From: Kofleriaceae bacterium | GTDB taxonomy: Bacteria; Myxococcota_A; Polyangia; Haliangiales; Haliangiaceae | Direction: 5' to 3' | DNA: 64,000 bases | Assembly (NCBI GenBank): GCA_965215005.1 | Contig: CBDCCZ010000003.1 | Coordinates: 1-64,000 of the forward strand | In this document: in pieces, positions 1-64,000 of the stretch | Numbering within the stretch: the stretch's first letter is position 1 | How the letters are laid out: every line of letters starts with the position of its first letter | Program-made: the position numbers and the translations under genes | The notes under the pieces: generated by a model | Seen by the model: only the letters and a program-made list of their open reading frames with translations | Databases searched by the model: none | Told to the model about the DNA's origin: nothing

Positions 1-82
1 TCTATCGGCGATCCGCTGATTGACGGTTCGCGCCCGCAGCACCTAAGATCGACGCAACATCTCGTCATAGGGGAAGAAACGG

Positions 83-1009
83 GTGAGTGACTGGGAAGAC
101 ATGACCAGCGTGACCATGGCCGAGGACATCCTCGCCCCAGAACCGGCCGAGCGCGATCGCGCTTATCTGGTCGTGTTGGCCGGTGCCAACGTCGGTGAGA
201 TGTTCAAGCTCAACCAGGCCCAGGTCGTGCTCGGTCGTGGCAAGAGCGCCGACATTCGCGTCATCGACGATGGCGTTTCGCGGGAGCATGCGCGGATTCG
301 GGCCGAAGGTGCCCACGTCTACGTCGAGGATCTTGGCAGCCGCAACGGGACGTTCTGCAATGGCAATCGCATCGATCGACAGCCGCTGGAAGATGGCGAC
401 AAAATCCAAGTCGGCCGCACCACCATCCTGAAGTTCACGTATCACGATCGGTTTGACGAGTCGTTTCAGAAGCAGATGTATGACTCAGCGCTGCGCGATC
501 CGCTCACGCGTGCCTTCAACAAGCGCTACTTCAGCGACAGGCTGCTCAGCGAATTCAACTTTTCGAAGCGCCATGAGCAGCCGCTGTCGCTGCTGCTTCT
601 CGATCTCGATCACTTCAAGGCCATCAACGACACGCACGGCCATCTCGCCGGCGATCAAGTGCTGGTGTCATTTGCCAACGCGGTGCAGAAATCGGTGCGC
701 ACCGAGGATGTCTTTGCCCGCTACGGCGGCGAAGAGTTCGCCATCATCTCGCGATCGATCGATCGCGAAGGCGCGCGGCGCTTCGGTGAGCGCCTTCGCC
801 ACGTGGTCGAGAAACTCGAGATCCTACAGGGCGGCAAGCTCATTCCCGTCACCGTGAGCATTGGTGCTGCGACCATGCCCGACAACATCGTCGAAAATCC
901 CGTGGAGCTCATTAGCCTCGCCGACCGTGCGCTGTATTGGGCCAAAGAACGCGGTCGCAATCGCGTCGAGTCATTCACCGACGAGGCAGACGCAACTGGG
1001 CCTGCTTGA
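83..1009 (+). CDS. FHA-domain diguanylate cyclase (FHA-GGDEF)
   Basis: FHA motifs (LGR, VSREHA, DLGSRNGT) followed by DPLT..NKR, DLDHFKAINDTHGHLAGD and RYGGEEF; RxxD I-site (RTED) present. Confidence 0.95.
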   Translation: MSDWEDMTSVTMAEDILAPEPAERDRAYLVVLAGANVGEMFKLNQAQVVLGRGKSADIRVIDDGVSREHARIRAEGAHVYVEDLGSRNGTFCNGNRIDRQPLEDGDKIQVGRTTILKFTYHDRFDESFQKQMYDSALRDPLTRAFNKRYFSDRLLSEFNFSKRHEQPLSLLLLDLDHFKAINDTHGHLAGDQVLVSFANAVQKSVRTEDVFARYGGEEFAIISRSIDREGARRFGERLRHVVEKLEILQGGKLIPVTVSIGAATMPDNIVENPVELISLADRALYWAKERGRNRVESFTDEADATGPA

Positions 1010-1087
1010 GCGCCTCCTGCGCCGCTATTCGGGCGTCTCCGTGTTCTGGGGTTTGCCGCCTGCGACGGCCGTTGATAGCTTCTCGCC

Positions 1088-3577
1088 ATGCGTCTGTCGC
1101 GCTTCGCTGTAGTCTTCGCGCGTCCGCTCATTGCGGCACTGCTTGTGGCAACCCTCCTCGGCGGATGCTCGAGCGATACCGTGAGTCGCAAGCGAACCAC
1201 GCTGGGAAGCTCCGACGCGGGCGAAGGGGAGCATGACGAGCGGGCGCAGGCGGCTATGGCCCGCGGCGTTGCTCAGGCCACCGCGCCCGCGGGGGCCGTC
1301 GCGCTGACCGAAGCCATGGCCGAGCCCTATTTTGCCAGCGGCCCAGCCGCCGAGGCGCACGCGCAGTTTCGCCTCGAACGCTGGAGCGCCGCCCGCGATG
1401 GCTTCAGCTCCTACCTTACTGCCGCGGGAAGCCAGCTTTCCGGCGACCAGCGCGCCCGGATCGAGCTCCTCATCGGCCTTTGCGACGCCGCGCTCGGCAA
1501 CTGGCAAGCAGCCGCCAAAGGCTTGGCCCACGCTGCCGAAGAGCTGCCGCTCATCGCCGACTACATTCACTTCCAGGCCGCGCGCGCGTACTTCTTCGCC
1601 GGCCAAACCGATTTGGCGATGACGCACGCACAGAAGGTTAGCGCTGATTCAATCAGCGGTGCCGATGCGGAGCTGCTCATCGGCGACCTCTTGCGCGGGC
1701 GTGGTGACGCGGCAGCGGTTGCGGCGCACTACCGCACCTATCTCGAGGCGCGGCCGCGCGGTATTCGCCGCGGCGAGGCGCGGTTTCGCCTCGCGCAAGC
1801 CCTCGAAGAGCTCGGCCAACTGCGCGAGGCCGCCGACAGCTACCGCCTCCTGCCCATCGCTGCGCCGCTGTCGAGCTGGGCGCAAGAAGCGGCAGCTCGC
1901 ATCGATGCGCTGCTGCCCAAGCTCGACGCGCAGGCCCGCAGCGCGCTCACCACACTCACCGCTGCCGAACGCCTCGAGCGCGCCATGTCCTTTTACGAAA
2001 ACCAGCGCAACTCCACGTCGGAGGCCGAGTTTGCCAAAGCCTTGGCGGCCCCTGGTCTCACCGCCGAGCAGCGCTGCGTTGCCAGCTATCACCGCGCCAA
2101 CAGCGTCTATAAGGATCGCGACCGGCGCACCGCCGCGCCGCTGTTCGATGCGGCCATCGCAGCGTGTAAGGCGGTCGGCAACCGCGACTTGCACGTCAAA
2201 GCCGCGTATCAAGCCGGACGCTCTTATAGCTACTTTGGCGAGCGCGACAAAGCCATTGCTCGTTACGCCGAAGCCGAGACCATCGATGCCAGCCACACGT
2301 TCAACGACGATGCCCGACTGCGCCAAGCCGAGGAATACGAGGCACTCGGCGATGCTGCCAAGGTAACCGAGCTGCTCGCGAGCATCCCCGCTAGCTATCC
2401 CGAGGGCGATATGCGCGCCGAAGCCATGTGGCGACTCGGGTGGCGCGCGTACTTGGCCAAAGACTATGGCGAAGCAATTCGCTGGTTCCGCCGCCAGATC
2501 GAGGTGGTCCCCATCGATGACAACTGGTGGTCCGAAGGACAACCGCAGTACTGGATGGGCCGCGCCCTCGCGCAGCAAGGCAAGCCAGCGGCGGCCAAAG
2601 AGGCCTACGAGGCTGCGGTTCGGCTATATCCGCTGTCGTATTACGCACTGCTCGCGCTCAACCGCCTGCGTGAATCGCACGCTGCCGCGTTCAAAACGTT
2701 GATGCTCGAGCTCGCCGCGGCGCCGGCGGAGTATGACCCCAGCGCCCCGAGCTTCGTCTTTCAGCCGCGCACGCTGTACGCCGAGCCAGGCTTTGCGCGG
2801 GCGCTCGAGTTCATGCGCCTCGGCCTGCAATGGCCGGCGCAGACCGAGCTGATGCGGCTCGGTTTATCGGCGCCGTCTGACCGCTCGCCCGTGACCGATC
2901 CCGATCAGGCCGAGAAGCTCTGGGCGATGGCGTTTCTGTACAACCGCGCCGGCGACTACTCCACCTCGCACTGGCCGACCCGCTGGCACATCCTCGACTA
3001 TCGTCGCCACTGGCCGGTGGGCGCGATGCGCGCGCGTTGGGAAATCGCCTATCCGCCCGCCTTCCGCGAGCTCTTGACCGAGCACGCCGAGAAGAATGAC
3101 TTCCCGCCCGAGCTGCTCATGGCCATCGTGCGCGAGGAGAGCGCCTTCGACCCGATTCTCGAGTCCTATGCCAACGCCATTGGCCTCACCCAGATGATCT
3201 TCCCGACCGCGCGCCGGTTCGCGGACGGAACCGGCATCGCCGTGAGTCGCGAGACCCTGCGCGACCCGATCAAGAACGTCACGATTGGCGCCCGCTTCCT
3301 CGGCTTCCTCTGGCAGCTGTGGAAGCCGATGTACGCGCTCATTCCGCCGAGCTACAACGCTGGCGAAGGCGCCACTAAGCGCTGGCTGCGCGCTCGCGGC
3401 GATTACGCCACCGACGAGTGGATTGAAGCCATCGGCGTCGATCAGCCGCGGCTCTACTCCAAGCGCGTGCTCGGCACCTTCTTTACCTATTGGTACCTGC
3501 GTCGCGGCACCGTGCCCGAGATGCCAAACGAGATTCCGCCCGAGCTGCTACGCAAAGCCGGGGCCTCGGCGGGTTGA
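1088..3577 (+). CDS. Soluble lytic transglycosylase (Slt70-like) lipoprotein with TPR-like superhelix
   Basis: Lipobox LGGC; C-terminal SLT motifs IVREESAF, AIGLTQM, SYNAG; long helical repeat region. Confidence 0.9.
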   Translation: MRLSRFAVVFARPLIAALLVATLLGGCSSDTVSRKRTTLGSSDAGEGEHDERAQAAMARGVAQATAPAGAVALTEAMAEPYFASGPAAEAHAQFRLERWSAARDGFSSYLTAAGSQLSGDQRARIELLIGLCDAALGNWQAAAKGLAHAAEELPLIADYIHFQAARAYFFAGQTDLAMTHAQKVSADSISGADAELLIGDLLRGRGDAAAVAAHYRTYLEARPRGIRRGEARFRLAQALEELGQLREAADSYRLLPIAAPLSSWAQEAAARIDALLPKLDAQARSALTTLTAAERLERAMSFYENQRNSTSEAEFAKALAAPGLTAEQRCVASYHRANSVYKDRDRRTAAPLFDAAIAACKAVGNRDLHVKAAYQAGRSYSYFGERDKAIARYAEAETIDASHTFNDDARLRQAEEYEALGDAAKVTELLASIPASYPEGDMRAEAMWRLGWRAYLAKDYGEAIRWFRRQIEVVPIDDNWWSEGQPQYWMGRALAQQGKPAAAKEAYEAAVRLYPLSYYALLALNRLRESHAAAFKTLMLELAAAPAEYDPSAPSFVFQPRTLYAEPGFARALEFMRLGLQWPAQTELMRLGLSAPSDRSPVTDPDQAEKLWAMAFLYNRAGDYSTSHWPTRWHILDYRRHWPVGAMRARWEIAYPPAFRELLTEHAEKNDFPPELLMAIVREESAFDPILESYANAIGLTQMIFPTARRFADGTGIAVSRETLRDPIKNVTIGARFLGFLWQLWKPMYALIPPSYNAGEGATKRWLRARGDYATDEWIEAIGVDQPRLYSKRVLGTFFTYWYLRRGTVPEMPNEIPPELLRKAGASAG

Positions 3578-3611
3578 CCGCAGCGATGCGACGCGCGCAC
3601 CCTTCCGCCTT

Positions 3612-4082
3612 GTGAAGGTCTATTTGATTCGCCACGCCAGCGCCGTGGCCGACGCCGAGGTCGGCAGCGACGAAGCGCGCTATCTATCCGCCAGCGGTCG
3701 CCAAGACTGCCGCATCGTCGGTCGCATGCTGCGCGATGAGAATGTCGTCTTCGATGCCATGCTCACCAGCCCGCTCGTTCGCGCGGTGCAGACCGCCGAG
3801 CTCCTCGCCGACGCCACCGATTACCTCGGCGTCATCGAAGCCCATCCAGGGCTGCGTCCTGGCGCGGTCCCGCGGGTCGTTGCCCACGAGCTTCCAACGC
3901 GCGGCGTCGCCGTGGCCGTGATTGGCCACGAGCCGACGATCTCGCTCCTCGGCGCCTTCCTCGTCGCCCAGCCGGGCTTCGTCCCGTTCCGCAAGTGTCA
4001 GGTCTGCGCCATCGAAAACGGCAAGCCGCTGTGGACGCTGCGCGCCGATGTCTGCCAATTCCAAGACCTGGTCATTCCCTGA
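3612..4082 (+). CDS. sixA: Phosphohistidine phosphatase, SixA family
   Basis: GTG start at 3612 gives VKVYLIRHA; SPLVRAVQTA and GHEP motifs. Confidence 0.85.
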   Translation: MKVYLIRHASAVADAEVGSDEARYLSASGRQDCRIVGRMLRDENVVFDAMLTSPLVRAVQTAELLADATDYLGVIEAHPGLRPGAVPRVVAHELPTRGVAVAVIGHEPTISLLGAFLVAQPGFVPFRKCQVCAIENGKPLWTLRADVCQFQDLVIP

Positions 4083-4096
4083 GCGCACCGCCTCGG

Positions 4097-5197
4097 CTAC
4101 TTTTTCAGCCGCCCAAAGAAGCTCTTCTTTTCCTCACCGTGCTCCTCGCCACCTTCTTCGGCGAGCTCGCGCAACAGCTCGCGCTCGCGCTTGGAGAGCT
4201 TGGTGGGAATGGTGACCTTGAGCTGCACCGCGTGGTCTCCACGCCCTCGGCGATTGACCCGCGGCACGCCCTCTCCGCGGCGCATGATGACATCGCCTGG
4301 CTGGGCGCCAGGTTTGACCTCGATGACCGTAGAAGCAGTGCAGCCATCTTCTAGCGTTGGCACCTCGACCTCGGCGCCAAGCGCCGCTTGCACGTAGGAA
4401 ATCGGCACTTCGGTGAGGATGTTGTCGCCTTCGCGCACGAACCGCTCATCGGGCTCGACGTGCAAGACCACGTACAGATGGCCGGGGGGGCCGCCGTTCG
4501 GGGAGGCCTCGCCCTTTTCCGCCAGCCGCAACGTCTGCGCGTGATCGACCCCCGGCGGAATGTTGACGGTGAGCGTGCTGCTCTTCTCGACCGCACCGTT
4601 GCCCCGACACGTCGGGCACGGCTCACTCACGATGCTGCCCTGGCCGCGGCACGACGGGCACGTGCTCTGAATCATGAAGAAGCCCTGCGCGTGCACCACT
4701 TGGCCCTTGCCGCCGCACGTGCTGCACGGCTGCGGCCGCGTGCCCGGCTTGGCGCCGGAGCCCTCGCACGGCTCGCACGGCTCCATCCGGGCGACGTTGA
4801 CCTCTTTGGTCACTCCCCATACCGCCTCGGCGAAGCTGAGCTGGACATCGACCCGCAAGTCGGCACCACGCGCCGCCCGCCGCCGCCCCCCCGCGCTGCC
4901 GAAGAAATCGCCAAAGATGTCTCCGAACGCCGAGAAGATGTCTTCCATTCCGGAGAAGCCGGCGCCGCCAGGAGTACCGCGCAGGCCTTCGAAGCCGAAG
5001 CGGTCATAGCGGGCCCGCTGCTCGGAATCAGCAAGCACCTTGTAGGCGTTGGAGGCTTCTTTGAACTTCTCCTCCGCCTCGGGATCATTGGGGTTCTGGT
5101 CGGGGTGATACTGCATGGCGAGGCGGCGATACGCGCGTTTGATATCCGCGCCGCTGGCCTCTCTCGCTACACCCAAAACTTCATAGAGATCACGCAT
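4097..5197 (-). CDS. dnaJ: Molecular chaperone DnaJ
   Basis: J domain with HPD, G/F-rich region, four CxxCxGxG motifs, C-terminal domain. Confidence 0.97.
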   Translation of the reverse strand: MRDLYEVLGVAREASGADIKRAYRRLAMQYHPDQNPNDPEAEEKFKEASNAYKVLADSEQRARYDRFGFEGLRGTPGGAGFSGMEDIFSAFGDIFGDFFGSAGGRRRAARGADLRVDVQLSFAEAVWGVTKEVNVARMEPCEPCEGSGAKPGTRPQPCSTCGGKGQVVHAQGFFMIQSTCPSCRGQGSIVSEPCPTCRGNGAVEKSSTLTVNIPPGVDHAQTLRLAEKGEASPNGGPPGHLYVVLHVEPDERFVREGDNILTEVPISYVQAALGAEVEVPTLEDGCTASTVIEVKPGAQPGDVIMRRGEGVPRVNRRGRGDHAVQLKVTIPTKLSKRERELLRELAEEGGEEHGEEKKSFFGRLKK

Positions 5198-5258
5198 TTG
5201 TAGAATTCACCAGGGGCTCGAGCAGCGCCCTACGTAGATCCTGCAGACGCCGCTGTCA

Positions 5259-8234
5259 ATGTATCTTCGGGCAATGAGCCGATTCCGCGACGCGGCGTGC
5301 GCCGGCGCCCCCGACCCCGCCGACGCCGAGCGCCTGCTCGAACGGGTGCTCCGCGCCGCCGACGACGCCGCGATCGCCACCCACGCGTGGTCGAGCGAGG
5401 CCATCGCGGTGCTCGCCCTCGCCTGTCAGCGCGCGCCGTACTTAGCTGTGCTCCTGGCCCGTGACCCGCACCGCCTAGAGCGCGTCGCGAGCGACCGCTA
5501 CCTGCGCCGCGAGAAGCCCAAGCACGCCCTCGAGCAGCAGCTCGCCGAGCGTTTGATCACATTAGCCGGCGACGATGACGAGGGTCTGGTGCGACGCCTG
5601 CGCCAGCTGCGCGGCGACGAGATGGTCCGCCTCGGGGTTCGCGAGCTGGGTCTCGGCAACCGTGTCGAGGTCGGCCGCGAGCTCGCCAACCTGGCCGAGG
5701 TTGCCTTCGACGCCGCCATCGGGTTCCACGACGCGCAGCTGCGCGCCCGCTTCGGACCGCCGCGGTGCACCGACGAGTCCGGCGAGCGCGACGCCGAGCT
5801 GGTGGTCATCGGCATGGGCAAGCTCGGCGGCCAGGAGCTCAACTTCGCCTCCGACGTCGATGTCATTTACGTCTACACCTCCGACAACGGCGCCGCCGGC
5901 ACCCTGACGCTTCACGAATATTTCTCCAAGCTCGGCACCCGCATCACCGCCGCGTTGGCCGACGTCACCGCGGATGATGTGGTGTTCCGCGTCGACTTGC
6001 GACTGCGCCCCGAAGGCTCGCGCGGCGCCATCGCCAACTCGCTCGCCCAGCTCGAGAGTTACTACGAGTCCTGGGGGCGGCCGTGGGAGCGGCAAGCATG
6101 GCTCAAGGCGCGGCCGTGCGCCGGCAGCAGCGCGCTTGGTCAAGAGGTGCTGGAGGTACTGCGGCCCTTCGTCTATCCGCGGATCACCTCGCCGGCGGTG
6201 GTCGATGATGTGATGGACCTAAATCGCCGAATCAAAGCGGAGCTCGACAGTGCCGGCGTCGAGTCCGGCTTGGATCTCAAGAATGGCGTCGGCGGCATTC
6301 GCGAGATTGAGTTCTTCGTGCAAGCCCTGCAGCTCATTCACGCCGGGCGGCAACCAGCGCTGCGCTCGCGCACCACCTTGGTGGCCCTCGATCAGCTGCT
6401 GTTTGCGGGGCTCATCACCGACGAAGAGCATCGCGAGCTGAGCGACGCGTACCGTTATCTGCGCCACGCCGAGCACGTGCTGCAGCTCGAGAGCGGCCGC
6501 CAAACCCAACGCTTGCCAACCACCGCCGAGGCGCTCACTCGCTTTGCTCGCCGCCTCGGCCATGCCGACGCTGCGGCGCTGCGCCAGGCGCTCGAGCACC
6601 ACACCGGCTGCGTCGCTCGGCTGTTCGCCACGCTCGGCGCCCCAGAAGCAGGACCGCCTCCCGCCATCTACGCACTGCTCGGCGGCGATCGCGGCGCCGA
6701 CCACGAGCGCGAGCTGCTCGCCGAGCTCGGCTTTCGCGATCCACAGGCGGCCCAGCGCGACCTCGAACGCGCTCGCCGCACCCCGTATTCGCCGTTTGGC
6801 GCCGGCGCCACCGGTGCGCCCGCTCGCGTCGCACCCGAGCTACTCGCCGAGCTCTGCACCTCGCCCGATCCCGATCAAGCGCTGCGTTTTACCAGCGAGC
6901 TCGTCAGTCGCCGCGGCGCGTGGTCCTCGATCTGGCGACTGCTCGATGGCAGCCCGCCGCTGGTGCGCCTGGTGGCGTCGCTATTTGGCACCTCGCAGTT
7001 TCTCGCCAAAGCCTTCGTAATTCACCCCGAGCTCATCGATAGCCTGGTGCAAGTAGGACGAGCCAGCGCCACGCGGCATGTTCAAGACCTAGAGGAGCAG
7101 CTCGAAATCCGGCTCCATGAGGTCGAGCGCGGCGATGTCGAAGAGCGCTGGAATCGGCTTGCGGAGTTCAAGCAGGCCGAGATTCTCCGCATCGGCCTAG
7201 GTGACGTTGCCGGTGAGCTGTCTGCCGAAGCGGTCTCGACTGAGCTTTCCAAGCTTGCAGAGGTGACGTTGCGACGCGCCTATCGCTTCGTTGAAGACGC
7301 CCTGCAAGAGCGTCACGGCACCCCGCGCGCGCCAAACGGACGAGAAGCGGTGATGGCGATCTTGGCGCTTGGAAAGCTTGGCGGCCGCGAGCTCGGCTAC
7401 GCCTCGGATCTCGATCTCGTGTTCGTTTACTCCGACGATGGCGAATCTGACGGCGCGCGAGCTCTGGACAACGTCAGCTACTTCACGCGCATTGCGCAGC
7501 GCCTGATGGGTGGCCTGCACACGATGCATCCGCACGGTCGGCTCTACGAAATCGACACGCGGCTGCGGCCTTCGGGCTCGCAGGGGCTCTTGGTTTCATC
7601 ATTGTCGGCGTGGCACAAGTATCACGCGGACCAAGCGCGAATGTGGGAGCGACAAGCGCTCACCAAGCTGCGTGCGGTGGCCGGCGATCCGATTCTTGGG
7701 GACGAGGTGGTGGGTGCCGCGCGCCAGTTCGTCTATGGCGCTCCGCCGGGCGTCGCTGGCCGCGTCGATCGCGCCACCATCGCCGCTGAAGTGAGCGGGA
7801 TGCGCGCTCGCATCGAGCGCGAGCTCGGCGGTGGCGACGACGTCAAGACCGGGCGAGGGGGCTTGGTCGACATTGAGTTCGCCAGCCAATTCTTGCAGCT
7901 GGTGTTTGGCCACGATCACCTCGAGCTGCAGACCACCTCGACCATCGAAGCCCTGCGCAGCGCGGCCGACGCCGGTGTCGCCGATCCGGCCGACTGCGCG
8001 CTGCTCGGCGATGGCTACCGGTTTCTTCGCGGCCTCGAGCACCGCATGCGCATCGTTGCCGACCGCTCGGTGCAGCGGCTGCCAGCCGCTGGCCCTGAGC
8101 TCGAGAAGCTCGCGCGCCGCGCGGGATACCCCACCGGGTCCGAGCTCGCCTCGACACTCGCTCGCTGGCGCGAGGAAATTCGCGCCGCGTTCTCCCGCGT
8201 GATGCGCGCTGGGGCCGACGCCGGCGCTTGCTAA
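5259..8234 (+). CDS. glnE: Glutamine synthetase adenylyltransferase/deadenylase (start may be 5274)
   Basis: Two nucleotidyltransferase halves: MGKLGGQELNFASDVD..VDLRLRPEG and LGKLGGRELGYASDLD..IDTRLRPSG; LKNGVGGIREIEF. Confidence 0.95.
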   Translation: MYLRAMSRFRDAACAGAPDPADAERLLERVLRAADDAAIATHAWSSEAIAVLALACQRAPYLAVLLARDPHRLERVASDRYLRREKPKHALEQQLAERLITLAGDDDEGLVRRLRQLRGDEMVRLGVRELGLGNRVEVGRELANLAEVAFDAAIGFHDAQLRARFGPPRCTDESGERDAELVVIGMGKLGGQELNFASDVDVIYVYTSDNGAAGTLTLHEYFSKLGTRITAALADVTADDVVFRVDLRLRPEGSRGAIANSLAQLESYYESWGRPWERQAWLKARPCAGSSALGQEVLEVLRPFVYPRITSPAVVDDVMDLNRRIKAELDSAGVESGLDLKNGVGGIREIEFFVQALQLIHAGRQPALRSRTTLVALDQLLFAGLITDEEHRELSDAYRYLRHAEHVLQLESGRQTQRLPTTAEALTRFARRLGHADAAALRQALEHHTGCVARLFATLGAPEAGPPPAIYALLGGDRGADHERELLAELGFRDPQAAQRDLERARRTPYSPFGAGATGAPARVAPELLAELCTSPDPDQALRFTSELVSRRGAWSSIWRLLDGSPPLVRLVASLFGTSQFLAKAFVIHPELIDSLVQVGRASATRHVQDLEEQLEIRLHEVERGDVEERWNRLAEFKQAEILRIGLGDVAGELSAEAVSTELSKLAEVTLRRAYRFVEDALQERHGTPRAPNGREAVMAILALGKLGGRELGYASDLDLVFVYSDDGESDGARALDNVSYFTRIAQRLMGGLHTMHPHGRLYEIDTRLRPSGSQGLLVSSLSAWHKYHADQARMWERQALTKLRAVAGDPILGDEVVGAARQFVYGAPPGVAGRVDRATIAAEVSGMRARIERELGGGDDVKTGRGGLVDIEFASQFLQLVFGHDHLELQTTSTIEALRSAADAGVADPADCALLGDGYRFLRGLEHRMRIVADRSVQRLPAAGPELEKLARRAGYPTGSELASTLARWREEIRAAFSRVMRAGADAGAC

Positions 8235-8265
8235 TGGCTCGCTGCGGCTGCTAGCTTGCGCCGCG

Positions 8266-9189
8266 ATGGGCATCAAGAAAGTCGAGACGATGTGGGTCGA
8301 CGGCGAGCTCGTCGCGTGGGAATCGGCGACCGAGCACATGCTCGCGCACACGCTCCACTACGGACTCGGTGCGTTTGAGGGCATTCGCGCGTATCAGCGC
8401 GAAGACGGCCGCACCGCCATCTTCCGGCTCAAAGAGCACATCGACCGCCTGTTCGAGAGCGCGCACATTTGCACCATCGAGGTGCCGTTCACGCGCCAGC
8501 AGGTGATGCAAGGTTGTCTCGAGGTGCTGCGAGCCAACGGCCTCGCCAACGCGTACCTGCGGCCGCTGATCTATCTCGGCTCGGGCGCCCTCGGCCTGGG
8601 CTCATTCGAGCCGCCGGTGCGCACGGCGATCGCGGCGTTCGAATGGGGCGCCTATCTCGGCGAAGAAGGCCTGGAGAAGGGCATTCGCTGCACCGTGAGT
8701 GGATTTCGCCGCGGCAACATCGACGCGACCATGAGCAAGGGCAAGATCTGCGGGCAATACACAACGTCGATTTTGGCCAAGCGCGCGGCACTCAAAGCGG
8801 GGTTTGACGAGGCGCTGTTGCTCGATAGCTACGGCCATGTCGCCGAAGGCACCGGCGAGAATATCTTCATCGTCAAAGGCGATACGTTGCGCACGCCGCC
8901 CACGCACGCGGCGATTTTAGCCGGCATCACCCGCAGCACGATCATCGCGCTGGCTCGCGAGCTCGGTTACGAAGTCCGCGAAGAGCCGTTCACGCGCGAT
9001 GAGATGTGGTGCGCCGACGAGGTCTTCCTCACCGGCACCGCCGCCGAGGTCACGCCCGTGCGCGAGATCGATCATCACCGCATTGGCAAAGGCGTGGCCG
9101 GCCGCGTCACCAAGCGCCTGCAGGCAACCTACTTCGACATCGTCCGCGGAAGCGACCACGATCACGAGTCGTGGCTTGCTTACGTTTGA
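8266..9189 (+). CDS. ilvE: Branched-chain amino acid aminotransferase
   Basis: LHYGLGAFEGIR, KICGQY (PLP lysine), EGTGENIF, ILAGITR, FLTGTAAEVTP. Confidence 0.96.
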   Translation: MGIKKVETMWVDGELVAWESATEHMLAHTLHYGLGAFEGIRAYQREDGRTAIFRLKEHIDRLFESAHICTIEVPFTRQQVMQGCLEVLRANGLANAYLRPLIYLGSGALGLGSFEPPVRTAIAAFEWGAYLGEEGLEKGIRCTVSGFRRGNIDATMSKGKICGQYTTSILAKRAALKAGFDEALLLDSYGHVAEGTGENIFIVKGDTLRTPPTHAAILAGITRSTIIALARELGYEVREEPFTRDEMWCADEVFLTGTAAEVTPVREIDHHRIGKGVAGRVTKRLQATYFDIVRGSDHDHESWLAYV

Positions 9190-9201
9190 TTGCGCGATTG
9201 T

Positions 9202-9885
9202 TTAGAACGCACCGGAGGCCAGCGGCAAGATCATCGCTGGCTCATCGGTTGCGAAGAGCTGATCGTAGCCGCGATACAGGGCGTAGCCGGTGGCGGCGAT
9301 GAGTCCGGCATGCAAGAGGCGCCACGGCAGACGCTGCCATTCCGACTTGCGTCCTTGCACGCTGTGAAAGCGATTGAGGTCGTTGGCAGGCTGCCAACGA
9401 TAGACATCCTTGGAGAAGTCGATCCAGGCGCCGGTGGCAAGCACTGCCAGCGCCAGTTGCCCATAGTGATTGCTCGGTAGCGAGTCGGTAGCCAGCAGTC
9501 CTGCGTAGCCGCTGAGCAGGGCTAGATCGACGAAGCGCGGCGCAAGATAGAAGATGGCGAGCTGATCGGCAGACAGCTCCCCGCGCAGCACGGTGCGACC
9601 AAAGAAGAACGCGCCACTGGCCGGGTCGCGATGCGGATACAGCTTGAACGCCACGACCTCGGCACCAAACGCCACACCCGCGGCGGCGTGCGCGCCTTCA
9701 TGCCAGAACACGCCCAACACATAGACGGGCACTGCCATCAGCCCGCCGGTCAATACCAGCCGCTGGGTCGAGGGTCGCGGGGAATCAGCGGCGGCCGGTC
9801 GTGGCGCGATGACCAGCAGCAACGCGATAAGCTGCGCTGCGATCCACCGCGCGAGGCGATGATCAGCTGCCGTCGCCGCCGTCAT
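9202..9885 (-). CDS. Membrane protein with HExxH, putative M50-like metallopeptidase
   Basis: GGAG RBS before ATG 9885; signal-like N-terminus; WHEGAH within a hydrophobic helix, followed by LAP and ND motifs. Confidence 0.6.
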   Translation of the reverse strand: MTAATAADHRLARWIAAQLIALLLVIAPRPAAADSPRPSTQRLVLTGGLMAVPVYVLGVFWHEGAHAAAGVAFGAEVVAFKLYPHRDPASGAFFFGRTVLRGELSADQLAIFYLAPRFVDLALLSGYAGLLATDSLPSNHYGQLALAVLATGAWIDFSKDVYRWQPANDLNRFHSVQGRKSEWQRLPWRLLHAGLIAATGYALYRGYDQLFATDEPAMILPLASGAF

Positions 9886-11002
9886 GTGGCAACTCCTGCG
9901 CTTCAGCGCTGCCGGTGGTCGCAGCAAGTGAGACTGTCACCGCATACTCGAGCTCGTCGGCAGAGAGCGCCACCGGCGTGCACGATACCGGCAACGCATC
10001 GAGCGTCTCGGGCGCCACACCGGCGCCGAGGCTCCCGGGGCCAAATCCCTCGGGAAACGCCACAGCACAGACCGTGAAGGCTCCGGGACGCAGGCCGGTA
10101 AACGTCACGGGCGCGCCGCCGAGCGCCGGCTGGAATGTGGCCAACTCACCTTCTGCACGAGTGCTCTCGAACTGCAGCTCGCGCCAGCTCGTCGGCGCGA
10201 TGTCGCCTTCGACCACGTTGATCATCGCGAACGGCAGCGCATCGACTCCTTGGAGCGCGACTGTGAGCTGGCTTGGGCCCGGCTCTGCCACTAGCTCCAC
10301 CTCGCTGGTCTGTCCCGGCTCGAGCGCGAGCCGCTTACCATACAGCGCGATCCCGGTGCCAAACGCGCCGGTCATCGCTTGCACCTTGTACTCGCCCGGC
10401 GCCAGCCGCTCGAAATCGAAGCTGCCGTCGGCGTCGGTGCGCGTTCCGTAGCTCACGCCAGGCGCCTCCAGCGATGTAATGCTCACCCACACCGACGGCA
10501 ACGGCGCAGCATCGCGCGTGACCCGGCCTTCGAGGCGCGCGTAGGGCTGAAGCACCAGCTCGAGCGTCGTCGCGCCGGTCGCCGCCGGCAACATCAATGG
10601 TGGCGAGCGACCTTGCTCGTCGTGCTCAGCAACCACCATCAAAGCGGTGCCGTCGAGCCCGCCAATCGTGAATTCGCCGTGAGAGTCGCTGATCGCGACC
10701 TTGGCGCCAATGGCACCGGCCGGCGCCGCGGTGGTCGCCCGGCTCGAGTCGCTATCGCCAAACAACTGCCGACCTGCATGCACCGTTGCACCCGCGACCG
10801 GAACACCGCTGTTGATGACGCGACCAGAGATGCGTCGCTCGCGCGGCAGAGACGCATCCGCTGGTGCGGCATCGGCAGGCGCCATCGCATCTGCAGGCTG
10901 CAGCGTCGCAGGAATAGGCGTATCGCCGGGCGACATGCGCCAAATCAGCGCCGCCAGAGCAAGCGCCGCCAGCGCGATCCCCAGCCCGATGCCCCGCTTC
11001 AT
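9863..11002 (-). CDS. Membrane-anchored protein with carboxypeptidase-regulatory-like (prealbumin-fold) repeats
   Basis: N-terminal TM; repeated GRV..G.P..GA.V / TDADGSFDFERLAPGEY units. Confidence 0.7.
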   Translation of the reverse strand: MKRGIGLGIALAALALAALIWRMSPGDTPIPATLQPADAMAPADAAPADASLPRERRISGRVINSGVPVAGATVHAGRQLFGDSDSSRATTAAPAGAIGAKVAISDSHGEFTIGGLDGTALMVVAEHDEQGRSPPLMLPAATGATTLELVLQPYARLEGRVTRDAAPLPSVWVSITSLEAPGVSYGTRTDADGSFDFERLAPGEYKVQAMTGAFGTGIALYGKRLALEPGQTSEVELVAEPGPSQLTVALQGVDALPFAMINVVEGDIAPTSWRELQFESTRAEGELATFQPALGGAPVTFTGLRPGAFTVCAVAFPEGFGPGSLGAGVAPETLDALPVSCTPVALSADELEYAVTVSLAATTGSAEAQELPHDGGDGS

Positions 11003-11093
11003 CTTGCGACCATACTCCACGTTCGCGGCGCTGCGGGGCACAAGCCGCGGTCGTTGCCCGCCGCCGCTGGCGACGAACGTCTATAGTCGGGCG

Positions 11094-11519
11094 ATGCGGC
11101 CGGTCACTGTAATTCGCGCGCTCCTGTGGATCGGCGTGGCCGTGTCGTGGTGGGCGCTCAACCTGCGCTGGGGCGCCGACCTCGATGTCGGCAGCGGTCC
11201 ACCGGCGCAGCTCGAACGATTGGTGGTGGGCAGCGCGCTGCTCGTTACCATTGCCGCATTGGCGCTGTCGGTCTCGGGGCGCGGCGCGGTGCCGCCGGCG
11301 AGCTGGGCCAAAGGCATCGCTGTCGCGGCGGCTCTGGCGGCCCTTGGCTGTACGCTGATGGCGCGTAGTCAAGCTGTGACCACCCGCGTCGCGCACGTGC
11401 TGCAAGGGCCGGGCTGGCCGTGGATGCTCGTTGGCGCCGGACTCGCCACCGGGTGCGCCTTGGCGGCATGGGGACTGCGCCGCCCACCTTCGAGGCAGCG
11501 CCGAACCTTTCGCCGCTAG
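11094..11519 (+). CDS. Hypothetical membrane protein (about 4 TM)
   Basis: ATG at 11094; four hydrophobic segments, basic tail. Confidence 0.65.
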   Translation: MRPVTVIRALLWIGVAVSWWALNLRWGADLDVGSGPPAQLERLVVGSALLVTIAALALSVSGRGAVPPASWAKGIAVAAALAALGCTLMARSQAVTTRVAHVLQGPGWPWMLVGAGLATGCALAAWGLRRPPSRQRRTFRR

Positions 11520-11528
11520 CGCAAATGC

Positions 11529-11714
11529 TCAGCTCGGCGACAAGAACGCCGGCACGAACATCAGCACCAACCCGAGCAAGGCGAGCAACATCGCCAGCGG
11601 TGCGGCGATGCCGAGCAGGACGTCGCGCGGCCGGCCGACGCGATACATCGCGCCAACCGCGTAGGCTACAGCCGCCCCGCCACCAGCAAGCAGCAACAGC
11701 CCCACGACGCGCAC
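11529..11714 (-). CDS. Small two-TM hypothetical protein
   Basis: 61 aa with two hydrophobic helices; fills the gap convergent with the previous gene. Confidence 0.6.
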   Translation of the reverse strand: MRVVGLLLLAGGGAAVAYAVGAMYRVGRPRDVLLGIAAPLAMLLALLGLVLMFVPAFLSPS

Positions 11715-11936
11715 GCTGCAAACGGTAGCACGACCGTACGTTGCGGTCTCGCCGAATTGCTGGCCTCCGCATGACGCTCTGCTTCATCGAGCCGCCATCT
11801 TGGAGGTGTCGCTGTCATCGAACGCCTTGGGAAGCCTTCCGAAGCGGGCTAGGCAGGTCAGCAGCACGACATTGCTTGATTAGACGCGGCGTTAGCAGCT
11901 ACGTTCCCGTCAAACGGCAAACGAGGGGAGCTTGCG

Positions 11937-12959
11937 ATGAGACTTGGTACTCGCCTTACGCATTTGGGGATAGTTACGTGCTTGGCTCTGCCACTCGCTG
12001 GCTGCGGCGGTGACGACGACAGCGGCGATGGCGTCGATGAGCAGCCTGCGGTCGATCCCGCCGGCACCAACCACACCTACGTCATCAGCGAAATCTTGCT
12101 GCCGGACACACCCGCGGAAGCGCGCGAGTTCGGCATCGACCTCGACCTTGATGACCGCGCCGTTCCGGACAATCAGCTCGGGTTGATTCTTCCCGGTCTC
12201 GCGGGACTGGGGCAAGTCGATCTGCAGAGCGCTCTTAGCGAGCAGGTTCAAGACGGCGGCATTCAGCTGCTAGCAAACATCAAAGCCACCGACCTCACCC
12301 AAGCCAGTGGCGCGGGCGCGTGGATCTATCTCGGCGAAAATCCCACTCCGGCGCCGTGCACCGATCCCGATGACCCCACGACCTGCGGTCAGCACCTCGA
12401 AGGCAATGCCACGTTCGACATCGCGTCGAGCTCGCCGACTGACGCGTTCGTCTCGGGAAACATCATCGGTGGCCAGTTCACCGGCGGCCCGGGCAACATC
12501 ACCGTGCAAATCGCGTTGGTCGAAGGCAGCGCGCCGCTCACGCTCAACCTGATCGCGGCGCGCATGCAGATCGGCATGGTCAGCGATGACGGCCTGATCA
12601 GCGGCAAGTTGGCCGGCGGCATCCTGGAGAGCGAGCTCAAGACGGTGATCCTGCCGGGGCTGGTCGATATCATGGCCAGCATCTTCGAAGAAGACTGCCC
12701 GTCGACCACGCCGCCGTGTTGCACTGAGAGCTCGGTGGGCGCCTCGCTCATGGGCCAATTCGACAAAGACAATAGCTGCACCGTCACCGTCGAAGAGGTC
12801 GAAAACAGCAGCTTGATTAGCGCCTTCCTGATGCCGGACGTCGATCTCCTCGACGACGATGGCAACTACAGCCCCACCGCTGGCGATGAAGCGGTGCCCG
12901 ACGCACTGTCCGTGGGCTTAGGTTTCACCGCGGTTCCCGCCGAATTCACGGTCCCCTGA
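11937..12959 (+). CDS. Acidic myxobacterial-type lipoprotein, unknown function
   Basis: GAGGGGAG RBS, lipobox LAGC followed by GGDDD, paired cysteines. Confidence 0.8.
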   Translation: MRLGTRLTHLGIVTCLALPLAGCGGDDDSGDGVDEQPAVDPAGTNHTYVISEILLPDTPAEAREFGIDLDLDDRAVPDNQLGLILPGLAGLGQVDLQSALSEQVQDGGIQLLANIKATDLTQASGAGAWIYLGENPTPAPCTDPDDPTTCGQHLEGNATFDIASSSPTDAFVSGNIIGGQFTGGPGNITVQIALVEGSAPLTLNLIAARMQIGMVSDDGLISGKLAGGILESELKTVILPGLVDIMASIFEEDCPSTTPPCCTESSVGASLMGQFDKDNSCTVTVEEVENSSLISAFLMPDVDLLDDDGNYSPTAGDEAVPDALSVGLGFTAVPAEFTVP

Positions 12960-12981
12960 GCATCTCAGCTGCGGAACCACT

Positions 12982-13015
12982 GCAGGCGGCGCCTCGCGGG
13001 CGCCGTTTGCGTTTT
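12982..13015 (+). terminator. Probable intrinsic terminator
   Basis: GCAGGCGGCGCC / GGCGCCGTTTGC stem (with G-U pairs) followed by GTTTT, 22 nt after the lipoprotein stop. Confidence 0.6.
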
Positions 13016-13062
13016 CGGCGCCTTCGCTTGTAATCAGCCGTCGGCATCGCCAGGATCCGTCC

Positions 13063-14142
13063 ATGCGACACGCGGTCATCTTGGCCGGTGGCGGTGGTAC
13101 GCGGCTGTGGCCGGCGTCTCGCCAAGCCCGTCCCAAACAGTTCCTGCCGCTCGGCGCTCGCCCCGGCGAAACGCTGCTGCGCGCTACGGTGCGGCGGGTT
13201 GCCGGCGTGTGCGCTCCCGAGCGCGTGATGATCGTCGCGGGGGCCGAGCACGTGGCTCAGGTGCGACAAGACGTTCCCGAGCTGCCTCCCCGAGCAGTCA
13301 TCGCCGAGCCCATCGCGCGCAACACCGCCGCCGCGTTGGGGCTTGCCGCGGTGCACCTTCGACATCACGACCCTGAAGCGGTGTTGGCGGCGCTGCCCGC
13401 CGATCATCACATCGAGGAGGAAGCCGCCTTCACGGAGCTCGCCGAGCGCGCGTTCGCCGCCGCCGAGGCGACCGGCGCCATCGTCACCATCGGCATCGTT
13501 CCCACCCGCCCCGAGACCGGATATGGCTACGTAAAGACCAGCGACCGCACGGAAGGCGGCGCGATCGTGGTCGAGCGCTTCGTCGAGAAGCCCGATCGCG
13601 CCACCGCCGAGGCGTACGTGGCCGATGCCAGCTATCTGTGGAATGCGGGGATGTTCTTCGTGCGCGCCCAGTCGCTGCTCGAGGCCATTGCCGCTCACCT
13701 GCCGGCCACTGCCGATGCGCTCGATGCCATCGCCGATGCCCTTGCCGAGGGTGGCGAGACCGCCGCGACCGAGGTAGCCACGCGCGTGTATCCCGCGCTG
13801 GCGCCCGTATCGATCGACGTTGGCGTCATGGAGCGCGCCGAGCGCGTGCTCACCTTGCGCGGCGAGTTCGGCTGGAACGATGTCGGCTCATGGGCCGCGC
13901 TCGCCGATTATCAGGCTCACGATGCCCACGGTAACGTCGCCCAGGCCACGCTGATCGCGCATCAAGCCAGCAACAACATCGTCGTTGCCGATGACGACTG
14001 TGCTATTGCGCTCGTGGGCGTCGATCACCTGGTGGTCGTCAAAGCGGGAAACGCCGTGCTCGTGATGCCTCGCGAGCGCGCTCAAGATGTTCGCGCTATC
14101 GTCGAGGCGCTTCGCGAGCGCGGTCTGCACACTTACCTATAG
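13063..14142 (+). CDS. manC: Mannose-1-phosphate guanylyltransferase
   Basis: ILAGGGGTRLWPASR..PKQF, EPIARNTA, ETGYGY, FVEKPD, WNAGMF, WNDVGSW. Confidence 0.95.
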   Translation: MRHAVILAGGGGTRLWPASRQARPKQFLPLGARPGETLLRATVRRVAGVCAPERVMIVAGAEHVAQVRQDVPELPPRAVIAEPIARNTAAALGLAAVHLRHHDPEAVLAALPADHHIEEEAAFTELAERAFAAAEATGAIVTIGIVPTRPETGYGYVKTSDRTEGGAIVVERFVEKPDRATAEAYVADASYLWNAGMFFVRAQSLLEAIAAHLPATADALDAIADALAEGGETAATEVATRVYPALAPVSIDVGVMERAERVLTLRGEFGWNDVGSWAALADYQAHDAHGNVAQATLIAHQASNNIVVADDDCAIALVGVDHLVVVKAGNAVLVMPRERAQDVRAIVEALRERGLHTYL

Positions 14143-14149
14143 AGCACCC

Positions 14150-15528
14150 ATGAACACCCGAGTTTTTCGAGAATATGACATTCGCGGCCAAGCCGACCGC
14201 GACTTCTCCGATGAGTTTGTTCAGGATCTCGGCCGCGCCTTCGCCACCTTCGTGCGTCGCGCCAGCACCGACGAGCGTCCCGTGGTTGCGATCGGGCGCG
14301 ACTGCCGGCTCACGTCGCCGCGGCTGCGCGAAGCGCTCATCGCCGGCGTAACTGGTGGTGGCTGCGACGTGATCGATATCGGCGTGGTGCCAACCCCGGT
14401 GCTGTATTTCGCGGCGCACGAGTTCACCACCTCCGGCGCCATCATCATCACCGGCAGTCACAATCCTGCAGAAGACAACGGCTTCAAAATGATGCGTGGA
14501 CCTCCACGCTGCACGGCGACGACATCCGCGCGCTGCGCGAGCTCATGGAACGCGGCGATTACGAGCCCGCCGCTGAGCCAGGCGAGGTCACCGAGCGCGA
14601 TGTGCTGGAGCCATATCTCGAGCACGCGCAGAGCACGTTGCAGCTTGGTAAGCGCCGATTCAAAGTGGTTGTCGATGCGGGCAACGGCGCGGGCGGCCCG
14701 GCCGCCGTGCGCCTGTATCAGGCGCTGGGCTTCGAGGTCGTGCCGCTGTATTGTGAGATGGACGGCCGGTTTCCCAATCATCATCCCGACCCAACCGTGG
14801 AAGAGAACGTCGCTGAGCTGCGTGCCGCGGTGACGCGAGAAGGCGCTGAGCTCGGCATCGCGCTCGATGGCGACGCGGATCGCATTGGCGCGGTCGACGG
14901 CCAAGGACGCATCATCTGGGGCGATCAGCTGATGATCCTCTTTGGCAAACAGATCTTGGAGGAGTACCCCGGAGCCACCTTCATCGGCGAAGTGAAGTGC
15001 TCGCAAGCGCTTTACGATGAGCTCGCCGCCGCCGGCGGCAAACCCATCATGTGGAAAGTCGGCCATTCACTCATCAAGGCCAAGATGAAAGAAGAGCGCG
15101 CGCAGCTCGCTGGCGAGATGAGCGGACACATCTTCTTCGCCAATCGCTACCTCGGCTTCGACGATGGCATCTACGCCGGCGCCCGCCTCATCGAGCTGCT
15201 GTCGCGATCAGAGACCACGTTGACCGAGCTGTATGACCAGCTGCCGGTCATGCTCAATACCCCTGAGATTCGCCTCGACTGCCCCGATGACCGCAAGTTC
15301 GACGTGGTCGCCGCCGCCACCGCGCGACTTCGCGCCCGAGACGACGTCACCGAGGTCGTCGAGGTCGATGGCGCCCGCGCCAACTTCGGCGATGGCTGGG
15401 GGCTGGTGCGCGCCTCGAACACGCAGCCGGCGCTGGTATTGCGCTGCGAGGCCACCAGCGCCGAGCGGCTGGCGGCGATTCGCGCGATCATCGAGGACGA
15501 AATCGAGGCCGCGAGGTCGGAGCAATGA
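14150..15528 (+). pseudogene. Phosphomannomutase/phosphoglucomutase split by a 1-bp frameshift near 14500 (real lesion or assembly error)
   Basis: First frame: FREYDIRG, TGSHNP..DNGFK; second frame continues STLHGDDIR..., FPNHHPDP, DGDADR, GEMSGH, VRASNTQP; joined length about 459 aa. Confidence 0.9.
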
Positions 15529-16526
15529 CACCGGGCTACGCGATTGGCGTCGACCTCGGCGGGACCAACTTGCGGGTCGCGCTGCTGCAGGGCTCGAGCG
15601 CGCCCGAGCCGTTGGCCCAGCGCCGCGAGCTGGTTGGCTTCGAGCGCGATCCAGCCGCCGTGACCGCCCGCTTGGGTGCCGCCATTCGCGCCCTACTGGC
15701 AACCGCGGGCCAGCTCGAGGGCGACGAGCTCATCCCAGTCGGCATTGGGATTGCCGCCATGCTCCGCGGCAAAGACGGCATGATCGCGCACTCGCCGCAC
15801 CTGCACTGGTACGACACCCCGTTCGGCGAGATGATGCAGGCTGAGCTGGGACCGCGCCACCCGGTGTTCGTCTACAACGACGTCAATGCCATCACCTACG
15901 GCGAGTTCGCGCTCGGCGCCGGCCGCGACGTCGACGACGTGCTGGCGGTATTCGTCGGCACCGGAATCGGCGGCGGCATCGTCGCTGGTGGTCGCCTCGT
16001 CGAAGGCGCCTCGAACTGCGCCGGCGAGATCGGCCACTTCACGGTCGTGTACGGCGACGATGCCGCGCTTTGCGCGTGTGGCAAACGCGGCTGCGTCGAG
16101 GCCTATGTCGGCGGTCACTACGTGCAAAAGCGCATCCGCGAAGAGCTGGCAGCTGGCATTCCCTCCGCCGCCACCAAGCTCGTCGGCTGCACCGACTTAG
16201 TCACCCCCACCCATCTCGATGCGGCCGCCGCCGATGGCGATGACTACGCGCTAGATCTATACGCCGAGCTCGCCCCGCTGCTCGCCGCCACCCTCTCCAA
16301 CGCCGTCACCCTCCTCAACCCCGCCCGCCTCATCCTCGGCGGCGGCATGCTGTCCCGCACCCCGGTGTTTCGCGAGCACGTCGTGGCCGCCTTCGAAGTG
16401 ATCACCATTCCCGCCGCTCTCGATGCCTGCCAAGTCGTCGACGCCGCCCTCGGCGACGATGCCGGCCTCATCGGCAGCGCCACCCTCGCCCTGCGCGCAC
16501 TGAGCCCCCTGCCCAGTCAACCGTAG
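15525..16526 (+). CDS. ROK family sugar kinase (glucokinase-like)
   Basis: GVDLGGTN, NDVNA..GE, GTGIGGG, GEIGH, CACGKRGCVE; ATGA overlap with the upstream gene. Confidence 0.93.
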   Translation: MTPGYAIGVDLGGTNLRVALLQGSSAPEPLAQRRELVGFERDPAAVTARLGAAIRALLATAGQLEGDELIPVGIGIAAMLRGKDGMIAHSPHLHWYDTPFGEMMQAELGPRHPVFVYNDVNAITYGEFALGAGRDVDDVLAVFVGTGIGGGIVAGGRLVEGASNCAGEIGHFTVVYGDDAALCACGKRGCVEAYVGGHYVQKRIREELAAGIPSAATKLVGCTDLVTPTHLDAAAADGDDYALDLYAELAPLLAATLSNAVTLLNPARLILGGGMLSRTPVFREHVVAAFEVITIPAALDACQVVDAALGDDAGLIGSATLALRALSPLPSQP

Positions 16527-16587
16527 AAGAAATCGCAGACATCCCGCGCCCACGGTCGCACTGCAGCTACCGCTACAGAAAAATCTT

Positions 16588-16604
16588 ATTGACGTTTCGT
16601 CAAT
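16588..16604. promoter_or_regulatory. Palindromic operator overlapping a -35-like hexamer of the TA locus
   Basis: ATTGACG-TTT-CGTCAAT perfect inverted repeat containing TTGACG, in an AT-rich patch 22 nt before the toxin-like ORF. Confidence 0.6.
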
Positions 16605-16626
16605 GTTAGGCTAACTCTAGCTTTAG

Positions 16627-16776
16627 GTGCCGTTTGATTTCTCCGCCCCGCTAGCGGCTCCAGCCGTGAAACAGGGGGCATGGAGATATCGAGCGGAGAC
16701 GCAGCGCTTCTGCGTCGTGTTCGAGTTGGACTCCGAGACCGAATGTCTCGTGATCACCGCATGGAGGTTTCAATGA
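16627..16776 (+). pseudogene. Shortened DUF4258-like type II toxin (49 aa; not in the ORF track)
   Basis: GTG..TGA frame reads VPFDFSAPLAAPAVKQGAWRYRAETQRFCVVFELDSETECLVITAWRFQ; its stop overlaps the antitoxin ATG (ATGA). Confidence 0.65.
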
Positions 16777-17255
16777 GGCGATGCCCAGAGTGCCGCGCCG
16801 CCGAGATGGTGCGGACCGACCATGAGAACTATCACTATACCGAGAGCGGGCTCGACGATGTCTACGTTGACGGTGTCACGACGTTCGAGTGCGTGAGCTG
16901 TGGGGCTCGATCGACCCGATTCGTCGCGATCGAGAAGCTGCATACTGCCATCGCGGACGCCATTGTGGCTCGACCCGACCGGCTCGAGGCCAAGGAGATC
17001 AAGTTCCTTCGCAAGCATCTTGGCTATTCCAATAAAGACTTCGCCAAGAGGATGGGCGTGACACCAGAGACTAGCTCGCGATGGACGAGTGGAGAGCTTG
17101 GGATGAACGGGTCCGCGGAAGTGCTCTTACGGCTTCTGGTTCGTCTCGGCGAGAAGGTCGCGGAGTACCCATTTCCCCAACCTGGCGCCGACGCTCGGCC
17201 GATTCGAATCCAGCTCGAGCGTGAAACGAAGACCTGGCGAACCGCTGCAGCGTAA
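16773..17255 (+). CDS. MqsA-like antitoxin (zinc ribbon + XRE HTH)
   Basis: GGAGG RBS; CPEC..YHYTESGLDDVY..CVSCG; EIKFLRKHLGYSNKDFAKRMGVTPETSSRW. Confidence 0.88.
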   Translation: MRRCPECRAAEMVRTDHENYHYTESGLDDVYVDGVTTFECVSCGARSTRFVAIEKLHTAIADAIVARPDRLEAKEIKFLRKHLGYSNKDFAKRMGVTPETSSRWTSGELGMNGSAEVLLRLLVRLGEKVAEYPFPQPGADARPIRIQLERETKTWRTAAA

Positions 17256-17314
17256 AAGCTTCGCTGTCACCGGCGGGAACGCGACTCGCAACGCCGGCTC
17301 GCTGCGCTCGAATG

Positions 17315-18885
<1,571 letters not shown>

Positions 18886-18889
<4 letters not shown>

Positions 18890-19998
18890 GAGTCGCCTTG
18901 CTCGCGCCTGCGGCGATGCGGGTGCTCTCGACGCAAGCGCTCCAAACCCTGCAAGGCAGGCTCGCATCCGCCATCGTGGGCCACCGCCGCTTCGAGCTGG
19001 GTGCTCGCACGCGCGGTGTTGCCGCTGGCGAGAGCGGCGTAGCCAACGCTGGCGTGGTACAGAGCGCGCAACGAGCGGTCGCGCGGATCGGCGTGAAGCG
19101 CGGCGGCAAGCGCCTCTTGCGCCGCTGCGTAGTCGCCGGAATCGAAGGATTGGCGGGCGCGAGCTGTTAGCGACTGCACATCGAGCTCACTCGATCGCTC
19201 CGCCGCCGAGGGCCTCTGTCCGGCGATATCGCTATCGAGGTCGCCCCAGCCAGCCAACCAACCGTCGTGCGGCAATAGCGCCGGACCAGCGGCAATCGCG
19301 CAGCCACGAGCCACGGCGGCATCGCGCATGCGATCATACGCCCGGTTGACATAAATGAAGACCTCTTGCGCAAGGTGGCGAATCGCCGCCGATCGGTAGC
19401 GGCCCAGCACATCTGGATGATAGCGCCTGCTCATCGCCAGGTACGCGCGTCGCACCTCGTCGACGCCTGCGTCCCACACCACCTCGAGCACCTCGTGAGC
19501 GGCTGCTTCGCGCATCGCGACGAGCGTGCTCTCCAGAGCAGCGAACACGCCGCGCTGCGCAATCGGCACGTCTGCCAAGGTCGGAACCCATGGCGGCGCG
19601 AGGGGCTCATCGACCGGGGCATCGCTCGGCTCCGGCGGCGGCGGCTCGACCGGCGGTTGCCGCACAGGGGACGTCGACGGCTGCCGCACAGCCGAGGCTC
19701 GCGCCTGGGACACCAGCTCAGTGAGCCGACTGCGCAGCGCGTCGAAATCGAGGAGCTCGATCGCAACCGTTGCGCGTCCGCCCCCCGTAGCAGCTCGCGC
19801 CGAAGTGACAGCGCCATCGATCGCCAGCACGTCGGCATTGGGCAGCTCGAGTGCAACCGTGATGGCGACGCCGCATTCCGGCTGAAACGGCACGCGAATG
19901 GACAGGACATTTCGATCCTGTAGCTTGCGGGTGTAGAAGGCTTCGACATGGTCCCACGTGGGACAACGGACCTTCAGGGTGCGCGTCGGCGTAGCCAT
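18886..19998 (-). CDS. J-domain protein with PilZ-like N-terminus and C-terminal TPR
   Basis: HEVLEV..VRRAYLAMSRRYHPD..VNRAYD J domain; Pro-rich linker; helical TPR-like tail; stop overlaps the Hsp70 start. Confidence 0.8.
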
Positions 19999-20239
19999 CG
20001 GCGGTAAAACGATGAGCGCTGCAGCGAGGCAGAGGGCCTGTTCCCACCGCAGCGTGTCGATGAACGATAGCCGGTGGCGCGCAGCCAAACAAGTCGCGTT
20101 GCGGCGCACCGACACCGCCGCACGTGCACGCTGAGTCGCTTCCCGCCGCTCCTCCTGCGCGAGCCACGCGACGTCGACTAGGCCAGATTTTTGGCCTGGA
20201 GAGATAGCCGCTCGCAGTTGCTCGGATGCGACTGCCAGC

Positions 20240-20923
20240 TCACTCGGCCGGCATCGGAGTGCTCGCCTCCGCGGTCTCGCCGCGGAGCTTGACGTCGCGG
20301 ATCATGCGTCGCAGGCGCTTGATCTGGTCGCTGCCAAGCTCATCGAACTCCACCCCGACACTGCTCGTCTCGGCTTCGCCGCGGGTCCAGACGACGTGGC
20401 CAGTGAACTCGATGTCCTCGGTGCCGTCGCCAGGCGCCAACACCACCGTCACACGTGCGCCATCGGGAAGGCTTTGCGAGGTGCGCAACGCGATCCCGCG
20501 CGAGCCCATGTCCTCGGTCTCCGCGTGCCCCGCCAGGGGCTCTTCGCGCCCCTCTTGCACCACGTAGCGCGCCGGCATGCGGACCGGAAACCGGCGATGC
20601 CGGCGCTTCCACGATGCGCTCGCGCGTCCCGAGGCGATGGCGATCAAGAAGTCGCGCTTTTGCTCTTCACCAGCGGCGAAGCGAAAGCACTGGTCGGCAT
20701 CGGTGGCGCGGGCTGCGATGGTGCGCGTCAAGATGCGGTTGGGCAGCCCGGGAAAGCCAATCTCCAAGATGACCGACTCGCCTACATCGTAGCGAGCGCG
20801 GGTGGCCACCGCGAGCGTGGCGCTGTCGGCATCGGCATAGGAGGCTTCTGCAGATGCAGGTGAGACCGCGAGACGGTCGAGAAACTCTTTGGCACTGGCG
20901 AAGGTGACGTACAGGATCTTCAT
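20240..20923 (-). CDS. PilZ-domain protein (degenerate N-terminal PilZ-like + canonical C-terminal PilZ)
   Basis: RRHRRFPVR (RxxxR), DMGSRGI (D/NxSxxG-like), GHVVW, GVEF. Confidence 0.85.
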   Translation of the reverse strand: MKILYVTFASAKEFLDRLAVSPASAEASYADADSATLAVATRARYDVGESVILEIGFPGLPNRILTRTIAARATDADQCFRFAAGEEQKRDFLIAIASGRASASWKRRHRRFPVRMPARYVVQEGREEPLAGHAETEDMGSRGIALRTSQSLPDGARVTVVLAPGDGTEDIEFTGHVVWTRGEAETSSVGVEFDELGSDQIKRLRRMIRDVKLRGETAEASTPMPAE

Positions 20924-20960
20924 GTCGCTTCCCCCAAAGCGGCAGTGGAGCGCTATTCTC

Positions 20961-21914
20961 TCACACCCGGCCGAAGCTGCCGAGGGCGATTGCCAACCAA
21001 GGTTCCATGAGCGCATAGGCGAGCGCAGCGGTGGCGAGAAACGGACCGAACGGGAGCTCGACGTGACGCAGTGGTACCTCGACGTCGGCTTCCGCGCGTT
21101 GGTGATCGACCTCTGACTGCTCGGGCTCGCGAGCAACGCCGCCCACGACACCGTTGCGTCGACGCGCGCGAACCCACAGCAGCGCAGCGACGCCGACGAT
21201 AGAGCCGAGGACCGAGCCGCCAAACAACGCGAACACCACGGCGCGCCAGCCAAAGAGAGCACCGACGATCGCCAACAGCTTGCCGTCGCCGTAGCCAAGT
21301 CCCTCGCGCCCGGTGAGGTGATAGTAGCCGTCGGAGATTGCCCGCACCACGCCATACCCAACTGCTATGCCGATCAACCCGTCGCTCCAGTGCCGCTCCG
21401 GCAACAGCAGTCCGAGCAGATAGAACAGGGGAATCGCCGGATAGGTGATCTTGTCGAGAATGAGCTTGTGGTCTAGGTCGATGAAGGTGACGACGACCAG
21501 CACGAACGCCAGCGCCGCATAGATGCAAAAGCGCAGCAGCCGCGTCGGTGTGGGCTCATCGGCGATGCTCATCTCCACCACCGTCACCCAATAGATTGCC
21601 GCGAACAGCATCGCCGTCGCCGCTTCTACCAGCAGATAGCGCGGCGAGAATGTCGCAAGGCAGTCGCGGCAACGGCCCCGCAACCACACATAGCTGAGCA
21701 TCGGGATGTTGTCGTACCAGCGCACCGGAGCCTTGCATTGCGGGCAATGCGACGCCGGCGTGACGACCGACCGACCGCTAGGATGCGCCTCGCTCGGCGG
21801 CCAACGATAGATACAGACGTTGGCGAAGCTGCCAAACAACGCCCCCAGCACGAACGCAAAACCGAGGGCGAGCGGCCCAGCCAAGAGCGGGTCCAAAACC
21901 TCGTCGGCAGGCAT
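20961..21914 (-). CDS. pilD: Type IV prepilin peptidase (A24A)
   Basis: GSFANVCIYRWP, SHCPQC, WYDNIP..RGRCRDC, FIDLDH, GLGYGDGKL, LPFGPFL. Confidence 0.94.
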   Translation of the reverse strand: MPADEVLDPLLAGPLALGFAFVLGALFGSFANVCIYRWPPSEAHPSGRSVVTPASHCPQCKAPVRWYDNIPMLSYVWLRGRCRDCLATFSPRYLLVEAATAMLFAAIYWVTVVEMSIADEPTPTRLLRFCIYAALAFVLVVVTFIDLDHKLILDKITYPAIPLFYLLGLLLPERHWSDGLIGIAVGYGVVRAISDGYYHLTGREGLGYGDGKLLAIVGALFGWRAVVFALFGGSVLGSIVGVAALLWVRARRRNGVVGGVAREPEQSEVDHQRAEADVEVPLRHVELPFGPFLATAALAYALMEPWLAIALGSFGRV

Positions 21915-21971
21915 CCAGCCCCCACGGTACCGCGGTTGACCCGCGCCGTCGAGAAAGCTATTACCCGGATA

Positions 21972-22961
21972 TTGGCCTCGCATGTCCCCATCGTCTCGGT
22001 TCTCGGCGCCGTAGCGCTCCTCCACCTGGCCGCATGCTCAGCCTGCACCGGCTCGGGTGAGGGCTATCCCGACGACAAGCTCGGCGGCCTGGTCGTGGCC
22101 GACGCCGAGCGCGGTCAACCGGTGGAGCTCGAGCGCGCGGCGCGTGAGCCAGCCGAGCTTGCACGCGCTCTCGCGCTCGGACACGACTACCTCGCCGCAG
22201 ACGTGGGCGCGCATCGCTTCGCAGCAACTTCGACGCTACGGGTGAGTAACGGCGATGCGCTGCTCGAACAGCTTACCGTCGAAAATCACATCGACTATGC
22301 CGCTAGCGGCGACTATGCCGCCACGTCGCACAACGATCACGACTATGGCCGCGACATTCTCTATGTCGATGGTCAGCTGTATCTGCGCCCTCGCTACGGC
22401 AAGTATCATCAGCGCGAGCCAGTGCGAGATAGCGAGCCGGCGTCGCTGCGAAATGAGCTTTTCTCGGAGCTAGCCGCGCAGTTCGAGCTGCTCGCTCCTG
22501 GGGTCGAGCTTTCGGATGCCGGCGCCGCGCAACACGCCGGTCGCGCTGCTCGAAAGATCGTCATCGCCAAAGCGCCCAAGGCCACCGCGCCACCCAAGCA
22601 ACCGCTCGAGCATCAACGCTGGCGCCAGACCGCCGTGGTCGAAGACGTCAACGGCTGGGTGCTCCTCGATATCGCTACCGGCGCGCCGCTGAGCGCCGCC
22701 CTCGATGGCGTCGTGAGCTTCATGAAAGAGGGCCAGCGACTGCGCATGAAGCTGCACGTCGAGCACGATGTGCGGGACCTCGGCACTGCCGTACCCGTTG
22801 CCGCGCCGCCCGCCGAAGCCACGGTCGCGACCCACGAGCGCAGCCATGAGGTAGAGGAACGCAATCGGCTGCTCGAAGGCTTGGCGCCGCCGGCGCGCAA
22901 TGCTCCCACTCCACAAAACCCGAGCGGCAGAACCGCCCCTGCCGCCGTCGAGACACCATGA
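21972..22961 (+). CDS. Hypothetical lipoprotein (start uncertain)
   Basis: Hydrophobic leader ending LAAC/SAC; beta-rich body; ATGA coupling to the next gene. Confidence 0.7.
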   Translation: MASHVPIVSVLGAVALLHLAACSACTGSGEGYPDDKLGGLVVADAERGQPVELERAAREPAELARALALGHDYLAADVGAHRFAATSTLRVSNGDALLEQLTVENHIDYAASGDYAATSHNDHDYGRDILYVDGQLYLRPRYGKYHQREPVRDSEPASLRNELFSELAAQFELLAPGVELSDAGAAQHAGRAARKIVIAKAPKATAPPKQPLEHQRWRQTAVVEDVNGWVLLDIATGAPLSAALDGVVSFMKEGQRLRMKLHVEHDVRDLGTAVPVAAPPAEATVATHERSHEVEERNRLLEGLAPPARNAPTPQNPSGRTAPAAVETP

Positions 22962-23761
22962 CTGCCGACCTAACTCTCAGTCGCGAGCACCTCGGTCACA
23001 ACCGCCGGATGATCGTCGCTCGTTCACTCGCCGCGGCCATCGCCGGTGCCGTGCCGCTGCCCATCGTCGATGATTGGCTGGTCTGGACGGTGCAACGCAG
23101 CATGCTGCGGCGTATCGCGAGCGAGCGCAACGTTGGCGTCGATGACGCAGCGCTGCGAGCCATCGCGCTCGGCGACAGTGATCCGCCGCAGTGGGCAGAA
23201 ACCACCGGAAGCGCGTTCTTGGCCAAGCTTGCACGGCGCAGTTGGCGCAAAGTACTCGTCGTTTACATGGCCGCGCGACGAGCCCAGGCGGCCACTCGCA
23301 ACTTCATGATCGGCACCCTGTTCGATCACTATTGCGCGCGGATGCATGTGGGGCTCGGCCTCGATGCCGGCACCGCCATGGGACTGCGCCGCTTGATGGA
23401 TCGAGCCATCGAGGATACGCCCGGCGGTCTGGGCAGGCGCGTGTTTCGCCGCGGGATCGTGGGAGCGTTGAAGGCCACCGTGCGGGCGCCGGTCGAGCTT
23501 GCCGATATCGCCTCTGGCGGGGCCGTGCGGCGGCTCCTGGCCAAGCGCGCGGGGGCTTCCGAAGCGGAGCTGGTCGAGGAGGTCGAGACCGCGCTCGAGC
23601 AAGACCTGCAGGCCGAGCAAGGGCTTCTGGCGCGAGCGGCCGCAGCCGTGGAGCTCGAGCTATCTGCGGAGGGCAACCCGTACATCGATCGGGTGGTCGA
23701 GCGCTTCGAGCTGCTGTGGCGACGCGAGCACGACAAGACCGGTACCGCGGAGCCGCGGTGA
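22958..23761 (+). CDS. Hypothetical protein, DUF697-like
   Basis: AGAVPLPIVDD..VQRSMLRRIA motif; coupled to both neighbours. Confidence 0.6.
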   Translation: MTADLTLSREHLGHNRRMIVARSLAAAIAGAVPLPIVDDWLVWTVQRSMLRRIASERNVGVDDAALRAIALGDSDPPQWAETTGSAFLAKLARRSWRKVLVVYMAARRAQAATRNFMIGTLFDHYCARMHVGLGLDAGTAMGLRRLMDRAIEDTPGGLGRRVFRRGIVGALKATVRAPVELADIASGGAVRRLLAKRAGASEAELVEEVETALEQDLQAEQGLLARAAAAVELELSAEGNPYIDRVVERFELLWRREHDKTGTAEPR

Positions 23762-24864
23762 ACGACGATGCGCGCCATCGGCTCGCCGGAGCGCGCCGGA
23801 TCGTCGTCAAGATCGGTAGCCGCCTGCTCGCCGAAAGCCCCGCGGGTCGTCCGGCGGCCATCGCCGATCAAGTGGCGCAGCTGCGCGCCGCGCGCAACCT
23901 CGAAGTCGTCATCGTCTCCTCCGGCGCGATTTCCCTCGGAGTCCGCGCGCTGCGCTTGGGCACCCGTCCCAGCGAGCTGCCAATGCTGCAAGCCGCCGCC
24001 GCGGTCGGTCAGGGCCGGCTCATGCAGCACTGGGAGCACGCGTTCGCCGCGCACGACACCACCATCGCGCAGATTCTCCTAACCCACGAGGACCTCGCCG
24101 ATCGCAAGCGATTCCTCAACGCACGCCATGCGCTGCGCGCGCTCCTCGACGCAGGCGTGGTTCCCATCGTCAACGAGAACGACACCGTCTCGGTGGACGA
24201 GATCAAGTTTGGCGACAACGACTTGTTGGCCGCGCTCACGGCTGCGGTGATCGGCGCCGACGCGCTGCTCATTCTCACCGACGTCGAAGGCCTGCGTGGC
24301 GCCAACGGCGTCCGCATGCCGCTCATCACGGATATCGATGCGCAGGCCGCCCCCGTCGCCGGTGGCACCACTGCCGATGGCGTCGGCTCCGGCGGAATGG
24401 CCTCCAAAGTTGCCGCTGCGCGCATCGCTGGCAAGAGCGGCATCTTCACGGCCATCGCGCCAGGACGGCTCGAGGGCGTGCTCGCGCAACTGCTGAGCGG
24501 TGTCGACGTCGGCTCGGTCTTCATGCCGCCAGTGACCGCGCTGCGCGGACGCAAACACTGGATCGCCTATGGCGCCAAACCGGCGGGGCGCATCATCGTC
24601 GATGAGGGTGCCGTTGATGCGGTTTCTCGCGCCGGGCGCAGCCTGTTGCCAGCGGGCGTGGTCACCGTCGAAGGCGCGTTCGACCTCGGCGATCTGGTGA
24701 GCCTGATTACGCCGCAAGGCGATGAATTTGCACGCGGTCTCGCTGGCTACAGCGCGCGCGACTTGCAGCGCATCCGCGGTGTGCATTCGGCCGACATCGC
24801 GCTAACCTTGGGCTATAAGTATCTTGACGAAGCCATCCATCGAGACGACCTGGTTCTTCTATGA
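23758..24864 (+). CDS. proB: Glutamate 5-kinase with PUA domain
   Basis: GTG 23758; RIVVKIGS, VSSGAI, QAAAAVGQ, NENDTV..FGDND, GSGGMASK, IHRDDLV. Confidence 0.96.
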   Translation: MNDDARHRLAGARRIVVKIGSRLLAESPAGRPAAIADQVAQLRAARNLEVVIVSSGAISLGVRALRLGTRPSELPMLQAAAAVGQGRLMQHWEHAFAAHDTTIAQILLTHEDLADRKRFLNARHALRALLDAGVVPIVNENDTVSVDEIKFGDNDLLAALTAAVIGADALLILTDVEGLRGANGVRMPLITDIDAQAAPVAGGTTADGVGSGGMASKVAAARIAGKSGIFTAIAPGRLEGVLAQLLSGVDVGSVFMPPVTALRGRKHWIAYGAKPAGRIIVDEGAVDAVSRAGRSLLPAGVVTVEGAFDLGDLVSLITPQGDEFARGLAGYSARDLQRIRGVHSADIALTLGYKYLDEAIHRDDLVLL

Positions 24865-24906
24865 AGCCCAGCAGCCGCCACAACGCCCACTTCTTCCTTC
24901 GGCCAC

Positions 24907-26181
24907 GTGAGCACTAACCAACCGCTTCAACCCGTCGATGTGACTGCGCTCGCCCAAGCGGCGCGCGCCGCCTCCCGCCAGCTGGCAAACGCTCCGGCAG
25001 CCGCCCGCGAGCGCGCGTTGAGGCACGTCGCCGCGGCGATCCGAGCGGCACAAACCGAGGTCTTGGCTGCCAACGCACGCGATATCGCTGCCGCCGAGGC
25101 AGGTGCGATGGCACCGGCCATGGTCGACCGGTTGCGCCTAGACGTGAAGCGGGTGCAAGCAATTGCTGCCGCCGTGGAAGACGTCGCTGGCATGCCCGAC
25201 TTGATCGGGCGGGTAGAACGGGCGGAGACCCGGCCCAATGGCCTGCAGGTCGCGCGCATGCGCATCCCGCTGGGAGTCATCGCGATCGTTTATGAGTCGC
25301 GTCCCAACGTCACCGTCGACGCCGCGGCGCTGTGCCTCAAGTCGGGCAACGCGGTGATCCTGCGCGGCGGCTCAGAGGCATTCCACTCCAACGTCGCCTT
25401 GGGCCGCGCCGTGGCCGATGGGTTGCGCGCGGCGGAGCTGCCGGCTACTGCCGTTCAGGTCATCGGCTCGACCGAGCGCCAGGTGGTCAAGGAGCTCTTG
25501 GCGCAAGAAGAGCACGTCGACCTCGTCATCCCGCGCGGCGGAGAAGGTCTGATCCGCTTCGTTTCTGAGCACTCGCGCATTCCGGTACTCAAACACTACA
25601 AAGGCGTTTGTCACGTTTACGTGCATGCGGAGGCGGATCTGGATCAGGCCCTCGCCATCGCCGTAAACAGCAAAGTGCAGCGCCCTTCCACGTGCAACGC
25701 GGTGGAAACGATCTTAATCGATCGCGCCGTCGCCGACGCATTCGTGCCGCGGCTCGTAGAGCGCTTCAGCGAGCTCGGTGTCGTCATGCGCGGTGACGAG
25801 GGCGTAACGGCGCTCGGCGGCGAGCGCGTCGCGGTCGCCACCGAGGCAGACTGGCATGCCGAGTATCTCGACCTCACCGTCGCGCTGCGGCTCGTCGACG
25901 GTCTCGAAGCGGCGATCGAGCACATCGAGCGCTACGGTTCGAATCACACCGAAGCCATCGTCACCCGCGACAGCGTCGCCGGCGATCGCTTCCTCCGCGA
26001 GTGTGGCTCCTCCACCGTCATCGTCAATGCCTCTACCCGATTCGCAGATGGCGGCGAGCTCGGGCTAGGCGCCGAGATCGGCGTTTCCACCACCCGAATG
26101 CACGCCTACGGCCCAATGGGGGCCGAAGGTCTAACTACCACCAAGTTCATCGTCCAGGGAACTGGTCAGGTCCGTCGTTAG
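24907..26181 (+). CDS. proA: Glutamate-5-semialdehyde dehydrogenase
   Basis: PLGVIAIVYESRPNVT, LKSGNAVILRGGSEA, CNAVET, NASTRFADGGELGLGAEIG. Confidence 0.97.
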   Translation: MSTNQPLQPVDVTALAQAARAASRQLANAPAAARERALRHVAAAIRAAQTEVLAANARDIAAAEAGAMAPAMVDRLRLDVKRVQAIAAAVEDVAGMPDLIGRVERAETRPNGLQVARMRIPLGVIAIVYESRPNVTVDAAALCLKSGNAVILRGGSEAFHSNVALGRAVADGLRAAELPATAVQVIGSTERQVVKELLAQEEHVDLVIPRGGEGLIRFVSEHSRIPVLKHYKGVCHVYVHAEADLDQALAIAVNSKVQRPSTCNAVETILIDRAVADAFVPRLVERFSELGVVMRGDEGVTALGGERVAVATEADWHAEYLDLTVALRLVDGLEAAIEHIERYGSNHTEAIVTRDSVAGDRFLRECGSSTVIVNASTRFADGGELGLGAEIGVSTTRMHAYGPMGAEGLTTTKFIVQGTGQVRR

Positions 26182-26202
26182 AACCACAGCCGAAAGGGGA
26201 AC

Positions 26203-26643
26203 GTGAGGAACACCCAACCGAAACGCGTCACTGAATCCGAGAACCTCTCCACGGGCGACGGCCTCAGCGAGGCCCACGTGGCGCTCGCGACAGCCCTCGA
26301 CAAGAAAGCCCTGGAGCCGGTCCTGCTCGACGTGCGCGGATTGTGCTCGTACGCCAACTACATCCTGATCCTCAGCGGTCGCTCTGATCGCCAGGTCGAG
26401 GCAATTGCCAACGCGGTCGGCAAAGAGCTCAAAGAGCAGGGTGCCTTTAGTCTCGGGACAGAGGGGCGGCACGCTCAGTGGGCACTTTTGGACTTCGGTG
26501 ACCTCGTCGTGCACGTGTTCTACCACCCCTGTCGCGATCACTATGACCTCGAAGGCCTGTGGATCGACGCGCCACGGGTGGCCATCGAGGTTCCCAACGA
26601 CGCGCGGATCGGCATCGAAGACTCCTACGCGGTTCTCGACTGA
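26203..26643 (+). CDS. rsfS: Ribosome silencing factor
   Basis: ALDKKA, SGRSDRQVEAIA, WALLDFGDLVVHVF..R.HYDLEGLW. Confidence 0.93.
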   Translation: MRNTQPKRVTESENLSTGDGLSEAHVALATALDKKALEPVLLDVRGLCSYANYILILSGRSDRQVEAIANAVGKELKEQGAFSLGTEGRHAQWALLDFGDLVVHVFYHPCRDHYDLEGLWIDAPRVAIEVPNDARIGIEDSYAVLD

Positions 26644-26682
26644 CCGATCCGCACTGCCTGGCTGGCACCTGCTGGCCAGGCG

Positions 26683-27123
26683 ATGCCCGCAGTGAAGCTC
26701 ACCATCGCGGTGGTTGGCAGGCTGAAAGAGTCGTACTTTCAAGCCGCCGAAGACGAATATCGCAAGCGGCTGCGGCTTTACTGCTCCTTGCGCATCGATG
26801 AGCACAAGAGCGAAACCGCGCTGCTAGCCGCGCTGCCACCTCGCTGTCATCTCTACGGCTTTGACGAGCGCGGCGAAGCGATCAGCAGCGACGAGTTCGC
26901 CTTCTCCGTTCTCGGCCACGAGGAGCAGCACGGCACCGGCGCGCCGGTGGTGTTTGCGATCGGCGGCGCCGATGGGCACAGCGATGCGCTGCGCCGCAAG
27001 GCGATTCGTTTACTCAGCTTTGGGAACATGACGATAGCGCACCGACTGGTGCGGCTGATGGTGGTGGAGCAGATCTATCGCGGCTATCGAATCTTGCGCG
27101 GTGAGCCGTATCACCGCGGTTGA
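26683..27123 (+). CDS. rlmH: 23S rRNA pseudouridine-1915 N3-methyltransferase
   Basis: VGRLKE, DERG, FAIGGADG, LSFGNMT..H.LVR..EQIYR..GEPYH. Confidence 0.94.
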   Translation: MPAVKLTIAVVGRLKESYFQAAEDEYRKRLRLYCSLRIDEHKSETALLAALPPRCHLYGFDERGEAISSDEFAFSVLGHEEQHGTGAPVVFAIGGADGHSDALRRKAIRLLSFGNMTIAHRLVRLMVVEQIYRGYRILRGEPYHRG

Positions 27124-27141
27124 CCGGCAACTAACCAAGCG

Positions 27142-27396
27142 TTAGCGGCGCGCCGGATCGACTTCGCGCTGTACCAGCTCGGCGTCGATTTCGCGGTCAC
27201 GCTCACCGCGGTTCAGCTCACCGCGGTTCAGCTCGCGCTTGCTATCGGCGCCTTCATCGAGGCCATCGTCCTTGGAATGGCGGCGAAAGTTTTTGATGGT
27301 TTTGCCAAACGCGTCGCCGATCGCCGGCAGCTTGCCGGCGCCAAAGATGACGAGCACGATGGCTAGAATGATGAGCAGCTCTCCCATTGAGGGCAT
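27142..27396 (-). CDS. tatA: Twin-arginine translocase TatA/E
   Basis: [25 protein letters not shown]. Confidence 0.92.
27201..27234. repeat. 15-bp in-frame tandem duplication in the tatA tail
   Basis: GCTCACCGCGGTTCA x2 + GCTC, encoding [10 protein letters not shown]. Confidence 0.85.
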
Positions 27397-27405
27397 GGTG
27401 CAAAC

Positions 27406-27927
27406 CTAGCGTTCAGGATGGGGGGTAAGCAAGCGCTCGATCGAATGGCCAATGGCAGTGCGGGCCCGCTCATCGCCTTCGTTGCTCAGCGCCTGCCGAA
27501 GCGGCGCGATCGCGCGGGGATCTCCCAACATAGCCAATGTTTCTGCTGCGAGCACGCGTACATCGTCGTCGGTGTCGGTGAGCAGTCGCTGCAGGGTGCG
27601 CTGCGCCTGGGGCGCGGCGCGGTAGCCGAGCTCGAGCAGAGCCTCTTGCTTCACGTCGGGCTCGGCGTCGCGGGCCAGCAGTGCCAGTGCCTCATCCGAC
27701 ACCTCGAACGACGGCAGCTCAGCGGCACCAGCGGCAAGCCGCGGCAGTCGCGGAGCGCGCGCGAGCAGCGCAAACCGCGGCTGACCAGCAACGATATCAG
27801 GCAGCGAAGTCTCGCGCTTGGCGCTACCTGATGCAGAAAAGACGCGGCCTTCACCAAACGTATGGGGAAGCACGAGGCCGAGCACGAGCCCGCCCAGGCC
27901 GACGATGGCCACGTTGAAACGCGTCAC
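27406..27927 (-). CDS. Membrane-anchored HEAT-repeat protein
   Basis: GTG start overlapping the phoX stop; N-terminal TM; LLTDTDDDVRVLAAETLAMLGDPRAIAPL. Confidence 0.78.
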   Translation of the reverse strand: MTRFNVAIVGLGGLVLGLVLPHTFGEGRVFSASGSAKRETSLPDIVAGQPRFALLARAPRLPRLAAGAAELPSFEVSDEALALLARDAEPDVKQEALLELGYRAAPQAQRTLQRLLTDTDDDVRVLAAETLAMLGDPRAIAPLRQALSNEGDERARTAIGHSIERLLTPHPER

Positions 27928-29327
27928 AGAACCCCGTTGCGCCAGGGACCGGTGATGGCAAAGGTCACGCCGGGGGTCTGGATGCTCACGAGCAGCCACG
28001 TTCCGCACGGCGTGAAACAGGCGCCAGCCCACTCTTTGCCGCGGAAGTCGCCGCGAAGGTCGTTGACCTCGCCATCGAGCACCACGTTGTTCTGCGCGAA
28101 GTCGAAAATCTGGCCCTCGCAGGTGAGGCCACGCAAAAACAGCCCGCTGGCATCGCCGTCCTCACACAAGAGGATGCCCCCGCGCGGGCTCACCGTGATG
28201 TTGTCGGGATTGTCGAGCACGTCCTCACTCGGCGACTCGAACAGCAGCCGCAATGTGTCGGCGCGCGGATCGAGCTCGAACACCTGCCCTTCGCCGGCCT
28301 CTCCACCGCTGGTGCACGTGAAGTAGATCTTGCCGTGCCCGTACCACATGCCCTCGCCGCGGCGAAACACCGCCCCGCCCTTCTCCAAGCCTTGCGTGAA
28401 GACGCCGGCGCCGTCGCCCGGCTCAGCATCGCGTCGCTCGGGCTCCTCGATGGTCACCCACTCGACCTCGAAGGAGTCGCCCGCCACCAACCCAGTGGAG
28501 GTGTCGAGCTGCGGCTGTCCTCTGACGGCAAGCATCTGCAGCTCACCGCCGGCGCGCAGCCATCCCCAGTAGCGCGGGACATAGCGATAGATGCCCGAGG
28601 TGGCGCGATCCTCCGTCTCGTAAACGATGCCGGTCCATGGGTCGACCGCAGCCGCTTCATGATTGAAACGACCCATTCCACGCAGCGGCTCGGCACTGGC
28701 GCGCCGCCGCGCTGGCACCTCGAAGACCCAGCCGTGGGTCTCGCGAAGCGCCGCGTCGTCGCGCGCCGCTTCGGGTCCATCCAGGGATTCCTCGCAGCTG
28801 AGCCACGTGTTCCATGGCGTGGGACCACCGGCGCAGTTGCGAACCGTGCCGCTGAGGCTCGGTATCGTCCGCACATACCGGCCGCGCCGGCTATCGAACA
28901 CCACTGTCGTGGTGCCGCCGGGGGCTTGGCCGCCATCGTAGGTGAGGCCTTCGTCGGCGAACGAGGTCTGCCAGCGACTCGTCTCGCGATAAGAAAGCTC
29001 ATGATTGCGCACGTAGTAGACCCTCCCCCACGCGCCCCATAAGGCAGCACCACCATCGTGGCCGGCGGGCGTGGGCGCGCCATCGGTCATGGGGTCGCCG
29101 GTCCAGCCAAAGCTCAGGTAGCGAAAGCCTGCCGGCAGGCGAATGAGCGGCAATCCGGTGGTCTCATCAATTGCCTCGAGCAGCGGACCGTAGGCCTCGG
29201 CGCTCCCCGCGCAGCGTCGCCCATAGCTCGCCAGCGCCTCGAATGGCTTGGCCATGGTCACGGTCGCTGCCAGTGCAGCCCCGCCGCCAACGAAGCCCCG
29301 CCGCGTCATCGTCTTGTGTTCGCGCAT
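27924..29327 (-). CDS. phoX: PhoX-family (DUF839) alkaline phosphatase with Tat signal
   Basis: TRRGFV Tat motif; RNHE, NCAGG.TPWNTWLSCEE, MGRFNHEA, ETED, RGEG, PDNI, CEDG. Confidence 0.9.
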   Translation of the reverse strand: MREHKTMTRRGFVGGGAALAATVTMAKPFEALASYGRRCAGSAEAYGPLLEAIDETTGLPLIRLPAGFRYLSFGWTGDPMTDGAPTPAGHDGGAALWGAWGRVYYVRNHELSYRETSRWQTSFADEGLTYDGGQAPGGTTTVVFDSRRGRYVRTIPSLSGTVRNCAGGPTPWNTWLSCEESLDGPEAARDDAALRETHGWVFEVPARRRASAEPLRGMGRFNHEAAAVDPWTGIVYETEDRATSGIYRYVPRYWGWLRAGGELQMLAVRGQPQLDTSTGLVAGDSFEVEWVTIEEPERRDAEPGDGAGVFTQGLEKGGAVFRRGEGMWYGHGKIYFTCTSGGEAGEGQVFELDPRADTLRLLFESPSEDVLDNPDNITVSPRGGILLCEDGDASGLFLRGLTCEGQIFDFAQNNVVLDGEVNDLRGDFRGKEWAGACFTPCGTWLLVSIQTPGVTFAITGPWRNGVL

Positions 29328-29487
29328 ATCCCAGCCTCCCTCTCGCGTCGCGCTACCGCAGCAATCACCCCAGCCGCCGCGGCTCTGCATCACGTGTCGC
29401 TAAGGTAGGAGGACGTGGTGTCGGAACGGTCGTGGCCGGTAAACATTGCGGCGAAGCTGCGCCGTCGACGAGATGACGCTGCCGCTG

Positions 29488-29574
29488 CGATTCAACGCGC
29501 CTCGATCAACGCCGCCTCGATTCAACGCGCCTCGATCAATCAACGCCGCCTCGATTCAACGCCGCCGCCTCGAT
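29488..29574. repeat. Imperfect intergenic tandem repeat, five units of 15-19 bp
   Basis: CGATTCAACGCGCCT / CGATCAACGCCGCCT / CGATTCAACGCGCCT / CGATCAATCAACGCCGCCT / CGATTCAACGCCGCCGCCT. Confidence 0.9.
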
Positions 29575-29705
29575 GTCGCGCGCAACGCGTGAGCTCGTCC
29601 CACTGCGGCGGCTGTTCGACCCCCAAGACGGGCTTTAGAATTGAATCGCCGGCGGTTCCGCAGCGGCGGGAACGAATCGCGAAACGACTTAAACAGCACC
29701 GTGCC

Positions 29706-30191
29706 TCAGCGGCGACGCAACGCCTGCTGAATCTCGCGCGATGCCTCCGCTTCGCGTTTGGCCTCGCGCTTCTCAAACTTCTTCCGCCCCGGCCCCAGGC
29801 CTAGCTCTACTTTGATTCGGCCATTTTTGACGTACATCGCCAGAGGAACCAGCGAGAGGCCCCGTTGGCTCACAGCGACCCAGAGCTTGTCGATCTCGCG
29901 CTTGTGCAGGAGCAGCTTGCGGCGCCGCGTCGGCTCATGATTGAACTGATTGGCCCACGGGTATTCCTCGATCTGCACGCCCACCAGCCACGCTTCGCCA
30001 CGCCGAATCTCGACGAAGCCCTCGCCAAGCGAGGCGCGCGCGTCGCGCAGCGACTTCACCTCGGAGCCAACCAGCTGGATACCCGCTTCATAGCGCTCCT
30101 GAATCTCGTAGTCGTGCAGCGCCTTGCGATTACGCGCCAGCACCTGCGACCCTTCCGCCGATAGCTCCTTTTGCTTCCGCTTCTTCGCCAC
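29706..30191 (-). CDS. smpB: SsrA-binding protein
   Basis: NRKALHDY..EAGIQLVGSEVKSLR, HEPTRRRKLLLHKREI. Confidence 0.97.
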   Translation of the reverse strand: MAKKRKQKELSAEGSQVLARNRKALHDYEIQERYEAGIQLVGSEVKSLRDARASLGEGFVEIRRGEAWLVGVQIEEYPWANQFNHEPTRRRKLLLHKREIDKLWVAVSQRGLSLVPLAMYVKNGRIKVELGLGPGRKKFEKREAKREAEASREIQQALRRR

Positions 30192-30266
30192 GAGCGCGCT
30201 ACGCTAGCCTTCCCGGCCGCCGTTTGGCCAGCCGTGCGAGCCGCAATCCCGACGCGCTCGCGCCGG

Positions 30267-30962
30267 TCACTCGGCCCGGGCCACCGCGAAACCGCGCACC
30301 GCCGTGGCCCCCGCCGCAAGCAGCGCGCGGGCACACGCCGCCATGGTCGTACCGGTGGTGATGACGTCGTCAAAGAGCAGGATGCGCCGGCCCTCCACGC
30401 GTCGCTGCCGGCGGCGCGCCACCACGAAGGCGTCTGCGAGATTCCCGGCGCGCTGACCGCGACCGAGTCGGGCTTGCGGCTCGGCTCCGCGCACCCGCCG
30501 CAGCGAGACCCCGTCAATCATCGCTTTCGGCGCAGCGGCTCGTGCGAGCAGCAGCGATTGATTGAAGCCGCGTGCCGCCTGTCGGCGCCAGTGTAGCGGC
30601 ACCGGCACGACCGTGTCGCAACCTTCGATAGCGGACATCAACGCCGCGCGAAACAGCGGCGCCAGCGCTTTGGCCAGCTCCGCTCGCCGCTGATACTTCA
30701 AGCGCTGCAGCGCCACCGCAAGCTCGCCGCCATAGCGAAACGATGCACTCATCTGCTCCAACGGCAGCGGACGCCTGCGGCAGCGGCGGCATGTCACCGC
30801 CACGGGACCATCGATTGGCTGCGCGCAGCCGGGACAGCCGTTGGTCAGCGGATACAGCGACACTGCGCAGGTGGCGCACAGCGCTTGCCCCGGCGGCAGC
30901 CGCTCATCACACGCGCCACAGCCCGGCACGAAGAGCCAGTCGGCGATTGCAATCCTGCGCAT
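30267..30962 (-). CDS. comF: ComF family protein (zinc ribbon + phosphoribosyltransferase)
   Basis: Four CxxC; VPVPLH..RGFNQS; LLFDDVITTGTT. Confidence 0.9.
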   Translation of the reverse strand: MRRIAIADWLFVPGCGACDERLPPGQALCATCAVSLYPLTNGCPGCAQPIDGPVAVTCRRCRRRPLPLEQMSASFRYGGELAVALQRLKYQRRAELAKALAPLFRAALMSAIEGCDTVVPVPLHWRRQAARGFNQSLLLARAAAPKAMIDGVSLRRVRGAEPQARLGRGQRAGNLADAFVVARRRQRRVEGRRILLFDDVITTGTTMAACARALLAAGATAVRGFAVARAE

Positions 30963-31085
30963 GCAACGGGTATCGGTGCGTTGCCTCCACGGTTGCCGAT
31001 GCAGTTCGCAGTCCGCGTCACCGCCCTCCCGCCACACATCAAACTAGTGCGCTTTCGAACACAGCCAACATGACCGCACAAACGC

Positions 31086-34000
31086 TCACGGCGATGCATC
31101 TGGCGACACTCCAATGACGAGCTCGATGCGGTCGTTGACCCGCGCCGCCCCGCGCTGCCCAACTGGCATCAGCGGCTGCGTGGAACCCGCGCCTTCACTG
31201 CTCAAACGCTCAGCCGCGATTCCCCACTGCACGAGCCACTCGCGCACCACCTCGGCGCGCTGCTCCGCCAGCGCCTGATCGCGCCTGCCGCGCGGATGGA
31301 CGTGGGCGACGACTCGCACCTGCTCGATGTCCGCGTGCGCGCGAAGCGTCGCAGCAACCTGGCCAAGCAGGTTGAAACTTTCTGGCACGAGCTCAGCGGA
31401 CCGGCCGCGGAATCGAATTGGCTCAAACAGCTCGAGGCGCTCGGCGGTGACCATCACCAACACGTCGCCGGCATCGGGGCAGCCATCGTCATCGGCGTTG
31501 CCGTTGATGGTTTCCGCGGCGGTCGCACATTGATCGACGGCGTCGGGAACTCCATCGTGGTCATTGTCGGGGTCGGGGCAGCCATCCTGATCCTCGAACC
31601 CATCCTGATCCTCTTGCTCGCTCGGACAGCGATCGACGGCATCGGCGAGTCCATCTCCGTCGTTGTCGAGGTCGGGACAGCCATCGGTGTCCTCATAGCC
31701 GTCGATGTCCTCGGGCTGCCTTGGGCATACGTCGGCGGCATCACCGATGCCATCGCCATCGTCATCCTCTTCTGGGCAGCCATCGTCGTCGGCGAACCCA
31801 TCGCGATCTTCGGCGCGCGCTGGACAGCGATCGAGCACGTTGACGATGCCGTCGTAGTCGTCGTCGGCTTGCTCGCGCAATCGCCGACGCACCTCAGCGG
31901 TGAGAATCGGCTCGATTGGCTTGGCGCCCGGCGAGAACCGCACGCTCACGAGCGCGCGAAACTCTGCGACGCCAATTCCCGGCAGCAAGCCGCGGCCGCC
32001 CCCCGCCATGACCGCCAGCTCACGGGTCACGCGATAGCGAGCGCCGCCCAGCACCTCGAGCGGGCGCACGCCATCCGCGTCATCGACGAGCCCAACGCTA
32101 CCGAGCAGCTCGGCAACGGCGGTGAGCGCCGGCACCACCCGATACGCGGCGCCAAAGCCATAGGTGAGCTCACTGCCCTGCGTAACATCTCCAAAGCGAG
32201 TCGACTGCCGCGCACGTGCCCCGCCGTTGATCACCAGCTCTAGGCGGGTGGTCTTCACGCCCGCGATGATCCGCGCATGGGCGGTGGGATCGGGGCTGCC
32301 GGCGAAGGCGTCTTGCGAGTTCGTCGGAATCGTAAGCGTGACCGAAGCGGCGAGCGACAGCATGGGATTGGCTGCGATGAGCCCTTTGCCGTGCAACGCG
32401 ATATCACCCAGAGAAGTTCCTCCAGCGGGCTCGACGCCGCTGAACGTGGGAGCATCACCGCGTTGCACCAGCATTGGCACCATCGCCCCGACCTCGAATC
32501 GATCCAGGAGCGCGTAGGCGACCGCAAGCTCGGCTACCGCGCGCGAACGAACCGGAACGTCGGTCATTTCCGACCCCGCCTCTACTACCAGCGGGTTGTG
32601 TAGAAACCCCATCCCGAGGCTGAAGGCATAGGCGCCATCGGGTGCCACGCCGGGCGCCTCCACCGCGAACATCCCGCCTTCGACTGTCGCCGCGGCGCGG
32701 GTGTTTTGAAGCTCGAGGTTGCGGCTCACGTCGGCTCGCGCGAGCCCGTTCCCGATGGCCCACGCCGCCAACCCTGTTAGAATCGATAGCAGCAATTGGC
32801 GCCGCAGCAGCACCAATACCAGCAGCGCGAGCACGCCGCCGAGCCCGCCATCGCCGCCAACGCGGCACCCACCGCCGCGCACCTCGACCGCGATTGCCTC
32901 GCCGCGAACGCGGGCAAAGCTCACCCGCTCAGGATCATTGGCTAGATAGATCTCCACGAACACTTCGAACCCACCGGGACGTCGCGCAACGAGCTCGACA
33001 TCGAGGTCGACGCCAGTCATTGGCGGCAGCCCGAAATCGGGCCCGAGGCTCACAACTCGCGCGCCGATCGGCCGCTCACTCGTATCGACCACGCGCACCT
33101 GCCGAACCACATACGACTCAGTTGCATCCATGTTGACCAGTCGCAGCGCAGCACCGAGCTCGGAAAGGCGCACCGGGATGCCAACCCCAACCCGCCCAAG
33201 GTCGATGGCGTCGGCGGACAGCGCCACGTTCGGCAACACACCACGCCCCCGCAATGTCACCCTCGCCATCGGGGTATCGCGATCATCGCTGGTAAGAATC
33301 AGGAATGCCTCGAGCGGCGCAGCATTGGCCACCGACGGCGCGAACCCCACCTCGATCGACTCGGTCTCGCCAGGCGCAATCCGCAGGGTTGCCGCGCTGA
33401 GCAACACGAAGGCACCAGCATCGGCGCCCTCGATGACTATCTGAGAGATCTCGAGCGGCGCATCGCCGGTGTTGGCGACCCTCACCTGGGCTCTTCGCGG
33501 CTCGCTCGGGTTGCGCAGCGTCGGCTCGAACTCTACGACCGGCTCCGGCAATGACACGTTGCGATCGATTCCGCGACCCGTGAGCGGTATCGAGGCAAGC
33601 GCGCCACACGTTGCATCGGCCTCAATGATCAGCCGCGCCTCCGCCTCACCGGCGCTCGCCATCGTCGGGCGGTAGCGCAGCGCGATCGTGACGCTCGCCC
33701 CCGCCGCTAGCTCGAGCGGCAACGCCGGCGGCGAGGCGAGCGCATATACGCCAGCACCTCGGCCCTCGATGCGCAGCGCTCGCACGGTAAGGTCATCACC
33801 GGTATTGGTGATCGTAAGCTCTCGCGTAGCCGGATTTTCAGCCTGCACATCCTGAACGCCAAAGTCGACGACCGCGGCAGACACCGCCAGGTCGGCAGCA
33901 GTCCCAGTAACCACAGCGTCGGCCATGACGACCCGCTGACCGGTGATATCGGTGGTGATGGTCACCGTCGCGCGCCGTATCCCCACCGTGCGCGGCGCCG

Positions 34001-35261
34001 CCGTTAGACGGTACTGCGCGAGCTGACCTGGTGCGAGCACGGCGGGTAGGCTTACGGGCTCGAGGAGCTCGAGGGTGAAATCTTCGACATTGTCGAGCGC
34101 GATCGCGCCGAGCGTCCAAGCAGCGGAGCCGATGTTTTCGATCGTGAACGTCTGCGCCACCGGCGGCTCGCACACGCCGATGGCGCCATAGTCGAAGCTT
34201 TGCGGCGTAACCCGCACGGCAGTGCCAAGGCCGGTTCCAGACAGCACCACGCTCTGCACCCCATCGGCCAAGCCGATGTTTAGCGCCCCTTCAAACTCGC
34301 GGGCAGCCGTCGGCGTGAAGGTAACTCCCAAGCTGGCCGTGGCACCTGGCACCAGCACCAGCTGCCCCGGAGGCGTCGTGAGCGCAAACTCCGCGATCGA
34401 GGTCGCAATGGACTCGATAGTGACAGCGGCCTCGCCGTCGTTGCGCAGCATCACCGGCACTTCCTGGGAGGCAACGCCCACCGTCACCCCGCCGAACATC
34501 ACCGCCGCCGGCGTCACCGTGAGCCCTGCGGTGGCCGTAGCAGTGACGGTGATGACCTCGAGAGGCTCGACGGGGTCATTGGCTCGCACCGTGATGGCTC
34601 CGTCGCGCACGCCGGCGGCTAGCGGCTGATACGTCACGACGAGCGCGGCGGTTTCGCCAGGTTCGAGGAGCAACCCGAGGCCGGGGTCAAAGCCGCTCAC
34701 GCTGAAGTCGGCAACGCCTGCATAATCGACAGCGTCGATCATGAGTGGACTATCGCCGGTGTTGGCGAGCTCCACCGTCGCCGTACGCATCGCGGAGCCG
34801 ACCCGAGCCGCCCCAAAGACGACCGCTTGCGGCGAGACGCTGAGCTCGGGCGCCGAGCCTATGCCAGTGACGGCAACGGCAATGGCTTGATCCATCGGGT
34901 CGGGGTCGTTGTTAGGCAGCTGCACCGAGCACGACCGAGCGCCGCGGGTGGTGGGCGTCAGCTCTACGCGGTAATCCACTGCTTCGCCATTGGCCAACCG
35001 CTGCGGCGCGGCTGGAGTGATCGCTACATCGAGGCAGTCGCCGCTAAGCTGCGGTGTGTCGATGCGCAGGGGCCCGGCATCGAGATTCTCCGCGCGCACC
35101 ACCGCAATGCGACTGTCTCCTACCGCGACCACGCCGAAGTCGACAGTCATTGTCGATAGCCGTATGTCGTCGGCTAGCGCCGTGCGTTCGCCAGCGGCAA
35201 GCGCCACAAAACACGACAGCGCGGCGGCCCAACGCGCAAACGGGGCAAAGTGAGTCATCAT
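31086..35261 (-). CDS. Large surface protein: seven Ig-like (ASH/choice-of-anchor D type) repeats, internal MYXO-CTERM, beta-barrel, TSP3 repeats, OmpA-like domain
   Basis: Signal peptide (ALA-D); repeats of V.P..V.FG.V.VG...N.G...L.I; GGGC..hydrophobic..RR; DxDGDG...D.CP...ED.DGF.D.DGCP repeats; C-terminal RA..V..WL...GIAAERL..G.G...P..N.RIE. Confidence 0.88.
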   Translation of the reverse strand: MMTHFAPFARWAAALSCFVALAAGERTALADDIRLSTMTVDFGVVAVGDSRIAVVRAENLDAGPLRIDTPQLSGDCLDVAITPAAPQRLANGEAVDYRVELTPTTRGARSCSVQLPNNDPDPMDQAIAVAVTGIGSAPELSVSPQAVVFGAARVGSAMRTATVELANTGDSPLMIDAVDYAGVADFSVSGFDPGLGLLLEPGETAALVVTYQPLAAGVRDGAITVRANDPVEPLEVITVTATATAGLTVTPAAVMFGGVTVGVASQEVPVMLRNDGEAAVTIESIATSIAEFALTTPPGQLVLVPGATASLGVTFTPTAAREFEGALNIGLADGVQSVVLSGTGLGTAVRVTPQSFDYGAIGVCEPPVAQTFTIENIGSAAWTLGAIALDNVEDFTLELLEPVSLPAVLAPGQLAQYRLTAAPRTVGIRRATVTITTDITGQRVVMADAVVTGTAADLAVSAAVVDFGVQDVQAENPATRELTITNTGDDLTVRALRIEGRGAGVYALASPPALPLELAAGASVTIALRYRPTMASAGEAEARLIIEADATCGALASIPLTGRGIDRNVSLPEPVVEFEPTLRNPSEPRRAQVRVANTGDAPLEISQIVIEGADAGAFVLLSAATLRIAPGETESIEVGFAPSVANAAPLEAFLILTSDDRDTPMARVTLRGRGVLPNVALSADAIDLGRVGVGIPVRLSELGAALRLVNMDATESYVVRQVRVVDTSERPIGARVVSLGPDFGLPPMTGVDLDVELVARRPGGFEVFVEIYLANDPERVSFARVRGEAIAVEVRGGGCRVGGDGGLGGVLALLVLVLLRRQLLLSILTGLAAWAIGNGLARADVSRNLELQNTRAAATVEGGMFAVEAPGVAPDGAYAFSLGMGFLHNPLVVEAGSEMTDVPVRSRAVAELAVAYALLDRFEVGAMVPMLVQRGDAPTFSGVEPAGGTSLGDIALHGKGLIAANPMLSLAASVTLTIPTNSQDAFAGSPDPTAHARIIAGVKTTRLELVINGGARARQSTRFGDVTQGSELTYGFGAAYRVVPALTAVAELLGSVGLVDDADGVRPLEVLGGARYRVTRELAVMAGGGRGLLPGIGVAEFRALVSVRFSPGAKPIEPILTAEVRRRLREQADDDYDGIVNVLDRCPARAEDRDGFADDDGCPEEDDDGDGIGDAADVCPRQPEDIDGYEDTDGCPDLDNDGDGLADAVDRCPSEQEDQDGFEDQDGCPDPDNDHDGVPDAVDQCATAAETINGNADDDGCPDAGDVLVMVTAERLELFEPIRFRGRSAELVPESFNLLGQVAATLRAHADIEQVRVVAHVHPRGRRDQALAEQRAEVVREWLVQWGIAAERLSSEGAGSTQPLMPVGQRGAARVNDRIELVIGVSPDASP

Positions 35262-35406
35262 GTACAAAGCTCCAGCGCGAGGGAGCGAGTGCTACAACTA
35301 ACAACCGCGCAGCGCGCCAACGATGACTCTATCTTGCAGACCCACGATGCGAAAGCCATGCTGTGGTTCGTCGCACAGCCAACCTGTGGAAAGTATAGGA
35401 GTTCCG

Positions 35407-35436
35407 TTGACTGTACTCGCGTCGCGATGCTACCCT
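35407..35436 (+). promoter_or_regulatory. Possible sigma70-type promoter of the TPR-ABC operon
   Basis: TTGACT-N18-TACCCT with an extended -10 TG; GGAGG RBS downstream. Confidence 0.4.
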
Positions 35437-35487
35437 GCAACGCGTCTGAGTTTGTTATCAATCACTCTCGCGTGCATGGAGGAGTAG

Positions 35488-36480
35488 GTGGATCAGAGTC
35501 CACAGTCGCTTGGCCATGCCTGGCAGCGTGAGCTTAGACGCGGGCTCGAATGCCTGCGAGAGGGTCACTACAGTCGCGCCGAAACCCACTTTAGTCGCGC
35601 CCACACCCTCGCCCCCGACTGCCCCGATGCCTGCTACGCGCTTGGACGCGAGCGGCTCCGCGCAGGATGCTTGGGTGACGCTGAGCTGCTGCTCCGCCGC
35701 GCGTGGTCACTGGATACGTCCCTCCTCTCGGCAGCGTGCACTCTTGCCCGCTGCTTGGGGTTGCAACGAGGTAACTACGAGGCCGCGTTTGCAGTGCTAG
35801 ACGAGGCACGCTCCCACCATCCAAACGATGCGGCCCCGCGGATCGTTCGCAGCGAGCTGCTCGTGGAACAGGGTCGGCTTGCGGAAGCAGAGCATGAGGC
35901 GACGGCCGCGCTGGAAATGGTCGAGCTTCGTTCGAGTGAAGCCGACGCGGCGCGGGCAGTGCTAGCCAGAGCAGTCAACCATCGCGGAATGGAGCTGGCA
36001 GCGCGAGGAGATTTCGAGGCGGCGCTGTTTGCATTTCGCCGGGCCAGTGCTCTCGACGCCGCATGGGCCAAGCCGCACGCCAACATGGGGGCGGCGTTCG
36101 TGCGTTTAGGACGCGTGCAACAGGCGCGAGAGTGTTACCGGCGCGCCATCGCCCTCGAGCCCGACGAAGCCGCGGTTCACTTCGACCTCGGCGTGCTGCT
36201 CCGCCAGATGGATGATAGCGATGCCCGCACCGAGCTTGCGCGCGCCGTGGATCTCGACCCCAGCCAAGCCGTGTGGTGGACCGAGCTCGGCTGTGCTCTT
36301 GCTGATTTGAATCAGCGCGAGGAAGCCGAGGCCTGCTGGCGGCAGGCACTCGCGCTCAACCCACAGCACGCCCCCGCCTGTCGCAGGCTAGCCGATCTGC
36401 TGGTTCGCGAGGCGCGGTATCTCGAAGCTGCGGTGCTCGCCCAGCGCGCGGCCGACCTGACACCGGAACAGCAGCAATGA
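35488..36480 (+). CDS. Tetratricopeptide repeat protein
   Basis: Multiple 34-aa TPR units (A..YRRAIALEP..A.VHFDLG). Confidence 0.88.
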   Translation: MDQSPQSLGHAWQRELRRGLECLREGHYSRAETHFSRAHTLAPDCPDACYALGRERLRAGCLGDAELLLRRAWSLDTSLLSAACTLARCLGLQRGNYEAAFAVLDEARSHHPNDAAPRIVRSELLVEQGRLAEAEHEATAALEMVELRSSEADAARAVLARAVNHRGMELAARGDFEAALFAFRRASALDAAWAKPHANMGAAFVRLGRVQQARECYRRAIALEPDEAAVHFDLGVLLRQMDDSDARTELARAVDLDPSQAVWWTELGCALADLNQREEAEACWRQALALNPQHAPACRRLADLLVREARYLEAAVLAQRAADLTPEQQQ

Positions 36481-36848
36481 GCGGCGAAAATGACAGCGGA
36501 ACCCGACCTGTCGCCCCCACCTTTCCCGGTGCGGTGCGCCTCACCAGCGAACGCGCAAAGCAGCTTTTGCGTGCTCGGTTTGCCGCCGCGGGCGTGGAGC
36601 TCGAAGCAGACTATGAGCTCCATGAAGGCGAGCTCGCGGTGACGCTAGAGGCCTTCGATCCCCGTCGCCGCATCGGATTTGCATATATCACCGACGGCGT
36701 GATGGAGGTTCGAAGCGAGCTCGACACTGCCCTTGCCGAGTTAGCGCGCCAACACAAGGCATGGGTACTCGTGGTTCATGATGCCGACATTCCCAACGCG
36801 GACGTGCTCGAGCGCCGAATCGACGCCTTCTTTCAGCAATTGCCCTGA
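36477..36848 (+). CDS. Hypothetical protein
   Basis: ATGA overlap with the TPR gene; alpha/beta pattern. Confidence 0.7.
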   Translation: MSGENDSGTRPVAPTFPGAVRLTSERAKQLLRARFAAAGVELEADYELHEGELAVTLEAFDPRRRIGFAYITDGVMEVRSELDTALAELARQHKAWVLVVHDADIPNADVLERRIDAFFQQLP

Positions 36849-37567
36849 TCGAATTTCGTAACATTGGCGTGACGCTTGGCGGCCGCACCGTCATCGATGG
36901 GCTCTCGCTTGCCGTCGAAACCGGCCGCACCACTGTGCTCCTCGGTCGCAGCGGCTCGGGCAAGACCACCCTGCTACGGCTCGTAAATCGCCTGCTAGAG
37001 CCAGGGCGCGGGCAGGTGCACATCGATGGCCGCGCGAGCGGTGCCTGGGACGTGATCGAGCTGCGTCGACGCACCGGCTACATCATTCAAGACGCCGGTC
37101 TCATGCCCCACTACACCGTAGCGCGCAACGTCGGACTGGTGTGTGAGCTGGAAAACTGGCCTCGGCCGCGCATCGAAGCGCGGGTTCGGGAGCTCCTCGA
37201 CTTTGTGTCCCTGCCCTATGATGCCTATGGGCAGCGCATGCCGCACCAGCTCAGCGGCGGCGAACGTCAACGCGTCGGTGTCGCGCGAGCTCTCGGCGTC
37301 GATCCGCCGGTGCTGCTGTGTGATGAGCCATTTGGTGCCCTCGATCCCATCACTCGAAGCGAGCTCGCGCGCGAGTTTCGCGCCCTGGCGAAGCGGCTCG
37401 GCAAGACTATTCTGTTCGTCACCCACGACGTTCGGGAAGCCTTGGCGCTGGCCGATCGCATCGTGCTCTTGCATCGCGGCCGCATCGCGGTCGACGCTAC
37501 CGCCAGCGAGTTTCGCAATAGCAGCGAACCCACTGCCCGCGACTTCCTCGCCAGCATCGAGCCATGA
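36845..37567 (+). CDS. Osmoprotectant ABC transporter ATP-binding subunit (start CTG 36845 or GTG 36869)
   Basis: GRSGSGKTT, LRRRTGYIIQ, QLSGGERQRVGVARAL, DEPFGALDPITR, VTHD. Confidence 0.92.
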   Translation: MIEFRNIGVTLGGRTVIDGLSLAVETGRTTVLLGRSGSGKTTLLRLVNRLLEPGRGQVHIDGRASGAWDVIELRRRTGYIIQDAGLMPHYTVARNVGLVCELENWPRPRIEARVRELLDFVSLPYDAYGQRMPHQLSGGERQRVGVARALGVDPPVLLCDEPFGALDPITRSELAREFRALAKRLGKTILFVTHDVREALALADRIVLLHRGRIAVDATASEFRNSSEPTARDFLASIEP

Positions 37568-38238
37568 ACGATTTTCTAAGCTACTTGCGCGCCAGCCAAG
37601 CAGAGCTGGCGACCCAGCTCGTGCGCCACCTCGAGCTCGTAGCACTCGCCTTGACTCTCGCCGTGATCATCGCCGTGCCAGCCGGCATCATCGTCGCCCG
37701 CCGAAGCCGAGCACGGCGCGTGATCATCGGCGGCGCCAACGCCCTCCAGACCATTCCCAGTTTGGCGCTCTTCGGCCTCCTCATCCCGCTGCCGCTCATC
37801 GGTGGCATCGGCGTCCGCACCGCGGTCATCGCGCTGATGCTCTACGCCCTTTTGCCGATTGTAAAAAATACCGTCACCGGGCTTCTCGGCGTTGATCCCG
37901 CCGTCCACGAAGCCGCGCGAGCTATGGGCATGACGCGTCGCCAGCTGTTGCGTCGCGTCGAGCTGCCGCTGGCGATGCCGGTGATCCTCGCTGGCGTTCG
38001 CATCGCCGCGGTGATCACCGTGGGCACCGCGACCATCGCCGCCGCCGCTGGCGCCGAAGGCCTCGGCGTGTTCATCTTTCGCGGCCTCGAGACTACCAAC
38101 AACAATGCGCTCTTGATCGGAGCCATTCCAGCCGCGTTACTAGCACTCTTGCTCGATGGACTTCTCGCGCTCCTCGAACGGCGGCTCGATGTGCTACGAC
38201 CCCGCCATGGCAGTCATCCGCCAGAATCGTCTCTCTAG
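37564..38238 (+). CDS. Osmoprotectant ABC transporter permease
   Basis: QTIPSLAL, YALLPIVKNT, EAARAMGMT..VELPLA. Confidence 0.92.
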   Translation: MNDFLSYLRASQAELATQLVRHLELVALALTLAVIIAVPAGIIVARRSRARRVIIGGANALQTIPSLALFGLLIPLPLIGGIGVRTAVIALMLYALLPIVKNTVTGLLGVDPAVHEAARAMGMTRRQLLRRVELPLAMPVILAGVRIAAVITVGTATIAAAAGAEGLGVFIFRGLETTNNNALLIGAIPAALLALLLDGLLALLERRLDVLRPRHGSHPPESSL

Positions 38239-39112
38239 GCGCACGTTTCTGGCCGGAGCAGGCGCGCTGAGCGCGTATTGCTTGGGCGGTTGCAAGAACA
38301 CCGCAGACCTCACGTTCGGCTCGAAGAACTTTCAAGAGCAGTGGATCCTCGCCGCGCTGCTAGCGCTGGTCGTCGAGCAGCGGACCAAACGCAGCGCCCG
38401 CACCCGCGACCTCGGTGGGACGTTCTTGTGTCATGAGGCGCTCCGCAGTGGCCAAATCAATAGCTACGTCGAGTACACCGGCACTGCATACACCGCGGTC
38501 CTCAGACAAGAACCAATTGCCGATGCCCACGATGTCTATGAGCGCGTCAAGCGCGCCTATGCAGACAAATTCGACGTCGTCTGGCTTCCACCGCTTGGCT
38601 TCGGCAACCCCTTCGCGATCGTCGTTCGCCGCGCCGATGCCAAGCGCCATCGACTAGTCGCGATATCCGATCTCACAAAGGTCGCAACCGACTTCCGCCC
38701 CGGCTTTGGCTTTGAGTTCTACGAGCGCGCAGACGGCTATCCGGGTCTCATCGAGACATACGACTTGCGCTTTGAGCAGCAGCCCTTGCAGATGCGCCTC
38801 AGCCAAACCTATCAGGCACTCGCGCAGGGCGACGTTGACGTCATCGCCGGCAGCTTCACCGATGGCTTGATCGAGCACCTCGACCTGGTCGTTCTCGAAG
38901 ATGACCGCGGCTATTTCCCACCTTACGAAGCCGCTCCCCTGGTTCGGAAAGCCGCGATGGAACGCTATCCCGAGGCCATTGCCGCCATCGCCTCCTTGGG
39001 TGGGACCATCACCGCCAAAGCGATGCGACGAGCCAACCTGCGTATCGACCGCGATAGCGTTCACCCCACCACCGTCGCCCGTGAGCTGCTCGCAACGCTG
39101 CCCAGCGCGTGA
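38207..39112 (+). CDS. Glycine betaine/choline-type ABC substrate-binding lipoprotein (Tat-like signal)
   Basis: SRRTFL and LGGC; GSKNFQEQ, EYTGT, EFYERADGY, LEDDRGYFPPY. Confidence 0.9.
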   Translation: MAVIRQNRLSRRTFLAGAGALSAYCLGGCKNTADLTFGSKNFQEQWILAALLALVVEQRTKRSARTRDLGGTFLCHEALRSGQINSYVEYTGTAYTAVLRQEPIADAHDVYERVKRAYADKFDVVWLPPLGFGNPFAIVVRRADAKRHRLVAISDLTKVATDFRPGFGFEFYERADGYPGLIETYDLRFEQQPLQMRLSQTYQALAQGDVDVIAGSFTDGLIEHLDLVVLEDDRGYFPPYEAAPLVRKAAMERYPEAIAAIASLGGTITAKAMRRANLRIDRDSVHPTTVARELLATLPSA

Positions 39113-39155
39113 ATACCGCTATGGACAGCGCGTCGCCCCGTGATACACGAGAAGC

Positions 39156-39467
39156 GTGGTCCCCCGCCTCGGCCTGCTCCTGGCTTTACTCGGCGCGCTG
39201 CTAGCGCCAAGCAGCCGTTGGAACGCCGAAGGCGCGGCTCACGACAGCCACCCGCTGACCGCAGCGACCGAAGTCAGTGCGCTCGCCATCGTCGCCCTCG
39301 CCGATCCAAGTAGCGATCGGTCTCTGCCGTCCGCCGTTGTGCCGCGACGCCTCGCGTGCCCCTCACCGTCGCGACCAGCCCTTGGGGCCTGCCACCCCAA
39401 CGTCTCTGTGGCCGTCACCCTCGCGGCCCTCGCCCCTCACCGCGCCCGCGCTCCGCCCCGCGCATAG
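39156..39467 (+). CDS. Small exported protein ending in a RAPP motif, candidate arrest/leader peptide
   Basis: Basic-hydrophobic N-terminus; C-terminus HRARAPPRA-stop. Confidence 0.6.
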   Translation: MVPRLGLLLALLGALLAPSSRWNAEGAAHDSHPLTAATEVSALAIVALADPSSDRSLPSAVVPRRLACPSPSRPALGACHPNVSVAVTLAALAPHRARAPPRA

Positions 39468-39565
39468 CACCAGACCTCGGCGAATCATCACCTTCCGCAA
39501 TGTTGCGGGGGGTTGGTGATCGACGTGCGTCACGACCACAACGCTATGTCACGCGGAGCAAATTC

Positions 39566-39820
39566 ATGACTACCAACGAAAACGCCTCATCTGCGCCAGG
39601 TGAACCCACACTAGAAGAACAGAAACAATGGAAGCGCCACGAGCTGCGCTTCAACATCTTCTCTGCCCTCCTCCTCCTGCTCATCGCCGGCGTCCTCTTC
39701 GGCACCCTCGGCGAGAGCATGCACTCCGGCCAAGACGATACCCAGCGTCCGGCGCTTACCGCCAAGGCCCGCCCCCCTGCTTCCCACTCCCCCGCTACGC
39801 CCCACGCCACACGCCATTAG
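39566..39820 (+). CDS. Small single-TM hypothetical protein
   Basis: GGAG RBS, ATG 39566, one TM (FNIFSALLLLLIAGVLFGTLG). Confidence 0.65.
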   Translation: MTTNENASSAPGEPTLEEQKQWKRHELRFNIFSALLLLLIAGVLFGTLGESMHSGQDDTQRPALTAKARPPASHSPATPHATRH

Positions 39821-39875
39821 CCTCGCCCGGCAGCCCCTGCCAGCGATTCGCTTTGACACCTGACACACCTTCCGC

Positions 39876-39903
39876 TTGACTACTCACCCCTCGGCAGCAC
39901 AAT
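39876..39903 (+). promoter_or_regulatory. Possible ssrA promoter
   Basis: TTGACT-N16-CACAAT ending 37 nt upstream of the tmRNA 5' end. Confidence 0.4.
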
Positions 39904-39940
39904 GTCGCAATTCGGCCGCGCGCCGAGCGTTCTGTGACAA

Positions 39941-40303
39941 GGGGGCGAGCTGGTTTCGACGAGGATGTCGAGGCTCGAGCTGCGTGTCGTGGCGCCCGAG
40001 GCCACGTAAAAACGGGCAACCATGCAACTGCGAACGATAACGCTGTTGCTCTCGCTGCCTAACTAAAACGGGTAGTGACGGCGCTGCGGAGCCACCGCCT
40101 GAGGCCCCGTAGCGCTGCCAAACAACCAGGCTGGCCTGCCGGGAACGATCGTCGCCCGGCAGGCGAGATTCAGGACGAACTAGTCGTTGCGGAAGGTTGT
40201 CGATGGCCGTCCGCAACAACGAAAATCAACACACCGACTACACACGTAGACGCCCGTTCGGAAGCATCTTCGGACCCGGGTTCGACTCCCGGCGCCTCCA
40301 CTA
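39941..40303 (+). ncRNA. ssrA: tmRNA; tag peptide (A)ANDNAVALAA at 40030-40062
   Basis: 5' GGGGGCG..GGTTTCGAC; T-arm CCGGG-TTCGACT-CCCGG; acceptor stem CGCCTCC-A with G3-U wobble; tag ORF ending LAA-TAA; 3' end reads CTA rather than CCA. Confidence 0.97.
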
Positions 40304-40357
40304 TTATTGCGATTTCGTGCAGCCGTCCGGTTATTGCGATTTCGTGCAGCCGCCCGG
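40304..40357. repeat. 27-bp tandem duplication abutting the tmRNA 3' end
   Basis: TTATTGCGATTTCGTGCAGCCGTCCGG then TTATTGCGATTTCGTGCAGCCGCCCGG (one mismatch). Confidence 0.92.
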
Positions 40358-41261
40358 TGGTCGGGTCCAAGAGCTCGACCAGCGCCCAGGCGGGGTACGG
40401 GTCGGCGTCTGGCAGCGCGCTGAGTGCAAAGTTGCCCCCGGCCACTCCGCATCCGCATCCCGGAGCAAGAGGTCAATTCGCGCCGACGTTCCCAAATCGC
40501 CCTTGTACGATCGTCACAGCGCGCCGGCCTCCGCACCAAACCGCCGCCTCGTCGCCCGCCGCTCTTCGACGAACCGCAACGTCAGAAGGGTGCCCCGGTA
40601 GCAAGCCCCCTGCCCCTCGACACCGCTCATAACTCCGTAATTTATCACAGCAGCGGGAGCGAGCTCGCCTCGGCAGCGGATGGGGTATGCAACCACAGGG
40701 GGCCCTCAGGGCAGCGCGGGCGCGGCAGCCCGCATCCAGCGGACCGCACCACGCCCTGCTCCTCGCCGAGCTAACGGATACACGGGCGCTCGCCACCTGC
40801 GGCCCTCCTCCACCACGCCGCTCTTCCGAGCCACGCGCTCCGGTTGACTCTGTCGCGCGGGCATGACCGTCGAAGGACGAGGACGCCGTTCTCGAATAGT
40901 CGGCGAGCCTTTTCTCCTCACCGGATGGCTTGCCGATGCCGCATGAGCTTTGCACGAGCAGCGCGGGCGTGGCGCGAGCGTGCGCCCGCGCTGAGAGCTT
41001 CTTGCGCGCCTGCTCGCGCGGTCGCGCACGCATATGCATGACGACGGCAACTTCCCTGCACATCGGCATCGCCGCCGCCATCGCGGCACCTACACGCAGC
41101 TCCTCTACGTGTCTTTCGGCTGGCCGCCCACGTGGACGGTCGCAGGGAATTCTGGCCCTCATACCCAAATTCCGCTGGGGCGGCACGCAGCAGCAGCTGG
41201 ATTGGCAGCGGATGCACGGAGCGACTACAGCTTTGGCCGATGCTGCCGTAGGCTCGTTGCG

Positions 41262-44250
41262 GTGGCGATCTCAGCGTCCACGTCGACCGACTCAGCGAAG
41301 CCATCCGGTGCCTCGACGCCCGAGCCGATTCCCGACCTCCAGCTCGAGCGCTATCGGCTGGTCGAATTCCTCGGCGCTGGGGCCGCCGGGCGCGTCTTCC
41401 GCGCCCATGATCAGGTGCGTCGTCAAGAAGTCGCCGCCGCCAAGCTGCTCACGTCGCTGCGCCCCGACGCTCTGCACCGTTTCAAGCAAGAGTTCCGCGC
41501 CCTCGCCGACGTCGTCCATCCGAACCTCGTCACCCTTTATGAGCTCCTCGCCTACCCAGACGGATGGGCGGTCATCATGGAGCTCATCGAAGGCGCGCAG
41601 CCGCTGCTCGACTACGCCATCGTCTTCGCCGGCCGCTGCTACGAGGGTGAGTCGATGCCCTTCAAGGCGCTGGACGCGGTCGTGGATGCCATTGCCTCGT
41701 TTCTACGCGCCAACGACGAGCTGGCCCGCCATCCTACCGCCGGAGATCGAGAGCCTGGTCCACCTGTTCCCGGCGCTCCGCCGAGCGGCTGCCATCGCCG
41801 AGCGGCTGGCGCAGGGAGGGGAGCCGCCGCCGGCCGATACCATCCGCCGAAGCGCTGCCGCCGCCTTGACGTCGCTGCTGACCCGGCTAGCCGCCCACCT
41901 CCCGGTGATCGTCAGCGTCGACGACTTGCAGTGGGGCGACCTGGATAGCGCACCGTTCCTGATCGAGCTCACTCAGGCCAGGGGCGGCGGAATTCTGCTC
42001 CTTGGCACCTATCGCAACGATGGCGCCGCCGAGGCCGAGCTCGTCACCGCGCTGCGCAATAACCTCCGCACCACCGGCGCCGCTCCGCAAGCGCGCGTGT
42101 TATCGCTCGGGCGCCTTCGCGACGAAGACATCGCCGATTTGGTCGCCAAGGTCAGCGGCGAGCCACGAGATACCGCGCTGGTGCAACGGCTGGCGCACGA
42201 GGCCGAGGGCAACGCCTTCTTTGCCGCCGAGCTAGCCTTCGCCGGCGGAACCGTCGCCAGCGCTAGAGTCCACAAGCTCGATGCACTCATCGCGCAGCGT
42301 GTCGACGAGCTGCCCAACGATGCGCAGCGCCTGCTGCAGGTCACCGCTCTGGCCGCCAAGCCGCAGCCGGTCGACATCCTGGTGCGAGCGGCGCGCGTGC
42401 GGGACGTGGCGCGGACCCTGGCGCAGCTGCGTGCTGGGCGCTTCTTGCGCATGCTGCACACCCGCGCGGGCGAGCACGTCACTACCTATCACGATCGCGT
42501 GCGCGAGACGGTCGTCGCCCATATCGACCCCCAGCTGGCTCGCAAGCTCCACCGGCGGCTGGCGCGCGCCTTCGAAGCCGCCCCCGAAGCCGAGCGCGAT
42601 CTCGAGGCCCTGGTCCATCACTGGCGCGGCGCCGGCACCCGCGATCGGGCCCGGCGCTATGCCCTCTTGGCCGCCGATCGCGCCCTCGCCGCCCGCGCCT
42701 ACGTGAGCGCCGCCGCGCACCTCGGCACCGCCATCGAGCTGTCCGCCGATGACGACGATGATGCGCTCGAGCTCGAGCTACTCCGCGCCGACGCGCTGCA
42801 GCGCGGAGGGCAGCTGGCTGCTGCCGCCGCGGCGTTCGCGGCGGCAGCCCATCATGCTCCCGCCGAGCTCGCCGCCGACCTCCACGCCCGCGCCATGGTG
42901 TGCCTGTTGCGAGCCGGCCGCCTCGGAGAGGCGATCGACGCCAGCCGCGCGGCGGCGCCAGCGCTGGGCGGACTCCTGCCGCGGTCGACCGCCGCCGCCG
43001 TCGCCGCGATCACCGGCCAGCGGCTGACGCTCCTGGGGCGACGCCTGGACGTGCGGCGCCCCCGAGACGAGCGCGAGTGCGACCCCGCCGAGCTGCAGCG
43101 CACCGAGGTCGCGCTGGATACCGCGGCTGGCCTCACGTTCATCGATCCGCTGCTCGGCTATGCCTTGCACGGCCGCGCTTTGCGACGCGCCCTTCGCGCG
43201 CGGGAGCCCAAGCGCGTCGTGGTGGCCCTCAATTACGAGGCGCTGCTCAACGCCGCGCTGTGGGGCAAGCGCGGCGCCCGCACCACCAATACTCTGCTCG
43301 ACCGCGGCCGACGCCTCGCCGAGGCCCACGCTCCCACGAGCTACGTCGCTGCCGTGGACGGATGGCGCGGCTTTGCGCGTTTGTTGGAGTACGACGACCT
43401 CGAGACTGGCCTGGCCCTTCTCGAACGCGGCGTGGCGGGTCTCGAGCACGACCCGCGCTTCGCCTACGACGCCGACCAGCTTCGGCTGGCAATGGTCAAC
43501 GTCATGGCCACTATGGGAACCTTCGCGCTGCTGAGCGAGCGGCTGCCGGTCCTGATGCGCAGCGCCCACGAGAGTGGAAATCTCTTCCTGTTCGACAGCC
43601 TCCGCAGACAAGGCGGCGTCTACACCTGGCTCGTCGCCGATGCTCCTCGCGAAGGCGAGAACCAGGCCGGGCTGTCCAGCGATATCCAGGCCAGCCGTCC
43701 AACGCTCAGTGAGTTCTATGGCCGCGCGGCTCTCGCCGAGATTGCGCTCTACCGCGGTCAGCCGGAAGCCGCATGGCAGCACGTCGCGGCGTTCTGGCGC
43801 CGCCTGAGCCGCTCTTCGCTGGCCCTGTGTGCCCTGCCCCGAGGCTACCCGGCGATGATCGCTGGCCGCACCGCGCTCGCTTGTGCCCGCACGCGCCCGC
43901 ACGAGCAAGCGCTGTGGCTCGGCCGCGCTCTTGCCCTAGCGCGCAGCATCCAACGCGAACGCCTGCGGATGCCCACGTTCGCGCGAAGCCACGCCAGCGC
44001 CATCCGCGGCATGGTCGCCGCCATCCGCGGTCACCAGGACACCGCCGTCGAGATGCTCTCGTGCGCGATCGACGCCCTCGACAGCGTGGGTGTGCGGCTC
44101 TGGGAGGGGCCGCTGCGCCTGCGACTCGGCCAGCTGCTCGGCGGCGACGAGGGCGCCGAGCAGATGAATCGCTACTACGCATGGGCGAAGCAGGAATGCA
44201 TCGGCCATCCCGACCGCTGGGCCGCCGCGCTGTATCCGCCACTGCGCTGA
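41262..44250 (+). pseudogene. Disrupted Ser/Thr kinase-AAA ATPase-helical protein (internal deletion near 41615, frameshift near 41727)
   Basis: Kinase N-lobe (LGAGAAGRVF, RFKQEFRALADVVHPNLV, MELIEG) joins directly to AGRCYEGESMPFKALD; no HRD/DFG or Walker A; VDDLQWGD, EGNAFF and HDRVRE continue in another frame. Confidence 0.82.
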
Positions 44251-44300
44251 CCGACAACTGCATCTGCGCTGCCATGCGCCTCGATGCGTGCTTCAGAGCG

Positions 44301-47264
44301 CTAGTGCGTCGCCAGCCAGGCTTCGACTTGGTCGTGGGTGGCCTTGGCGCGCGGTGCCTTAGTCCGACGCAAGGCGGCGAGGGCTTCGCGGGCCAGGGCG
44401 GCAGCGCGCTCGCGGTGCGGCGGTCCTTTGTCGGCCATCACCTGCGCGTGCATGAACAACGCCTCGCCCAGCGGCTCGTGCGATTGCTCATCGGTGCGCG
44501 CCGCGTCGACTGCACGCTGTGCCGCCGCTTCCGCCGCAGATAGGACGCCGCGCTGGCGGTGGATACGGGCCATGCCCAAGAGCCCGTTCGTTATGGAGTC
44601 GGCAGCCGGTTGGGTGTTGTCGTCGCCTTGCAGCACTCGCACACCTCGCTCGTACCCCGCCAGCGCTTCGTCGAGCTGCCCGTCGAGCTCCTGGGAGTGC
44701 GCTAGCTCGACCAGCGCGTTGCCAACAGTTGCAGGCCGCGACTCATCTCGCGCCAAGGTGATGGCCAACCCTTCTCTCCGGTGCTCGTAGGCTGCCTCAT
44801 GATCGCCACGCTCGAGCTCGATCCAGCCGAGCAGACCGTGGATATCGGCGCGCAGCTGATGGCTCGGGTCGGGCGTGGCCTCGATCGCTGCGAGCCCATC
44901 CACAGCTAGCGCTCGGGCCTCATCGAGCTCACCACGAGCGAAGAGCGTCGTGGCCAGGTTGGTGAGTATCTGCGCCGTGAACAAATGATGGTCACCCAAC
45001 ACGCTCCGAGTGATGGACAGCGCCTGGCGGTTCGCTGCGATGGCTTCGTCGATGAGCCCCGCTCGTTCGAGCGCGACCGCCAGGTTCGACGACACCATGC
45101 CAGTGACGATGTGCGTGTCTCCGAGCGTGGACATCGCGGCGGCAAGAGTCCGGCGATGCGAGTCGACGGCTCGAGCGAAGTCGCGCTGGCGCTCGTAGGC
45201 GATGCCGATGTTGCCGAGCGTCACGACCACCCGGCGATGGTACGGCCCGAAAAGATCCTGGATGATGCGCAGGGACCGGCTTTGCAGCTCCAACGCCCGC
45301 GCATAATCGCCGCGCGCCCATGCCGTGTTCCCGAGATCGCCGAGGGCGCTAGCTACGGACGGATGCGGATATTCCCAGCCCAGGCGGTCCAGGCCGGCTT
45401 CTGCCAGCCGCTCCCAGTCGCCGCTCTCTGCGGCTCGTTCCAGGCGATCAGCCAGCGCAAAGGTGAGATCCGCGGCGGCTGCGGTCGCCATGAGATCATC
45501 GCCGTGTATATAGGCGCTGAAGTACGCCTCCCGCAGATGTTCCACGGCCTTCGTATAGTTGCCCGTGAGCTCTAAGGCTACGCCGGCCGCGTACTGCGCT
45601 TCGGTGACCAGCGAGGGGATCTCTAGCACCGCAGCTCGAGTAACGGCCTCCTCGGCAACCGCGGCGCCGCGCGTGAGCTGCCCGGCGGCAATGAGTGCCT
45701 GAGCCTCGGTGACGAGCCGGCGAACTGGTTGGCCTCGGCGGCGCTCGTCGATGCTTCCGTCGCTCTTCTGTAGCGCCAGCACCTTGTCATCGGTACAGAT
45801 GCTGACCGGCGGCAGCGAGAACGATGCATCGACCGCGTAGCGCAGGGTCGCGGCATCCACGCTCTGCCACTGCTCGATCAGCAGCTCCAGGTAATTCCGT
45901 CCGTCATCGAAGCAGGCCCGCGAGCGGTCTAGGAGCTCTGGGCTGCGACGCTGCTCGAGCTCGGTGGCCCGACACGCTTGCTCTCGCGCCTGCCGCCAAC
46001 TTGCCACGTAAGCGGTAACCTGCTTATCGGTCCGCCGCCAGATGTCGGTGCCAATGTCGGCGTTGGCGGCGGTAAACCTGGCGGCAATTCCTTCGTTTCT
46101 ATCGGCCGTCCATAGCTCCGCGATCGCCGCGCCCTCGGCGGCGCAAGCAGCGGCCACTTGCCGATGATCATGAGCGCGAGCAATTACGCCGGCGCACACG
46201 AGCACCGCCACCACGCCCGCTGCCCCAAGGCGCCGCCGGCGCCGAGTCGGATCGGCGCCCAGAGCACCCGCCAGTGCCATGAGCGATGGCCACCGCACCT
46301 CGGGGCGACGGGCCAGCCCGCGCTCGACGACGCGCCACACCCAACCAGGCACGCCGCTCGTCCGCGGCGGCGGCTCGATCTGGCCGATCGGCAGCGATTC
46401 CACTAGATCCGCGCGGGTCGCGAACCTGTATGGCCGCTGTCCGTAGAGGCTGCGATACAGCGCCACGCAGAAGCTGAACTGATCCGATCGGGAATCGACT
46501 GGCCGCCCTAGCGCCTGCTCCGGCGACATGTACGCCGGCGTGCCCACCACCTGGCCACAAATGGTGAGCGGCGTGTGCAAGAGATCCGAGGAGCTAATCG
46601 ACTGCTCCCCGCTATCCTCCGTGAGCTGTTCGTTGCTCGCCGTATCGCTCTCGCTTCGCGCCAGGCCAAAGTCGAGAACGACCGCGCGCCCGTCGACGTC
46701 GACCAGTACGTTCGATGGTTTGAAATCGCGATGGACGAGGCCCTTGCCGTGGCACGCCGCCAGTCCCGCGGCCGCCTGGCGGTAGATCGCGATGACGTCG
46801 CGCCATGATTTGCCGTCGCAGTATTGGTCTAGGGTGCGGCCTTCGACGTACTCCATGGCGATGTACACATCGCCATCGGCGGTCTGGCCGACGTCATACA
46901 CCGCCACTACGTTGCGGTGACTCACCTGCGCCAGCGCCTGCGCCTCGCGCATGAGTCGCGCCGCTGCCAGCTCCTTTGCCTTGCGGCTTTGGGCCCGCAC
47001 GCGCATCAGCTTGAGCGCGACCCGCCGGTTGAGCTGCGGGTCGTAGGCCAGGTGCACGACGCCCATGCCACCGGCGCCAATGTCGCCGAGGATCACGAAC
47101 CGTCCCACGTGCCCCGCCGCCGGCTGCGCCCCGCCACCATCGGGATGCGTGGCGTCGCCATAGGCAACGCCGCGTGTCAGCTCGGTTTCCTCCGCTCGAT
47201 GTCGGGCGTCCACCCCTTGTGTCGGCGCGTCGAAGTCCGGGTTCTCCAGCGGATCGCCTCTCAT
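44301..47264 (-). CDS. Membrane Ser/Thr protein kinase with extracytoplasmic TPR domain
   Basis: [53 protein letters not shown]; 42-aa TPR repeats. Confidence 0.93.
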
Positions 47265-47715
47265 CCCTCCGCTTGAATCGGTCACCGCGCGGGCTTCAGG
47301 AGTGGGGCTGCGTCGAGAAGCGGCGCTCTCCCTCGAGCGGGCAAGCGATACGCGATGCATGCGACGCTGATCGTGCAGCACGGATGGATGGTGGCTCGGC
47401 GCCACGGGGCGTTCGGTGCGGCGCTCCCCCTCGACTTACGGTTTCCGGTGCCGGCTCGGGCCTGTGATCCTTGCCGGGATGCTTGGCTAGCGAAGGTAAC
47501 CGTGCGGTAGCCGCCGCCGATCCCTCCCCGAACCCGATCAGCGCGATCGAGGCGCATCGCTTCATTGGTGAGATCGATGCGCGTGCCGCCGTTGAGAACC
47601 ACACTGGCCTTGCGTCCTTGACCAGCTTGCCGCCAATCAAGTTGCCGTCACGGTAGTGTAAGTTGTGGCCTTGGATGAGCACATTTCCACGTCAAGCGAC
47701 TCCACGAGTGTGAAG

Positions 47716-48714
47716 ATGAGCGCAAGACATCACGCAATTACTGAGTTATCCACGGCGCGGCTCGCCGACATCGCCCGCACGTACGGCCTCGGAGAGCTCC
47801 GTGATGGGCGGCTCTGCAGCGCGGGGCTCATCAACTCGAACTATCAGCTCACGACCTCGAAAGGCAGCTACCTCGTACGGATCTACGCGCCACCTCGAAA
47901 GCGCGAGAATATCGAGTTCGAGCTATCCGTCCTGCGGTATCTCTCGGCACACGATTTTCCTTGCCAGCGTCCCATCGAAGATCTGGATGGGGAGAACATT
48001 GGCTCCCTCAACGAGCGCCTCTATGCGGTCCTCACTTTCCTGCCCGGAGCGACCATCGCATTGGAGGAGCTCTCCGCATCGATCTGCCAGCAGTTCGGCG
48101 CGCTCTACGCCAAGCTGCAGCGGCTGCTTCGCGACTTCGTCCCCGAAGGCATCAAGCCAGATGCGGACTACGTCTTGGTTCAGGAGCTCGTCTCGAGCAT
48201 TCGCTCGATCTTCCGCGACAAGGGTGTTGCCGAGGCTGACCGTGCCCGCATCGAGGCTAGTTGGAACGGCGTATGGCCTCTCTTCCGGGAGACCGAGCGG
48301 TCGGTCGTGCACGGCGATCTCTATTACCAGAACGTGCTCTGCGAGCATGGCAACGTGACGGGCATCATCGACTTCGACGATGCCTTTCTTGGCTCTCCAC
48401 TACTGGACCTCGCCCTCACCATGATGGAGTTCTCCACCTGGCCGGAGAACGAGCTCGACTTCGAGCTCATGGCCGCGCTGCTGACGTCCTATCACGAGCA
48501 TGATCCCCCTCTCCAGGTCACCCCCGAGCGGCTGTGGAACGCGACCCGATTCCAGTGCATCAAGTTCCTCGGCTACACCATTGACCTCACGGTAAAGGCC
48601 GGAGACAAGCCCACAGAAAACGACTACTACAAGCGACTGCTGCATCTGGAGCAAGCCAAGGTCCAGGCGCGATTCGTGGACACCGTGCGGCGATCGTTAG
48701 GCCATGCGGCATGA
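47716..48714 (+). CDS. APH-family phosphotransferase, type II homoserine kinase-like
   Basis: GLINSNY, HGDLYYQNV, IIDFDDA. Confidence 0.8.
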   Translation: MSARHHAITELSTARLADIARTYGLGELRDGRLCSAGLINSNYQLTTSKGSYLVRIYAPPRKRENIEFELSVLRYLSAHDFPCQRPIEDLDGENIGSLNERLYAVLTFLPGATIALEELSASICQQFGALYAKLQRLLRDFVPEGIKPDADYVLVQELVSSIRSIFRDKGVAEADRARIEASWNGVWPLFRETERSVVHGDLYYQNVLCEHGNVTGIIDFDDAFLGSPLLDLALTMMEFSTWPENELDFELMAALLTSYHEHDPPLQVTPERLWNATRFQCIKFLGYTIDLTVKAGDKPTENDYYKRLLHLEQAKVQARFVDTVRRSLGHAA

Positions 48715-48761
48715 TCAACCTCGTTCCTGCGCTTTCCGTGGTCAAACGCGCCGCGCCGCGA

Positions 48762-49889
48762 CTAGGGCTGCCAGTGCGGGTCGATGCCTGCGGCTTCGCA
48801 CGCTGCGGCGATCGAGCCGAAGTAGCGTATGCAGGCTTTCCAGAGGCGGGAATCGATGCGCCAGAGGTTGCGCGCGACGTCATCGTTTCGCTCGGCGACG
48901 GCGCGTAGCTCTTCGACGACGCGCTCGGACGTCCAGGAGCGCCTATTGGGCACCGGCAGACCGGCGGCGAGCAGGGCGTCGGTCCAGGTTGGGAAACGCC
49001 GGTAGACGGACCTCTTGAGTCGGGACGGACAGTTTGCGGCGGTGGTCGTAACGGCTAGGTTGTGTTCGACGCGAGAGCGGAGCTCGGTTATCACTTCGTC
49101 GCGGGACATGAGAGGTGGCCGCGCGCTGTGGAAGTTATCGATTCCGGCCGCCTCTGCCGCCTCTCGAGGACCGGCGTAGAACTTCTTCAGCGTCGGCACC
49201 TTGTCCCAAAGCAGGCGCGGCGTCACCTGCGGCACGGTGGTGGCGAGCTGGCGAATCGCCTCGAGAACGTCATCTATGGCGTGAGCTGGCCGGATGATAC
49301 GGATCTCGTCATAGTCGAAGCCGGCGGCCGTCACTGCCTTCTCCCAACTGCCAAAGTAGAAGTAAGCGGCGGAGGCCAAGTCGCTATCCACCCGAGAGGC
49401 GGCAAGAGAGCGGCCTTTGGCGTGCCGCGCTCGAATCGCCTCAACGACCACCTGTTGATCCCACTGCCGGCGCGGCCGCTCGAGGCGTGGCTCGAGCTTG
49501 ATTCCTGCGGCGGCGCGCGCTTTGCGAAATGTGCCGAAGTAGGCCCGCACAGCAGCCGTGAGCGGCTTGTGACTGCTGGCGCGCAGGTTTTTTTCGGTGA
49601 TGCGCATGCCAGCGCGGTCGAGAGTCTGCAGCTCATCGATCACTTTCTGCGCCGTCCAGACGCGATGCCGGTGACGTGCGGGCACCTCCGCGGCCTCGCG
49701 CGCGGCGTCGAGACTGCCGAAGTGAAGGAGAATCGACCTGTAGAGCCCGTGATGAGAGGTCATGAGGTCGCGAGCCGACATCTCGCCGGCTCGGCTCAAA
49801 GCGCGAAGCTGTAAAAGACACTTCTCTGGTGACGCGAGAATCTTCATCCTGCGGTCGGTCGCCCGCTCCGGTCGCGCTTTTAAGCCCAT
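48762..49889 (-). CDS. Protein of six helical repeats resembling the homing-endonuclease-associated repeat
   Basis: Units W..E.V.E.L...L..A...YFGS...A..AAG; GGAG RBS before ATG 49889; no nuclease motif seen. Confidence 0.72.
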   Translation of the reverse strand: MGLKARPERATDRRMKILASPEKCLLQLRALSRAGEMSARDLMTSHHGLYRSILLHFGSLDAAREAAEVPARHRHRVWTAQKVIDELQTLDRAGMRITEKNLRASSHKPLTAAVRAYFGTFRKARAAAGIKLEPRLERPRRQWDQQVVVEAIRARHAKGRSLAASRVDSDLASAAYFYFGSWEKAVTAAGFDYDEIRIIRPAHAIDDVLEAIRQLATTVPQVTPRLLWDKVPTLKKFYAGPREAAEAAGIDNFHSARPPLMSRDEVITELRSRVEHNLAVTTTAANCPSRLKRSVYRRFPTWTDALLAAGLPVPNRRSWTSERVVEELRAVAERNDDVARNLWRIDSRLWKACIRYFGSIAAACEAAGIDPHWQP

Positions 49890-50143
49890 GGTTCTCCGTA
49901 TCGCTCGGCAGTCGCCATCGGCAACCGCGGGCGCAAGGCCGACAGCATGGAAAGTCCGACTGCCGACGTTCGGCATGCTGCAAAGCGACACTCTATAGCG
50001 TCTGTAGTGGCGCGACAATGGCAAGGCTAGTACCCTGCGCGGCTTCGCGCGTGTAGCTCTTGTGCGCCACAAATGCCGCGGCGCCAGTGTGGTCAGGCGA
50101 TACTTCGGCGAGCTCGCGCAGCGTGAGCTGAGGAGACAACACG

Positions 50144-50968
50144 TTGAACGAACATGTAAAAACGGACGCGGCAGACGTTCGGCTGCTGGAAGGGGAGCCG
50201 AGATTCGACGATACGGCGGATGACTATGCGGCGCATCGGCATGGCTTTCCAGAGGAGTTCTTTGCCCGGCTGGCGGCGAAAGGCCTCTTAAAAGCGGGCG
50301 CGGTGGCGCTAGATGTAGGAACGGGAACCGGCACGGTCGCGCGGGGTCTGGCGAGGCGTGGGCTGCGCGTCTATGGCCTGGATCCGGCGGCCGCGATGAT
50401 CGAGAAGGCCCGTGAGCTATGTGACACAGAGGGACTCTCGATCGAGTTTCGAATTGGCCGCGCGGAAGAAACGGGCATGCAGGACGGGCAGCTCGACCTA
50501 GTCACCGCCGGGCAGTGCTGGCATTGGTTCCTTCATGCCCTAGCGATCAAGGAAATTGTGCGCATCACCAAACCCGCGGCGCAGCTCATCATTGCCCACT
50601 TCGATTGGATTCCGTATCAAGGCGGCGTCGCAGCGTTGTCCGAGGATCTCATCGCTCGACATAACTCGGCGTGGAAAGGCGGCGGCGGAACAGGATTCTA
50701 TCCGGCGTGGGCGATGCAGCTGGGCGAGGCTGGCTTCGGGGAAATCGAAACCTCGACGTTCGACGTCGACTGCAACTATACCCACGCCGGCTGGCGCGGC
50801 AGAATTCGCGCCTCGGCCGGTGTGCAGGGCTCTCTTTGCGCAAGCGAGGTCGCTCGCTTCGACGCCGAGCACGGCCGGCAGCTGTCGGTAGCGTTTCCTG
50901 AGCCGCAGCTCTGCATCCCGCATCGCTGCTTTACCCTCACCGCCCGGCTACCGAGCTCGGCGCGATAG
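50144..50968 (+). CDS. Class I SAM-dependent methyltransferase
   Basis: GAGGAG RBS, TTG start; LDVGTGTG, GLDP..M, AEET, DLVTAGQCWHWF. Confidence 0.9.
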   Translation: MNEHVKTDAADVRLLEGEPRFDDTADDYAAHRHGFPEEFFARLAAKGLLKAGAVALDVGTGTGTVARGLARRGLRVYGLDPAAAMIEKARELCDTEGLSIEFRIGRAEETGMQDGQLDLVTAGQCWHWFLHALAIKEIVRITKPAAQLIIAHFDWIPYQGGVAALSEDLIARHNSAWKGGGGTGFYPAWAMQLGEAGFGEIETSTFDVDCNYTHAGWRGRIRASAGVQGSLCASEVARFDAEHGRQLSVAFPEPQLCIPHRCFTLTARLPSSAR

Positions 50969-50998
50969 CAAGCGGCTATAGCCAGTGACGCGGCGAAG

Positions 50999-51850
50999 CT
51001 AGTCAACAATGGGTGCAAGCGTGGAAACACCAGCGCCCCACCACTCGGTGGCCCCTTGGCGGGTATCGAGGACAGCGCCCGTCGAAGGGTCGATGCGCAC
51101 GATTTGCTTCCCGTCGGTGAATCCATAGACTTGACCGCGCCAAAACCCAATACCAAAGATCTTAGCGACACCGATGTCGCCCAACAGAGTCGCTTCCCAG
51201 GTTGTTGGGTCTATGCGAGCCAGCTGATCAGCGCTCGAACCAGCAACGCGTACCGTGGCTAGGGTGCCAAATCCGCTAACTGAGACGATGTCTCCGCTCG
51301 ACCCAATGGCAGATCCTGAAGCATTGTAGTTGCCAAGCTCGCTGCGAGCACCGGTGTCGGGATCGATCTCCCATACGACACCATCGAAGTCGGCTGCGAC
51401 CAACCGCTCCTCGCTATCGGGGTTCGACAGGTCGATCGGGACGAACGACAGGCTGGTGAGGCCGCCTTCCCCTTGGGGAAACGTCGACAGGTGGGTTACC
51501 TCGGCAGTCTTTCGATCGACTCGAAAGACCGAATTCAACGAGATCGCCAGCATTCTGCCGCTCTTATCGACAGCGAGGTCGGTGATGTTCTCCGGCTCAC
51601 CGGCGAACGCGAAGACTCCCACGCTGGTCGTGCTGAGCGATGCTGGATCGAGCTCGTATAGCTCGGTCGCGCTGTGAGCGTAGACCGACACGAAGTCCGG
51701 AGGATCCACCGGCCCACTGCTCGTGCGCGCGTCGGCACTGGGAGCTCCCGCGTCCGCATCGTCGCGAACATCATCAGAGTCGGTTTGCGAATTGACGGTC
51801 GGCCCACACGCTGAGATGGTCAGCAAGGTGGCGGCGAGAAGGTTGCGCAT
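50999..51850 (-). CDS. Myxobacterial-type lipoprotein, probable beta-propeller
   Basis: GGGAG RBS; lipobox ISAC; repeated L..IDP.TG....LG blades. Confidence 0.78.
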   Translation of the reverse strand: MRNLLAATLLTISACGPTVNSQTDSDDVRDDADAGAPSADARTSSGPVDPPDFVSVYAHSATELYELDPASLSTTSVGVFAFAGEPENITDLAVDKSGRMLAISLNSVFRVDRKTAEVTHLSTFPQGEGGLTSLSFVPIDLSNPDSEERLVAADFDGVVWEIDPDTGARSELGNYNASGSAIGSSGDIVSVSGFGTLATVRVAGSSADQLARIDPTTWEATLLGDIGVAKIFGIGFWRGQVYGFTDGKQIVRIDPSTGAVLDTRQGATEWWGAGVSTLAPIVD

Positions 51851-52062
51851 GTTCGTCTCCCAGAGCCAGAAAGCGCGGAACGTACGCCCTCCGGCCGCTG
51901 GCACCAAGCGATGTTGGTGACGCAACGGCAACACCTGCGAGGAAACGGCGAGACTGCGATGAAACGTTACGTACCTTACGGCTCGCAGCTCGCGCTCGTG
52001 CGTGTAGCGGGAGAGAAGCCGGTTCACCAGAGTGAACCGGCTCCGCAATGAACAACGTCGAC

Positions 52063-55000
52063 TTAGAGCTGCTCGCAGGTCGCGGTGCCGGTCGAGTCGT
52101 CGCAGGTCCCGCTCGGACAGAATAGGCTGCCTTCGGGTCCGCAGTACGAAACGCAGACGTAGCCGTTGATGCTGCCATCGAATTGGCAGTTATCGCCAGC
52201 GCCGGAGGAGATGGAGCAACCTTGGGCGCAGCCGCTGCCCACACAGGCATTGTAGGCGTTGTTCCGAGCGGTCGACCACGACGAGCCTGAGGTCCCGCAG
52301 TTGGGGCAGTTACCAACGTGATAGTCGCCGAGTGCGGCGGCGCAGGTGGGCTCGCAGATGCCGTTGGCGTCGTTGTCCTGCCAATCCGGGCCAATTCCGC
52401 CGACGGCGGGATCGTAGTCGTCGCAGTCCGACGCCAACAGGTAGCCGTCGCCGTCAGCATCTGGATCGCACGCGTCGCCGCGTCCGTCGCCATCGAGATC
52501 GTACTGCTGGAGGTTCGGCACGCCCGGACAGTTGTCCGCGTTCCATATCGCCGCACCGCGCGGCTCGCCATTCCAGACGTCGATCATCGACTCGCAGTAG
52601 AAGATGCCGGGAAGGTCAGACGTGCAGACCTCGAGGCCGTAGACGCCACCGGTCGTGAAGACGAGGTCCGACACGCCATCAAAGTTGATGTCGCCTGCCG
52701 CTAGATTCTTCACATCAGTCGCCGCGACGGTCGGCACGGGTTGACACGTAAAGCTTTCCATCGGCAGGCACATCGACAGCGCTTCCGACTGCGATCCGAA
52801 CACCGATGACGGTAGCTGGTCGCCCATGAAATGATCGAGCACTACCGTTGCCGCTCCCACGCTTCCTTCGAGTGCAAAGGAGTAGTCGCAGGAGAAGGTA
52901 TGCCCGACCGGCTCTTGCCAGCACCCGAGTTGCGTAGCACCCATCGTGCTGTCGGAGATCACGATGTCGAGGAGACGGTCACCATCGAAGTCGGCAAGCG
53001 CCAGGTCGGTCGCCAAGTGCGAGCCGTCGCCCAGGTTCGAGCAGGCGAACCCGCCGTAGCCATCGCCATAACAAACGACGCTGCCGTTGCCCTGCATGAC
53101 TGCTCCAGCCAGATCCACGGTGCCATCGAGGTCGATGTCAGCCGCTGCGATGGAGACCATTGGCCCGACGAACGAGCCGAGTGTGTCGCTACAGAAGAAC
53201 GTTCCATCGCCATTGCCCGAACAAATCTCGAGGGTCCCAATTCCGGCGAACGCGGCGTCGAGCAGGCCGTTGCTGTCAAAGTCGCCCACGGCAACGTCGA
53301 GCGTTTGCGCCGTCGCCGAAGACACCGGCTGGCAGGGCTCGAAGCCGCCGTCGGGACTGCCCAAGCAGATCAAGTTGGTTGCCGATTCTGCGGCGAATAC
53401 CGCATCGACGATCGCATCGCCATTGAAGTCACCGAGAGCCACGTTGCGATTTGGCCCCTCGCTATAGGGTATTTGCACGCAGTCGAGGATCTCGAACGCC
53501 GCGTAGCGACAATAGCGGCTCGGGGAGACCGCATCGGCGACTACGACGCAGCCTTCGTCGCAGACGTAGGGGCACGTGTTGCCAACGTACCGGTCTAGGT
53601 CGTTGCAGTCAGTTGCCGCCAACACGCCATCGGCATCCGCATCGCTGTCGCAAGGGTCGCCGACGCCGTCACCGTCGAGGTCCTGTTGCTCAGGGTTGGC
53701 AACACCGACGCAGTTGTCGATCGCATCGTCGACGCCGTCGCCGTCGCCATCGCCGTCGCACGCATCACCCACACCGTCGGCGTCGCTATCCTCTTGATCG
53801 GGGTTGCTGATGGTCGGGCAGTTGTCGAATGCATCGTCAACGCCGTCGCCATCGGCGTCGGGATCGCAGACGTCGCCTGCGCCGTCGCCGTCCTGGTCGG
53901 CTTGATTGCCGTTTGCCAATACTGGACAGTTGTCGACTGTATCGTTGACTCCATCGCCGTCATCATCCGCATCGCAGACATCACCGATCCCATCCGCATC
54001 CAAGTCTTCTTGATTGGCGTTGGCCAGAATCGGGCAGTTGTCGCTGCCATCCGCGATCCCGTCGCCGTCGTCATCCGCATCGCACACGTCACCCACGCCA
54101 TCTCCGTCGAGATCCGCCTGATTGGCGTTGGCCAGAATGGGGCAGTTGTCGCTGCCATCCGCGATCCCGTCGCCGTCGTCGTCCGCGTCGCAAACGTCAC
54201 CCGCGCCGTCGCCATCTAGATCTTCCTGCCCCGGGTTCGGTATCCATTGGCAGTTGTCGACGACATCATCAATTCCATCGCCGTCGACGTCGGGATCGCA
54301 GGAGTCTTGAATGCCGTCGCCATCGGTATCTGGCGACGAGACTGGGTCGTTGCAAAGATCGCAAGCATCACCAATGCCGTCGCCGTCTTGATCGATTTGG
54401 TCTGGGTTCGAATCGACGGGGCAGTTGTCGCACGCGTCGCCAATCCGATCGCCATCGGCATCGCCCTGCCGCGGGTTGGCAACGGTGCTGCAGTTGTCGC
54501 AGCGGTCGCCAATCCCATCCGCATCGGCGTCAGCCTGCCCGGGGTTGTGAAAGCTCGGGCAGTTGTCGCACGAGCCAGGGATTCGGTCTTGATCCGGATC
54601 GACGCGATCATCGCCGCCCGGGCACTGGTCGCAGGCATCGCCCACGCCGTCCTCGTCGCTGTCCATCTGCGAGGTGTTCGGCTCGCTCGGGCAGCTGTCG
54701 ACGGCGCCGCACACGCCGTCGCCGTCGCCGTCACCGCCGGTGCTAGCCGGACACGCGTCGCAGGTAAGCCCACAGCTCGATTCCGCCAGCGCCAAGCAGC
54801 TCTGAGACCAACCATCTTCACAACAGCTCGCATCGAGGTCGCAAACGCACTGAGCGACTTCTTGCTCGCCGCAGCCGAGCGCGGCATCGCCGTCGGCGAC
54901 GCAACAGTCGCCTTCGCAGCTACCGCAGTCGGTCGCGCAGCTGGCGCAGTTCTCCCCCTGCGACCTATCGAACGGGCTCGATTCGGTCCAGCGCTCGCAA

Positions 55001-58000
55001 ACGAAGTCGCCGCAGACTGGCGCGGAGCCGCAGTCGCCCGCGCACGTAGCGGTGGTCTCACCTTCCGAGCACACGCCATCGCCGCAGGCACACGTGCCGC
55101 AGTCGAGCGCGCAGGTGCTGCACGACTCGCCGTCGCCCGCGCGGCACACGCCGTCGCCGCAGGTGTCGGCGCAAGCGCCGCAATCGGCGGCGCAGGTGGT
55201 ACACGTCTCGCCATCGGTGCGGCTGCAGATCGCATCGCCGCAAGTCGGAGGAACCTCACAAAAGCCGCCAGAGAAGCCGCCGGCGCAGTCGCAGCCGTTC
55301 TCGGTGCAGGTCCCGTTACCCGAGCAGTCGGGCCCGCAGACGCAGTCGCCGCCGTCCCAATCGAGAGACGCGCACGCGGCGAGAGCATCGCAGGTGCCGT
55401 TGCCGAGCAGCGTCGCGCGAATCGTGCACTTGCCATTGCAGTCGCGGGTGTAGCCAGCCGGGCACACCGGCCGCACACACTCACCATCGTCGAAGTTGTG
55501 CAGCTCGCAAGCGAAGTTGGGGCCCGCGCTGCCGTCATCGCACCTGCCATCGGATAGCGTTTCGGAGCTGTCGAAGCAGGCGCCGTCGCAGTCGGCAATT
55601 TGACCCGGAGGACAGAATTCTGGCTCGGGAGCCGCGCAGTCACCAAAATCTGCAGCGACCTCGGCGGCGCCACCGCGACCGGTAAAGTCGGAGAGGAACA
55701 CGCGCATGTAGATCTCGCCGAGACCACGCGCGTCGATCAGCCGGATGGGGTTGTTTTGTGCATCGAGCTTGGGATCTCCAGCAGCGTTGCGCAGGTAGAT
55801 CTTCTCGACGTCCAGGTAGTGGAAATCGATCGGCTGCTGGAGCACGAACGGCAGCGGCGCCCCGGTACGAAACTCCACCGTCTCCTCGTTGCTCAAATAC
55901 ATGCCACGGGGCCAAAGGAGCGCACCGGGCATCAGCGTCCCTTCGGCCACGCCACTGCCGCTACCGAGATAGAGCACGGCCGCGTAGCTTTCATCGTTGA
56001 GCACGTCGATGGTGACTTGCCAAAACCCCGCTTTGAGCTCGCCATACGGTCCCGATGGCTCCGGCACGCACGATAGCGCCGGTGCGCGGCTGTCGGTCTC
56101 GCAAGCATCGCCGGTGCCGTCGCCATCGCTATCGACTTGCTGCGGGTTTGGCACCCACGGGCAATTGTCTCGAACACCCGGACCTTTATCAGGCACGCCA
56201 TCTTGATCGACATCGCCGTCAGCGCAGTCGGGCATCCCGTCGGCATCCACATCCGAGTAACCGGGCGAGCCTGGTAATCCGCAGGCGCAATCGGTCGGCT
56301 CGGAATAGAGCACCGGAATCTCCGCATGTACGAAACGCGGCTCGGTCGGATCGAGACGCACCTCCGCAAACATCAATCGTTGCAAGGGACCCTGATTGGC
56401 CACCACCACCCGCCGATCCCAGTTTCCGACCACCTCACCGTTCCCACCGATTTCGGCGTCGCGCTGGGAGAAAATACGCACCTCGCGCGTGCGCTGCTCG
56501 ACCAGGCCGGCAACGACTCTGGCGCTGGCAACGCGATCAGCCGTCGACGGATCGAGCGCACCGGCGATTTCGGGTCCCGCCTGCGCATTGCAGCTGGCAC
56601 CAGCAGCGACTGGATCAGCGCTGGCCGCTGCCAACGTGTACGTGGCGCCAGGTAGCAGCGACATCAGTGGCAACGCCTCGTTGTCGCGCTCGACCGCTTG
56701 GCCCTCGAATCCCGGCGGATTGGGGGCGCCATCGGCCAGCGCATAGAACGCTTTGAGGAAATCTCGCCACGGAAGACCCTCCCGAACCACATCGTAGCCG
56801 TTTCGGTAGAACGCCTCTTCGGTGGGGAAGTACACGCTCAGGCCGGTTGAGTCACTCTTGAGTCGGCCATAGGCCTCGGCGGCGCGCAGCTGCTGGAGCG
56901 CCGCGACCAGGGCAAGGCGGTGCGGCTCGAACGTCGGGTTTCGAGCCGCGAGCGCGGTCGCAAAGTCGCCCATGTCGATCATCTGAAAATCACTGGTGGG
57001 ATCGACGTGATAGCCGTAGCGCGTAACCTTGTCGCGTGCCGCAGCAATGTCAGTCTTGGCGGCGTCGATATTGGCTGCGAGAGCGCCGGCAAACGCGGCA
57101 AACGCGTCGCGAAGCGCCGCCAGGGCTTCGAGATCGAGCAGGTTCAACGTCACCTTCATATGCGTCCGGTTGGATCGAGCGTGCTGATAGAAGCTCTCGA
57201 CCACCTCACGGCCCAGCTCCGGAGCGGCCATGGCAGTGTTGGCTGACAGGCTGCTGAGAAATGCCGTGTAGTCCCAACCGTGTCCCGGCTCGAGCTCCTC
57301 GCTAGCGACGTAATAACGGGTCAAACTGCTAACCCCATCGGCCATGACATAGGTGCTCATCAAGCAAGCATCGAAACCAATGAGATCCAGCCCGTTGAGA
57401 CCGGCAGCCTCGACGCCAGTGCGAAGTGCCGCTTCGATTTCCGCCTGATCGAGCTGATCGTGGCCGGCGTCGTCGTCACCGCCGTATCCCTGCCATGCGT
57501 TGCCGTGGTTCCAGAGCACGAGAAACCGCCGCTCCGCCGGGAAGTTTCCGAAGCCCCACTCGATGAAGTCGGAGAGAGTATTGGGGTCGCCGGTGTTGCT
57601 CTCGCCAAGGTCTTCGAGCTCCTCGAGTGCGCCGCTGCGCACGCGGAATCGCTTCATCGTCTTCCAATCGGCAACCCCGCCAACACCGAGCTCGTAGTAG
57701 CCCGATGCGCGATCCATCTGAACCAGCACGTTGACGTCATCGCTGATCGTCGCGCCCAGCATCTCGTTCAGATCGTCGATCGCGAACTTCTCGAGATTGT
57801 TATCGGCGGCCATGTAGACCAAAACGGTCCATGCCGCGGGCGCAGGCGCGGCATCGGGCTCCGGCGGAGTGCTTGCGTCTGGCTGCAAAGGTCCGGCGTC
57901 TACGGAGCCAGGCGGCATCGTCATCGCGTCGCGATCCGCTGGGGGATCGCCGGATGACTCGCCAGAGCCACCACCGCACGCGGCGGCGAGCGAGGCCACG

Positions 58001-58032
58001 AGACCAAAAAGAAGCGGTAGACGTCGGGTCAT
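52063..58032 (-). CDS. Clostripain-family (C11) cysteine peptidase lipoprotein with TSP3, LNR-like, EGF-like, Cys-rich and FG-GAP repeats
   Basis: Lipobox AAAC; WTVLVYMAADNNLE, LWNHG (His), IGFDACLM (Cys), ASEELEPGHGWDY, GLSVYFP; many D.DGDG.GD.CDNCP...N..Q repeats; GDFNGD repeats. Confidence 0.92.
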   Translation of the reverse strand: MTRRLPLLFGLVASLAAACGGGSGESSGDPPADRDAMTMPPGSVDAGPLQPDASTPPEPDAAPAPAAWTVLVYMAADNNLEKFAIDDLNEMLGATISDDVNVLVQMDRASGYYELGVGGVADWKTMKRFRVRSGALEELEDLGESNTGDPNTLSDFIEWGFGNFPAERRFLVLWNHGNAWQGYGGDDDAGHDQLDQAEIEAALRTGVEAAGLNGLDLIGFDACLMSTYVMADGVSSLTRYYVASEELEPGHGWDYTAFLSSLSANTAMAAPELGREVVESFYQHARSNRTHMKVTLNLLDLEALAALRDAFAAFAGALAANIDAAKTDIAAARDKVTRYGYHVDPTSDFQMIDMGDFATALAARNPTFEPHRLALVAALQQLRAAEAYGRLKSDSTGLSVYFPTEEAFYRNGYDVVREGLPWRDFLKAFYALADGAPNPPGFEGQAVERDNEALPLMSLLPGATYTLAAASADPVAAGASCNAQAGPEIAGALDPSTADRVASARVVAGLVEQRTREVRIFSQRDAEIGGNGEVVGNWDRRVVVANQGPLQRLMFAEVRLDPTEPRFVHAEIPVLYSEPTDCACGLPGSPGYSDVDADGMPDCADGDVDQDGVPDKGPGVRDNCPWVPNPQQVDSDGDGTGDACETDSRAPALSCVPEPSGPYGELKAGFWQVTIDVLNDESYAAVLYLGSGSGVAEGTLMPGALLWPRGMYLSNEETVEFRTGAPLPFVLQQPIDFHYLDVEKIYLRNAAGDPKLDAQNNPIRLIDARGLGEIYMRVFLSDFTGRGGAAEVAADFGDCAAPEPEFCPPGQIADCDGACFDSSETLSDGRCDDGSAGPNFACELHNFDDGECVRPVCPAGYTRDCNGKCTIRATLLGNGTCDALAACASLDWDGGDCVCGPDCSGNGTCTENGCDCAGGFSGGFCEVPPTCGDAICSRTDGETCTTCAADCGACADTCGDGVCRAGDGESCSTCALDCGTCACGDGVCSEGETTATCAGDCGSAPVCGDFVCERWTESSPFDRSQGENCASCATDCGSCEGDCCVADGDAALGCGEQEVAQCVCDLDASCCEDGWSQSCLALAESSCGLTCDACPASTGGDGDGDGVCGAVDSCPSEPNTSQMDSDEDGVGDACDQCPGGDDRVDPDQDRIPGSCDNCPSFHNPGQADADADGIGDRCDNCSTVANPRQGDADGDRIGDACDNCPVDSNPDQIDQDGDGIGDACDLCNDPVSSPDTDGDGIQDSCDPDVDGDGIDDVVDNCQWIPNPGQEDLDGDGAGDVCDADDDGDGIADGSDNCPILANANQADLDGDGVGDVCDADDDGDGIADGSDNCPILANANQEDLDADGIGDVCDADDDGDGVNDTVDNCPVLANGNQADQDGDGAGDVCDPDADGDGVDDAFDNCPTISNPDQEDSDADGVGDACDGDGDGDGVDDAIDNCVGVANPEQQDLDGDGVGDPCDSDADADGVLAATDCNDLDRYVGNTCPYVCDEGCVVVADAVSPSRYCRYAAFEILDCVQIPYSEGPNRNVALGDFNGDAIVDAVFAAESATNLICLGSPDGGFEPCQPVSSATAQTLDVAVGDFDSNGLLDAAFAGIGTLEICSGNGDGTFFCSDTLGSFVGPMVSIAAADIDLDGTVDLAGAVMQGNGSVVCYGDGYGGFACSNLGDGSHLATDLALADFDGDRLLDIVISDSTMGATQLGCWQEPVGHTFSCDYSFALEGSVGAATVVLDHFMGDQLPSSVFGSQSEALSMCLPMESFTCQPVPTVAATDVKNLAAGDINFDGVSDLVFTTGGVYGLEVCTSDLPGIFYCESMIDVWNGEPRGAAIWNADNCPGVPNLQQYDLDGDGRGDACDPDADGDGYLLASDCDDYDPAVGGIGPDWQDNDANGICEPTCAAALGDYHVGNCPNCGTSGSSWSTARNNAYNACVGSGCAQGCSISSGAGDNCQFDGSINGYVCVSYCGPEGSLFCPSGTCDDSTGTATCEQL
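54011..54215. repeat. Near-identical 108-bp tandem unit within the TSP3 array
   Basis: TGATTGGCGTTGGCCAGAAT.GGGCAGTTGTCGCTGCCATCCGCGATCCCGTCGCCGTCGTC starts at both 54011 and 54119. Confidence 0.88.
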
Positions 58033-58156
58033 GGAGCGCGTTTCCTTCATTGAGGAGCTGGCCGTCGGTGGGCGGCAGCAAGCACGTGATTCGTTTCGTA
58101 TGGCAGCGGCACGACGGAGCTCGAGCAAGGGCATCTACCCATCGTTTCGCAATCGG

Positions 58157-60091
58157 CTAGGGAAGCTTGTTTGCGGGCACGTACTGGCCAATCGCCTTGA
58201 GCATGCGCGGATCGCGCTCCTCGCCGTATTGCTTGGCGAGGGCATCCACCGCCGCCGCAGACGATGCCGCCGCCGCGCCAACGAGATGCACGTAGCTTGC
58301 GCGCACCAGCGGGCTTCCTTCATCGCCCAGCCGTGAGACGGCTGCGCTCCAGACCTTGTCCGGCGGTGGTTGCTTCGCCAGCTTGGCCTGATCGGCGAAG
58401 GTCACTGCGAGAAAGGCACGTTGGCGTTCGCCCTTCTCGCCATCTAGAAGACCGGCGAAGAGATCCTCGGTGGCCTCGGGAGGCATGCGTTTGACGGCAC
58501 CGTAGGCATGCTGCCGAACCAGCTCGCTATCCGACTCGAAGAACGGCGCGAGCTCATTGGCGAAGCTCGGATGGCCCGAATTGTGGATTGCATCGAGCGC
58601 AGCGGTCACTTCCACAGGTCCATCACCAGCGGCGAGTTGCTCGCGAATCGCCTGCCGCGCGGTTTCTGCGAGCTGTGGGTGAGACGTCCGCACGTTGTGC
58701 TCGAGCGTGCCGACGCCAAAGCTTGCGGCGTTGCGCAATTGTTGCTCCTGGCTTGCATCGTCGAGACCGGCGCCAACCCGCGACATCTGAACCAGCGCCG
58801 CGAGAGCCTCGTCGTTGGGCTCATCGATGTCGGGCAGCGCCACTGCCGCGCGCATGCGGTTCTCGGGCTGCAGTGCAGCGTCCGCAACACTTTCAATCAA
58901 TACAGTGCGGGCTTCGGGAGTACCGGCGCGCTCGAGGCCAAAGAACACCGCCGAGTGCATCTCGTTTGCCACCTCGCCGTCGCGCACCAGCGCGACCAAC
59001 TCGGCTGCCAACTGCGGCTGAGCGCGCAGCAGCTGCGCCAGCATGTAACCGACTGTGGCGTGCGCGTCGGGGTTGTCGCGCAGCATCGCGCGCGCCATTT
59101 CCATCGCCTCATCGAGCGGCAGCGTCTTGAAACGAGCCGGGGGTTCAGGCTGTTTCTTCGCCATGCGCTCGGCAGGCATAATTCCGCTGGTCCACGCGAG
59201 CGCCTTTAGGTCGGGCAGCGGGCGTCGCTCGGCGTGGTCGCGAACAGCGACTTTGAGTTGTACCGTAACGTCGGCGAGCAGCTGTCCGTCTGTCGATAGC
59301 ACCAGCCGTTCGGTGCCGCTCACCTGCGCCATCCAGACGCCAGCCGCATCCACAACCGCGCTCATCGTGCTCGCGCGGACGCGAATCGAGAGGCTCTCGT
59401 CGGGCTCGGTGGCACCGCGAGCATCGGTGATGACGCCCGGATACACGTGAATGTAGCCAGACTTGATTTTTGAGACGCGGCGGGCGTTGGCGTCTTCGAG
59501 GTGATACTGCGACCAATACTTGCCCGATAGGTCGTGCTCGAGCGCTCGCCAGCTCGGCTGCGCACTCGCAGGATGGAGCACCACCTGAGAGCTCTGCAGC
59601 ATGCCGCGCAGCTGATTTCTTGCCGCCGGAGCGACATCGTTTGCGAAGCCGAAGTCGCGAAACCGACACGTGCGGTCGATCGTGACCGCGAACGGGCGAG
59701 TGATTTGCTCGATGAGCTCGGCGTCGGCGACCCCGACCGTGCTATCGAGCTCGAACTCGACCCCGAGGGTCGCCACGCCGTCGGCGACGACGATAGCGCG
59801 CATGTGGAGAAGACCGCGCATCGTCACGCGCTGTGCGTCGAGGCTGGGCTGCTGCCGAGGATCGGAGGTGGGCATCACGGCGCGGGCGTTGAGCTTGGAC
59901 TCGGCCTCGAGCTCGAAGTCGTAGCTCCGCGCCTGCCCCGGCTCGAATACGCAAGCGAGCGGCGCGGGGCTGCGGCCATTGTTGCGGTCGTCGCCGAGCT
60001 TCCATAACACCGTGGCCACCATCGCAACGGCCAGAAAGCTGGCTCCGGCCAGCAAGAAGCGCATGCGTCTCGCTTTGCTGTTTTTGAACAT
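58157..60091 (-). CDS. Membrane-anchored/exported protein: beta-rich N-half plus HEAT-repeat C-half (vitellogenin/LLTP N-module-like by inference)
   Basis: AGGGGAG RBS; N-terminal TM; FEPGQARSYDF, PFAV, EHDLSGKY.S.Y; HEAT-like GLERAGTPEA..L, ALDAIHNSG, LVRQHAYGAV. Confidence 0.7.
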   Translation of the reverse strand: MFKNSKARRMRFLLAGASFLAVAMVATVLWKLGDDRNNGRSPAPLACVFEPGQARSYDFELEAESKLNARAVMPTSDPRQQPSLDAQRVTMRGLLHMRAIVVADGVATLGVEFELDSTVGVADAELIEQITRPFAVTIDRTCRFRDFGFANDVAPAARNQLRGMLQSSQVVLHPASAQPSWRALEHDLSGKYWSQYHLEDANARRVSKIKSGYIHVYPGVITDARGATEPDESLSIRVRASTMSAVVDAAGVWMAQVSGTERLVLSTDGQLLADVTVQLKVAVRDHAERRPLPDLKALAWTSGIMPAERMAKKQPEPPARFKTLPLDEAMEMARAMLRDNPDAHATVGYMLAQLLRAQPQLAAELVALVRDGEVANEMHSAVFFGLERAGTPEARTVLIESVADAALQPENRMRAAVALPDIDEPNDEALAALVQMSRVGAGLDDASQEQQLRNAASFGVGTLEHNVRTSHPQLAETARQAIREQLAAGDGPVEVTAALDAIHNSGHPSFANELAPFFESDSELVRQHAYGAVKRMPPEATEDLFAGLLDGEKGERQRAFLAVTFADQAKLAKQPPPDKVWSAAVSRLGDEGSPLVRASYVHLVGAAAASSAAAVDALAKQYGEERDPRMLKAIGQYVPANKLP

Positions 60092-60587
60092 TGCTCCCCT
60101 GTTCTACTCGTAAGGTCGAGTGCGCGAAGGCGCCTTCATTCAGCGAAGGGCTACGGCACGAGACTCGGTATCGGCTGCGAGCGGTGATCGCTAAAGGAAC
60201 TTTCGCGGCCCGGCAGCGCGAAAACGTGCCAGGTCACCCACCAGGTATTGAGCGCAGCGAACGCCGCGGGACCCCCAATGTCTACTCGCTCGTAAGGACT
60301 CCTAGTACGCCGCCGCGGGATTGATGACGCAGAAATCCGCCGCCCCGATGCGGGGCAAGGGCGGCAGATTTCTGCTGCTCAGGCGCCCCCTTCGGCGTCT
60401 CCCCAAGCGATTGTTGTTTTTCTAGCGGTTCACGACTTCCGCCGTGAACCACTAGCCGCACGAGGAATAAATCGCCGAGGAGCGACTTTTCCCCTTTGGT
60501 CTGCAGCACATCGTCCGATTCCGGTGGGACTGCGTAGCTCGGCTGCGCGAACAACCACTCGATTGTGGGGGGCGAAGAAATCAAGGC

Positions 60588-63500
60588 ATGAGTCGATTCA
60601 AACATTCATGGATGTTCAGCGCGTTCATAGCGCTGAGTGCCTGCGGCGGTGACAGCACCGACACGTCCGCGGACGGGCCAACGTGCGGCGAAGGGACCGT
60701 CGAACGAGACGGGATGTGCGTCGCCGTGGGCGAGCCCGATCCGGGCTCCACCTGCGGCGAAGGTACGGTGGAAGTAGAGGGCGAATGCGTTGCCGCCTCT
60801 GATTCCCCTCCAGCCGTGTCCGGATTCACGGTCACCCAGCTGTCGCTCACGGCCAAAGGACGGCCGATCAACGGCGGAGAAGGAGATCCGGTTCTGGCCG
60901 TCGACCATCCCGTCGAGGTGACCGTGGGAATCCGCTACGAAGGCGACGCCATGGAGCTGCCGCTGGTCATGGCTCTCGGCGAAGCCGCGGGCAGTGGCGA
61001 CGGCACCGGCTTGTGTTTGCTCGGCGGTCTGGCCGTCGACCATCCCGGCACCGGTGAGGTCGTGGCGACCGGTCGTTTCGTGCTTTCGGAAACCTGCCTC
61101 GCCGACAACCAGGAAGGCGACACTGCCGGTGCGGCGGTGTCGTCGCGGACGATGCTGCCGGTGTTGTTCGTCGATCCGGACGACACGCTCGGCATCGTTG
61201 GTGACGTGCCCAAGGGCGTCATCTTCTCCGCCGAGCGGCTCGCCGACGCGCAGGTCGCGTTTCAGGCCCAGGCCGAGGCAATCGCCAATGGCGAGCAGCC
61301 GATGGCGCTCGATCCCGAACACGTATCGCTGCTCGCCTGCCATCGATCGGGGCACCCCGACGGCAGCTGCGGCGTCGAGCTGGCCGTGGAGGAGAGCGAT
61401 GGCATCGACTTCGAGCTGACCGCGATGGCGCTCGAGAGCTCGGTGCTGGTTCTCAACCGCTGCTTCGCAAGCCAAGCCGAGCTCAATGCCTACGCCGCCG
61501 ATCCGGCGCGGGGCGAAACGCTTCCGACCGGCTATATCTGCAACCGGTCGATCGTGCGCGGCTTCGATGACGAAGGCAATCCGCTGCCCAAGGGCAACGA
61601 GAAAGACTTCACCTATGGCGCGGCCGACGTGGACGTGGACGTGACCGTGACCTCGTTTGGTCTCGACGACTCGATCATCGAGAGCGCCGACGAGCTCATG
61701 GCGCTCGGCACCGAGACCGACGACGGCTTCCAGCTCAACGTCGCACCCGAAGACATCTCGAACAACGCGCTCGGCGCCGACGGCTCCTACACCATCCAGT
61801 ACTTCCTGCGGCCGGTGAGCGCGCCGCTTCAGACCGCGCAGGACGCGTCGCTGGCGGCGGCGATCGAGCGCCTCGGTGGCCTCGATACCCTCGAGGGCAA
61901 CGGCACGCTCGCGCGTCTGTATCTGCATGCCGAAGGCGAGCAGGCCAAGGCCGGCGATGAGGCGACGGTGGGCGGTCAAGCGCAGGCCTCGCTCGAGGAG
62001 ACCCTGTCGATTCCGCAGGTGCCGACCGAGTACAGCCACGGCCTCTACGTCGAGAACGACTGCGGTCGCTTCAACGACCCGACCCGTCGCCCTGGCGACT
62101 ACAACCCCGAGGTCCCGGCTTGCAACCCGGCGATCAATCCGCGCGATGCTCTGCTCTACGGCGCGATGAGGGACGCCAACGACTTCGTCGTCCTGGCATG
62201 CGTCACCGGCACCATCGACGCGGCTCTGCCCGGCTCCGATGATCTCGACAACAACTGCGTCGAGCAGCCGCTGCGCGTGCTTCGCGCCGAGACCCGCCGC
62301 TCGTCCTGGGCCGCCGCCTACCCGGAAGCAACCCCGGCGGAGAACCCGTACCGCGACGATCCCGACGCGGCCGCGCCCGGACGCACCCGTGACGAGCTAT
62401 TCGCGGCCGGCGACGCCGACGGCTACGCGGCCAACTACGACTGGAACCAGCGCTTCGGCAATAACGAAATTGGCCTCGATCTCCACGCCCACAGCCGCAA
62501 CGGCGTGAGCCTGCAAGGCGCCGGGTCGGACAACGAAGCCAAGCTCAGCCTCAGCAGCAATACCTTCTCGTTCAGCCTCGAGCTGGTGCGCATGTGGGCC
62601 CAGGCCGACGCGCGCTCGATCGTCATCGGCAGCTTCTACGACTTTGGCCTCAGCTTCTTCGGCGCCAAGCTGTGGGGCGAGCGCCAAGAGGTGCCCGAGT
62701 ACCATCGCGAGTGGGACTGGAACGTCACCAAGGAGTGGGGCAAATCGAAGAGCATCTTCGTCAAGATCGCCTGGGTCGATGTCGGCGTGAAGGTCGCCGG
62801 CCAGTCCGGCGTGCGCCTCAACCTCGACATCATCGGCCGCGAGCTCGAGGACTGCTCGTCGCCGGAGTGCAACGCCCTGCGCCAGCTCTACAGCGAGCAG
62901 GGAACCGACACGGTCGGCGAGGCATCGATCACGCTCACGCCGTACGGCAACATCAACGCGAACATCTTTGCCGCGGTCAGCATCCAGGTCGCACGCGCCG
63001 GTGCCGCCGGCGACCTCACCATCGCCAACCTCGAGCTTCCGGCCCGTGGCGCGCTCACCTTCGGCCTGGTCGGCAGCATTCAGGATCTGCAGAATGCGCG
63101 CTTGCAGCTGGCGGCGTTTGCCAATCTCCAGCTGAACTCGCAATTCTTGAATGGTCGTTTGTATCTGTTCGCCGAAAACCGTTCCATCCACTGGTGCTCG
63201 AGCTGGGGCATTCCCTATCCGTGCGGTCTGAGCTGGAACAAGTTCTGGGACCAGACGATCGCGAGCTGGAACGGCTGGAGCTACAACCAGGTTTTGTGGG
63301 CCTCGCCCACCTTCCACGCTGCGCTCACCCGCAACGGTGTCGAAGGCGGCAGGATCGATCATTTCGCCGGGAACTACCAGCTGCGCGCACTGCACTCCAA
63401 CAAGTGCATGGACTCCTACAGCGACGGCAACACCAAGCAGTGGGGCTGCGTCGGTGCTCCGCACCACGTATGGCGTTTCGAGGACATGGGTGACGGTTCC

Positions 63501-63773
63501 TACCGGATCATCAACAACCAGTACAACAAGTGCCTCGATGTGGCCGGTGCGGGTACCCACAACGGTGCCAACGTTATCACCTGGAGTTGCCACAACGGCG
63601 CCAATCAGCGCTTCCGACTCCTCTCGCGCGGCGGCAGCGACTATGCGCTCCAGAACGTTCATAGCGGTCGGTGTGTAGAAGTTGGCGGTTACCGTCATGA
63701 AGACAACGCCAACATGAACCAGTGGGACTGTCATTACGGTCCGAACCAGATCTGGCGGTTGTTTCGCCAGTAG
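60588..63773 (+). CDS. Large lipoprotein with acidic N-region, amphipathic beta-strand region and C-terminal ricin-type beta-trefoil lectin
   Basis: Lipobox LSAC; two TCGEGTVE..G.CV repeats; ricin repeats NKCMD..QWGC, NKCLDV..NQRF, GRCVEV..QWDC..NQIW. Confidence 0.85.
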   Translation: MSRFKHSWMFSAFIALSACGGDSTDTSADGPTCGEGTVERDGMCVAVGEPDPGSTCGEGTVEVEGECVAASDSPPAVSGFTVTQLSLTAKGRPINGGEGDPVLAVDHPVEVTVGIRYEGDAMELPLVMALGEAAGSGDGTGLCLLGGLAVDHPGTGEVVATGRFVLSETCLADNQEGDTAGAAVSSRTMLPVLFVDPDDTLGIVGDVPKGVIFSAERLADAQVAFQAQAEAIANGEQPMALDPEHVSLLACHRSGHPDGSCGVELAVEESDGIDFELTAMALESSVLVLNRCFASQAELNAYAADPARGETLPTGYICNRSIVRGFDDEGNPLPKGNEKDFTYGAADVDVDVTVTSFGLDDSIIESADELMALGTETDDGFQLNVAPEDISNNALGADGSYTIQYFLRPVSAPLQTAQDASLAAAIERLGGLDTLEGNGTLARLYLHAEGEQAKAGDEATVGGQAQASLEETLSIPQVPTEYSHGLYVENDCGRFNDPTRRPGDYNPEVPACNPAINPRDALLYGAMRDANDFVVLACVTGTIDAALPGSDDLDNNCVEQPLRVLRAETRRSSWAAAYPEATPAENPYRDDPDAAAPGRTRDELFAAGDADGYAANYDWNQRFGNNEIGLDLHAHSRNGVSLQGAGSDNEAKLSLSSNTFSFSLELVRMWAQADARSIVIGSFYDFGLSFFGAKLWGERQEVPEYHREWDWNVTKEWGKSKSIFVKIAWVDVGVKVAGQSGVRLNLDIIGRELEDCSSPECNALRQLYSEQGTDTVGEASITLTPYGNINANIFAAVSIQVARAGAAGDLTIANLELPARGALTFGLVGSIQDLQNARLQLAAFANLQLNSQFLNGRLYLFAENRSIHWCSSWGIPYPCGLSWNKFWDQTIASWNGWSYNQVLWASPTFHAALTRNGVEGGRIDHFAGNYQLRALHSNKCMDSYSDGNTKQWGCVGAPHHVWRFEDMGDGSYRIINNQYNKCLDVAGAGTHNGANVITWSCHNGANQRFRLLSRGGSDYALQNVHSGRCVEVGGYRHEDNANMNQWDCHYGPNQIWRLFRQ

Positions 63774-63838
63774 CTCGGCCGTGACTCGTTAGACGATGTC
63801 CCGGGTGCGGCATGTGCCCGGGCATCGGTGCTCATCAG

Positions 63839-63882
63839 AGGGCCGCTCGGATGTTCTGTCCGAGCGGCCCTTCCGTATTTTT
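63839..63882 (+). terminator. Intrinsic terminator after the lectin lipoprotein
   Basis: 13-bp perfect stem AGGGCCGCTCGGA / TCCGAGCGGCCCT followed by TCCGTATTTTT. Confidence 0.75.
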
Positions 63883-64000
63883 AGCGCCGATCCAAGGAGA
63901 CTCCGTGAACTTGCGCAACGGCCCGGCGTTTCCATCCAACGCCGCAATCGTCACCTCAGTCGCCCGCGCTGGAGCCCGCGTCGCTGGGCTCGCGTTCTTG

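Follow-up and report, generated by a model that had tools for sequence, protein, structure and literature searches.

A conserved fusion of an Ig-repeat adhesin to a TraB-like barrel through an internal MYXO-CTERM-type tag: a candidate secretory polyprotein in a Kofleriaceae bacterium

The window analyzed here, a stretch of 64,000 nucleotides from a Kofleriaceae bacterium, carries on its reverse strand a single gene in which an Ig-like adhesin is followed, in one frame, by a MYXO-CTERM-type tag, a second signal-peptide-like segment and a TraB-like module. Judging from its sequence and those of its relatives, the gene probably encodes a secretory (Sec) polyprotein whose cleavage, which we infer, would yield two products, an adhesin bearing a lipid and an anchor resembling TraB. 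The one open frame proposed at 31086..35261 (-) in the original prediction is borne out by the open-reading-frame listing, where the stop-free frame extends over 31086..35267 (-), by its translation, and by a GGAG at 35273-35270, 8 nt upstream of the likely start, ATG 35261. Residues are numbered from TTG 35267 as residue 1 (P0001), the real protein thus being 2 residues shorter than the numbering, and a library protein of 1391 aa (P0008) has a junction identical to that of the window gene. The order of domains is signal peptide, seven Ig-like domains, MYXO-CTERM-type tag, second signal-peptide-like segment, 12-strand barrel, thrombospondin type 3 (TSP3) repeats and OmpA, distributed as follows:

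ATG 35261 to stop 31086-31088, minus strand: whole gene, 1391-aa precursor (open frame, GGAG before the ATG).
35172..35261, minus strand: predicted N-terminal Sec-type signal peptide, M3-A32 (MMTHFAPFAR / WAAALSCFVALAAG / ERTALA, cut before DD), from the sequence.
33231..35171, minus strand: six choice-of-anchor D (HYDIN/VesB-like Ig) domains, residues 33-679 (NF012200, PF22544).
32877..33206, minus strand: seventh Ig-like domain, residues 688-797, adjoining the tag (AF2 fold, likeness to 2e6j, complex model).
32799..32876, minus strand: MYXO-CTERM-type tag, residues 798-823 (TIGR03901, orthologue conservation).
32733..32804, minus strand: internal signal-peptide-like segment, residues 822-845 (AxA conservation, place in stand-alone homologues).
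31935..32732, minus strand: predicted mature N-terminus (D846) and 12-strand outer-membrane beta-barrel (AF2 model, Foldseek).
31464..31877, minus strand: thrombospondin type 3 (calcium-binding) repeats, residues 1131-1268 approximately (PF02412, NF047638, likeness to 5wtl).
31113..31412, minus strand: OmpA-like peptidoglycan-binding domain, residues 1286-1385 (PF00691, NCBIfam OmpA-type models, Foldseek).

The adhesin part opens with the n-h-c layout and the ALA-D site of a Sec-type signal peptide, as read from the translation, and the seven Ig-like repeats that had been predicted behind it are indeed there, six of them by profile and the last by predicted fold only. NF012200 matches six stretches, all inside residues 33-679, with 239-251 bits against a cut-off of 45, and PF22544 matches the same region with 109 bits; the seventh domain has no family match in the NCBIfam profile search and is modelled (AF2 pLDDT 89) as a HYDIN/PapD-like Ig fold resembling 2e6j (TM 0.65). 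The junction that follows (window 32733-32882) contains exactly the letters quoted in the prediction and reads V796-RGGGC801-RVGGDGGLGGVLALLVLVLL-RR823-QLLLSILTGLAAWAIGNGLARA845, followed by D846. Its first half has the parts of a MYXO-CTERM tag, namely GGGC801 (Cys codon 32865-32867), a Gly-rich linker, the helix GVLALLVLVLL and RR822-823, so that the expected pattern does stand after the Ig repeats, where the TIGR03901 profile places it at residues 798-823. The score is borderline, with 19.8 bits for a piece of 91 aa and 15.5 bits for the N part against a cut-off of 20, and 21.5 bits, over that cut-off, in a six-frame search of the genome; yet, on sequence grounds, the tag is more than chance, since TIGR03901 was silent in all 14 control genomes and the tag is kept both in orthologues and in fused library representatives. 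Cys motif, helix and basic cluster are all present in 11/11 orthologues, whose alignment (41-50% identity) has an invariant G-x-G-C and a nearly invariant RRR, the window tag having two basic residues only, and in 79/79 fused library representatives the Cys is accompanied by 13 or more uncharged residues in a row and by two or more basic ones. MYXO-CTERM is normally a C-terminal signal, whereas here 570 residues follow it.

The second half of the junction has the layout of a signal peptide, with the RR as n-region, QLLLSILTGLAAWAIG as h-region and NGLARA as c-region, and with a predicted signal peptidase I cut between ARA845 and D846. The AxA is nearly invariant in the 11 orthologues, in alignments the whole segment falls where homologues that stand alone have their N-terminal signal peptides, and a signal-peptidase-I-like site was recognized, by a heuristic of our own that favours Ala, in 76/79 fused and 21/24 stand-alone proteins, its median distance to the barrel being 12-14 residues in the former and 11 in the latter. 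The postulated second signal peptide with AxA thus holds up in its small-x-small site and in its spacing, and the notion that the RR doubles as sorting tail and signal n-region agrees with a basic cluster that is common to both in all 11 orthologues.

The barrel, TSP3 repeats and OmpA domain expected after the junction were all recovered by Pfam and NCBIfam profiles, AF2 modelling and Foldseek. A conserved S/T-R-N-L-D/E-L marks the predicted mature N-terminus at D846, and the barrel strands, at about residues 880-1111 in the AF2 model, have no Pfam family match but resemble by Foldseek FapF (5o68, TMt 0.70) and a COG4313 channel (4rl8, TMt 0.65). The TSP3 stretch, spanned by a match to NF047638, has invariant D/C/G columns in the orthologue alignment (A1), and the last domain matches PF00691 over residues 1286-1368 (39 bits, cut-off 27.2) and, by Foldseek, OmpA/Pal/YfiB. 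The TraB profile NF033763 gives 171.9 and 177.5 bits, under its cut-off of 700, while the architecture of TraB (signal peptide, barrel, TSP3 repeats, OmpA domain) is present in full. The AF2 model of the junction itself is uninformative (pLDDT under 50).

In this metagenome-derived genome, the frame could have arisen from a lost stop or an indel that joined two neighbouring genes during sequencing or assembly, and two circumstances would fit such an accident: depth is low (3.7) in the single run that contains the stretch, and the frame of one relative (L009) is broken, albeit at a point that lies upstream of the tag. Against this, an independently assembled Logan contig from that run, which probably represents the source sample, agrees with the window at every position of 32300-33300 and has no indel there, so that a second assembler yields the same junction; and the same stop-free fusion recurs in many genera. 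Among the matches listed, at least 15 of 40 related genomes have a stop-free match running from query residue 520 or earlier across the junction, and at least 23 of 40 have one spanning at least residues 798-850. A search of a 1.84-billion-protein library returned 7343 matches at E<1e-30, and within the best 150 of these, 79 are fused (60 with the same last domain, while in 19 what begins with the tag is joined to a different N-terminal part), 27 are separate proteins that begin with the signal peptide, and 44 fitted neither class. Homologues are therefore also fused, as the prediction had asked, the probability of an artefact is next to nil, and the conservation of the fusion rules it out as an account of the frame; from these comparisons the fusion is conserved and not a frameshift. 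Each half also exists as a separate protein elsewhere. The same genome has stand-alone TraB-like genes in which an N-terminal signal peptide precedes the same N-I-D-L-x-x-F-x-P start, and a choice-of-anchor D homologue of the N part (L104) ends in a terminal tag.

The frame could also be two genes without an intervening stop, the TraB-like protein being made mainly from an internal start in the tag helix and the fusion being incidental, as had been raised in the form of TTG/GTG codons before LLRR. In-frame GTG/TTG codons do lie at -10, -4, -3 and +3 codons from R822 in the window, and the traA and traB frames of Myxococcus xanthus overlap (PMC11980579), so that a lost stop could yield a fusion. 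As a conserved feature, the internal start finds no support: two of the 11 orthologues (L002, L006) lack any in-frame ATG/GTG/TTG from Cys to basic cluster, and an SD-like motif is absent 4-16 nt before every candidate in the 11, in contrast to the GGAG of the true start. Moreover, across genera at 35-50% identity the frame remains free of stops, and ribosomes from the 5' end would still make the whole chain, whose fate needs explaining; we regard this arrangement as very unlikely.

The layout is not new. MXAN_5598 of M. xanthus has been described as a large adhesin with an internal MYXO-CTERM, a barrel and OmpA and likened to TraA plus TraB (Guo, Haft and Wall, mBio 2025, PMC11980579), and processing and surface anchoring of its N part are proposed in the Discussion of that paper, so that both the layout and the idea of N-part processing are already published for MXAN_5598. 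The window gene shares with this type the adhesin, internal tag, barrel and OmpA in one frame, and a Corallococcus representative (L034, with ftsZ downstream and a CglD-like N part) has the same two-part junction, GHGCSTGG...RRFRR...SAHA before Q, with 35% identity to the window gene from the tag onward. The two differ in that the N part of the MXAN_5598 type is CglD/TSP3-like and that of the window gene consists of seven Ig-like choice-of-anchor D domains, and in that the MXAN_5598 type adjoins ftsA/ftsZ, whereas the window gene has as neighbours ComF, SmpB and a TPR protein, with no ftsA/ftsZ near it, which speaks against orthology. Further, internal tags are called rare in the passages of PMC11980579 that deal with them while the fusion is common in the lineage of the window gene, and those passages do not mention the second signal peptide that is present here as a predicted segment.

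The likeness to TraA/TraB is one of parts. According to PMC12045341, TraA and TraB occur 1:1, TraB consists of signal peptide, barrel, TSP3 and OmpA, and an AlphaFold model sets the membrane-near head of TraA on the TraB barrel; the window gene likewise combines a putative MYXO-CTERM surface protein with a barrel-TSP3-OmpA partner, with the adhesin base modelled atop the barrel. The differences are that TraA and TraB are two overlapping genes, here replaced by one, and that TraA has a variable domain and a Cys-rich stalk, neither of which is found in the N part, whose matches in Pfam and NCBIfam profile searches are to choice-of-anchor D and Ig families only, with no TraA-type domains. Hence, of the suggestion of a TraAB-analogous system with Ig repeats for the TraA domains, the C part stands as TraB-like in architecture (177.5 bits to NF033763) and the N part is not TraA. 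TraA/TraB act in outer-membrane exchange and kin recognition, whereas the window gene resembles them in architecture. Closer to the N part are choice-of-anchor D proteins such as L104, in which repeats of the same family are likewise followed by an R-G-G-G-C tag but which end 14 residues past the basic cluster, whereas the window protein runs on for 570 more.

We therefore consider the following route the probable one. The N-terminal signal peptide would send the whole chain through Sec, and the tag helix (811-821) and the second hydrophobic stretch (824-842) would enter the inner membrane as a hairpin whose RR loop stays in the cytoplasm, serving at once as basic tail of the tag and n-region of the next signal. 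Signal peptidase I would cut after ARA845 and release the TraB-like part, whose barrel would be inserted by BAM while TSP3 and OmpA remain periplasmic and bound to peptidoglycan. The N part would then be an ordinary MYXO-CTERM protein, lipidated at Cys801, cut by a myxosortase-like CPBP protease and brought by the type II system to the surface of the cell. The genome has candidates for this machinery, namely an MrtX-like gene, a GspD (468.8 bits, over its cut-off) and 20 tags over the cut-off, and MrtX cleaves MYXO-CTERM (PMC11980579). A bacterial membrane polyprotein that signal peptidase divides at a signal sequence inside the chain has a precedent in the Bradyrhizobium cytochrome b/c1 precursor FbcH, which resembles the window gene in its internal signal peptide (the cut being predicted in the latter) but differs in that its proteins are unrelated and in that neither a sorting tag nor a second protease is known for it.

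It may be asked whether processing is complete, as the chain might remain whole or receive one cut only, e.g., with the barrel freed and the Ig part left on the inner-membrane hairpin facing the periplasm. The borderline tag score and short RR tail would be compatible with this, as would the score of the MrtX-like (CPBP, myxosortase-like) gene of the genome, which matches NF040593 over positions 14-235 of 238 with 121.6 bits (E 1e-34), under the cut-off of 180. The Cys motif, though, is invariant in 11/11 orthologues and present in 79/79 fused representatives, which makes a plain membrane helix hard to accept, and in L104 this motif belongs to a genuine C-terminal tag. In the AF2 model the first strand lies some 35 residues after the inner-membrane helix and, to our knowledge, an outer-membrane barrel so near such a helix cannot reach the outer membrane uncut; from this model and general knowledge of outer-membrane proteins, the barrel would have to be cut free. 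The complex model described below, in which the Ig domain is docked on the barrel's outer face, also counts against it, and incomplete processing seems unlikely.

In that model the last Ig domain docks on the outer loops of the barrel with an ipSAE, a measure of model confidence, of 0.80 versus 0.03 for the best control, from shallow alignments of 11 rows; the mark applied was reached by 116/157 solved complexes and 2/215 mismatched pairs, counts that apply only roughly here because alignments of our own were used. At least 96% of contacts recur between runs, partner pLDDT is at least 74, the barrel contacts involve each of the six loops that AF2 strand order places outside the cell, and the last ten residues of the adhesin (up to Cys801), together with the first residues of the barrel (A1 positions 90-92), sit at the barrel mouth.

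This last detail bears on a different role for the barrel, namely that it might be the adhesin's own translocon or dock, passing or holding the C-terminal tail instead of, or besides, the type II system. Type Va autotransporters have an N-terminal passenger and then a barrel in one chain, the order seen here, and the barrel is similar to FapF, which transports polypeptides, and to COG4313 channels, with a common fold (TMt 0.65-0.70) but 11-16% identity, no common sequence family and different flanking domains. The barrel of type Va autotransporters comes last, though, while that of the window gene precedes TSP3 and OmpA; Pfam and NCBIfam searches gave no autotransporter family match; and the linker is a hydrophobic hairpin with sorting tag, signal-peptidase site and Arg loop, that is, a stop-transfer signal and not an autotransporter linker. 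Furthermore, neither TraA nor TraB of M. xanthus depends on the other to arrive at the outer membrane (PMC12045341), and MYXO-CTERM proteins need the type II system (PMC11980579). The six-frame TIGR03901 search of the genome found 20 tags over cut-off, 4 of them internal, and 16/20 end 0-10 residues before a stop; these 16 other tagged proteins have no fused barrel, from which it follows that a barrel partner is no general need of the pathway. We accordingly hold a translocating barrel to be quite improbable. Two of the 4 internal tags precede lipoprotein-type signals and, with the adhesin tail in the modelled barrel mouth, leave room for a broader and equally speculative reading, to which we give little credence, in which the hairpin of tag and signal peptide may be a general envelope-polyprotein joint in the lineage and the FapF-like barrel the dock or translocon of the adhesin, a "split autotransporter" that two different membrane proteases would release from one precursor.

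Under the polyprotein route that we favour, the two products would reunite 1:1, the barrel receiving on its extracellular loops the last Ig domain together with its tail, and this reunion would link the adhesin to the cell wall across the outer membrane, a role already suggested for TraA/TraB. If this is true, the fusion would ensure that both partners are made in equal amounts and delivered together.

A single stop-free frame occupies window positions 31086-35267 on the minus strand, according to both the ORF listing and the translation, and its true start is probably the ATG at 35261, which has GGAG upstream at 35273-35270 and gives a protein of 1391 aa; a library protein, P0008, has this same length and an identical junction. 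The original prediction of an adhesin joined to a barrel through an internal MYXO-CTERM sorting signal and a second signal peptide proved right in every detail as regards the order of the parts and the junction, as follows.

Parts of the fused adhesin-barrel gene (minus strand; residue numbers count from TTG 35267, the numbering of P0001)
Residues M3-A32: signal peptide, ending ALA↓DD as read off the translation
Residues 33-679: six choice-of-anchor D Ig-like domains (NF012200, 251 bits, cut-off 45; Pfam HYDIN/VesB-like Ig)
Residues 688-797: seventh domain, without family match; predicted fold HYDIN/PapD-like Ig, pLDDT 89
RGGGC801 to RR823: MYXO-CTERM-type tag, with a Gly-rich linker and the helix GVLALLVLVLL
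Directly after RR823: second signal-peptide-like segment, QLLLSILTGLAAWAIGNGLARA845↓D846
C-terminal to D846: barrel, then TSP3 repeats, then OmpA domain (family matches and structure model)

The neighbours of the gene are a TPR protein and, immediately downstream on the same strand (window 29706-31037), SmpB (194.6 bits) and a ComF-family protein, whose frame lies 48 nt beyond the stop of the fused gene; co-transcription with ComF/SmpB is possible. Among the RNA runs listed none held the stretch, its sole holder being one run that is probably the source sample. Elsewhere in the window, the frames at 40930-44250 (+) and 27924-29393 (-), of 1106 aa and 489 aa, have no NCBIfam match at E<=1e-5 and may not be real genes, given the high G+C.

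That the fusion is an assembly artefact is ruled out by its conservation in relatives together with an identical contig from a second assembler. Among the matches listed, beyond which there are 534 more, one stop-free match runs from query residue 520 or earlier across the junction in at least 15 of 40 related genomes, so homologues are fused too, and in at least 23 of the 40 a stop-free match covers at least residues 798-850. The second assembler's contig, built from one run at a depth of 3.7, is identical over 32300-33300, although this run is probably the source sample and hence not independent. At locus L009 of a related genome (G019:C22) the frame changes between query residues 735 and 749, approximately 60 residues upstream of the tag, with the junction intact, so that the gene is a pseudogene or the MAG carries a frameshift. 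An alignment of 11 genomes (A1) that begins 40 residues ahead of the tag and extends to the C-terminus, in which relatives are 41-50% identical to the window, has invariant G798, G800 and C801, a nearly invariant RRR cluster and A-x-A, and a conserved mature start (S/T)-R-N/D-(L/I)-(D/E)-L. Searched against 1.84 billion representatives, the A1 profile returned 7343 library matches at E<1e-30; most of the named relatives are MAGs under the labels Kofleriaceae, Haliangiales and other Myxococcota, and the window probably comes from this lineage too. Fused forms account for over half of the best 150 of these matches.

Best 150 of the 7343 matches, classed by where the best stretch begins
Fused forms sharing the last domain, the tag, the signal and the barrel: 60
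Fused forms that share the module starting at the tag, behind a different N-terminal part (proteins of up to 4657 aa): 19
Stand-alone forms, whose N-terminus lines up with the positions of the signal peptide: 27
Not assigned to a class (best stretch limited to TSP3/OmpA): 44

The TIGR03901 model falls on residues 798-823, where the internal tag had been predicted, with 19.8 and 15.5 bits in the protein scans (cut-off 20) and 21.5 bits when the genome was searched in six frames, so that the tag is borderline by score, yet not by context. The model finds nothing in any of 14 control genomes; in this genome 20 tags exceed its cut-off in the six-frame search, of which 16 are followed by a stop within 0-10 residues, as a C-terminal tag should be, and four are internal. 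In every one of the 79 fused library proteins the Cys motif is accompanied by 13 or more uncharged residues in a row and by two or more basic ones. A site resembling those of signal peptidase I, scored by a simple rule of our own that is biased towards Ala and cannot replace SignalP, is found in 58 of 60 fused proteins with the same last domain, 18 of 19 fused to other parts and 21 of 24 stand-alone ones, at a median distance of 12, 14 and 11 residues, respectively, from the first barrel-profile position.

The original prediction had allowed, as an alternative, that the TraB-like protein be made from an internal TTG or GTG start codon in the junction; as a conserved feature this is rejected, since two of the 11 orthologues have no in-frame ATG, GTG or TTG there and no candidate start carries an SD-like motif. 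What the junction resembles is a seam between two proteins that also exist apart. Two TraB-like genes of the same genome (C4:151379-153193 and C38:155960-157900) have ordinary N-terminal signal peptides, followed in one of them by N-I-D-L-N-A-F-R-P, which matches the start of the fused forms. Conversely, L104 of another genome (G016:C453, frame 713-3298 (+)), homologous to the Ig part with 32% identity over residues 101-797, ends in R-G-G-G-C, a helix, RRK plus 11 residues and a stop, a true terminal tag, and tblastn gave no TraB-like match in the approximately 3 kb downstream. Since both halves exist alone, the fused gene can be read from sequence as two complete secretory proteins joined, the basic tail of the tag and the n-region of the signal having merged.

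Hydrophobic stretches orient by charge (the positive-inside rule), and the two stretches with the Arg loop between them would form an inner-membrane hairpin that leaves both large domains in the periplasm. Release at ARA845↓D846 would then be needed for function, because a barrel held by an inner-membrane helix could not get to the outer membrane, and the remainder would be an ordinary MYXO-CTERM protein; processing of the chain might nonetheless be incomplete. The genome has a myxosortase-like gene of the CPBP type (121.6 bits, short of the cut-off of 180) and a GspD secretin (468.8 bits); in M. xanthus, as the available text of PMC11980579 has it, the tag is cleaved by the myxosortase MrtX and surface display depends on the type II system.

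The model of the C part is a 12-strand barrel whose first strand begins approximately 35 residues past AxA; in Foldseek searches, where the whole model is dominated by its OmpA and barrel parts, the barrel resembles FapF and a COG4313 channel (TMt 0.65-0.70) and the TSP3-OmpA part is similar to Capnocytophaga OmpA in its periplasmic portion (5wtl). Membership of the C part in TraB was ruled out on score. Complex prediction for the barrel (A1 positions 89-365) and the last Ig domain, ending at Cys801 (A2), using our own 11-row alignments, gave an ipSAE of 0.80 in three runs versus 0.03 for the best of three controls. Of 157 solved complexes 116 attain that mark, as do 2 of 215 mismatched pairs, counts that hold only roughly for alignments of 11 rows. 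The runs share at least 96% of contacts, with a partner pLDDT of at least 74, and the partner contacts take in the last ten residues of the Ig part. Those of the barrel fall at A1 positions 133-141, 185-189, 229, 267-271, 307-314 and 335-345; both barrel ends are usually periplasmic, and by this rule and the strand order of the model the contacts would occupy all six extracellular loops. The model thus supports binding of the two halves of the fused precursor to each other, a docking that parallels the published AlphaFold model, in which TraA sits atop the TraB barrel, and the 1:1 ratio of the two, both in the part of PMC12045341 available. The likeness to FapF and the position of the adhesin tail at the barrel mouth also suggest that the barrel might serve the adhesin as a translocon or autotransporter-like dock; however, M. 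xanthus TraA and TraB localise independently of each other (PMC12045341, same part), and 16 tags in this genome occur without barrels.

A design of this kind has been described for MXAN_5598 of M. xanthus, in which an adhesin carries an internal MYXO-CTERM and then continues into a barrel and OmpA; PMC11980579, in the text available, likens it to TraA plus TraB, proposing that its N part is processed and calling such cases rare. Because a Corallococcus copy adjoining ftsZ (L034) shares the design of the junction and aligns with the window's module from the tag onward, the window's gene is a paralogous member of the MXAN_5598-type design, from which it differs in its passenger and its neighbours, the ftsA/ftsZ synteny of MXAN_5598 being absent. 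The Haft preprint (10.1101/2023.06.07.544157) makes no mention of TraB, fusion, internal, OmpA or polyprotein. New here are the Ig-repeat family with its conservation across genera, a tally of the internal tags of one genome, the occurrence of each half by itself, the evidence against an internal start and the complex model.

Two more internal tags of this genome are followed by lipoprotein-type signals (…RRR…SLQSGC and …RRR…SLAGC), and a further fused paralogue is present.

Other internal tags in the same genome
C1:79491-83576 (-), L094: larger of the two; 1362-aa frame without Pfam match; internal MYXO-CTERM GGGCNC...FFLRRR, then SLQSGC signal and 469-aa C part
C42:122711-123202 (+): MYXO-CTERM match, then lipobox SLAGC; 164-aa frame with a stop approximately 20 codons upstream of the tag; possibly a C1-type family member that is broken or frameshifted
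C6:98782-105201 (-), L095: second fused paralogue; TSP3-rich N part of approximately 1800 aa, tag GGGCSTGG...RSRR, signal ending AKA↓QQ; barrel ends approximately 20 residues later, no TSP3/OmpA part

In 19 of the 25 other genomes searched, the L094 type matches across its junction in a single stretch without stops, and in two more with one or two stops; the Cys tag, Arg-rich loop and lipobox Cys are all kept in the six loci inspected. It is thus, by sequence, a second polyprotein family, and since its tag and lipoprotein-type signal are kept in relatives, the joint of tag and signal is apparently not confined to TraB-like partners.

For such a precursor fbcH is a precedent, and a literature search for bacterial polyproteins cut by signal peptidase at an internal signal peptide returned nothing relevant. 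If the predicted cuts occur, the gene would encode a natural bacterial Sec polyprotein, a chain that signal peptidase and a myxosortase split into an adhesin lipid-anchored at the surface and the barrel tethering it to the cell wall, which would explain equal amounts of the two partners. The view of internal tags as rare, as worded in the available part of PMC11980579, is too narrow, because the family is large and more than half of its best 150 matches are fused. The junction might be used as a tool for co-delivering two envelope proteins, and the Ig-repeat version, being built of repeats, would offer a simple case in which to test TraA/TraB-like adhesion.

Follow-up and report, generated by a model that had tools for sequence, protein, structure and literature searches.

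A conserved bacterial gene pair as a possible split vitellogenin/MTP-like cargo-binding module with facultative protease neighbours

Introduction

In the literature searched, large lipid transfer proteins (LLTPs), such as MTP, lipovitellin/vitellogenin and apoB, are treated as an animal invention tied to multicellularity (PMC12214520). Human MTP is laid out as a barrel (residues 21-297), a helical domain (298-603) and sheets (604-884), as described in PMC6717300, and in animals proteases split vitellogenins into separate chains (PMC12214520). A second group of described proteins that resembles part of the present locus is peptidase family C11. In Bacteroidales, such proteases are known to activate secreted toxins; fragipain, for example, processes the Bacteroides fragilis toxin as well as bacteria-targeting toxins (PMC8406203, PMC9308784, bioRxiv 10.64898/2026.08.05.742979). 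In these proteases an Asp two residues ahead of the catalytic Cys, Asp229 in clostripain and Asp177 in PmC11, sets the preference for Arg or Lys at P1 (PMC11296011).

Here we describe a locus of a Kofleriaceae bacterium in which a giant C11 protease lies beside two exported proteins. The window is the whole stretch of DNA that was analysed, 64,000 nucleotides from the start of contig CBDCCZ010000003.1. We compare the locus with related loci of the phylum, with a fused protein from Chloroflexota and with the LLTPs.

Results

Organization of the locus

The open reading frame list and the translations confirmed three frames, namely the giant protease P0001, P0002 (hereafter P2) and P0003 (P3), and their GC3 of 0.74-0.83 indicates that all three are likely coding (Table 1). 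An earlier sequence-only reading had described these co-located frames with P3 divergent from the other two, and this arrangement was found as proposed. The same reading had assigned export signals to all three proteins; inspection by eye and by regular expression agrees with it, with a lipobox in P0001 (LAAAC) and in P3 (ALSAC, Cys19) and an N-terminal hydrophobic segment in P2.

Table 1. Coordinates of the features of the locus and its surroundings
Feature	Position	Strand	Remarks
DUF6923/DUF4394 beta-propeller-type lipoprotein (start MRNLLAATLLTISAC)	50999..51853	-	directly downstream of the C11 gene
P0001, giant C11 lipoprotein	52063..58134	-	2023 aa in the listed frame
C11 catalytic domain of P0001, residues 106-416	56887..57819	-	Pfam PF03415, 162 bits, cut-off 25.8
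P0002 (P2), signal-anchored beta/HEAT protein	58157..60091	-	644 aa
Vitellogenin_N match in P2, residues 381-525	58517..58951	-	Pfam profile positions 360-509 of 590
P2/P3 spacer, divergent	60092..60587	.	496 nt
P0003 (P3), lipoprotein with terminal ricin lectin	60588..63773	+	1061 aa
Conserved C-terminal beta domain of P3, residues ~600-915	62385..63332	+	conservation and period-2 hydrophobicity
Ricin-type beta-trefoil lectin of P3, residues 927-1058	63366..63761	+	PF14200 100.8 bits, PF00652 62.1 bits
FG-GAP/ASPIC lipoprotein gene, 5' end	63812..64000	+	leaves the window; contig C3:63812-65680
Terminator-like hairpin just 3' of P3	63838..63872	+	16-pair stem, then T run
Metzincin lipoprotein X, beyond the window	contig C3:65725-66972		after the FG-GAP/ASPIC gene; HELGHYLGLLH

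P2 lies upstream of P0001, and 22 nt separate its frame from the first ATG of the P0001 frame. The likelier start of P0001 is M29 (58050) or M35 (58032), which places it 106-124 nt from P2. The public gene call of P3 begins at M9, giving 1053 aa. The spacer between the divergent P2 and P3 contains a 17-nt inverted repeat (60329-60375); no sigma-70-like site was found in it, and a search against Rfam listed three matches at E<=1, all far below the gathering score. The spacer is not conserved in the related locus L060.

The lipoprotein downstream of the C11 gene matched DUF4394 (30.4 bits) and DUF6923 (29.7 bits) and gave a weak BLASTP match (E 3e-6) to the frame immediately 3' of the P2 homologue in L046. 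NHL/DUF6923-type lipoproteins are also present in the related operon L061, and it is possible that the gene is an accessory one. In L061 an FG-GAP/ASPIC gene is found 3' of P2. The metzincin lipoprotein, called X here, was assigned by its HExxHxxGxxH zinc motif, over which Pfam and NCBIfam gave only matches below the cut-offs. This motif is present in X of this genome and in nine of ten X-family frames, the exception being the L034 copy, which runs off the end of its locus sequence; at least six of the ten carry a lipobox by regular expression. No lipid-metabolism gene lies nearby within the window.

The giant C11 protease

At its N terminus P0001 carries a C11 protease; its other parts are a region conserved as far as about residue 1125, Cys-rich repeats, 17 calcium-binding motifs of the thrombospondin type-3 (TSP3) kind and FG-GAP repeats. 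Pfam reported TSP_3 and FG-GAP_3 beside Peptidase_C11. Over residues 102-1125/1180 the protein is 33-34% identical to its orthologues in L034 and L040. The intact His/Cys dyad claimed from the sequence was upheld, and the protein belongs to family C11 by a Pfam score above the cut-off together with both catalytic residues. His210 (LWNHGNAW, encoded at 57505-57507) and Cys257 (FDACLM, 57364-57366) occupy the positions of the catalytic His and Cys in alignments with 6n9j, a solved clostripain-related protein, and 9cip, clostripain. Asp255, two residues before Cys257, aligns at clostripain Asp229, and the FDACLM motif is the same in clostripain. By eye, no clear Arg or Lys stands at the place aligned with the self-cleavage site. 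P0001 scored 306 bits on the NCBIfam model for MtsC, a cell-cohesion protein, short of the cut-off of 350.

Domain structure of P2 and P3

P2 begins with a 19-residue hydrophobic segment (residues 12-30) that has no lipobox and was scored as a signal anchor, a feature common to 20 of 21 P2 family members. It is followed by a beta-rich domain (~40-350) in which Cys47 and Cys142 are invariant, and by a HEAT-like superhelix (~350-640). From its sequence, we read P2 as the putative front module, barrel plus helix, of a vitellogenin/MTP-like protein.

P3 belongs to a family in which at least 17 of 30 members have a lipobox by regular expression. Its N-terminal part consists of two Cys-hairpin repeats (residues 33-68) and two family-specific domains. 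An insertion loop rich in Arg (~566-608), with RR and GRTR, lies between the middle domains and the beta domain; the loop is an extra of the ricin-bearing P3 clade, and most P3 relatives have neither lectin nor loop. In the conserved beta domain, period-2 hydrophobicity shows long strands whose polarity alternates; the domain ends in the motif C..YPCG..W..WD..IA.W.GW. The terminal ricin lectin described earlier was recovered by both RicinB_lectin_2 and Ricin_B_lectin; it is of the ricin type by three QxW-like motifs (HVWRF, QRFRL and QIWRL), and sugar binding is predicted. The C-terminal modules carried by P3 cores vary among ricin, B_lectin, C-type lectin, FG-GAP, FGE-sulfatase and somatomedin B, which fits a body that stays the same while its aiming parts are exchanged.

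Searches of P3 and 29 relatives with Pfam gave no match to the beta pore-forming toxin families (aerolysin, MACPF etc.) at E<=0.01. The sole toxin-named match was CDtoxinA, at 21.1 bits below its cut-off of 22 and located inside the ricin lectin. Among solved structures, a wide P3 profile found none at E<=1, and a narrower one gave one match at chance level (E 6.3) and nothing significant.

Conservation of the pair and of its protease neighbours

Of 401 genomes of the phylum, 41 yielded relatives of P2 when P0002 was used as the query. We surveyed the neighbourhoods of the 20 best and 20 weaker P2 loci. Among the 20 best, a P3-like frame adjoins the P2-like frame in 15 by BLASTP with P0003, in 16 by all-against-all clustering and in 18 by profile; 15 of the 18 profile-positive rows were themselves in the profile, and L038 and L044 were not. 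The profile found the same adjacency in half of the weaker loci (10/20), for a total of 28/40. Gene order differs (P3-P2, P2-P3 or divergent, the last being seen here, in L038 and in L060), and adjacency is preserved.

The protease genes recur less regularly. Metzincin X accompanies the pair in 11 of the 20 best loci and in none of the 20 weaker ones (11/40), and it is also present in this genome and in the relatives L057, L059, L060, L061 and L062. The C11 giant adjoins P2 in only three of 40 loci (L034, L035 and L040), which belong to three different families of the phylum and in which it directly follows P2; in L061 it is part of the same operon-like run (59% identity). Inspection of the flanks of 20 further close C11 orthologues revealed neither P2 nor P3 near any of them.

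The sequence-only reading had put forward a three-gene module in which the C11 protease acts on the lectin lipoprotein with P2 as its assistant, and had expected the three families to co-localise elsewhere. They do occur together in other genomes far beyond chance, and this part of the expectation held; the part concerning C11 was not borne out in the form proposed, with adjacency limited to the three loci named above. What is conserved is the pairing of P2 with P3 rather than the set of three genes. The proteases are best read as facultative partners of the pair, and the commoner one is not the C11 giant but the metzincin lipoprotein, which lies here past base 64000. A role of P2 as assistant of the protease is unlikely, since a P2-like module and the beta domain of P3 are fused in a single-chain protein described below.

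A natural fusion protein in Herpetosiphon

This protein, Haur_5045 (ABX07675.1), is encoded on plasmid pHAU01 of Herpetosiphon aurantiacus DSM 785, a member of Chloroflexota. It has 862 aa, is uncharacterised and was named 'Lipid transport protein domain' by its depositors. The P2 profile (positions 163-586) matches its residues 119-562 with 88 bits, and a 37-bit match links positions 486-747 of the P3 (A2) profile to residues 621-857; shuffled or reversed versions of the sequence, 201 in all, reached at best 3.0 and 1.2 bits, respectively. A profile of the P2 beta domain gave 11.9 bits on residues 125-203, compared to 3.7 for the best shuffle. Vitellogenin_N matched both parts of the protein, with 36 bits for the barrel alone (profile positions 83-243) in addition to the helical part. 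Haur_5045 thus shares with MTP the order barrel, helix and beta domain, and its 862 aa are close to residue 884, where the last domain of MTP ends. The existence of such a natural fusion suggests that P2 and P3 act together as a single body. A search of a large protein collection for longer fused relatives found none, which is weak evidence.

Relation to large lipid transfer proteins

For the N-terminal LLTP module, represented in Pfam by Vitellogenin_N (PF01347), P0002 scores above the curated cut-off (45.1 bits, cut-off 24) through the helical part of the profile only, a non-specific stretch, and with no barrel match. A six-frame search of the genome recovered the same coordinates with 40.7 bits, also above the cut-off. 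The lipid role suggested in the sequence-only reading thereby gains a real basis, P2 being placed in the Vitellogenin_N family by its sequence. Ten of 21 P2 family members match the profile, and in four P2-type proteins the barrel and helical matches are collinear: P0005, which is 45% identical to P0002 (profile 71-527), G265:C55 (25-156 and 235-519, 64 bits together), G190:C219 (73-150 and 472-582) and Haur_5045. None of 14 control genomes matched Vitellogenin_N at E<=1e-3; at E<=1, two control genomes did.

Other searches gave a less specific picture. HEAT_2 was also matched in P2, and a plain HEAT-repeat protein (G369:C25) matches PF01347 too. Solved structures searched with the P2 profile returned designed HEAT (alphaRep) proteins first and lipovitellin only at E 4e-4. 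The P2 beta domain alone matched Vitellogenin_N in none of 18 members and no solved structure. Searches for the lipid-binding families Vit_open_b-sht (PF09172) and MTP_lip_bd (PF19444) at E<=10 gave nothing in this genome, nothing in Haur_5045 and nothing where P3 lies in five further genomes. By these searches, the P3 beta domain appears to have no sequence relation to the lipid-binding families of LLTPs, and this counts against a split-LLTP reading. The single-polypeptide order of LLTPs is found in Haur_5045 and is distributed here over two divergent genes.

Discussion

We propose, with a probability of roughly 0.55, that P2 and P3 form an exported, split vitellogenin/MTP-like cargo-binding module that is aimed by its lectin and for which the proteases are facultative. 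P2 would be held at the inner membrane by its signal anchor and would provide a beta-barrel and a helical clamp (Vitellogenin_N). The lipoprotein P3 would contribute its amphipathic C-terminal beta domain, presumably folded so as to take the place of the lipid-holding sheets of MTP. The two proteins may bind each other in the envelope and assemble into one body, which could hold a hydrophobic cargo, most likely lipid. In the present P3 clade, the ricin lectin would tie this body to a glycan-bearing surface, whether prey, matrix or the cell's own polysaccharide. X and P0001 may trim or release the module, for example at the Arg-rich loop of P3; alternatively, they may be co-regulated surface hydrolases without any action on the two proteins. 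The proposal is favoured because the pairing is kept, a natural fusion exists, P2 is related to Vitellogenin_N, the proteins are exported, the strands alternate in polarity, the binding modules vary and proteases are linked to the pair. It is weakened because ~560 residues of P3 have no LLTP counterpart, no lipid-metabolism gene is nearby and the link to the proteases is loose.

The same locus could be a surface or matrix protein island without a lipid role, in which P2 is a HEAT scaffold and P3 a lectin adhesin, binding each other or the envelope, and in which the C11 giant, the metzincin and the propeller lipoproteins likewise serve a social or predatory myxobacterium in adhesion or matrix remodelling. 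The Vitellogenin_N match would then reflect an old shared fold at most. Such an island would be in keeping with the cross-matching of the helical part of PF01347 to ordinary HEAT proteins, with a neighbourhood rich in TSP_3, FG-GAP, ASPIC and NHL and orthologues carrying TSP1, NIDO and RCC1, and with the near-threshold score of P0001 on the MtsC model; the lack of lipid-related genes nearby and of a sequence link between P3 and lipid-binding sheets agrees with it as well. We nevertheless consider it unlikely, given the collinear barrel-region and helical matches in the four P2-type proteins and the LLTP domain order and size of Haur_5045. Moreover, a plain scaffold would need no conserved partner with an amphipathic beta domain, yet such a partner is present in 28 of 40 loci.

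Another possibility is that P3 is a surface-tethered pro-toxin or pore former that its ricin lectin aims and that the C11 protease or the metzincin releases and activates by cleavage, with P2 as its chaperone, holder or immunity protein. The toxin-maturing role of C11 proteases in Bacteroidales speaks for this, as do the dyad of P0001 and its Asp corresponding to the residue behind clostripain's Arg preference, and the ricin-bearing P3 clade offers an extra RR/GRTR loop between its middle and beta domains. The long amphipathic strands of P3, its swappable C-terminal lectin-type modules, which are a common toxin trait, and the recurrence of protease genes next to the pair would also be expected of a toxin. 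However, both the lectin and the Arg-rich loop are absent in most P3 relatives, and P3 and its 29 relatives match no toxin or pore-former Pfam family at E<=0.01. The C11 giant is missing from 37 of 40 P2 loci and none of its 20 further orthologues is near P2 or P3; the Haur_5045 fusion suggests a permanent joint body rather than a detachable helper. A protease-activated lectin toxin is quite improbable in our view.

Extending the cargo-binding proposal by analogy, the pair could belong to a complete bacterial envelope counterpart of the animal lipoprotein machinery, a lipid shuttle that is matured by proteases and aimed by lectins; we offer this as a speculative idea that is more probably wrong than right. 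If it were true, P2 would be the inner-membrane-anchored front half and P3 an outer-membrane lipoprotein with the lipid-holding sheets. Maturation would be performed by the metzincin and in some lineages by the giant C11 protease, comparable to the action of convertases on vitellogenin and apolipophorin. Exchangeable lectins would aim the shuttle at glycans of prey or matrix, so that predatory bacteria might harvest or deliver lipid, and the LLTP fold together with its proteolytic maturation would have originated before animals.

Comparison with known systems

The locus resembles the LLTPs in that P2 passes the cut-off for the N-terminal module, relatives of P2 match the barrel and all the proteins are exported. 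It differs from them in its bacterial host, in the splitting of the module over two genes, in the signal anchor of P2 and in P3, whose extra residues precede the beta domain and which carries a lectin in addition; no PDI-type partner was seen, and lipid binding is putative. Compared to fragipain, other toxin-maturing C11 proteases of Bacteroidales and clostripain, P0001 shares the C11 family, the His/Cys dyad and the S1-type Asp, and it is likewise a lipoprotein whose neighbours are exported candidate substrates. In contrast to these proteases, it combines TSP3, FG-GAP and Cys-rich modules in a mosaic of 2023 aa, its protease activity is predicted, its tie to the P2-P3 pair is facultative and no known toxin family lies beside it. 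Haur_5045 is similar to P2 and P3 in matching both profiles and in having an N-terminal signal-like segment. Unlike the pair, it is a single chain from another phylum without the lectin and without the N-terminal P3 domains, and its gene has no annotated protease neighbours and is surrounded by integrase and transposase genes.

The locus and its three reading frames

The window opens a contig of 388 kb; the genome measures 6.2 Mb and is 93% complete. The open-reading-frame list and the translations confirmed the three frames drawn in the sequence-only reading: a giant C11 (clostripain-family) lipoprotein (P0001), a beta/HEAT protein (P0002, the P2 protein) and a ricin-lectin lipoprotein (P0003, the P3 protein). 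Because only 22 nt separate the end of P0002 from the first ATG of the P0001 frame, the two genes probably share a transcript. The true start of P0001 probably differs from that ATG, and its signal peptide, with the lipobox LAAAC, starts at M29 or M35. A strong terminator-like hairpin lies directly 3' of P0003. The divergent spacer between the P2 and P3 genes contains a 17-nt inverted repeat, 94% complementary and with arms 13 nt apart; in this spacer a sigma-70 promoter scan returned no sites, no Rfam match exceeded its family gathering score (three matches at E ≤ 1 were far below it), and alignment with the related loci L060 and L038 revealed no conserved motif. Features observed elsewhere on the contig are included in the table.

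Features of the locus and its surroundings (contig positions)
Feature	Positions	Strand	Length	Description
HYDIN/ASH-type protein	31086-35267	minus	1393 aa	HYDIN/ASH-type Ig domains and a C-terminal OmpA domain
HNH_repeat protein	48762-50072	minus	436 aa	built of "homing endonuclease associated" HNH_repeat units
P0001	52063-58134	minus	2023 aa	giant C11 lipoprotein
LNR-like repeats	about 55000-55450			P0001 residues about 900-1040
P0002	58157-60091	minus	644 aa	beta/HEAT protein (P2)
Inverted repeat	60329-60375		17 nt	divergent P2/P3 spacer
P0003	60588-63773	plus	1061 aa	ricin-lectin lipoprotein (P3)
Cys-hairpin repeats	60684-60791			P0003 residues 33-68, CGxGTxxxxGxCV twice
X	65725-66972			metzincin lipoprotein, past the window
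Paralogous gene pair	about 67043-71158 (L032 3344-5125, 5597-7459)		593 and 620 aa	RoxA-like cytochrome c with haem-binding CxxCH motifs, each with a lipoprotein-like start; past the window

In P0001, Pfam placed a Peptidase_C11 domain at residues 106-416 (162 bits), followed by nine TSP_3 stretches, with 17 DxDxD-type calcium motifs counted, and by FG-GAP repeats. His210 and Cys257 align with the catalytic residues of clostripain and of a solved clostripain-related protein, and Asp255 occupies in the alignment the position of clostripain Asp229, which a passage of PMC11296011 holds to determine the arginine preference. The Cys-rich repeats of this protein, ending in DWDGGDC or FDDGEC, look Notch LNR-like by eye and have no Pfam match.

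The P3 family

P0003 has the lipobox ALSAC and a C-terminal ricin beta-trefoil with three QxW-like motifs. Its family has no Pfam model, and its profiles found no significant sequence match among solved structures. The family is large: 1910 cluster representatives match at E ≤ 1e-3, and 598 still do so at E ≤ 1e-10. At least 17 of 30 members have a lipobox. The proteins combine Cys-hairpin repeats, common in lipoproteins of the phylum, with two family-specific domains, and their conserved C-terminal domain, about 300 residues long, has extended strands of alternating polarity and a Cys/Trp-rich end motif. Behind this core the ricin module occurs in the present clade only (3/30 members), and other members carry B-lectin, C-type lectin, FG-GAP, FGE-sulfatase or somatomedin B domains. 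The ricin-clade proteins also have a 35-residue Arg/Pro/Asp-rich insertion directly ahead of the beta domain. The N-terminal Cys-hairpin repeat of P0003 looks like a widespread, uncatalogued lipoprotein module of the phylum; in 115 of the 401 genomes sampled, most of the weak P3-profile matches come from the hairpin module alone (profile positions 12-80).

Relation of P2 to Vitellogenin_N

P0002 matches the Pfam model Vitellogenin_N (PF01347) at 45 bits, with a cut-off of 24, and the match is confined to the helical half of the profile; 10 of the 21 P2 family members match the model. This helical half also catches plain HEAT-repeat proteins near the cut-off, as observed for L128 (contig G369:C25) and in control genomes, and a helical-only match is therefore weak evidence of kinship with the large lipid transfer proteins (LLTPs: vitellogenin, MTP and apoB). 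When the P2 profile was compared with solved structures, designed alphaRep HEAT proteins came out on top and lipovitellin appeared only at E 4e-4. Ordinary bacterial HEAT repeats fit the helical segment at least as well as LLTPs do, and for that segment by itself designed HEAT proteins were the sole structural matches. The P2 beta domain alone matched neither Vitellogenin_N nor any solved structure, and a sequence search of solved structures with P0005 (a P2-type relative) and the P2 protein of genome G265 gave nothing significant.

The link to Vitellogenin_N is rescued by the barrel half of the profile, which is matched, in the correct order with the helical half, in four P2-type proteins. 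These are P0005 (45% identical to P0002; profile positions 71-527), the proteins of G265:C55 (25-156 plus 235-519) and G190:C219 (73-150 plus 472-582), and Haur_5045 from Herpetosiphon (83-243, 36 bits by itself). Across the phylum sample, PF01347 matches were found in 32 of 401 genomes, above the cut-off in 21, nearly all within frames of 600-740 aa, and 14 control genomes gave none at E ≤ 1e-3. Two long PF01347-positive frames, on G369:C25 and G024:C2, were rejected as fused forms and are plain HEAT proteins. A search of a large protein collection for longer, fused P2 relatives likewise returned none, its sole match being an unrelated HEAT protein.

In 20 of the 21 family members the N-terminus has a hydrophobic segment of about 19 residues, preceded by basic residues and without a lipobox, which fits a signal anchor. 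Cys47 and Cys142 are invariant in the family, as expected of an exported domain.

Co-occurrence of P2, P3, X and the C11 giant

A search with P0002 alone found relatives in 41 of the 401 genomes and in none of the six genomes of the same family, so that their distribution is patchy. For each of the best 20 places, we retrieved up to 20 kb of surrounding sequence. A P3-like frame adjoined the P2-like frame in 15 of these 20 loci by BLASTP with P0003, in 16 by all-against-all clustering and in 18 with the P3 family profile, which was itself built from 15 of the 18 rows, L038 and L044 being independent of it. Of the 20 weaker places that rank next, ten have a partner adjoining P2 that matches the beta domain of P3. 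Upstream of the P2 homolog in four others of these weaker loci (L089, L099, L102 and L104), P3 is replaced by two large frames, about 1180-1320 and 1300-1520 aa, that are mutually related across the four loci and have no detectable kinship to P3 (profile-profile probability only 19%). P3 followed by P2 is the commonest gene order, the reverse is also found, and the genes are divergent in L038, in L060 and here.

A related-locus search with a narrower P3 alignment gave eight close loci, all Polyangiales-type, and the records that hold the nearest relatives of these genes are titled Polyangiales. One record, L062, is titled Pseudomonadota, yet a phylum-level search centered on its genome returned the same genomes as for the genome of the window; the title and the taxonomy of the genome disagree. 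A mirror-tree comparison of 15 P2/P3 pairs (105 pairings) gave a Spearman correlation of 0.55 and a Pearson correlation of 0.98, the latter inflated by near-identical loci; shared descent alone could explain both, and we give them no weight as evidence.

Clustering revealed a third family, X, whose members are lipoproteins of some 420 aa bearing the metzincin motif HExxHxxGxxH. It occurs in 11 of the best 20 loci, and all 20 weaker loci were negative for it. The X of this genome lies two genes past P3, behind an FG-GAP/ASPIC lipoprotein. A C11 giant directly follows P2 in L034, L035 and L040, from three different families of the phylum; these giants are 33-34% identical to P0001 over residues about 102-1125 and differ in their C-terminal modules. 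The fullest version of the cluster found is in L061, a Polyangiales record, where eight tightly packed co-directional genes (8350-22416) encode X, P3, P2, an FG-GAP/ASPIC protein, a 344-aa lipoprotein, two NHL-repeat lipoproteins and a C11 giant 59% identical to P0001. In genome G154, X and then a C11 giant stand at one contig end (C69, L119) and P3 and then P2 at another (C46, L049); the two contigs may be adjacent, which would make a fourth adjacent C11 case.

Reciprocally, the fetched flanks of 20 further close C11 orthologs contained P2 or P3 in 0/20 and X in 1/20, counts that many short contigs lower. Of the three-gene module first proposed, the P2-P3 pair thus stands and the C11 protease does not stand as a fixed member. 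Judged by these counts and the reciprocal test, the pair forms the core; within this subfamily X often accompanies it, and the C11 giant is a recurrent, dispensable neighbor.

A single-chain relative in Herpetosiphon

A translated plasmid search with P0002 gave a single hit, the 862-aa protein Haur_5045 of Herpetosiphon aurantiacus DSM 785, which was deposited under the name "Lipid transport protein domain"; a plasmid search with the P3 beta domain gave no match. Residues 119-562 of Haur_5045 match the P2 profile (88 bits), and the P3 profile aligns its C-terminal beta domain, end motif included, with residues 621-857 (37 bits). Among 201 shuffled or reversed copies of the protein, the top scores were 3.0 bits for the P2 profile and 1.2 bits for the P3 profile. 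One natural chain thus holds both the P2 module and the beta domain of P3, and of the evidence assembled this fusion argues most strongly that P2 and P3 act as one body.

Discussion

We favor, at a probability of roughly 0.55, the reading that anchored P2 and the beta domain of P3 form an LLTP-like body, tethered by a lectin, with facultative proteases. P2, anchored in the inner membrane, would face the periplasm and bind the lipoprotein P3 at its beta domain, and the resulting body would enclose a hydrophobic cavity for a cargo. The ricin lectin of P3 would tether this body to a glycan. X, and the C11 giant where present, might mature or release the body by cleavage, or could simply be co-located surface hydrolases. 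The sequences establish the components, the pairing and the fusion, and leave the binding, the cavity, its cargo and any cleavage as inferences.

Two other explanations were weighed. The locus may be a surface adhesion island without a lipid role, an option that draws on the HEAT cross-matches of Vitellogenin_N and on the many adhesion-type modules around the pair; with the barrel half matched in four P2-type proteins, we regard it as unlikely. The other is the pro-toxin model of the sequence-only reading, in which the lectin-bearing P3 is a surface-tethered pro-protein released by the protease. C11 enzymes are described as maturing secreted toxins in Bacteroidales, and P3 does have a lectin and an Arg-rich loop; with the C11 giant a dispensable neighbor of the pair, we consider this quite improbable.

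On the reading of an LLTP-like body, a widespread, exported bacterial pair would alter the view of LLTPs as an animal invention. Passages of PMC12214520 present them as such, tied to multicellular lipid transport, and those of PMC13540394 also treat them as animal proteins; our full-text literature search found no paper on bacterial members of the superfamily. A protein atlas contains look-alike clusters in Bdellovibrionota, Myxococcota, Bacteroidota and Pseudomonadota, with PF01347 in 40-75% of their members. Since databases already label some bacterial proteins "lipid transport protein domain", the newness is in the biology and not in bare detection. Of interest are the division over two genes, the setting among a lectin and proteases, and the relative that forms a single chain. 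The pair would offer a simple, genetically tractable model of how the LLTP fold holds its cargo, and would hint at an unrecognized role, in the envelope or in predation, among Myxococcota and other bacteria that glide or prey. Its protease and lectin neighbors suggest concrete ideas on maturation and targeting.

Compared with known systems, the P2 half belongs to Vitellogenin_N by Pfam's cut-off, and a bacterial single-chain protein carries the beta domain of the P3 half fused after that module. The models of the LLTP lipid-binding sheets, PF09172 (Vit_open_b-sht) and PF19444 (MTP_lip_bd), have no match in P3, its relatives or Haur_5045, and the fusion is not proof that the P3 beta domain shares the fold of those sheets. 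In MTP, as laid out in a passage of PMC6717300, a barrel (21-297) is followed by a helical domain (298-603) and by the lipid-binding sheets (604-884). Haur_5045 has the same domain order and size, which suggests that the P3 beta domain stands at the position of the lipid-holding sheets.

Follow-up and report, generated by a model that had tools for sequence, protein, structure and literature searches.

Yolk and plasma lipoproteins are the work of large lipid transfer proteins (LLTPs), which two papers present as animal proteins (PMC1783640, PMC6717300). The smallest of them, the MTP alpha subunit (PDB 6I7S, 8EOJ), is a single chain in which one of these papers places the helical domain up to residue 603, the A/C-sheet domain at residues 604-884 and a disulfide of the barrel between Cys174 and Cys194 (PMC6717300). 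Lipovitellin/vitellogenin (1LSH, 9ENS, 9ENR) and apoB100 beta-alpha-1 (9BD1, 9BD8) are animal proteins of 1000 to 4500 residues in one chain and have a large funnel-shaped cavity. Vitellogenin and apoB carry further modules, namely vWD, phosvitin and the beta-belt of apoB. The lipid carriers of the bacterial envelope include LolA/LolB, LptA, Mla and AsmA/TamB-like bridges.

The window analysed here, a stretch of 64,000 nucleotides from a Kofleriaceae bacterium, contains two divergent genes, P0001 and P0002 (Table 1), that the initial annotation had proposed to encode an LLTP-like heterodimer, and both open reading frames lie where it had placed them. We consider it fairly probable that together they encode a bacterial counterpart of LLTPs that is exported and made of two chains, in which sheets of P0002 close a pocket on P0001. 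It speaks against this reading that, in this window, the two genes diverge and so do not share a transcript, and that P0002 is followed by a terminator-like hairpin, which is a lead only, given that the seven terminator-like sites of the region are no excess over a shuffle mean of 7.8. A scan of positions 51800-64000 found no sigma-70-like sites (shuffle mean 1.4) but is uninformative for this kind of organism.

Table 1. Coordinates of the gene pair, its domains and neighbouring features in the window
Feature	Position	Strand	Basis
P0003 (at most 2023 aa), following closely after P0001, same strand	52063..58134	-	Pfam
P0001	58157..60091	-	ORF, 644 aa
Alpha-helical solenoid of P0001, aa 319-635	58187..59137	-	AF2 model; Pfam match inside
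Beta-barrel (LLTP N-sheet) of P0001, aa 54-302	59186..59932	-	strands in AF2 model
N-terminal hydrophobic helix of P0001, aa 6-33; signal peptide or signal anchor	59993..60076	-	sequence and AF2 model
Divergent intergenic region P0001/P0002, 496 bp	60092..60587	.	ORF coordinates
P0002	60588..63773	+	ORF, 1061 aa
Putative lipoprotein signal of P0002, L-S-A-C at aa 16-19	60588..60644	+	read from translation
Two Cys-hairpin motifs CGxGTxExxGxC, aa 33-45 and 56-68	60684..60791	+	translation, alignment A2
N-terminal beta-sandwich, aa 75-270, of generic carbohydrate-binding or FnIII-like shape	60810..61397	+	
Amphipathic beta domain of P0002, aa 612-919; candidate A/C-sheet lipid pocket	62421..63344	+	model, hydrophobic moment
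Ricin-B (beta-trefoil) lectin, aa 927-1059	63366..63764	+	Pfam, PDB match
Terminator-like hairpin, 65 nt past the P0002 stop	63838..63872	+	16-pair stem, 10 G-C, T-rich tail

Both its family matches and its predicted fold place P0001 in the LLTP N-module family. Its AlphaFold2 model (pLDDT 92.3, pTM 0.82) consists of a hydrophobic helix, a strand region and an all-helical repeat, so that an N-terminal beta-barrel is directly followed by a two-layer alpha-helical superhelix as in LLTPs, which bears out the earlier description of a beta-rich N-half ahead of an alpha superhelix; the sequence motifs quoted with that description coincide with near-invariant family columns of the barrel region (C47, C142, D187, G190 and Y196). 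When this model was compared to known structures with Foldseek, which included lipovitellin and MTP as the initial annotation had envisaged, ranks 1 to 11 were all LLTPs (MTP, E 3e-15; lipovitellin, 7e-15; bee vitellogenin, 3e-13; apoB100, 3e-13; apoB barrel, 9e-9), with generic ARM/HEAT proteins appearing only lower, from 2e-5. Barrel and solenoid both match over 524-535 aligned residues, though at a sequence identity to lipovitellin/vitellogenin and apoB100 of only 13-16%. At the sequence level, Pfam Vitellogenin_N matches the helical part of P0001 only (aa 381-525 against positions 360-509 of 590 in the profile; 45.1 bits with a cut-off of 24, E 7e-12) and is found in 43 of 69 family members, while NCBIfam has no model matching P0001. 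The family profile A1 recovered lipovitellin 1lsh (E 2.3e-4) and MTP (E 0.011) from the PDB in a search dominated by designed HEAT repeats (E 1e-62), and the single sequence found nothing there at E <= 1.

The P0001 chain stops at aa 644, just past its last helix, and thus has no C/A sheets in the same polypeptide, so that the pair would be LLTP-like in trans and not a canonical single-chain member. A fused barrel-solenoid-sheet form was not seen among the best 150 of 936 representatives of the P0001 family (163-698 aa). Stop-to-stop frames of 1000-1700 aa with a P0001-type domain look like fusions in loci L046, L050, L064, L079 and L083, but in L083, L046 and L050 the partner gene lies in another frame or strand, and these three are read as long open frames of GC-rich DNA.

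P0002 is composed of Cys hairpins, a beta-sandwich, a middle region, the amphipathic beta domain and a ricin-B lectin, and belongs to a small family of about a dozen sequences. Its first 19 residues end in L-S-A-C, which we take to be a lipobox, and P0008, P0011 and P0012, which are full-length relatives, likewise have a Cys following the hydrophobic segment, so that P0002 would qualify as a bacterial lipoprotein as judged from its sequence. The C-terminal 135 aa are a clear member of the ricin-B beta-trefoil lectins (PF14200/PF00652), with Pfam matches to RicinB_lectin_2 (E 7e-29; 100.8 bits, cut-off 25.6) and Ricin_B_lectin (E 8e-17; 62.1 bits, cut-off 29) and a PDB match to ThreeFoil (E 1.3e-30). 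Pfam matches on P0002 are confined to this tail and NCBIfam returned lectin models only. The lectin is optional: a subfamily of relatives of about 855-890 aa lacks it, and 3 of 39 partners have a C-type lectin in its place. The complement proteins C3/C4/C5, CD109 and alpha-2-macroglobulin that top the Foldseek rows for whole P0002 (TM about 0.1, rmsd above 30 Å) are read as generic stacked beta-sandwiches and not as kin.

The beta domain is the conserved core of the P0002 partner family. The initial annotation had described about 300 aa of alternating hydrophobic strands, and both peptides that it quoted are present (aa 726-746, nt 62763-62825; aa 782-812, nt 62931-63023). The region is indeed predicted as long strands, and none of 500 shuffles of matched composition reaches its beta-periodic hydrophobic moment (z = 3.9), which means that the hydrophobic alternation is more than chance; by the same measure, the other three parts of P0002 lack such a signal, with z values of 0.8, 1.2 and -1.1. 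This amphipathic strand pattern is the only pointer to lipid binding. The monomer model is of low confidence (mean pLDDT 61.4, pTM 0.42; 50-65 in the beta domain), and no link of the domain to LLTP sheets emerges from sequence comparison: profiles A3 and A4 gave one chance match (E 4.4) and none among PDB sequences, respectively, Pfam Vit_open_b-sht matched 1 of 39 beta-domain members at a non-significant E of 0.16, and no sequence similarity to MTP is seen. An ESM Atlas search with aa 600-925 returned only unnamed clusters with a score of 0.87, below the lead level of 0.9. Aerolysin/MACPF folds do not appear among the 50 matches listed in structure searches with the low-confidence P0002 model (Foldseek, VIA second look and VIA wide), a listing from which the absence of a pore-former fold does not follow.

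Co-folding of P0001 and P0002 predicted an interface in three runs with ipSAE values of 0.79, 0.82 and 0.81 (median 0.81), compared to 0.00 for the best of three controls. Among solved complexes, 116 of 157 attain the ipSAE mark of this co-fold, compared to 2 of 215 pairs that were mismatched. These counts apply only roughly to the custom alignments used here, and the score may reflect the model's memory of single-chain LLTP structures. At least 82% of contacts are common to the three runs, with a partner pLDDT of 65-76, and the 316-346 predicted contacts fall on the P0001 barrel (aa 61-277) and solenoid (aa 342-595), including the invariant N504 and the conserved D187, F383, R414 and H503. 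Conservation at the predicted interface does not rise above that of the remaining protein in P0001 (0.321 versus 0.381) and does so only slightly in the beta domain (0.378 versus 0.297). Together with the LLTP fold of P0001 and the recurrent pairing described below, the co-fold lends model-based support to the heterodimer proposed at the outset.

A gene for a P0002-type beta domain adjoins a P0001-type gene in 32 of 46 loci, leaving 14 loci without a partner. Where paired, the partner lies upstream in tandem in 23 loci, which is the reverse of the domain order of LLTPs, and otherwise downstream in tandem (four), divergent (three) or convergent (two). With distant partners sought by an iterative hmmsearch -A loop, the adjacency holds down to 13-20% identity of the partner. 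The N-terminal parts of these proteins are variable, though the CGxGTxExxGxC motif recurs at the N-termini of distant partners, and the beta domain is their one invariant part. There are exceptions to the pairing: around a P0002 paralogue in locus L005, no P0001-type gene lies within 8.4 kb on the upstream or 3.5 kb on the downstream side, and at E <= 1e-20 none is found in the genome of locus L010. The P0001 family comprises 936 clusters at 50% identity, and in this phylum 77 of 301 genomes have a match; among the genomes of the 61 closest relatives (G000 included), a homologue is found only in G000 and G051.

A third gene conserved in the neighbourhood encodes P0003, with Pfam matches to Peptidase_C11 (clostripain-like; E 3e-47), TSP_3 (E 5e-70) and FG-GAP_3. 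Its BLAST cluster c3 occurs in 10 of 26 clustered loci, a grouping that is possibly due in part to shared repeats. Pfam detected C11 in two of three c3 members scanned from other loci (L012 and L054) and TSP_3 plus Laminin_G_3 with no C11 in that of L008. Besides this C11 cysteine peptidase and its TSP3 repeats, a metzincin-motif protein and one of FG-GAP/ASPIC type are conserved as neighbours, and adhesion-type modules (TSP3/TSP1 repeats, FG-GAP, Laminin_G and NIDO) accompany two peptidase types across the cassette.

The pair could also be read in ways that do not involve lipid carriage or even a complex. That P0001 and P0002 are unrelated genes placed side by side by chance, with the Vitellogenin_N match as mere HEAT-repeat noise, would fit the far better scores of designed HEAT repeats than of lipovitellin in the PDB profile search as well as the near absence of P0001 homologues from the closest relatives, yet we regard it as very improbable since it is already contradicted by LLTP matches in Foldseek that extend to the barrel and by an adjacency that recurs in four orientations with strongly diverged partners. 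It is also quite improbable that the beta domain inserts into membranes, either as an outer-membrane barrel or as a beta-pore-forming toxin aimed by the ricin-B lectin, with P0001 as a mere HEAT-repeat chaperone or scaffold with no lipid pocket. In the structure search with the low-confidence P0002 model, alignments to barrels were either long with an rmsd of 17-19 Å or short with around 80-100 residues (TamA and LptD are such generic matches), whereas the MTP domain was matched end to end at about 8 Å. Outer-membrane beta-signals end in an aromatic residue, but the ricin-less relatives of P0002 end in ...YAIP or ...ATIP. The conserved Cys pairs of the beta domain (C870, C879), its predicted seat on P0001 with more than 300 contacts and the full LLTP N-module of P0001, as opposed to a bare HEAT repeat, likewise argue against membrane insertion.

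We also consider it unlikely that the complex is real and LLTP-shaped but serves surface or matrix recognition and adhesion to glycans and proteins alongside its TSP3, FG-GAP and peptidase neighbours. The wealth of adhesion modules in the cassette, ricin-B or C-type lectins included, and its two peptidase types speak for such a role, which would resemble the pattern recognition reported for animal vitellogenins, with immune and pathogen-binding roles appearing in published abstracts. On the other side stands the strongly amphipathic beta domain as the sole invariant part of otherwise variable partners, which is more in keeping with a hydrophobic pocket that is conserved than with a recognition surface that varies.

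In the two-chain LLTP counterpart that we favour, P0001 supplies the conserved N-module of beta-barrel and alpha-helical clamp, and aa 612-919 of P0002 are predicted to dock on the barrel and along the inside of the solenoid, where the A- and C-sheets of MTP and lipovitellin sit, and thereby to close a hydrophobic pocket. Both proteins carry putative export signals and, unlike MTP, would thus reach the envelope; the lipoprotein signal would tether P0002, and its beta-sandwich and lectin may aim the complex at glycans on the surface, the matrix or prey. There, in the periplasm or extracellularly, it might pick up, hold or shuttle lipid or other hydrophobic cargo and act jointly with the C11 peptidase-TSP3, metzincin-motif and FG-GAP/ASPIC proteins. 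Compared to MTP, the bacterial version is split over two genes, has no evident PDI partner and adds Cys hairpins, a beta-sandwich and a lectin, and neither vWD and phosvitin modules nor an apoB beta-belt were seen in P0001 or P0002. Like LolA/LolB, LptA, Mla and AsmA/TamB-like proteins, the module presumably carries hydrophobic cargo across an aqueous compartment of a diderm cell, but no fold relation to them was seen in the structure searches.

Bacteria may thus own a two-piece version, as modelled here, of the vitellogenin/MTP/apoB machine, of which descriptions exist from eukaryotes alone. An LLTP N-module in a widespread family of bacterial proteins, regularly encoded next to a second gene for a pocket-like sheet domain, alters the animal-only picture and, if the model holds, the history of the LLTP fold reaches into bacteria. 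More far-reaching, and in our view rather unlikely, is that the two-gene module is an old bacterial invention from which MTP, vitellogenin and apoB arose by fusion of barrel-solenoid and sheet-domain genes, and that in bacteria it forms a new class of lectin-aimed bulk lipid shuttle in the envelope or outside the cell, for instance to strip lipid from prey or matrix. The module is a clean annotation target, with its proteins currently named "hypothetical", "HEAT repeat protein" or "Lipoprotein amino terminal region". If true, the two-chain model would also provide a natural split system, with clamp and pocket separately expressible, mixable and mutable for studies of how the cavity is loaded with lipid, and the pair may represent an undescribed lipid-handling route in diderm bacteria.

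Three large genes occupy positions 52063-63773 (Table). P0001, an LLTP (large lipid transfer protein) N-module gene product, is separated by a 496-bp spacer from its divergent partner P0002, and the peptidase gene P0003 lies directly 3' of P0001. The G+C content of 61-69% over this region carries no island signature; the window corresponds to G000:C3:1-64000 in an assembly of 6.2 Mb and 62 contigs. The genes at 44301-52048 form an ordinary run, and the open frame before them is a candidate gene to which no Pfam family matches at E <= 0.01.

Table. Features around the P0001/P0002 gene pair (L003, same contig past the window)
Feature	Position	Strand	Length	Remarks
Open frame	40930-44250	+	1106 aa	candidate gene
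Ser/Thr kinase with TPR repeats	44301-47405	-		
APH-type phosphotransferase	47665-48714	+		
HNH-repeat protein	48762-50072	-		
Class I methyltransferase	50144-50968	+		
DUF4394/DUF6923 protein	50999-52048	-		
P0003	52063-58134	-	up to 2023 aa	C11 peptidase domain, 10 or more thrombospondin type-3 repeats, EGF-like stretches rich in Cys, FG-GAP repeats
P0001	58157-60091	-	644 aa	
P0002	60588-63773	+	1061 aa	
FG-GAP_3/UnbV_ASPIC protein	about 63812-65680 (window 63812-64000, then to L003:2181)		622 aa	directly after P0002
415-500-aa protein, copy in this genome	G000:C3:65725-66972 = L003:2226-3473		415 aa	just outside the window
RoxA-like di-haem cytochrome c proteins (two paralogues)	L003:3544-5325 and L003:5797-7659 (-)			downstream of cassette

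The bacterial protein P0001 belongs to the LLTP N-module family. Its residues 381-525 match positions 360-509 of the 590 in the Pfam profile Vitellogenin_N (45.1 bits, cut-off 24; E 7e-12); HEAT_2 matches as well, while no NCBIfam model does. A HMMER scan covering all of 1.84 billion representatives returned 936 clusters of the family at E <= 1e-3, of which 355 pass E <= 1e-10 and 50 pass E <= 1e-30, and the best 150 of the 936 representatives are 163-698 aa long, full length for most. Among the 69 family sequences that we aligned (A1), 43 match Vitellogenin_N and 66 match HEAT_2. The AlphaFold2 model built with this alignment (pLDDT 92.3, pTM 0.82) has a hydrophobic helix (aa 6-33) in front of a strand region (54-302) and a helical region (319-635), which bears out the beta-rich N-half and alpha superhelix proposed in the initial annotation. 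In a Foldseek search of this model against the PDB, LLTPs take all of places 1-11, with lipovitellin (1lsh, 7e-15, TM 0.52) and MTP (6i7s, 3e-15) among them alongside bee vitellogenin (9ens, 3e-13), apoB100 (9bd1, 3e-13) and the apoB barrel (9bd8_A, 9e-9); generic ARM/HEAT proteins start at 2e-5. The LLTP link is weaker by sequence alone than by fold: among PDB sequences, the A1 profile matches designed HEAT repeats (1e-62) far ahead of lipovitellin (2e-4) and MTP (0.011). The C-terminus of P0001 falls directly after the helical domain, and the A/C-sheet lipid-binding domain of MTP, residues 604-884 according to PMC6717300, starts where P0001 stops.

The P0001-type and P0002-type gene families are linked. 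Starting from relatives of P0002 and scoring for an adjoining P0001-type gene, we found the two side by side in the window and at L008 (divergent), at L004 (convergent) and at L009, L011 and L012, where they stand in tandem with the partner leading and a few bases between them. L005 has no P0001-type gene in the 8.4 kb upstream or the 3.5 kb downstream, and L010 has no such neighbour on its short contig and none in its genome at E <= 1e-20; L006, L007 and L013 run into contig ends, and the MAG of L006 and L007 carries P0001-type genes on other contigs. Conversely, an adjoining partner was detected at 19 of 40 loci taken from P0001-relative matches by a plain P0002-family HMM and at 26 by an HMM refined iteratively with neighbouring open frames. 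Over both locus sets the partner adjoins in 32 of the 46 loci that have a P0001-type gene (23 upstream tandem, 4 downstream tandem, 3 divergent and 2 convergent). What is kept in the partners is a beta domain of roughly 290 aa at or near the C-terminus, while their N-terminal parts vary. Across the phylum, the A1 profile matches 77 of 301 genomes at E <= 1e-10, some of them by HEAT-only matches and some with up to 4 copies of the gene; it matches 2 of 61 genomes of the closest relatives, this genome counted, and Pfam PF01347 is found in none of 14 control genomes.

On coverage and rmsd, the fold evidence for the beta domain of P0002 leans towards LLTP sheets, without being decisive. Foldseek of the whole P0002 model gave mostly multi-sandwich alignments without meaning (TM about 0.1), with lipovitellin over 312 columns (E 1.5e-3, prob 0.97) and MTP over 316 columns (E 2.9e-3, prob 1.00) also in the list. 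Profiles A3 and A4, the latter built on the beta domain, showed no link to LLTP sheets among PDB sequences, and Vit_open_b-sht matched 1 of 39 domain sequences, non-significantly (E 0.16). The initial annotation had suggested that the two chains could associate. In co-folding of P0001 aa 40-644 (A1) with P0002 aa 598-925 (A4, 39 rows), three runs gave ipSAE 0.79, 0.82 and 0.81 (median 0.81) against 0.00 for the best of 3 controls, a pass that may reflect the model's memory of solved look-alikes. The mark is attained by 116 of 157 solved complexes against 2 of 215 mismatched pairs, approximate rates for input with its own alignments. Contacts recur between runs at 82% or more (partner pLDDT 65-76), and the interface of 316-346 contacts involves P0001 aa 61-91, 126-130, 159-167, 187-189, 216-236 and 261-277 on the barrel side and the inner face of the solenoid (aa 342-595). 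This predicted arrangement is that of MTP, whose A-sheet leans against the barrel with both sheets clamped by the helical domain, as described in PMC6717300. The interface includes the invariant N504 and the conserved D187, F383, R414 and H503 of P0001; mean conservation is not higher there (0.321 versus 0.381 for the rest) on P0001, and is 0.378 versus 0.297 on the beta domain.

In the remainder of P0002, the L-S-A-C at aa 16-19 is a lipoprotein-type signal, going by the lipobox consensus, and is followed by two CGxGTxExxGxC hairpins (60684-60791). This two-cysteine hairpin recurs 2-4 times behind the lipoprotein signal of partner proteins at other loci, and is found by itself in proteins encoded next to distant P0001-type genes at L074 and L078. 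A ricin-B lectin (aa 927-1059) is the only part of P0002 recognised by Pfam and PDB searches. The P0002 family is small, with about a dozen sequences found, the closest of them in MAGs of Polyangiales bacterium; four to five members of about 1000-1136 aa have the lectin, and the remaining members, about 850-890 aa long, lack it. At L062, L067 and L068, where the partner gene lies 3' of the P0001-type gene, a C-type lectin (E down to 1.7e-6) follows the beta domain in the place of ricin-B; this lectin is on 3 of 39 partners, and the module has thus been swapped within the family.

The pair lies in a cassette of exported, matrix-like, proteolytic proteins, as its peptidase, thrombospondin-repeat and FG-GAP neighbours indicate. 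P0003, a giant exported protein, is the clostripain-type C11 peptidase with thrombospondin repeats here and contains an L-A-A-C lipobox behind an internal start. By BLAST, its cluster accompanies the LLTP-like pair at 10 of the 26 clustered loci; Pfam found C11 in two of the three members scanned at other loci (L012 and L054), and since the L008 member has TSP_3 and Laminin_G_3 and no C11, the cluster may group partly via shared repeats. The 415-500-aa protein is likewise found in 10 of 26 clustered loci. Its copy here (43% identity to that of L008) has no Pfam match and contains HELGHYLGLLH, an HExxHxxGxxH zinc-peptidase motif, and two homologues match Peptidase_M10/M43 weakly. A homologue of the FG-GAP/ASPIC gene directly follows the P0001-type gene in L009; here, a terminator-like hairpin (63838-63872) lies inside the annotated 5' end of this gene, whose actual start is therefore likely to lie further 3'. 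A kinase-AAA_16 protein follows the RoxA-like pair.

LLTPs are treated as animal proteins in passages of PMC6717300 and PMC1783640, and searches of titles and abstract openings in the open-access literature found no paper on a bacterial LLTP. Canonical LLTPs carry their sheets in the same chain, whereas here the sheets would sit on the partner chain, and we therefore file the pair as an LLTP-like two-chain variant and not as a member. The beta domain is predicted to dock as the missing sheets of P0001; the complex would hold lipid or other hydrophobic cargo outside the cytoplasm, where the lipoprotein anchor may tether it and the lectin domains may aim it.
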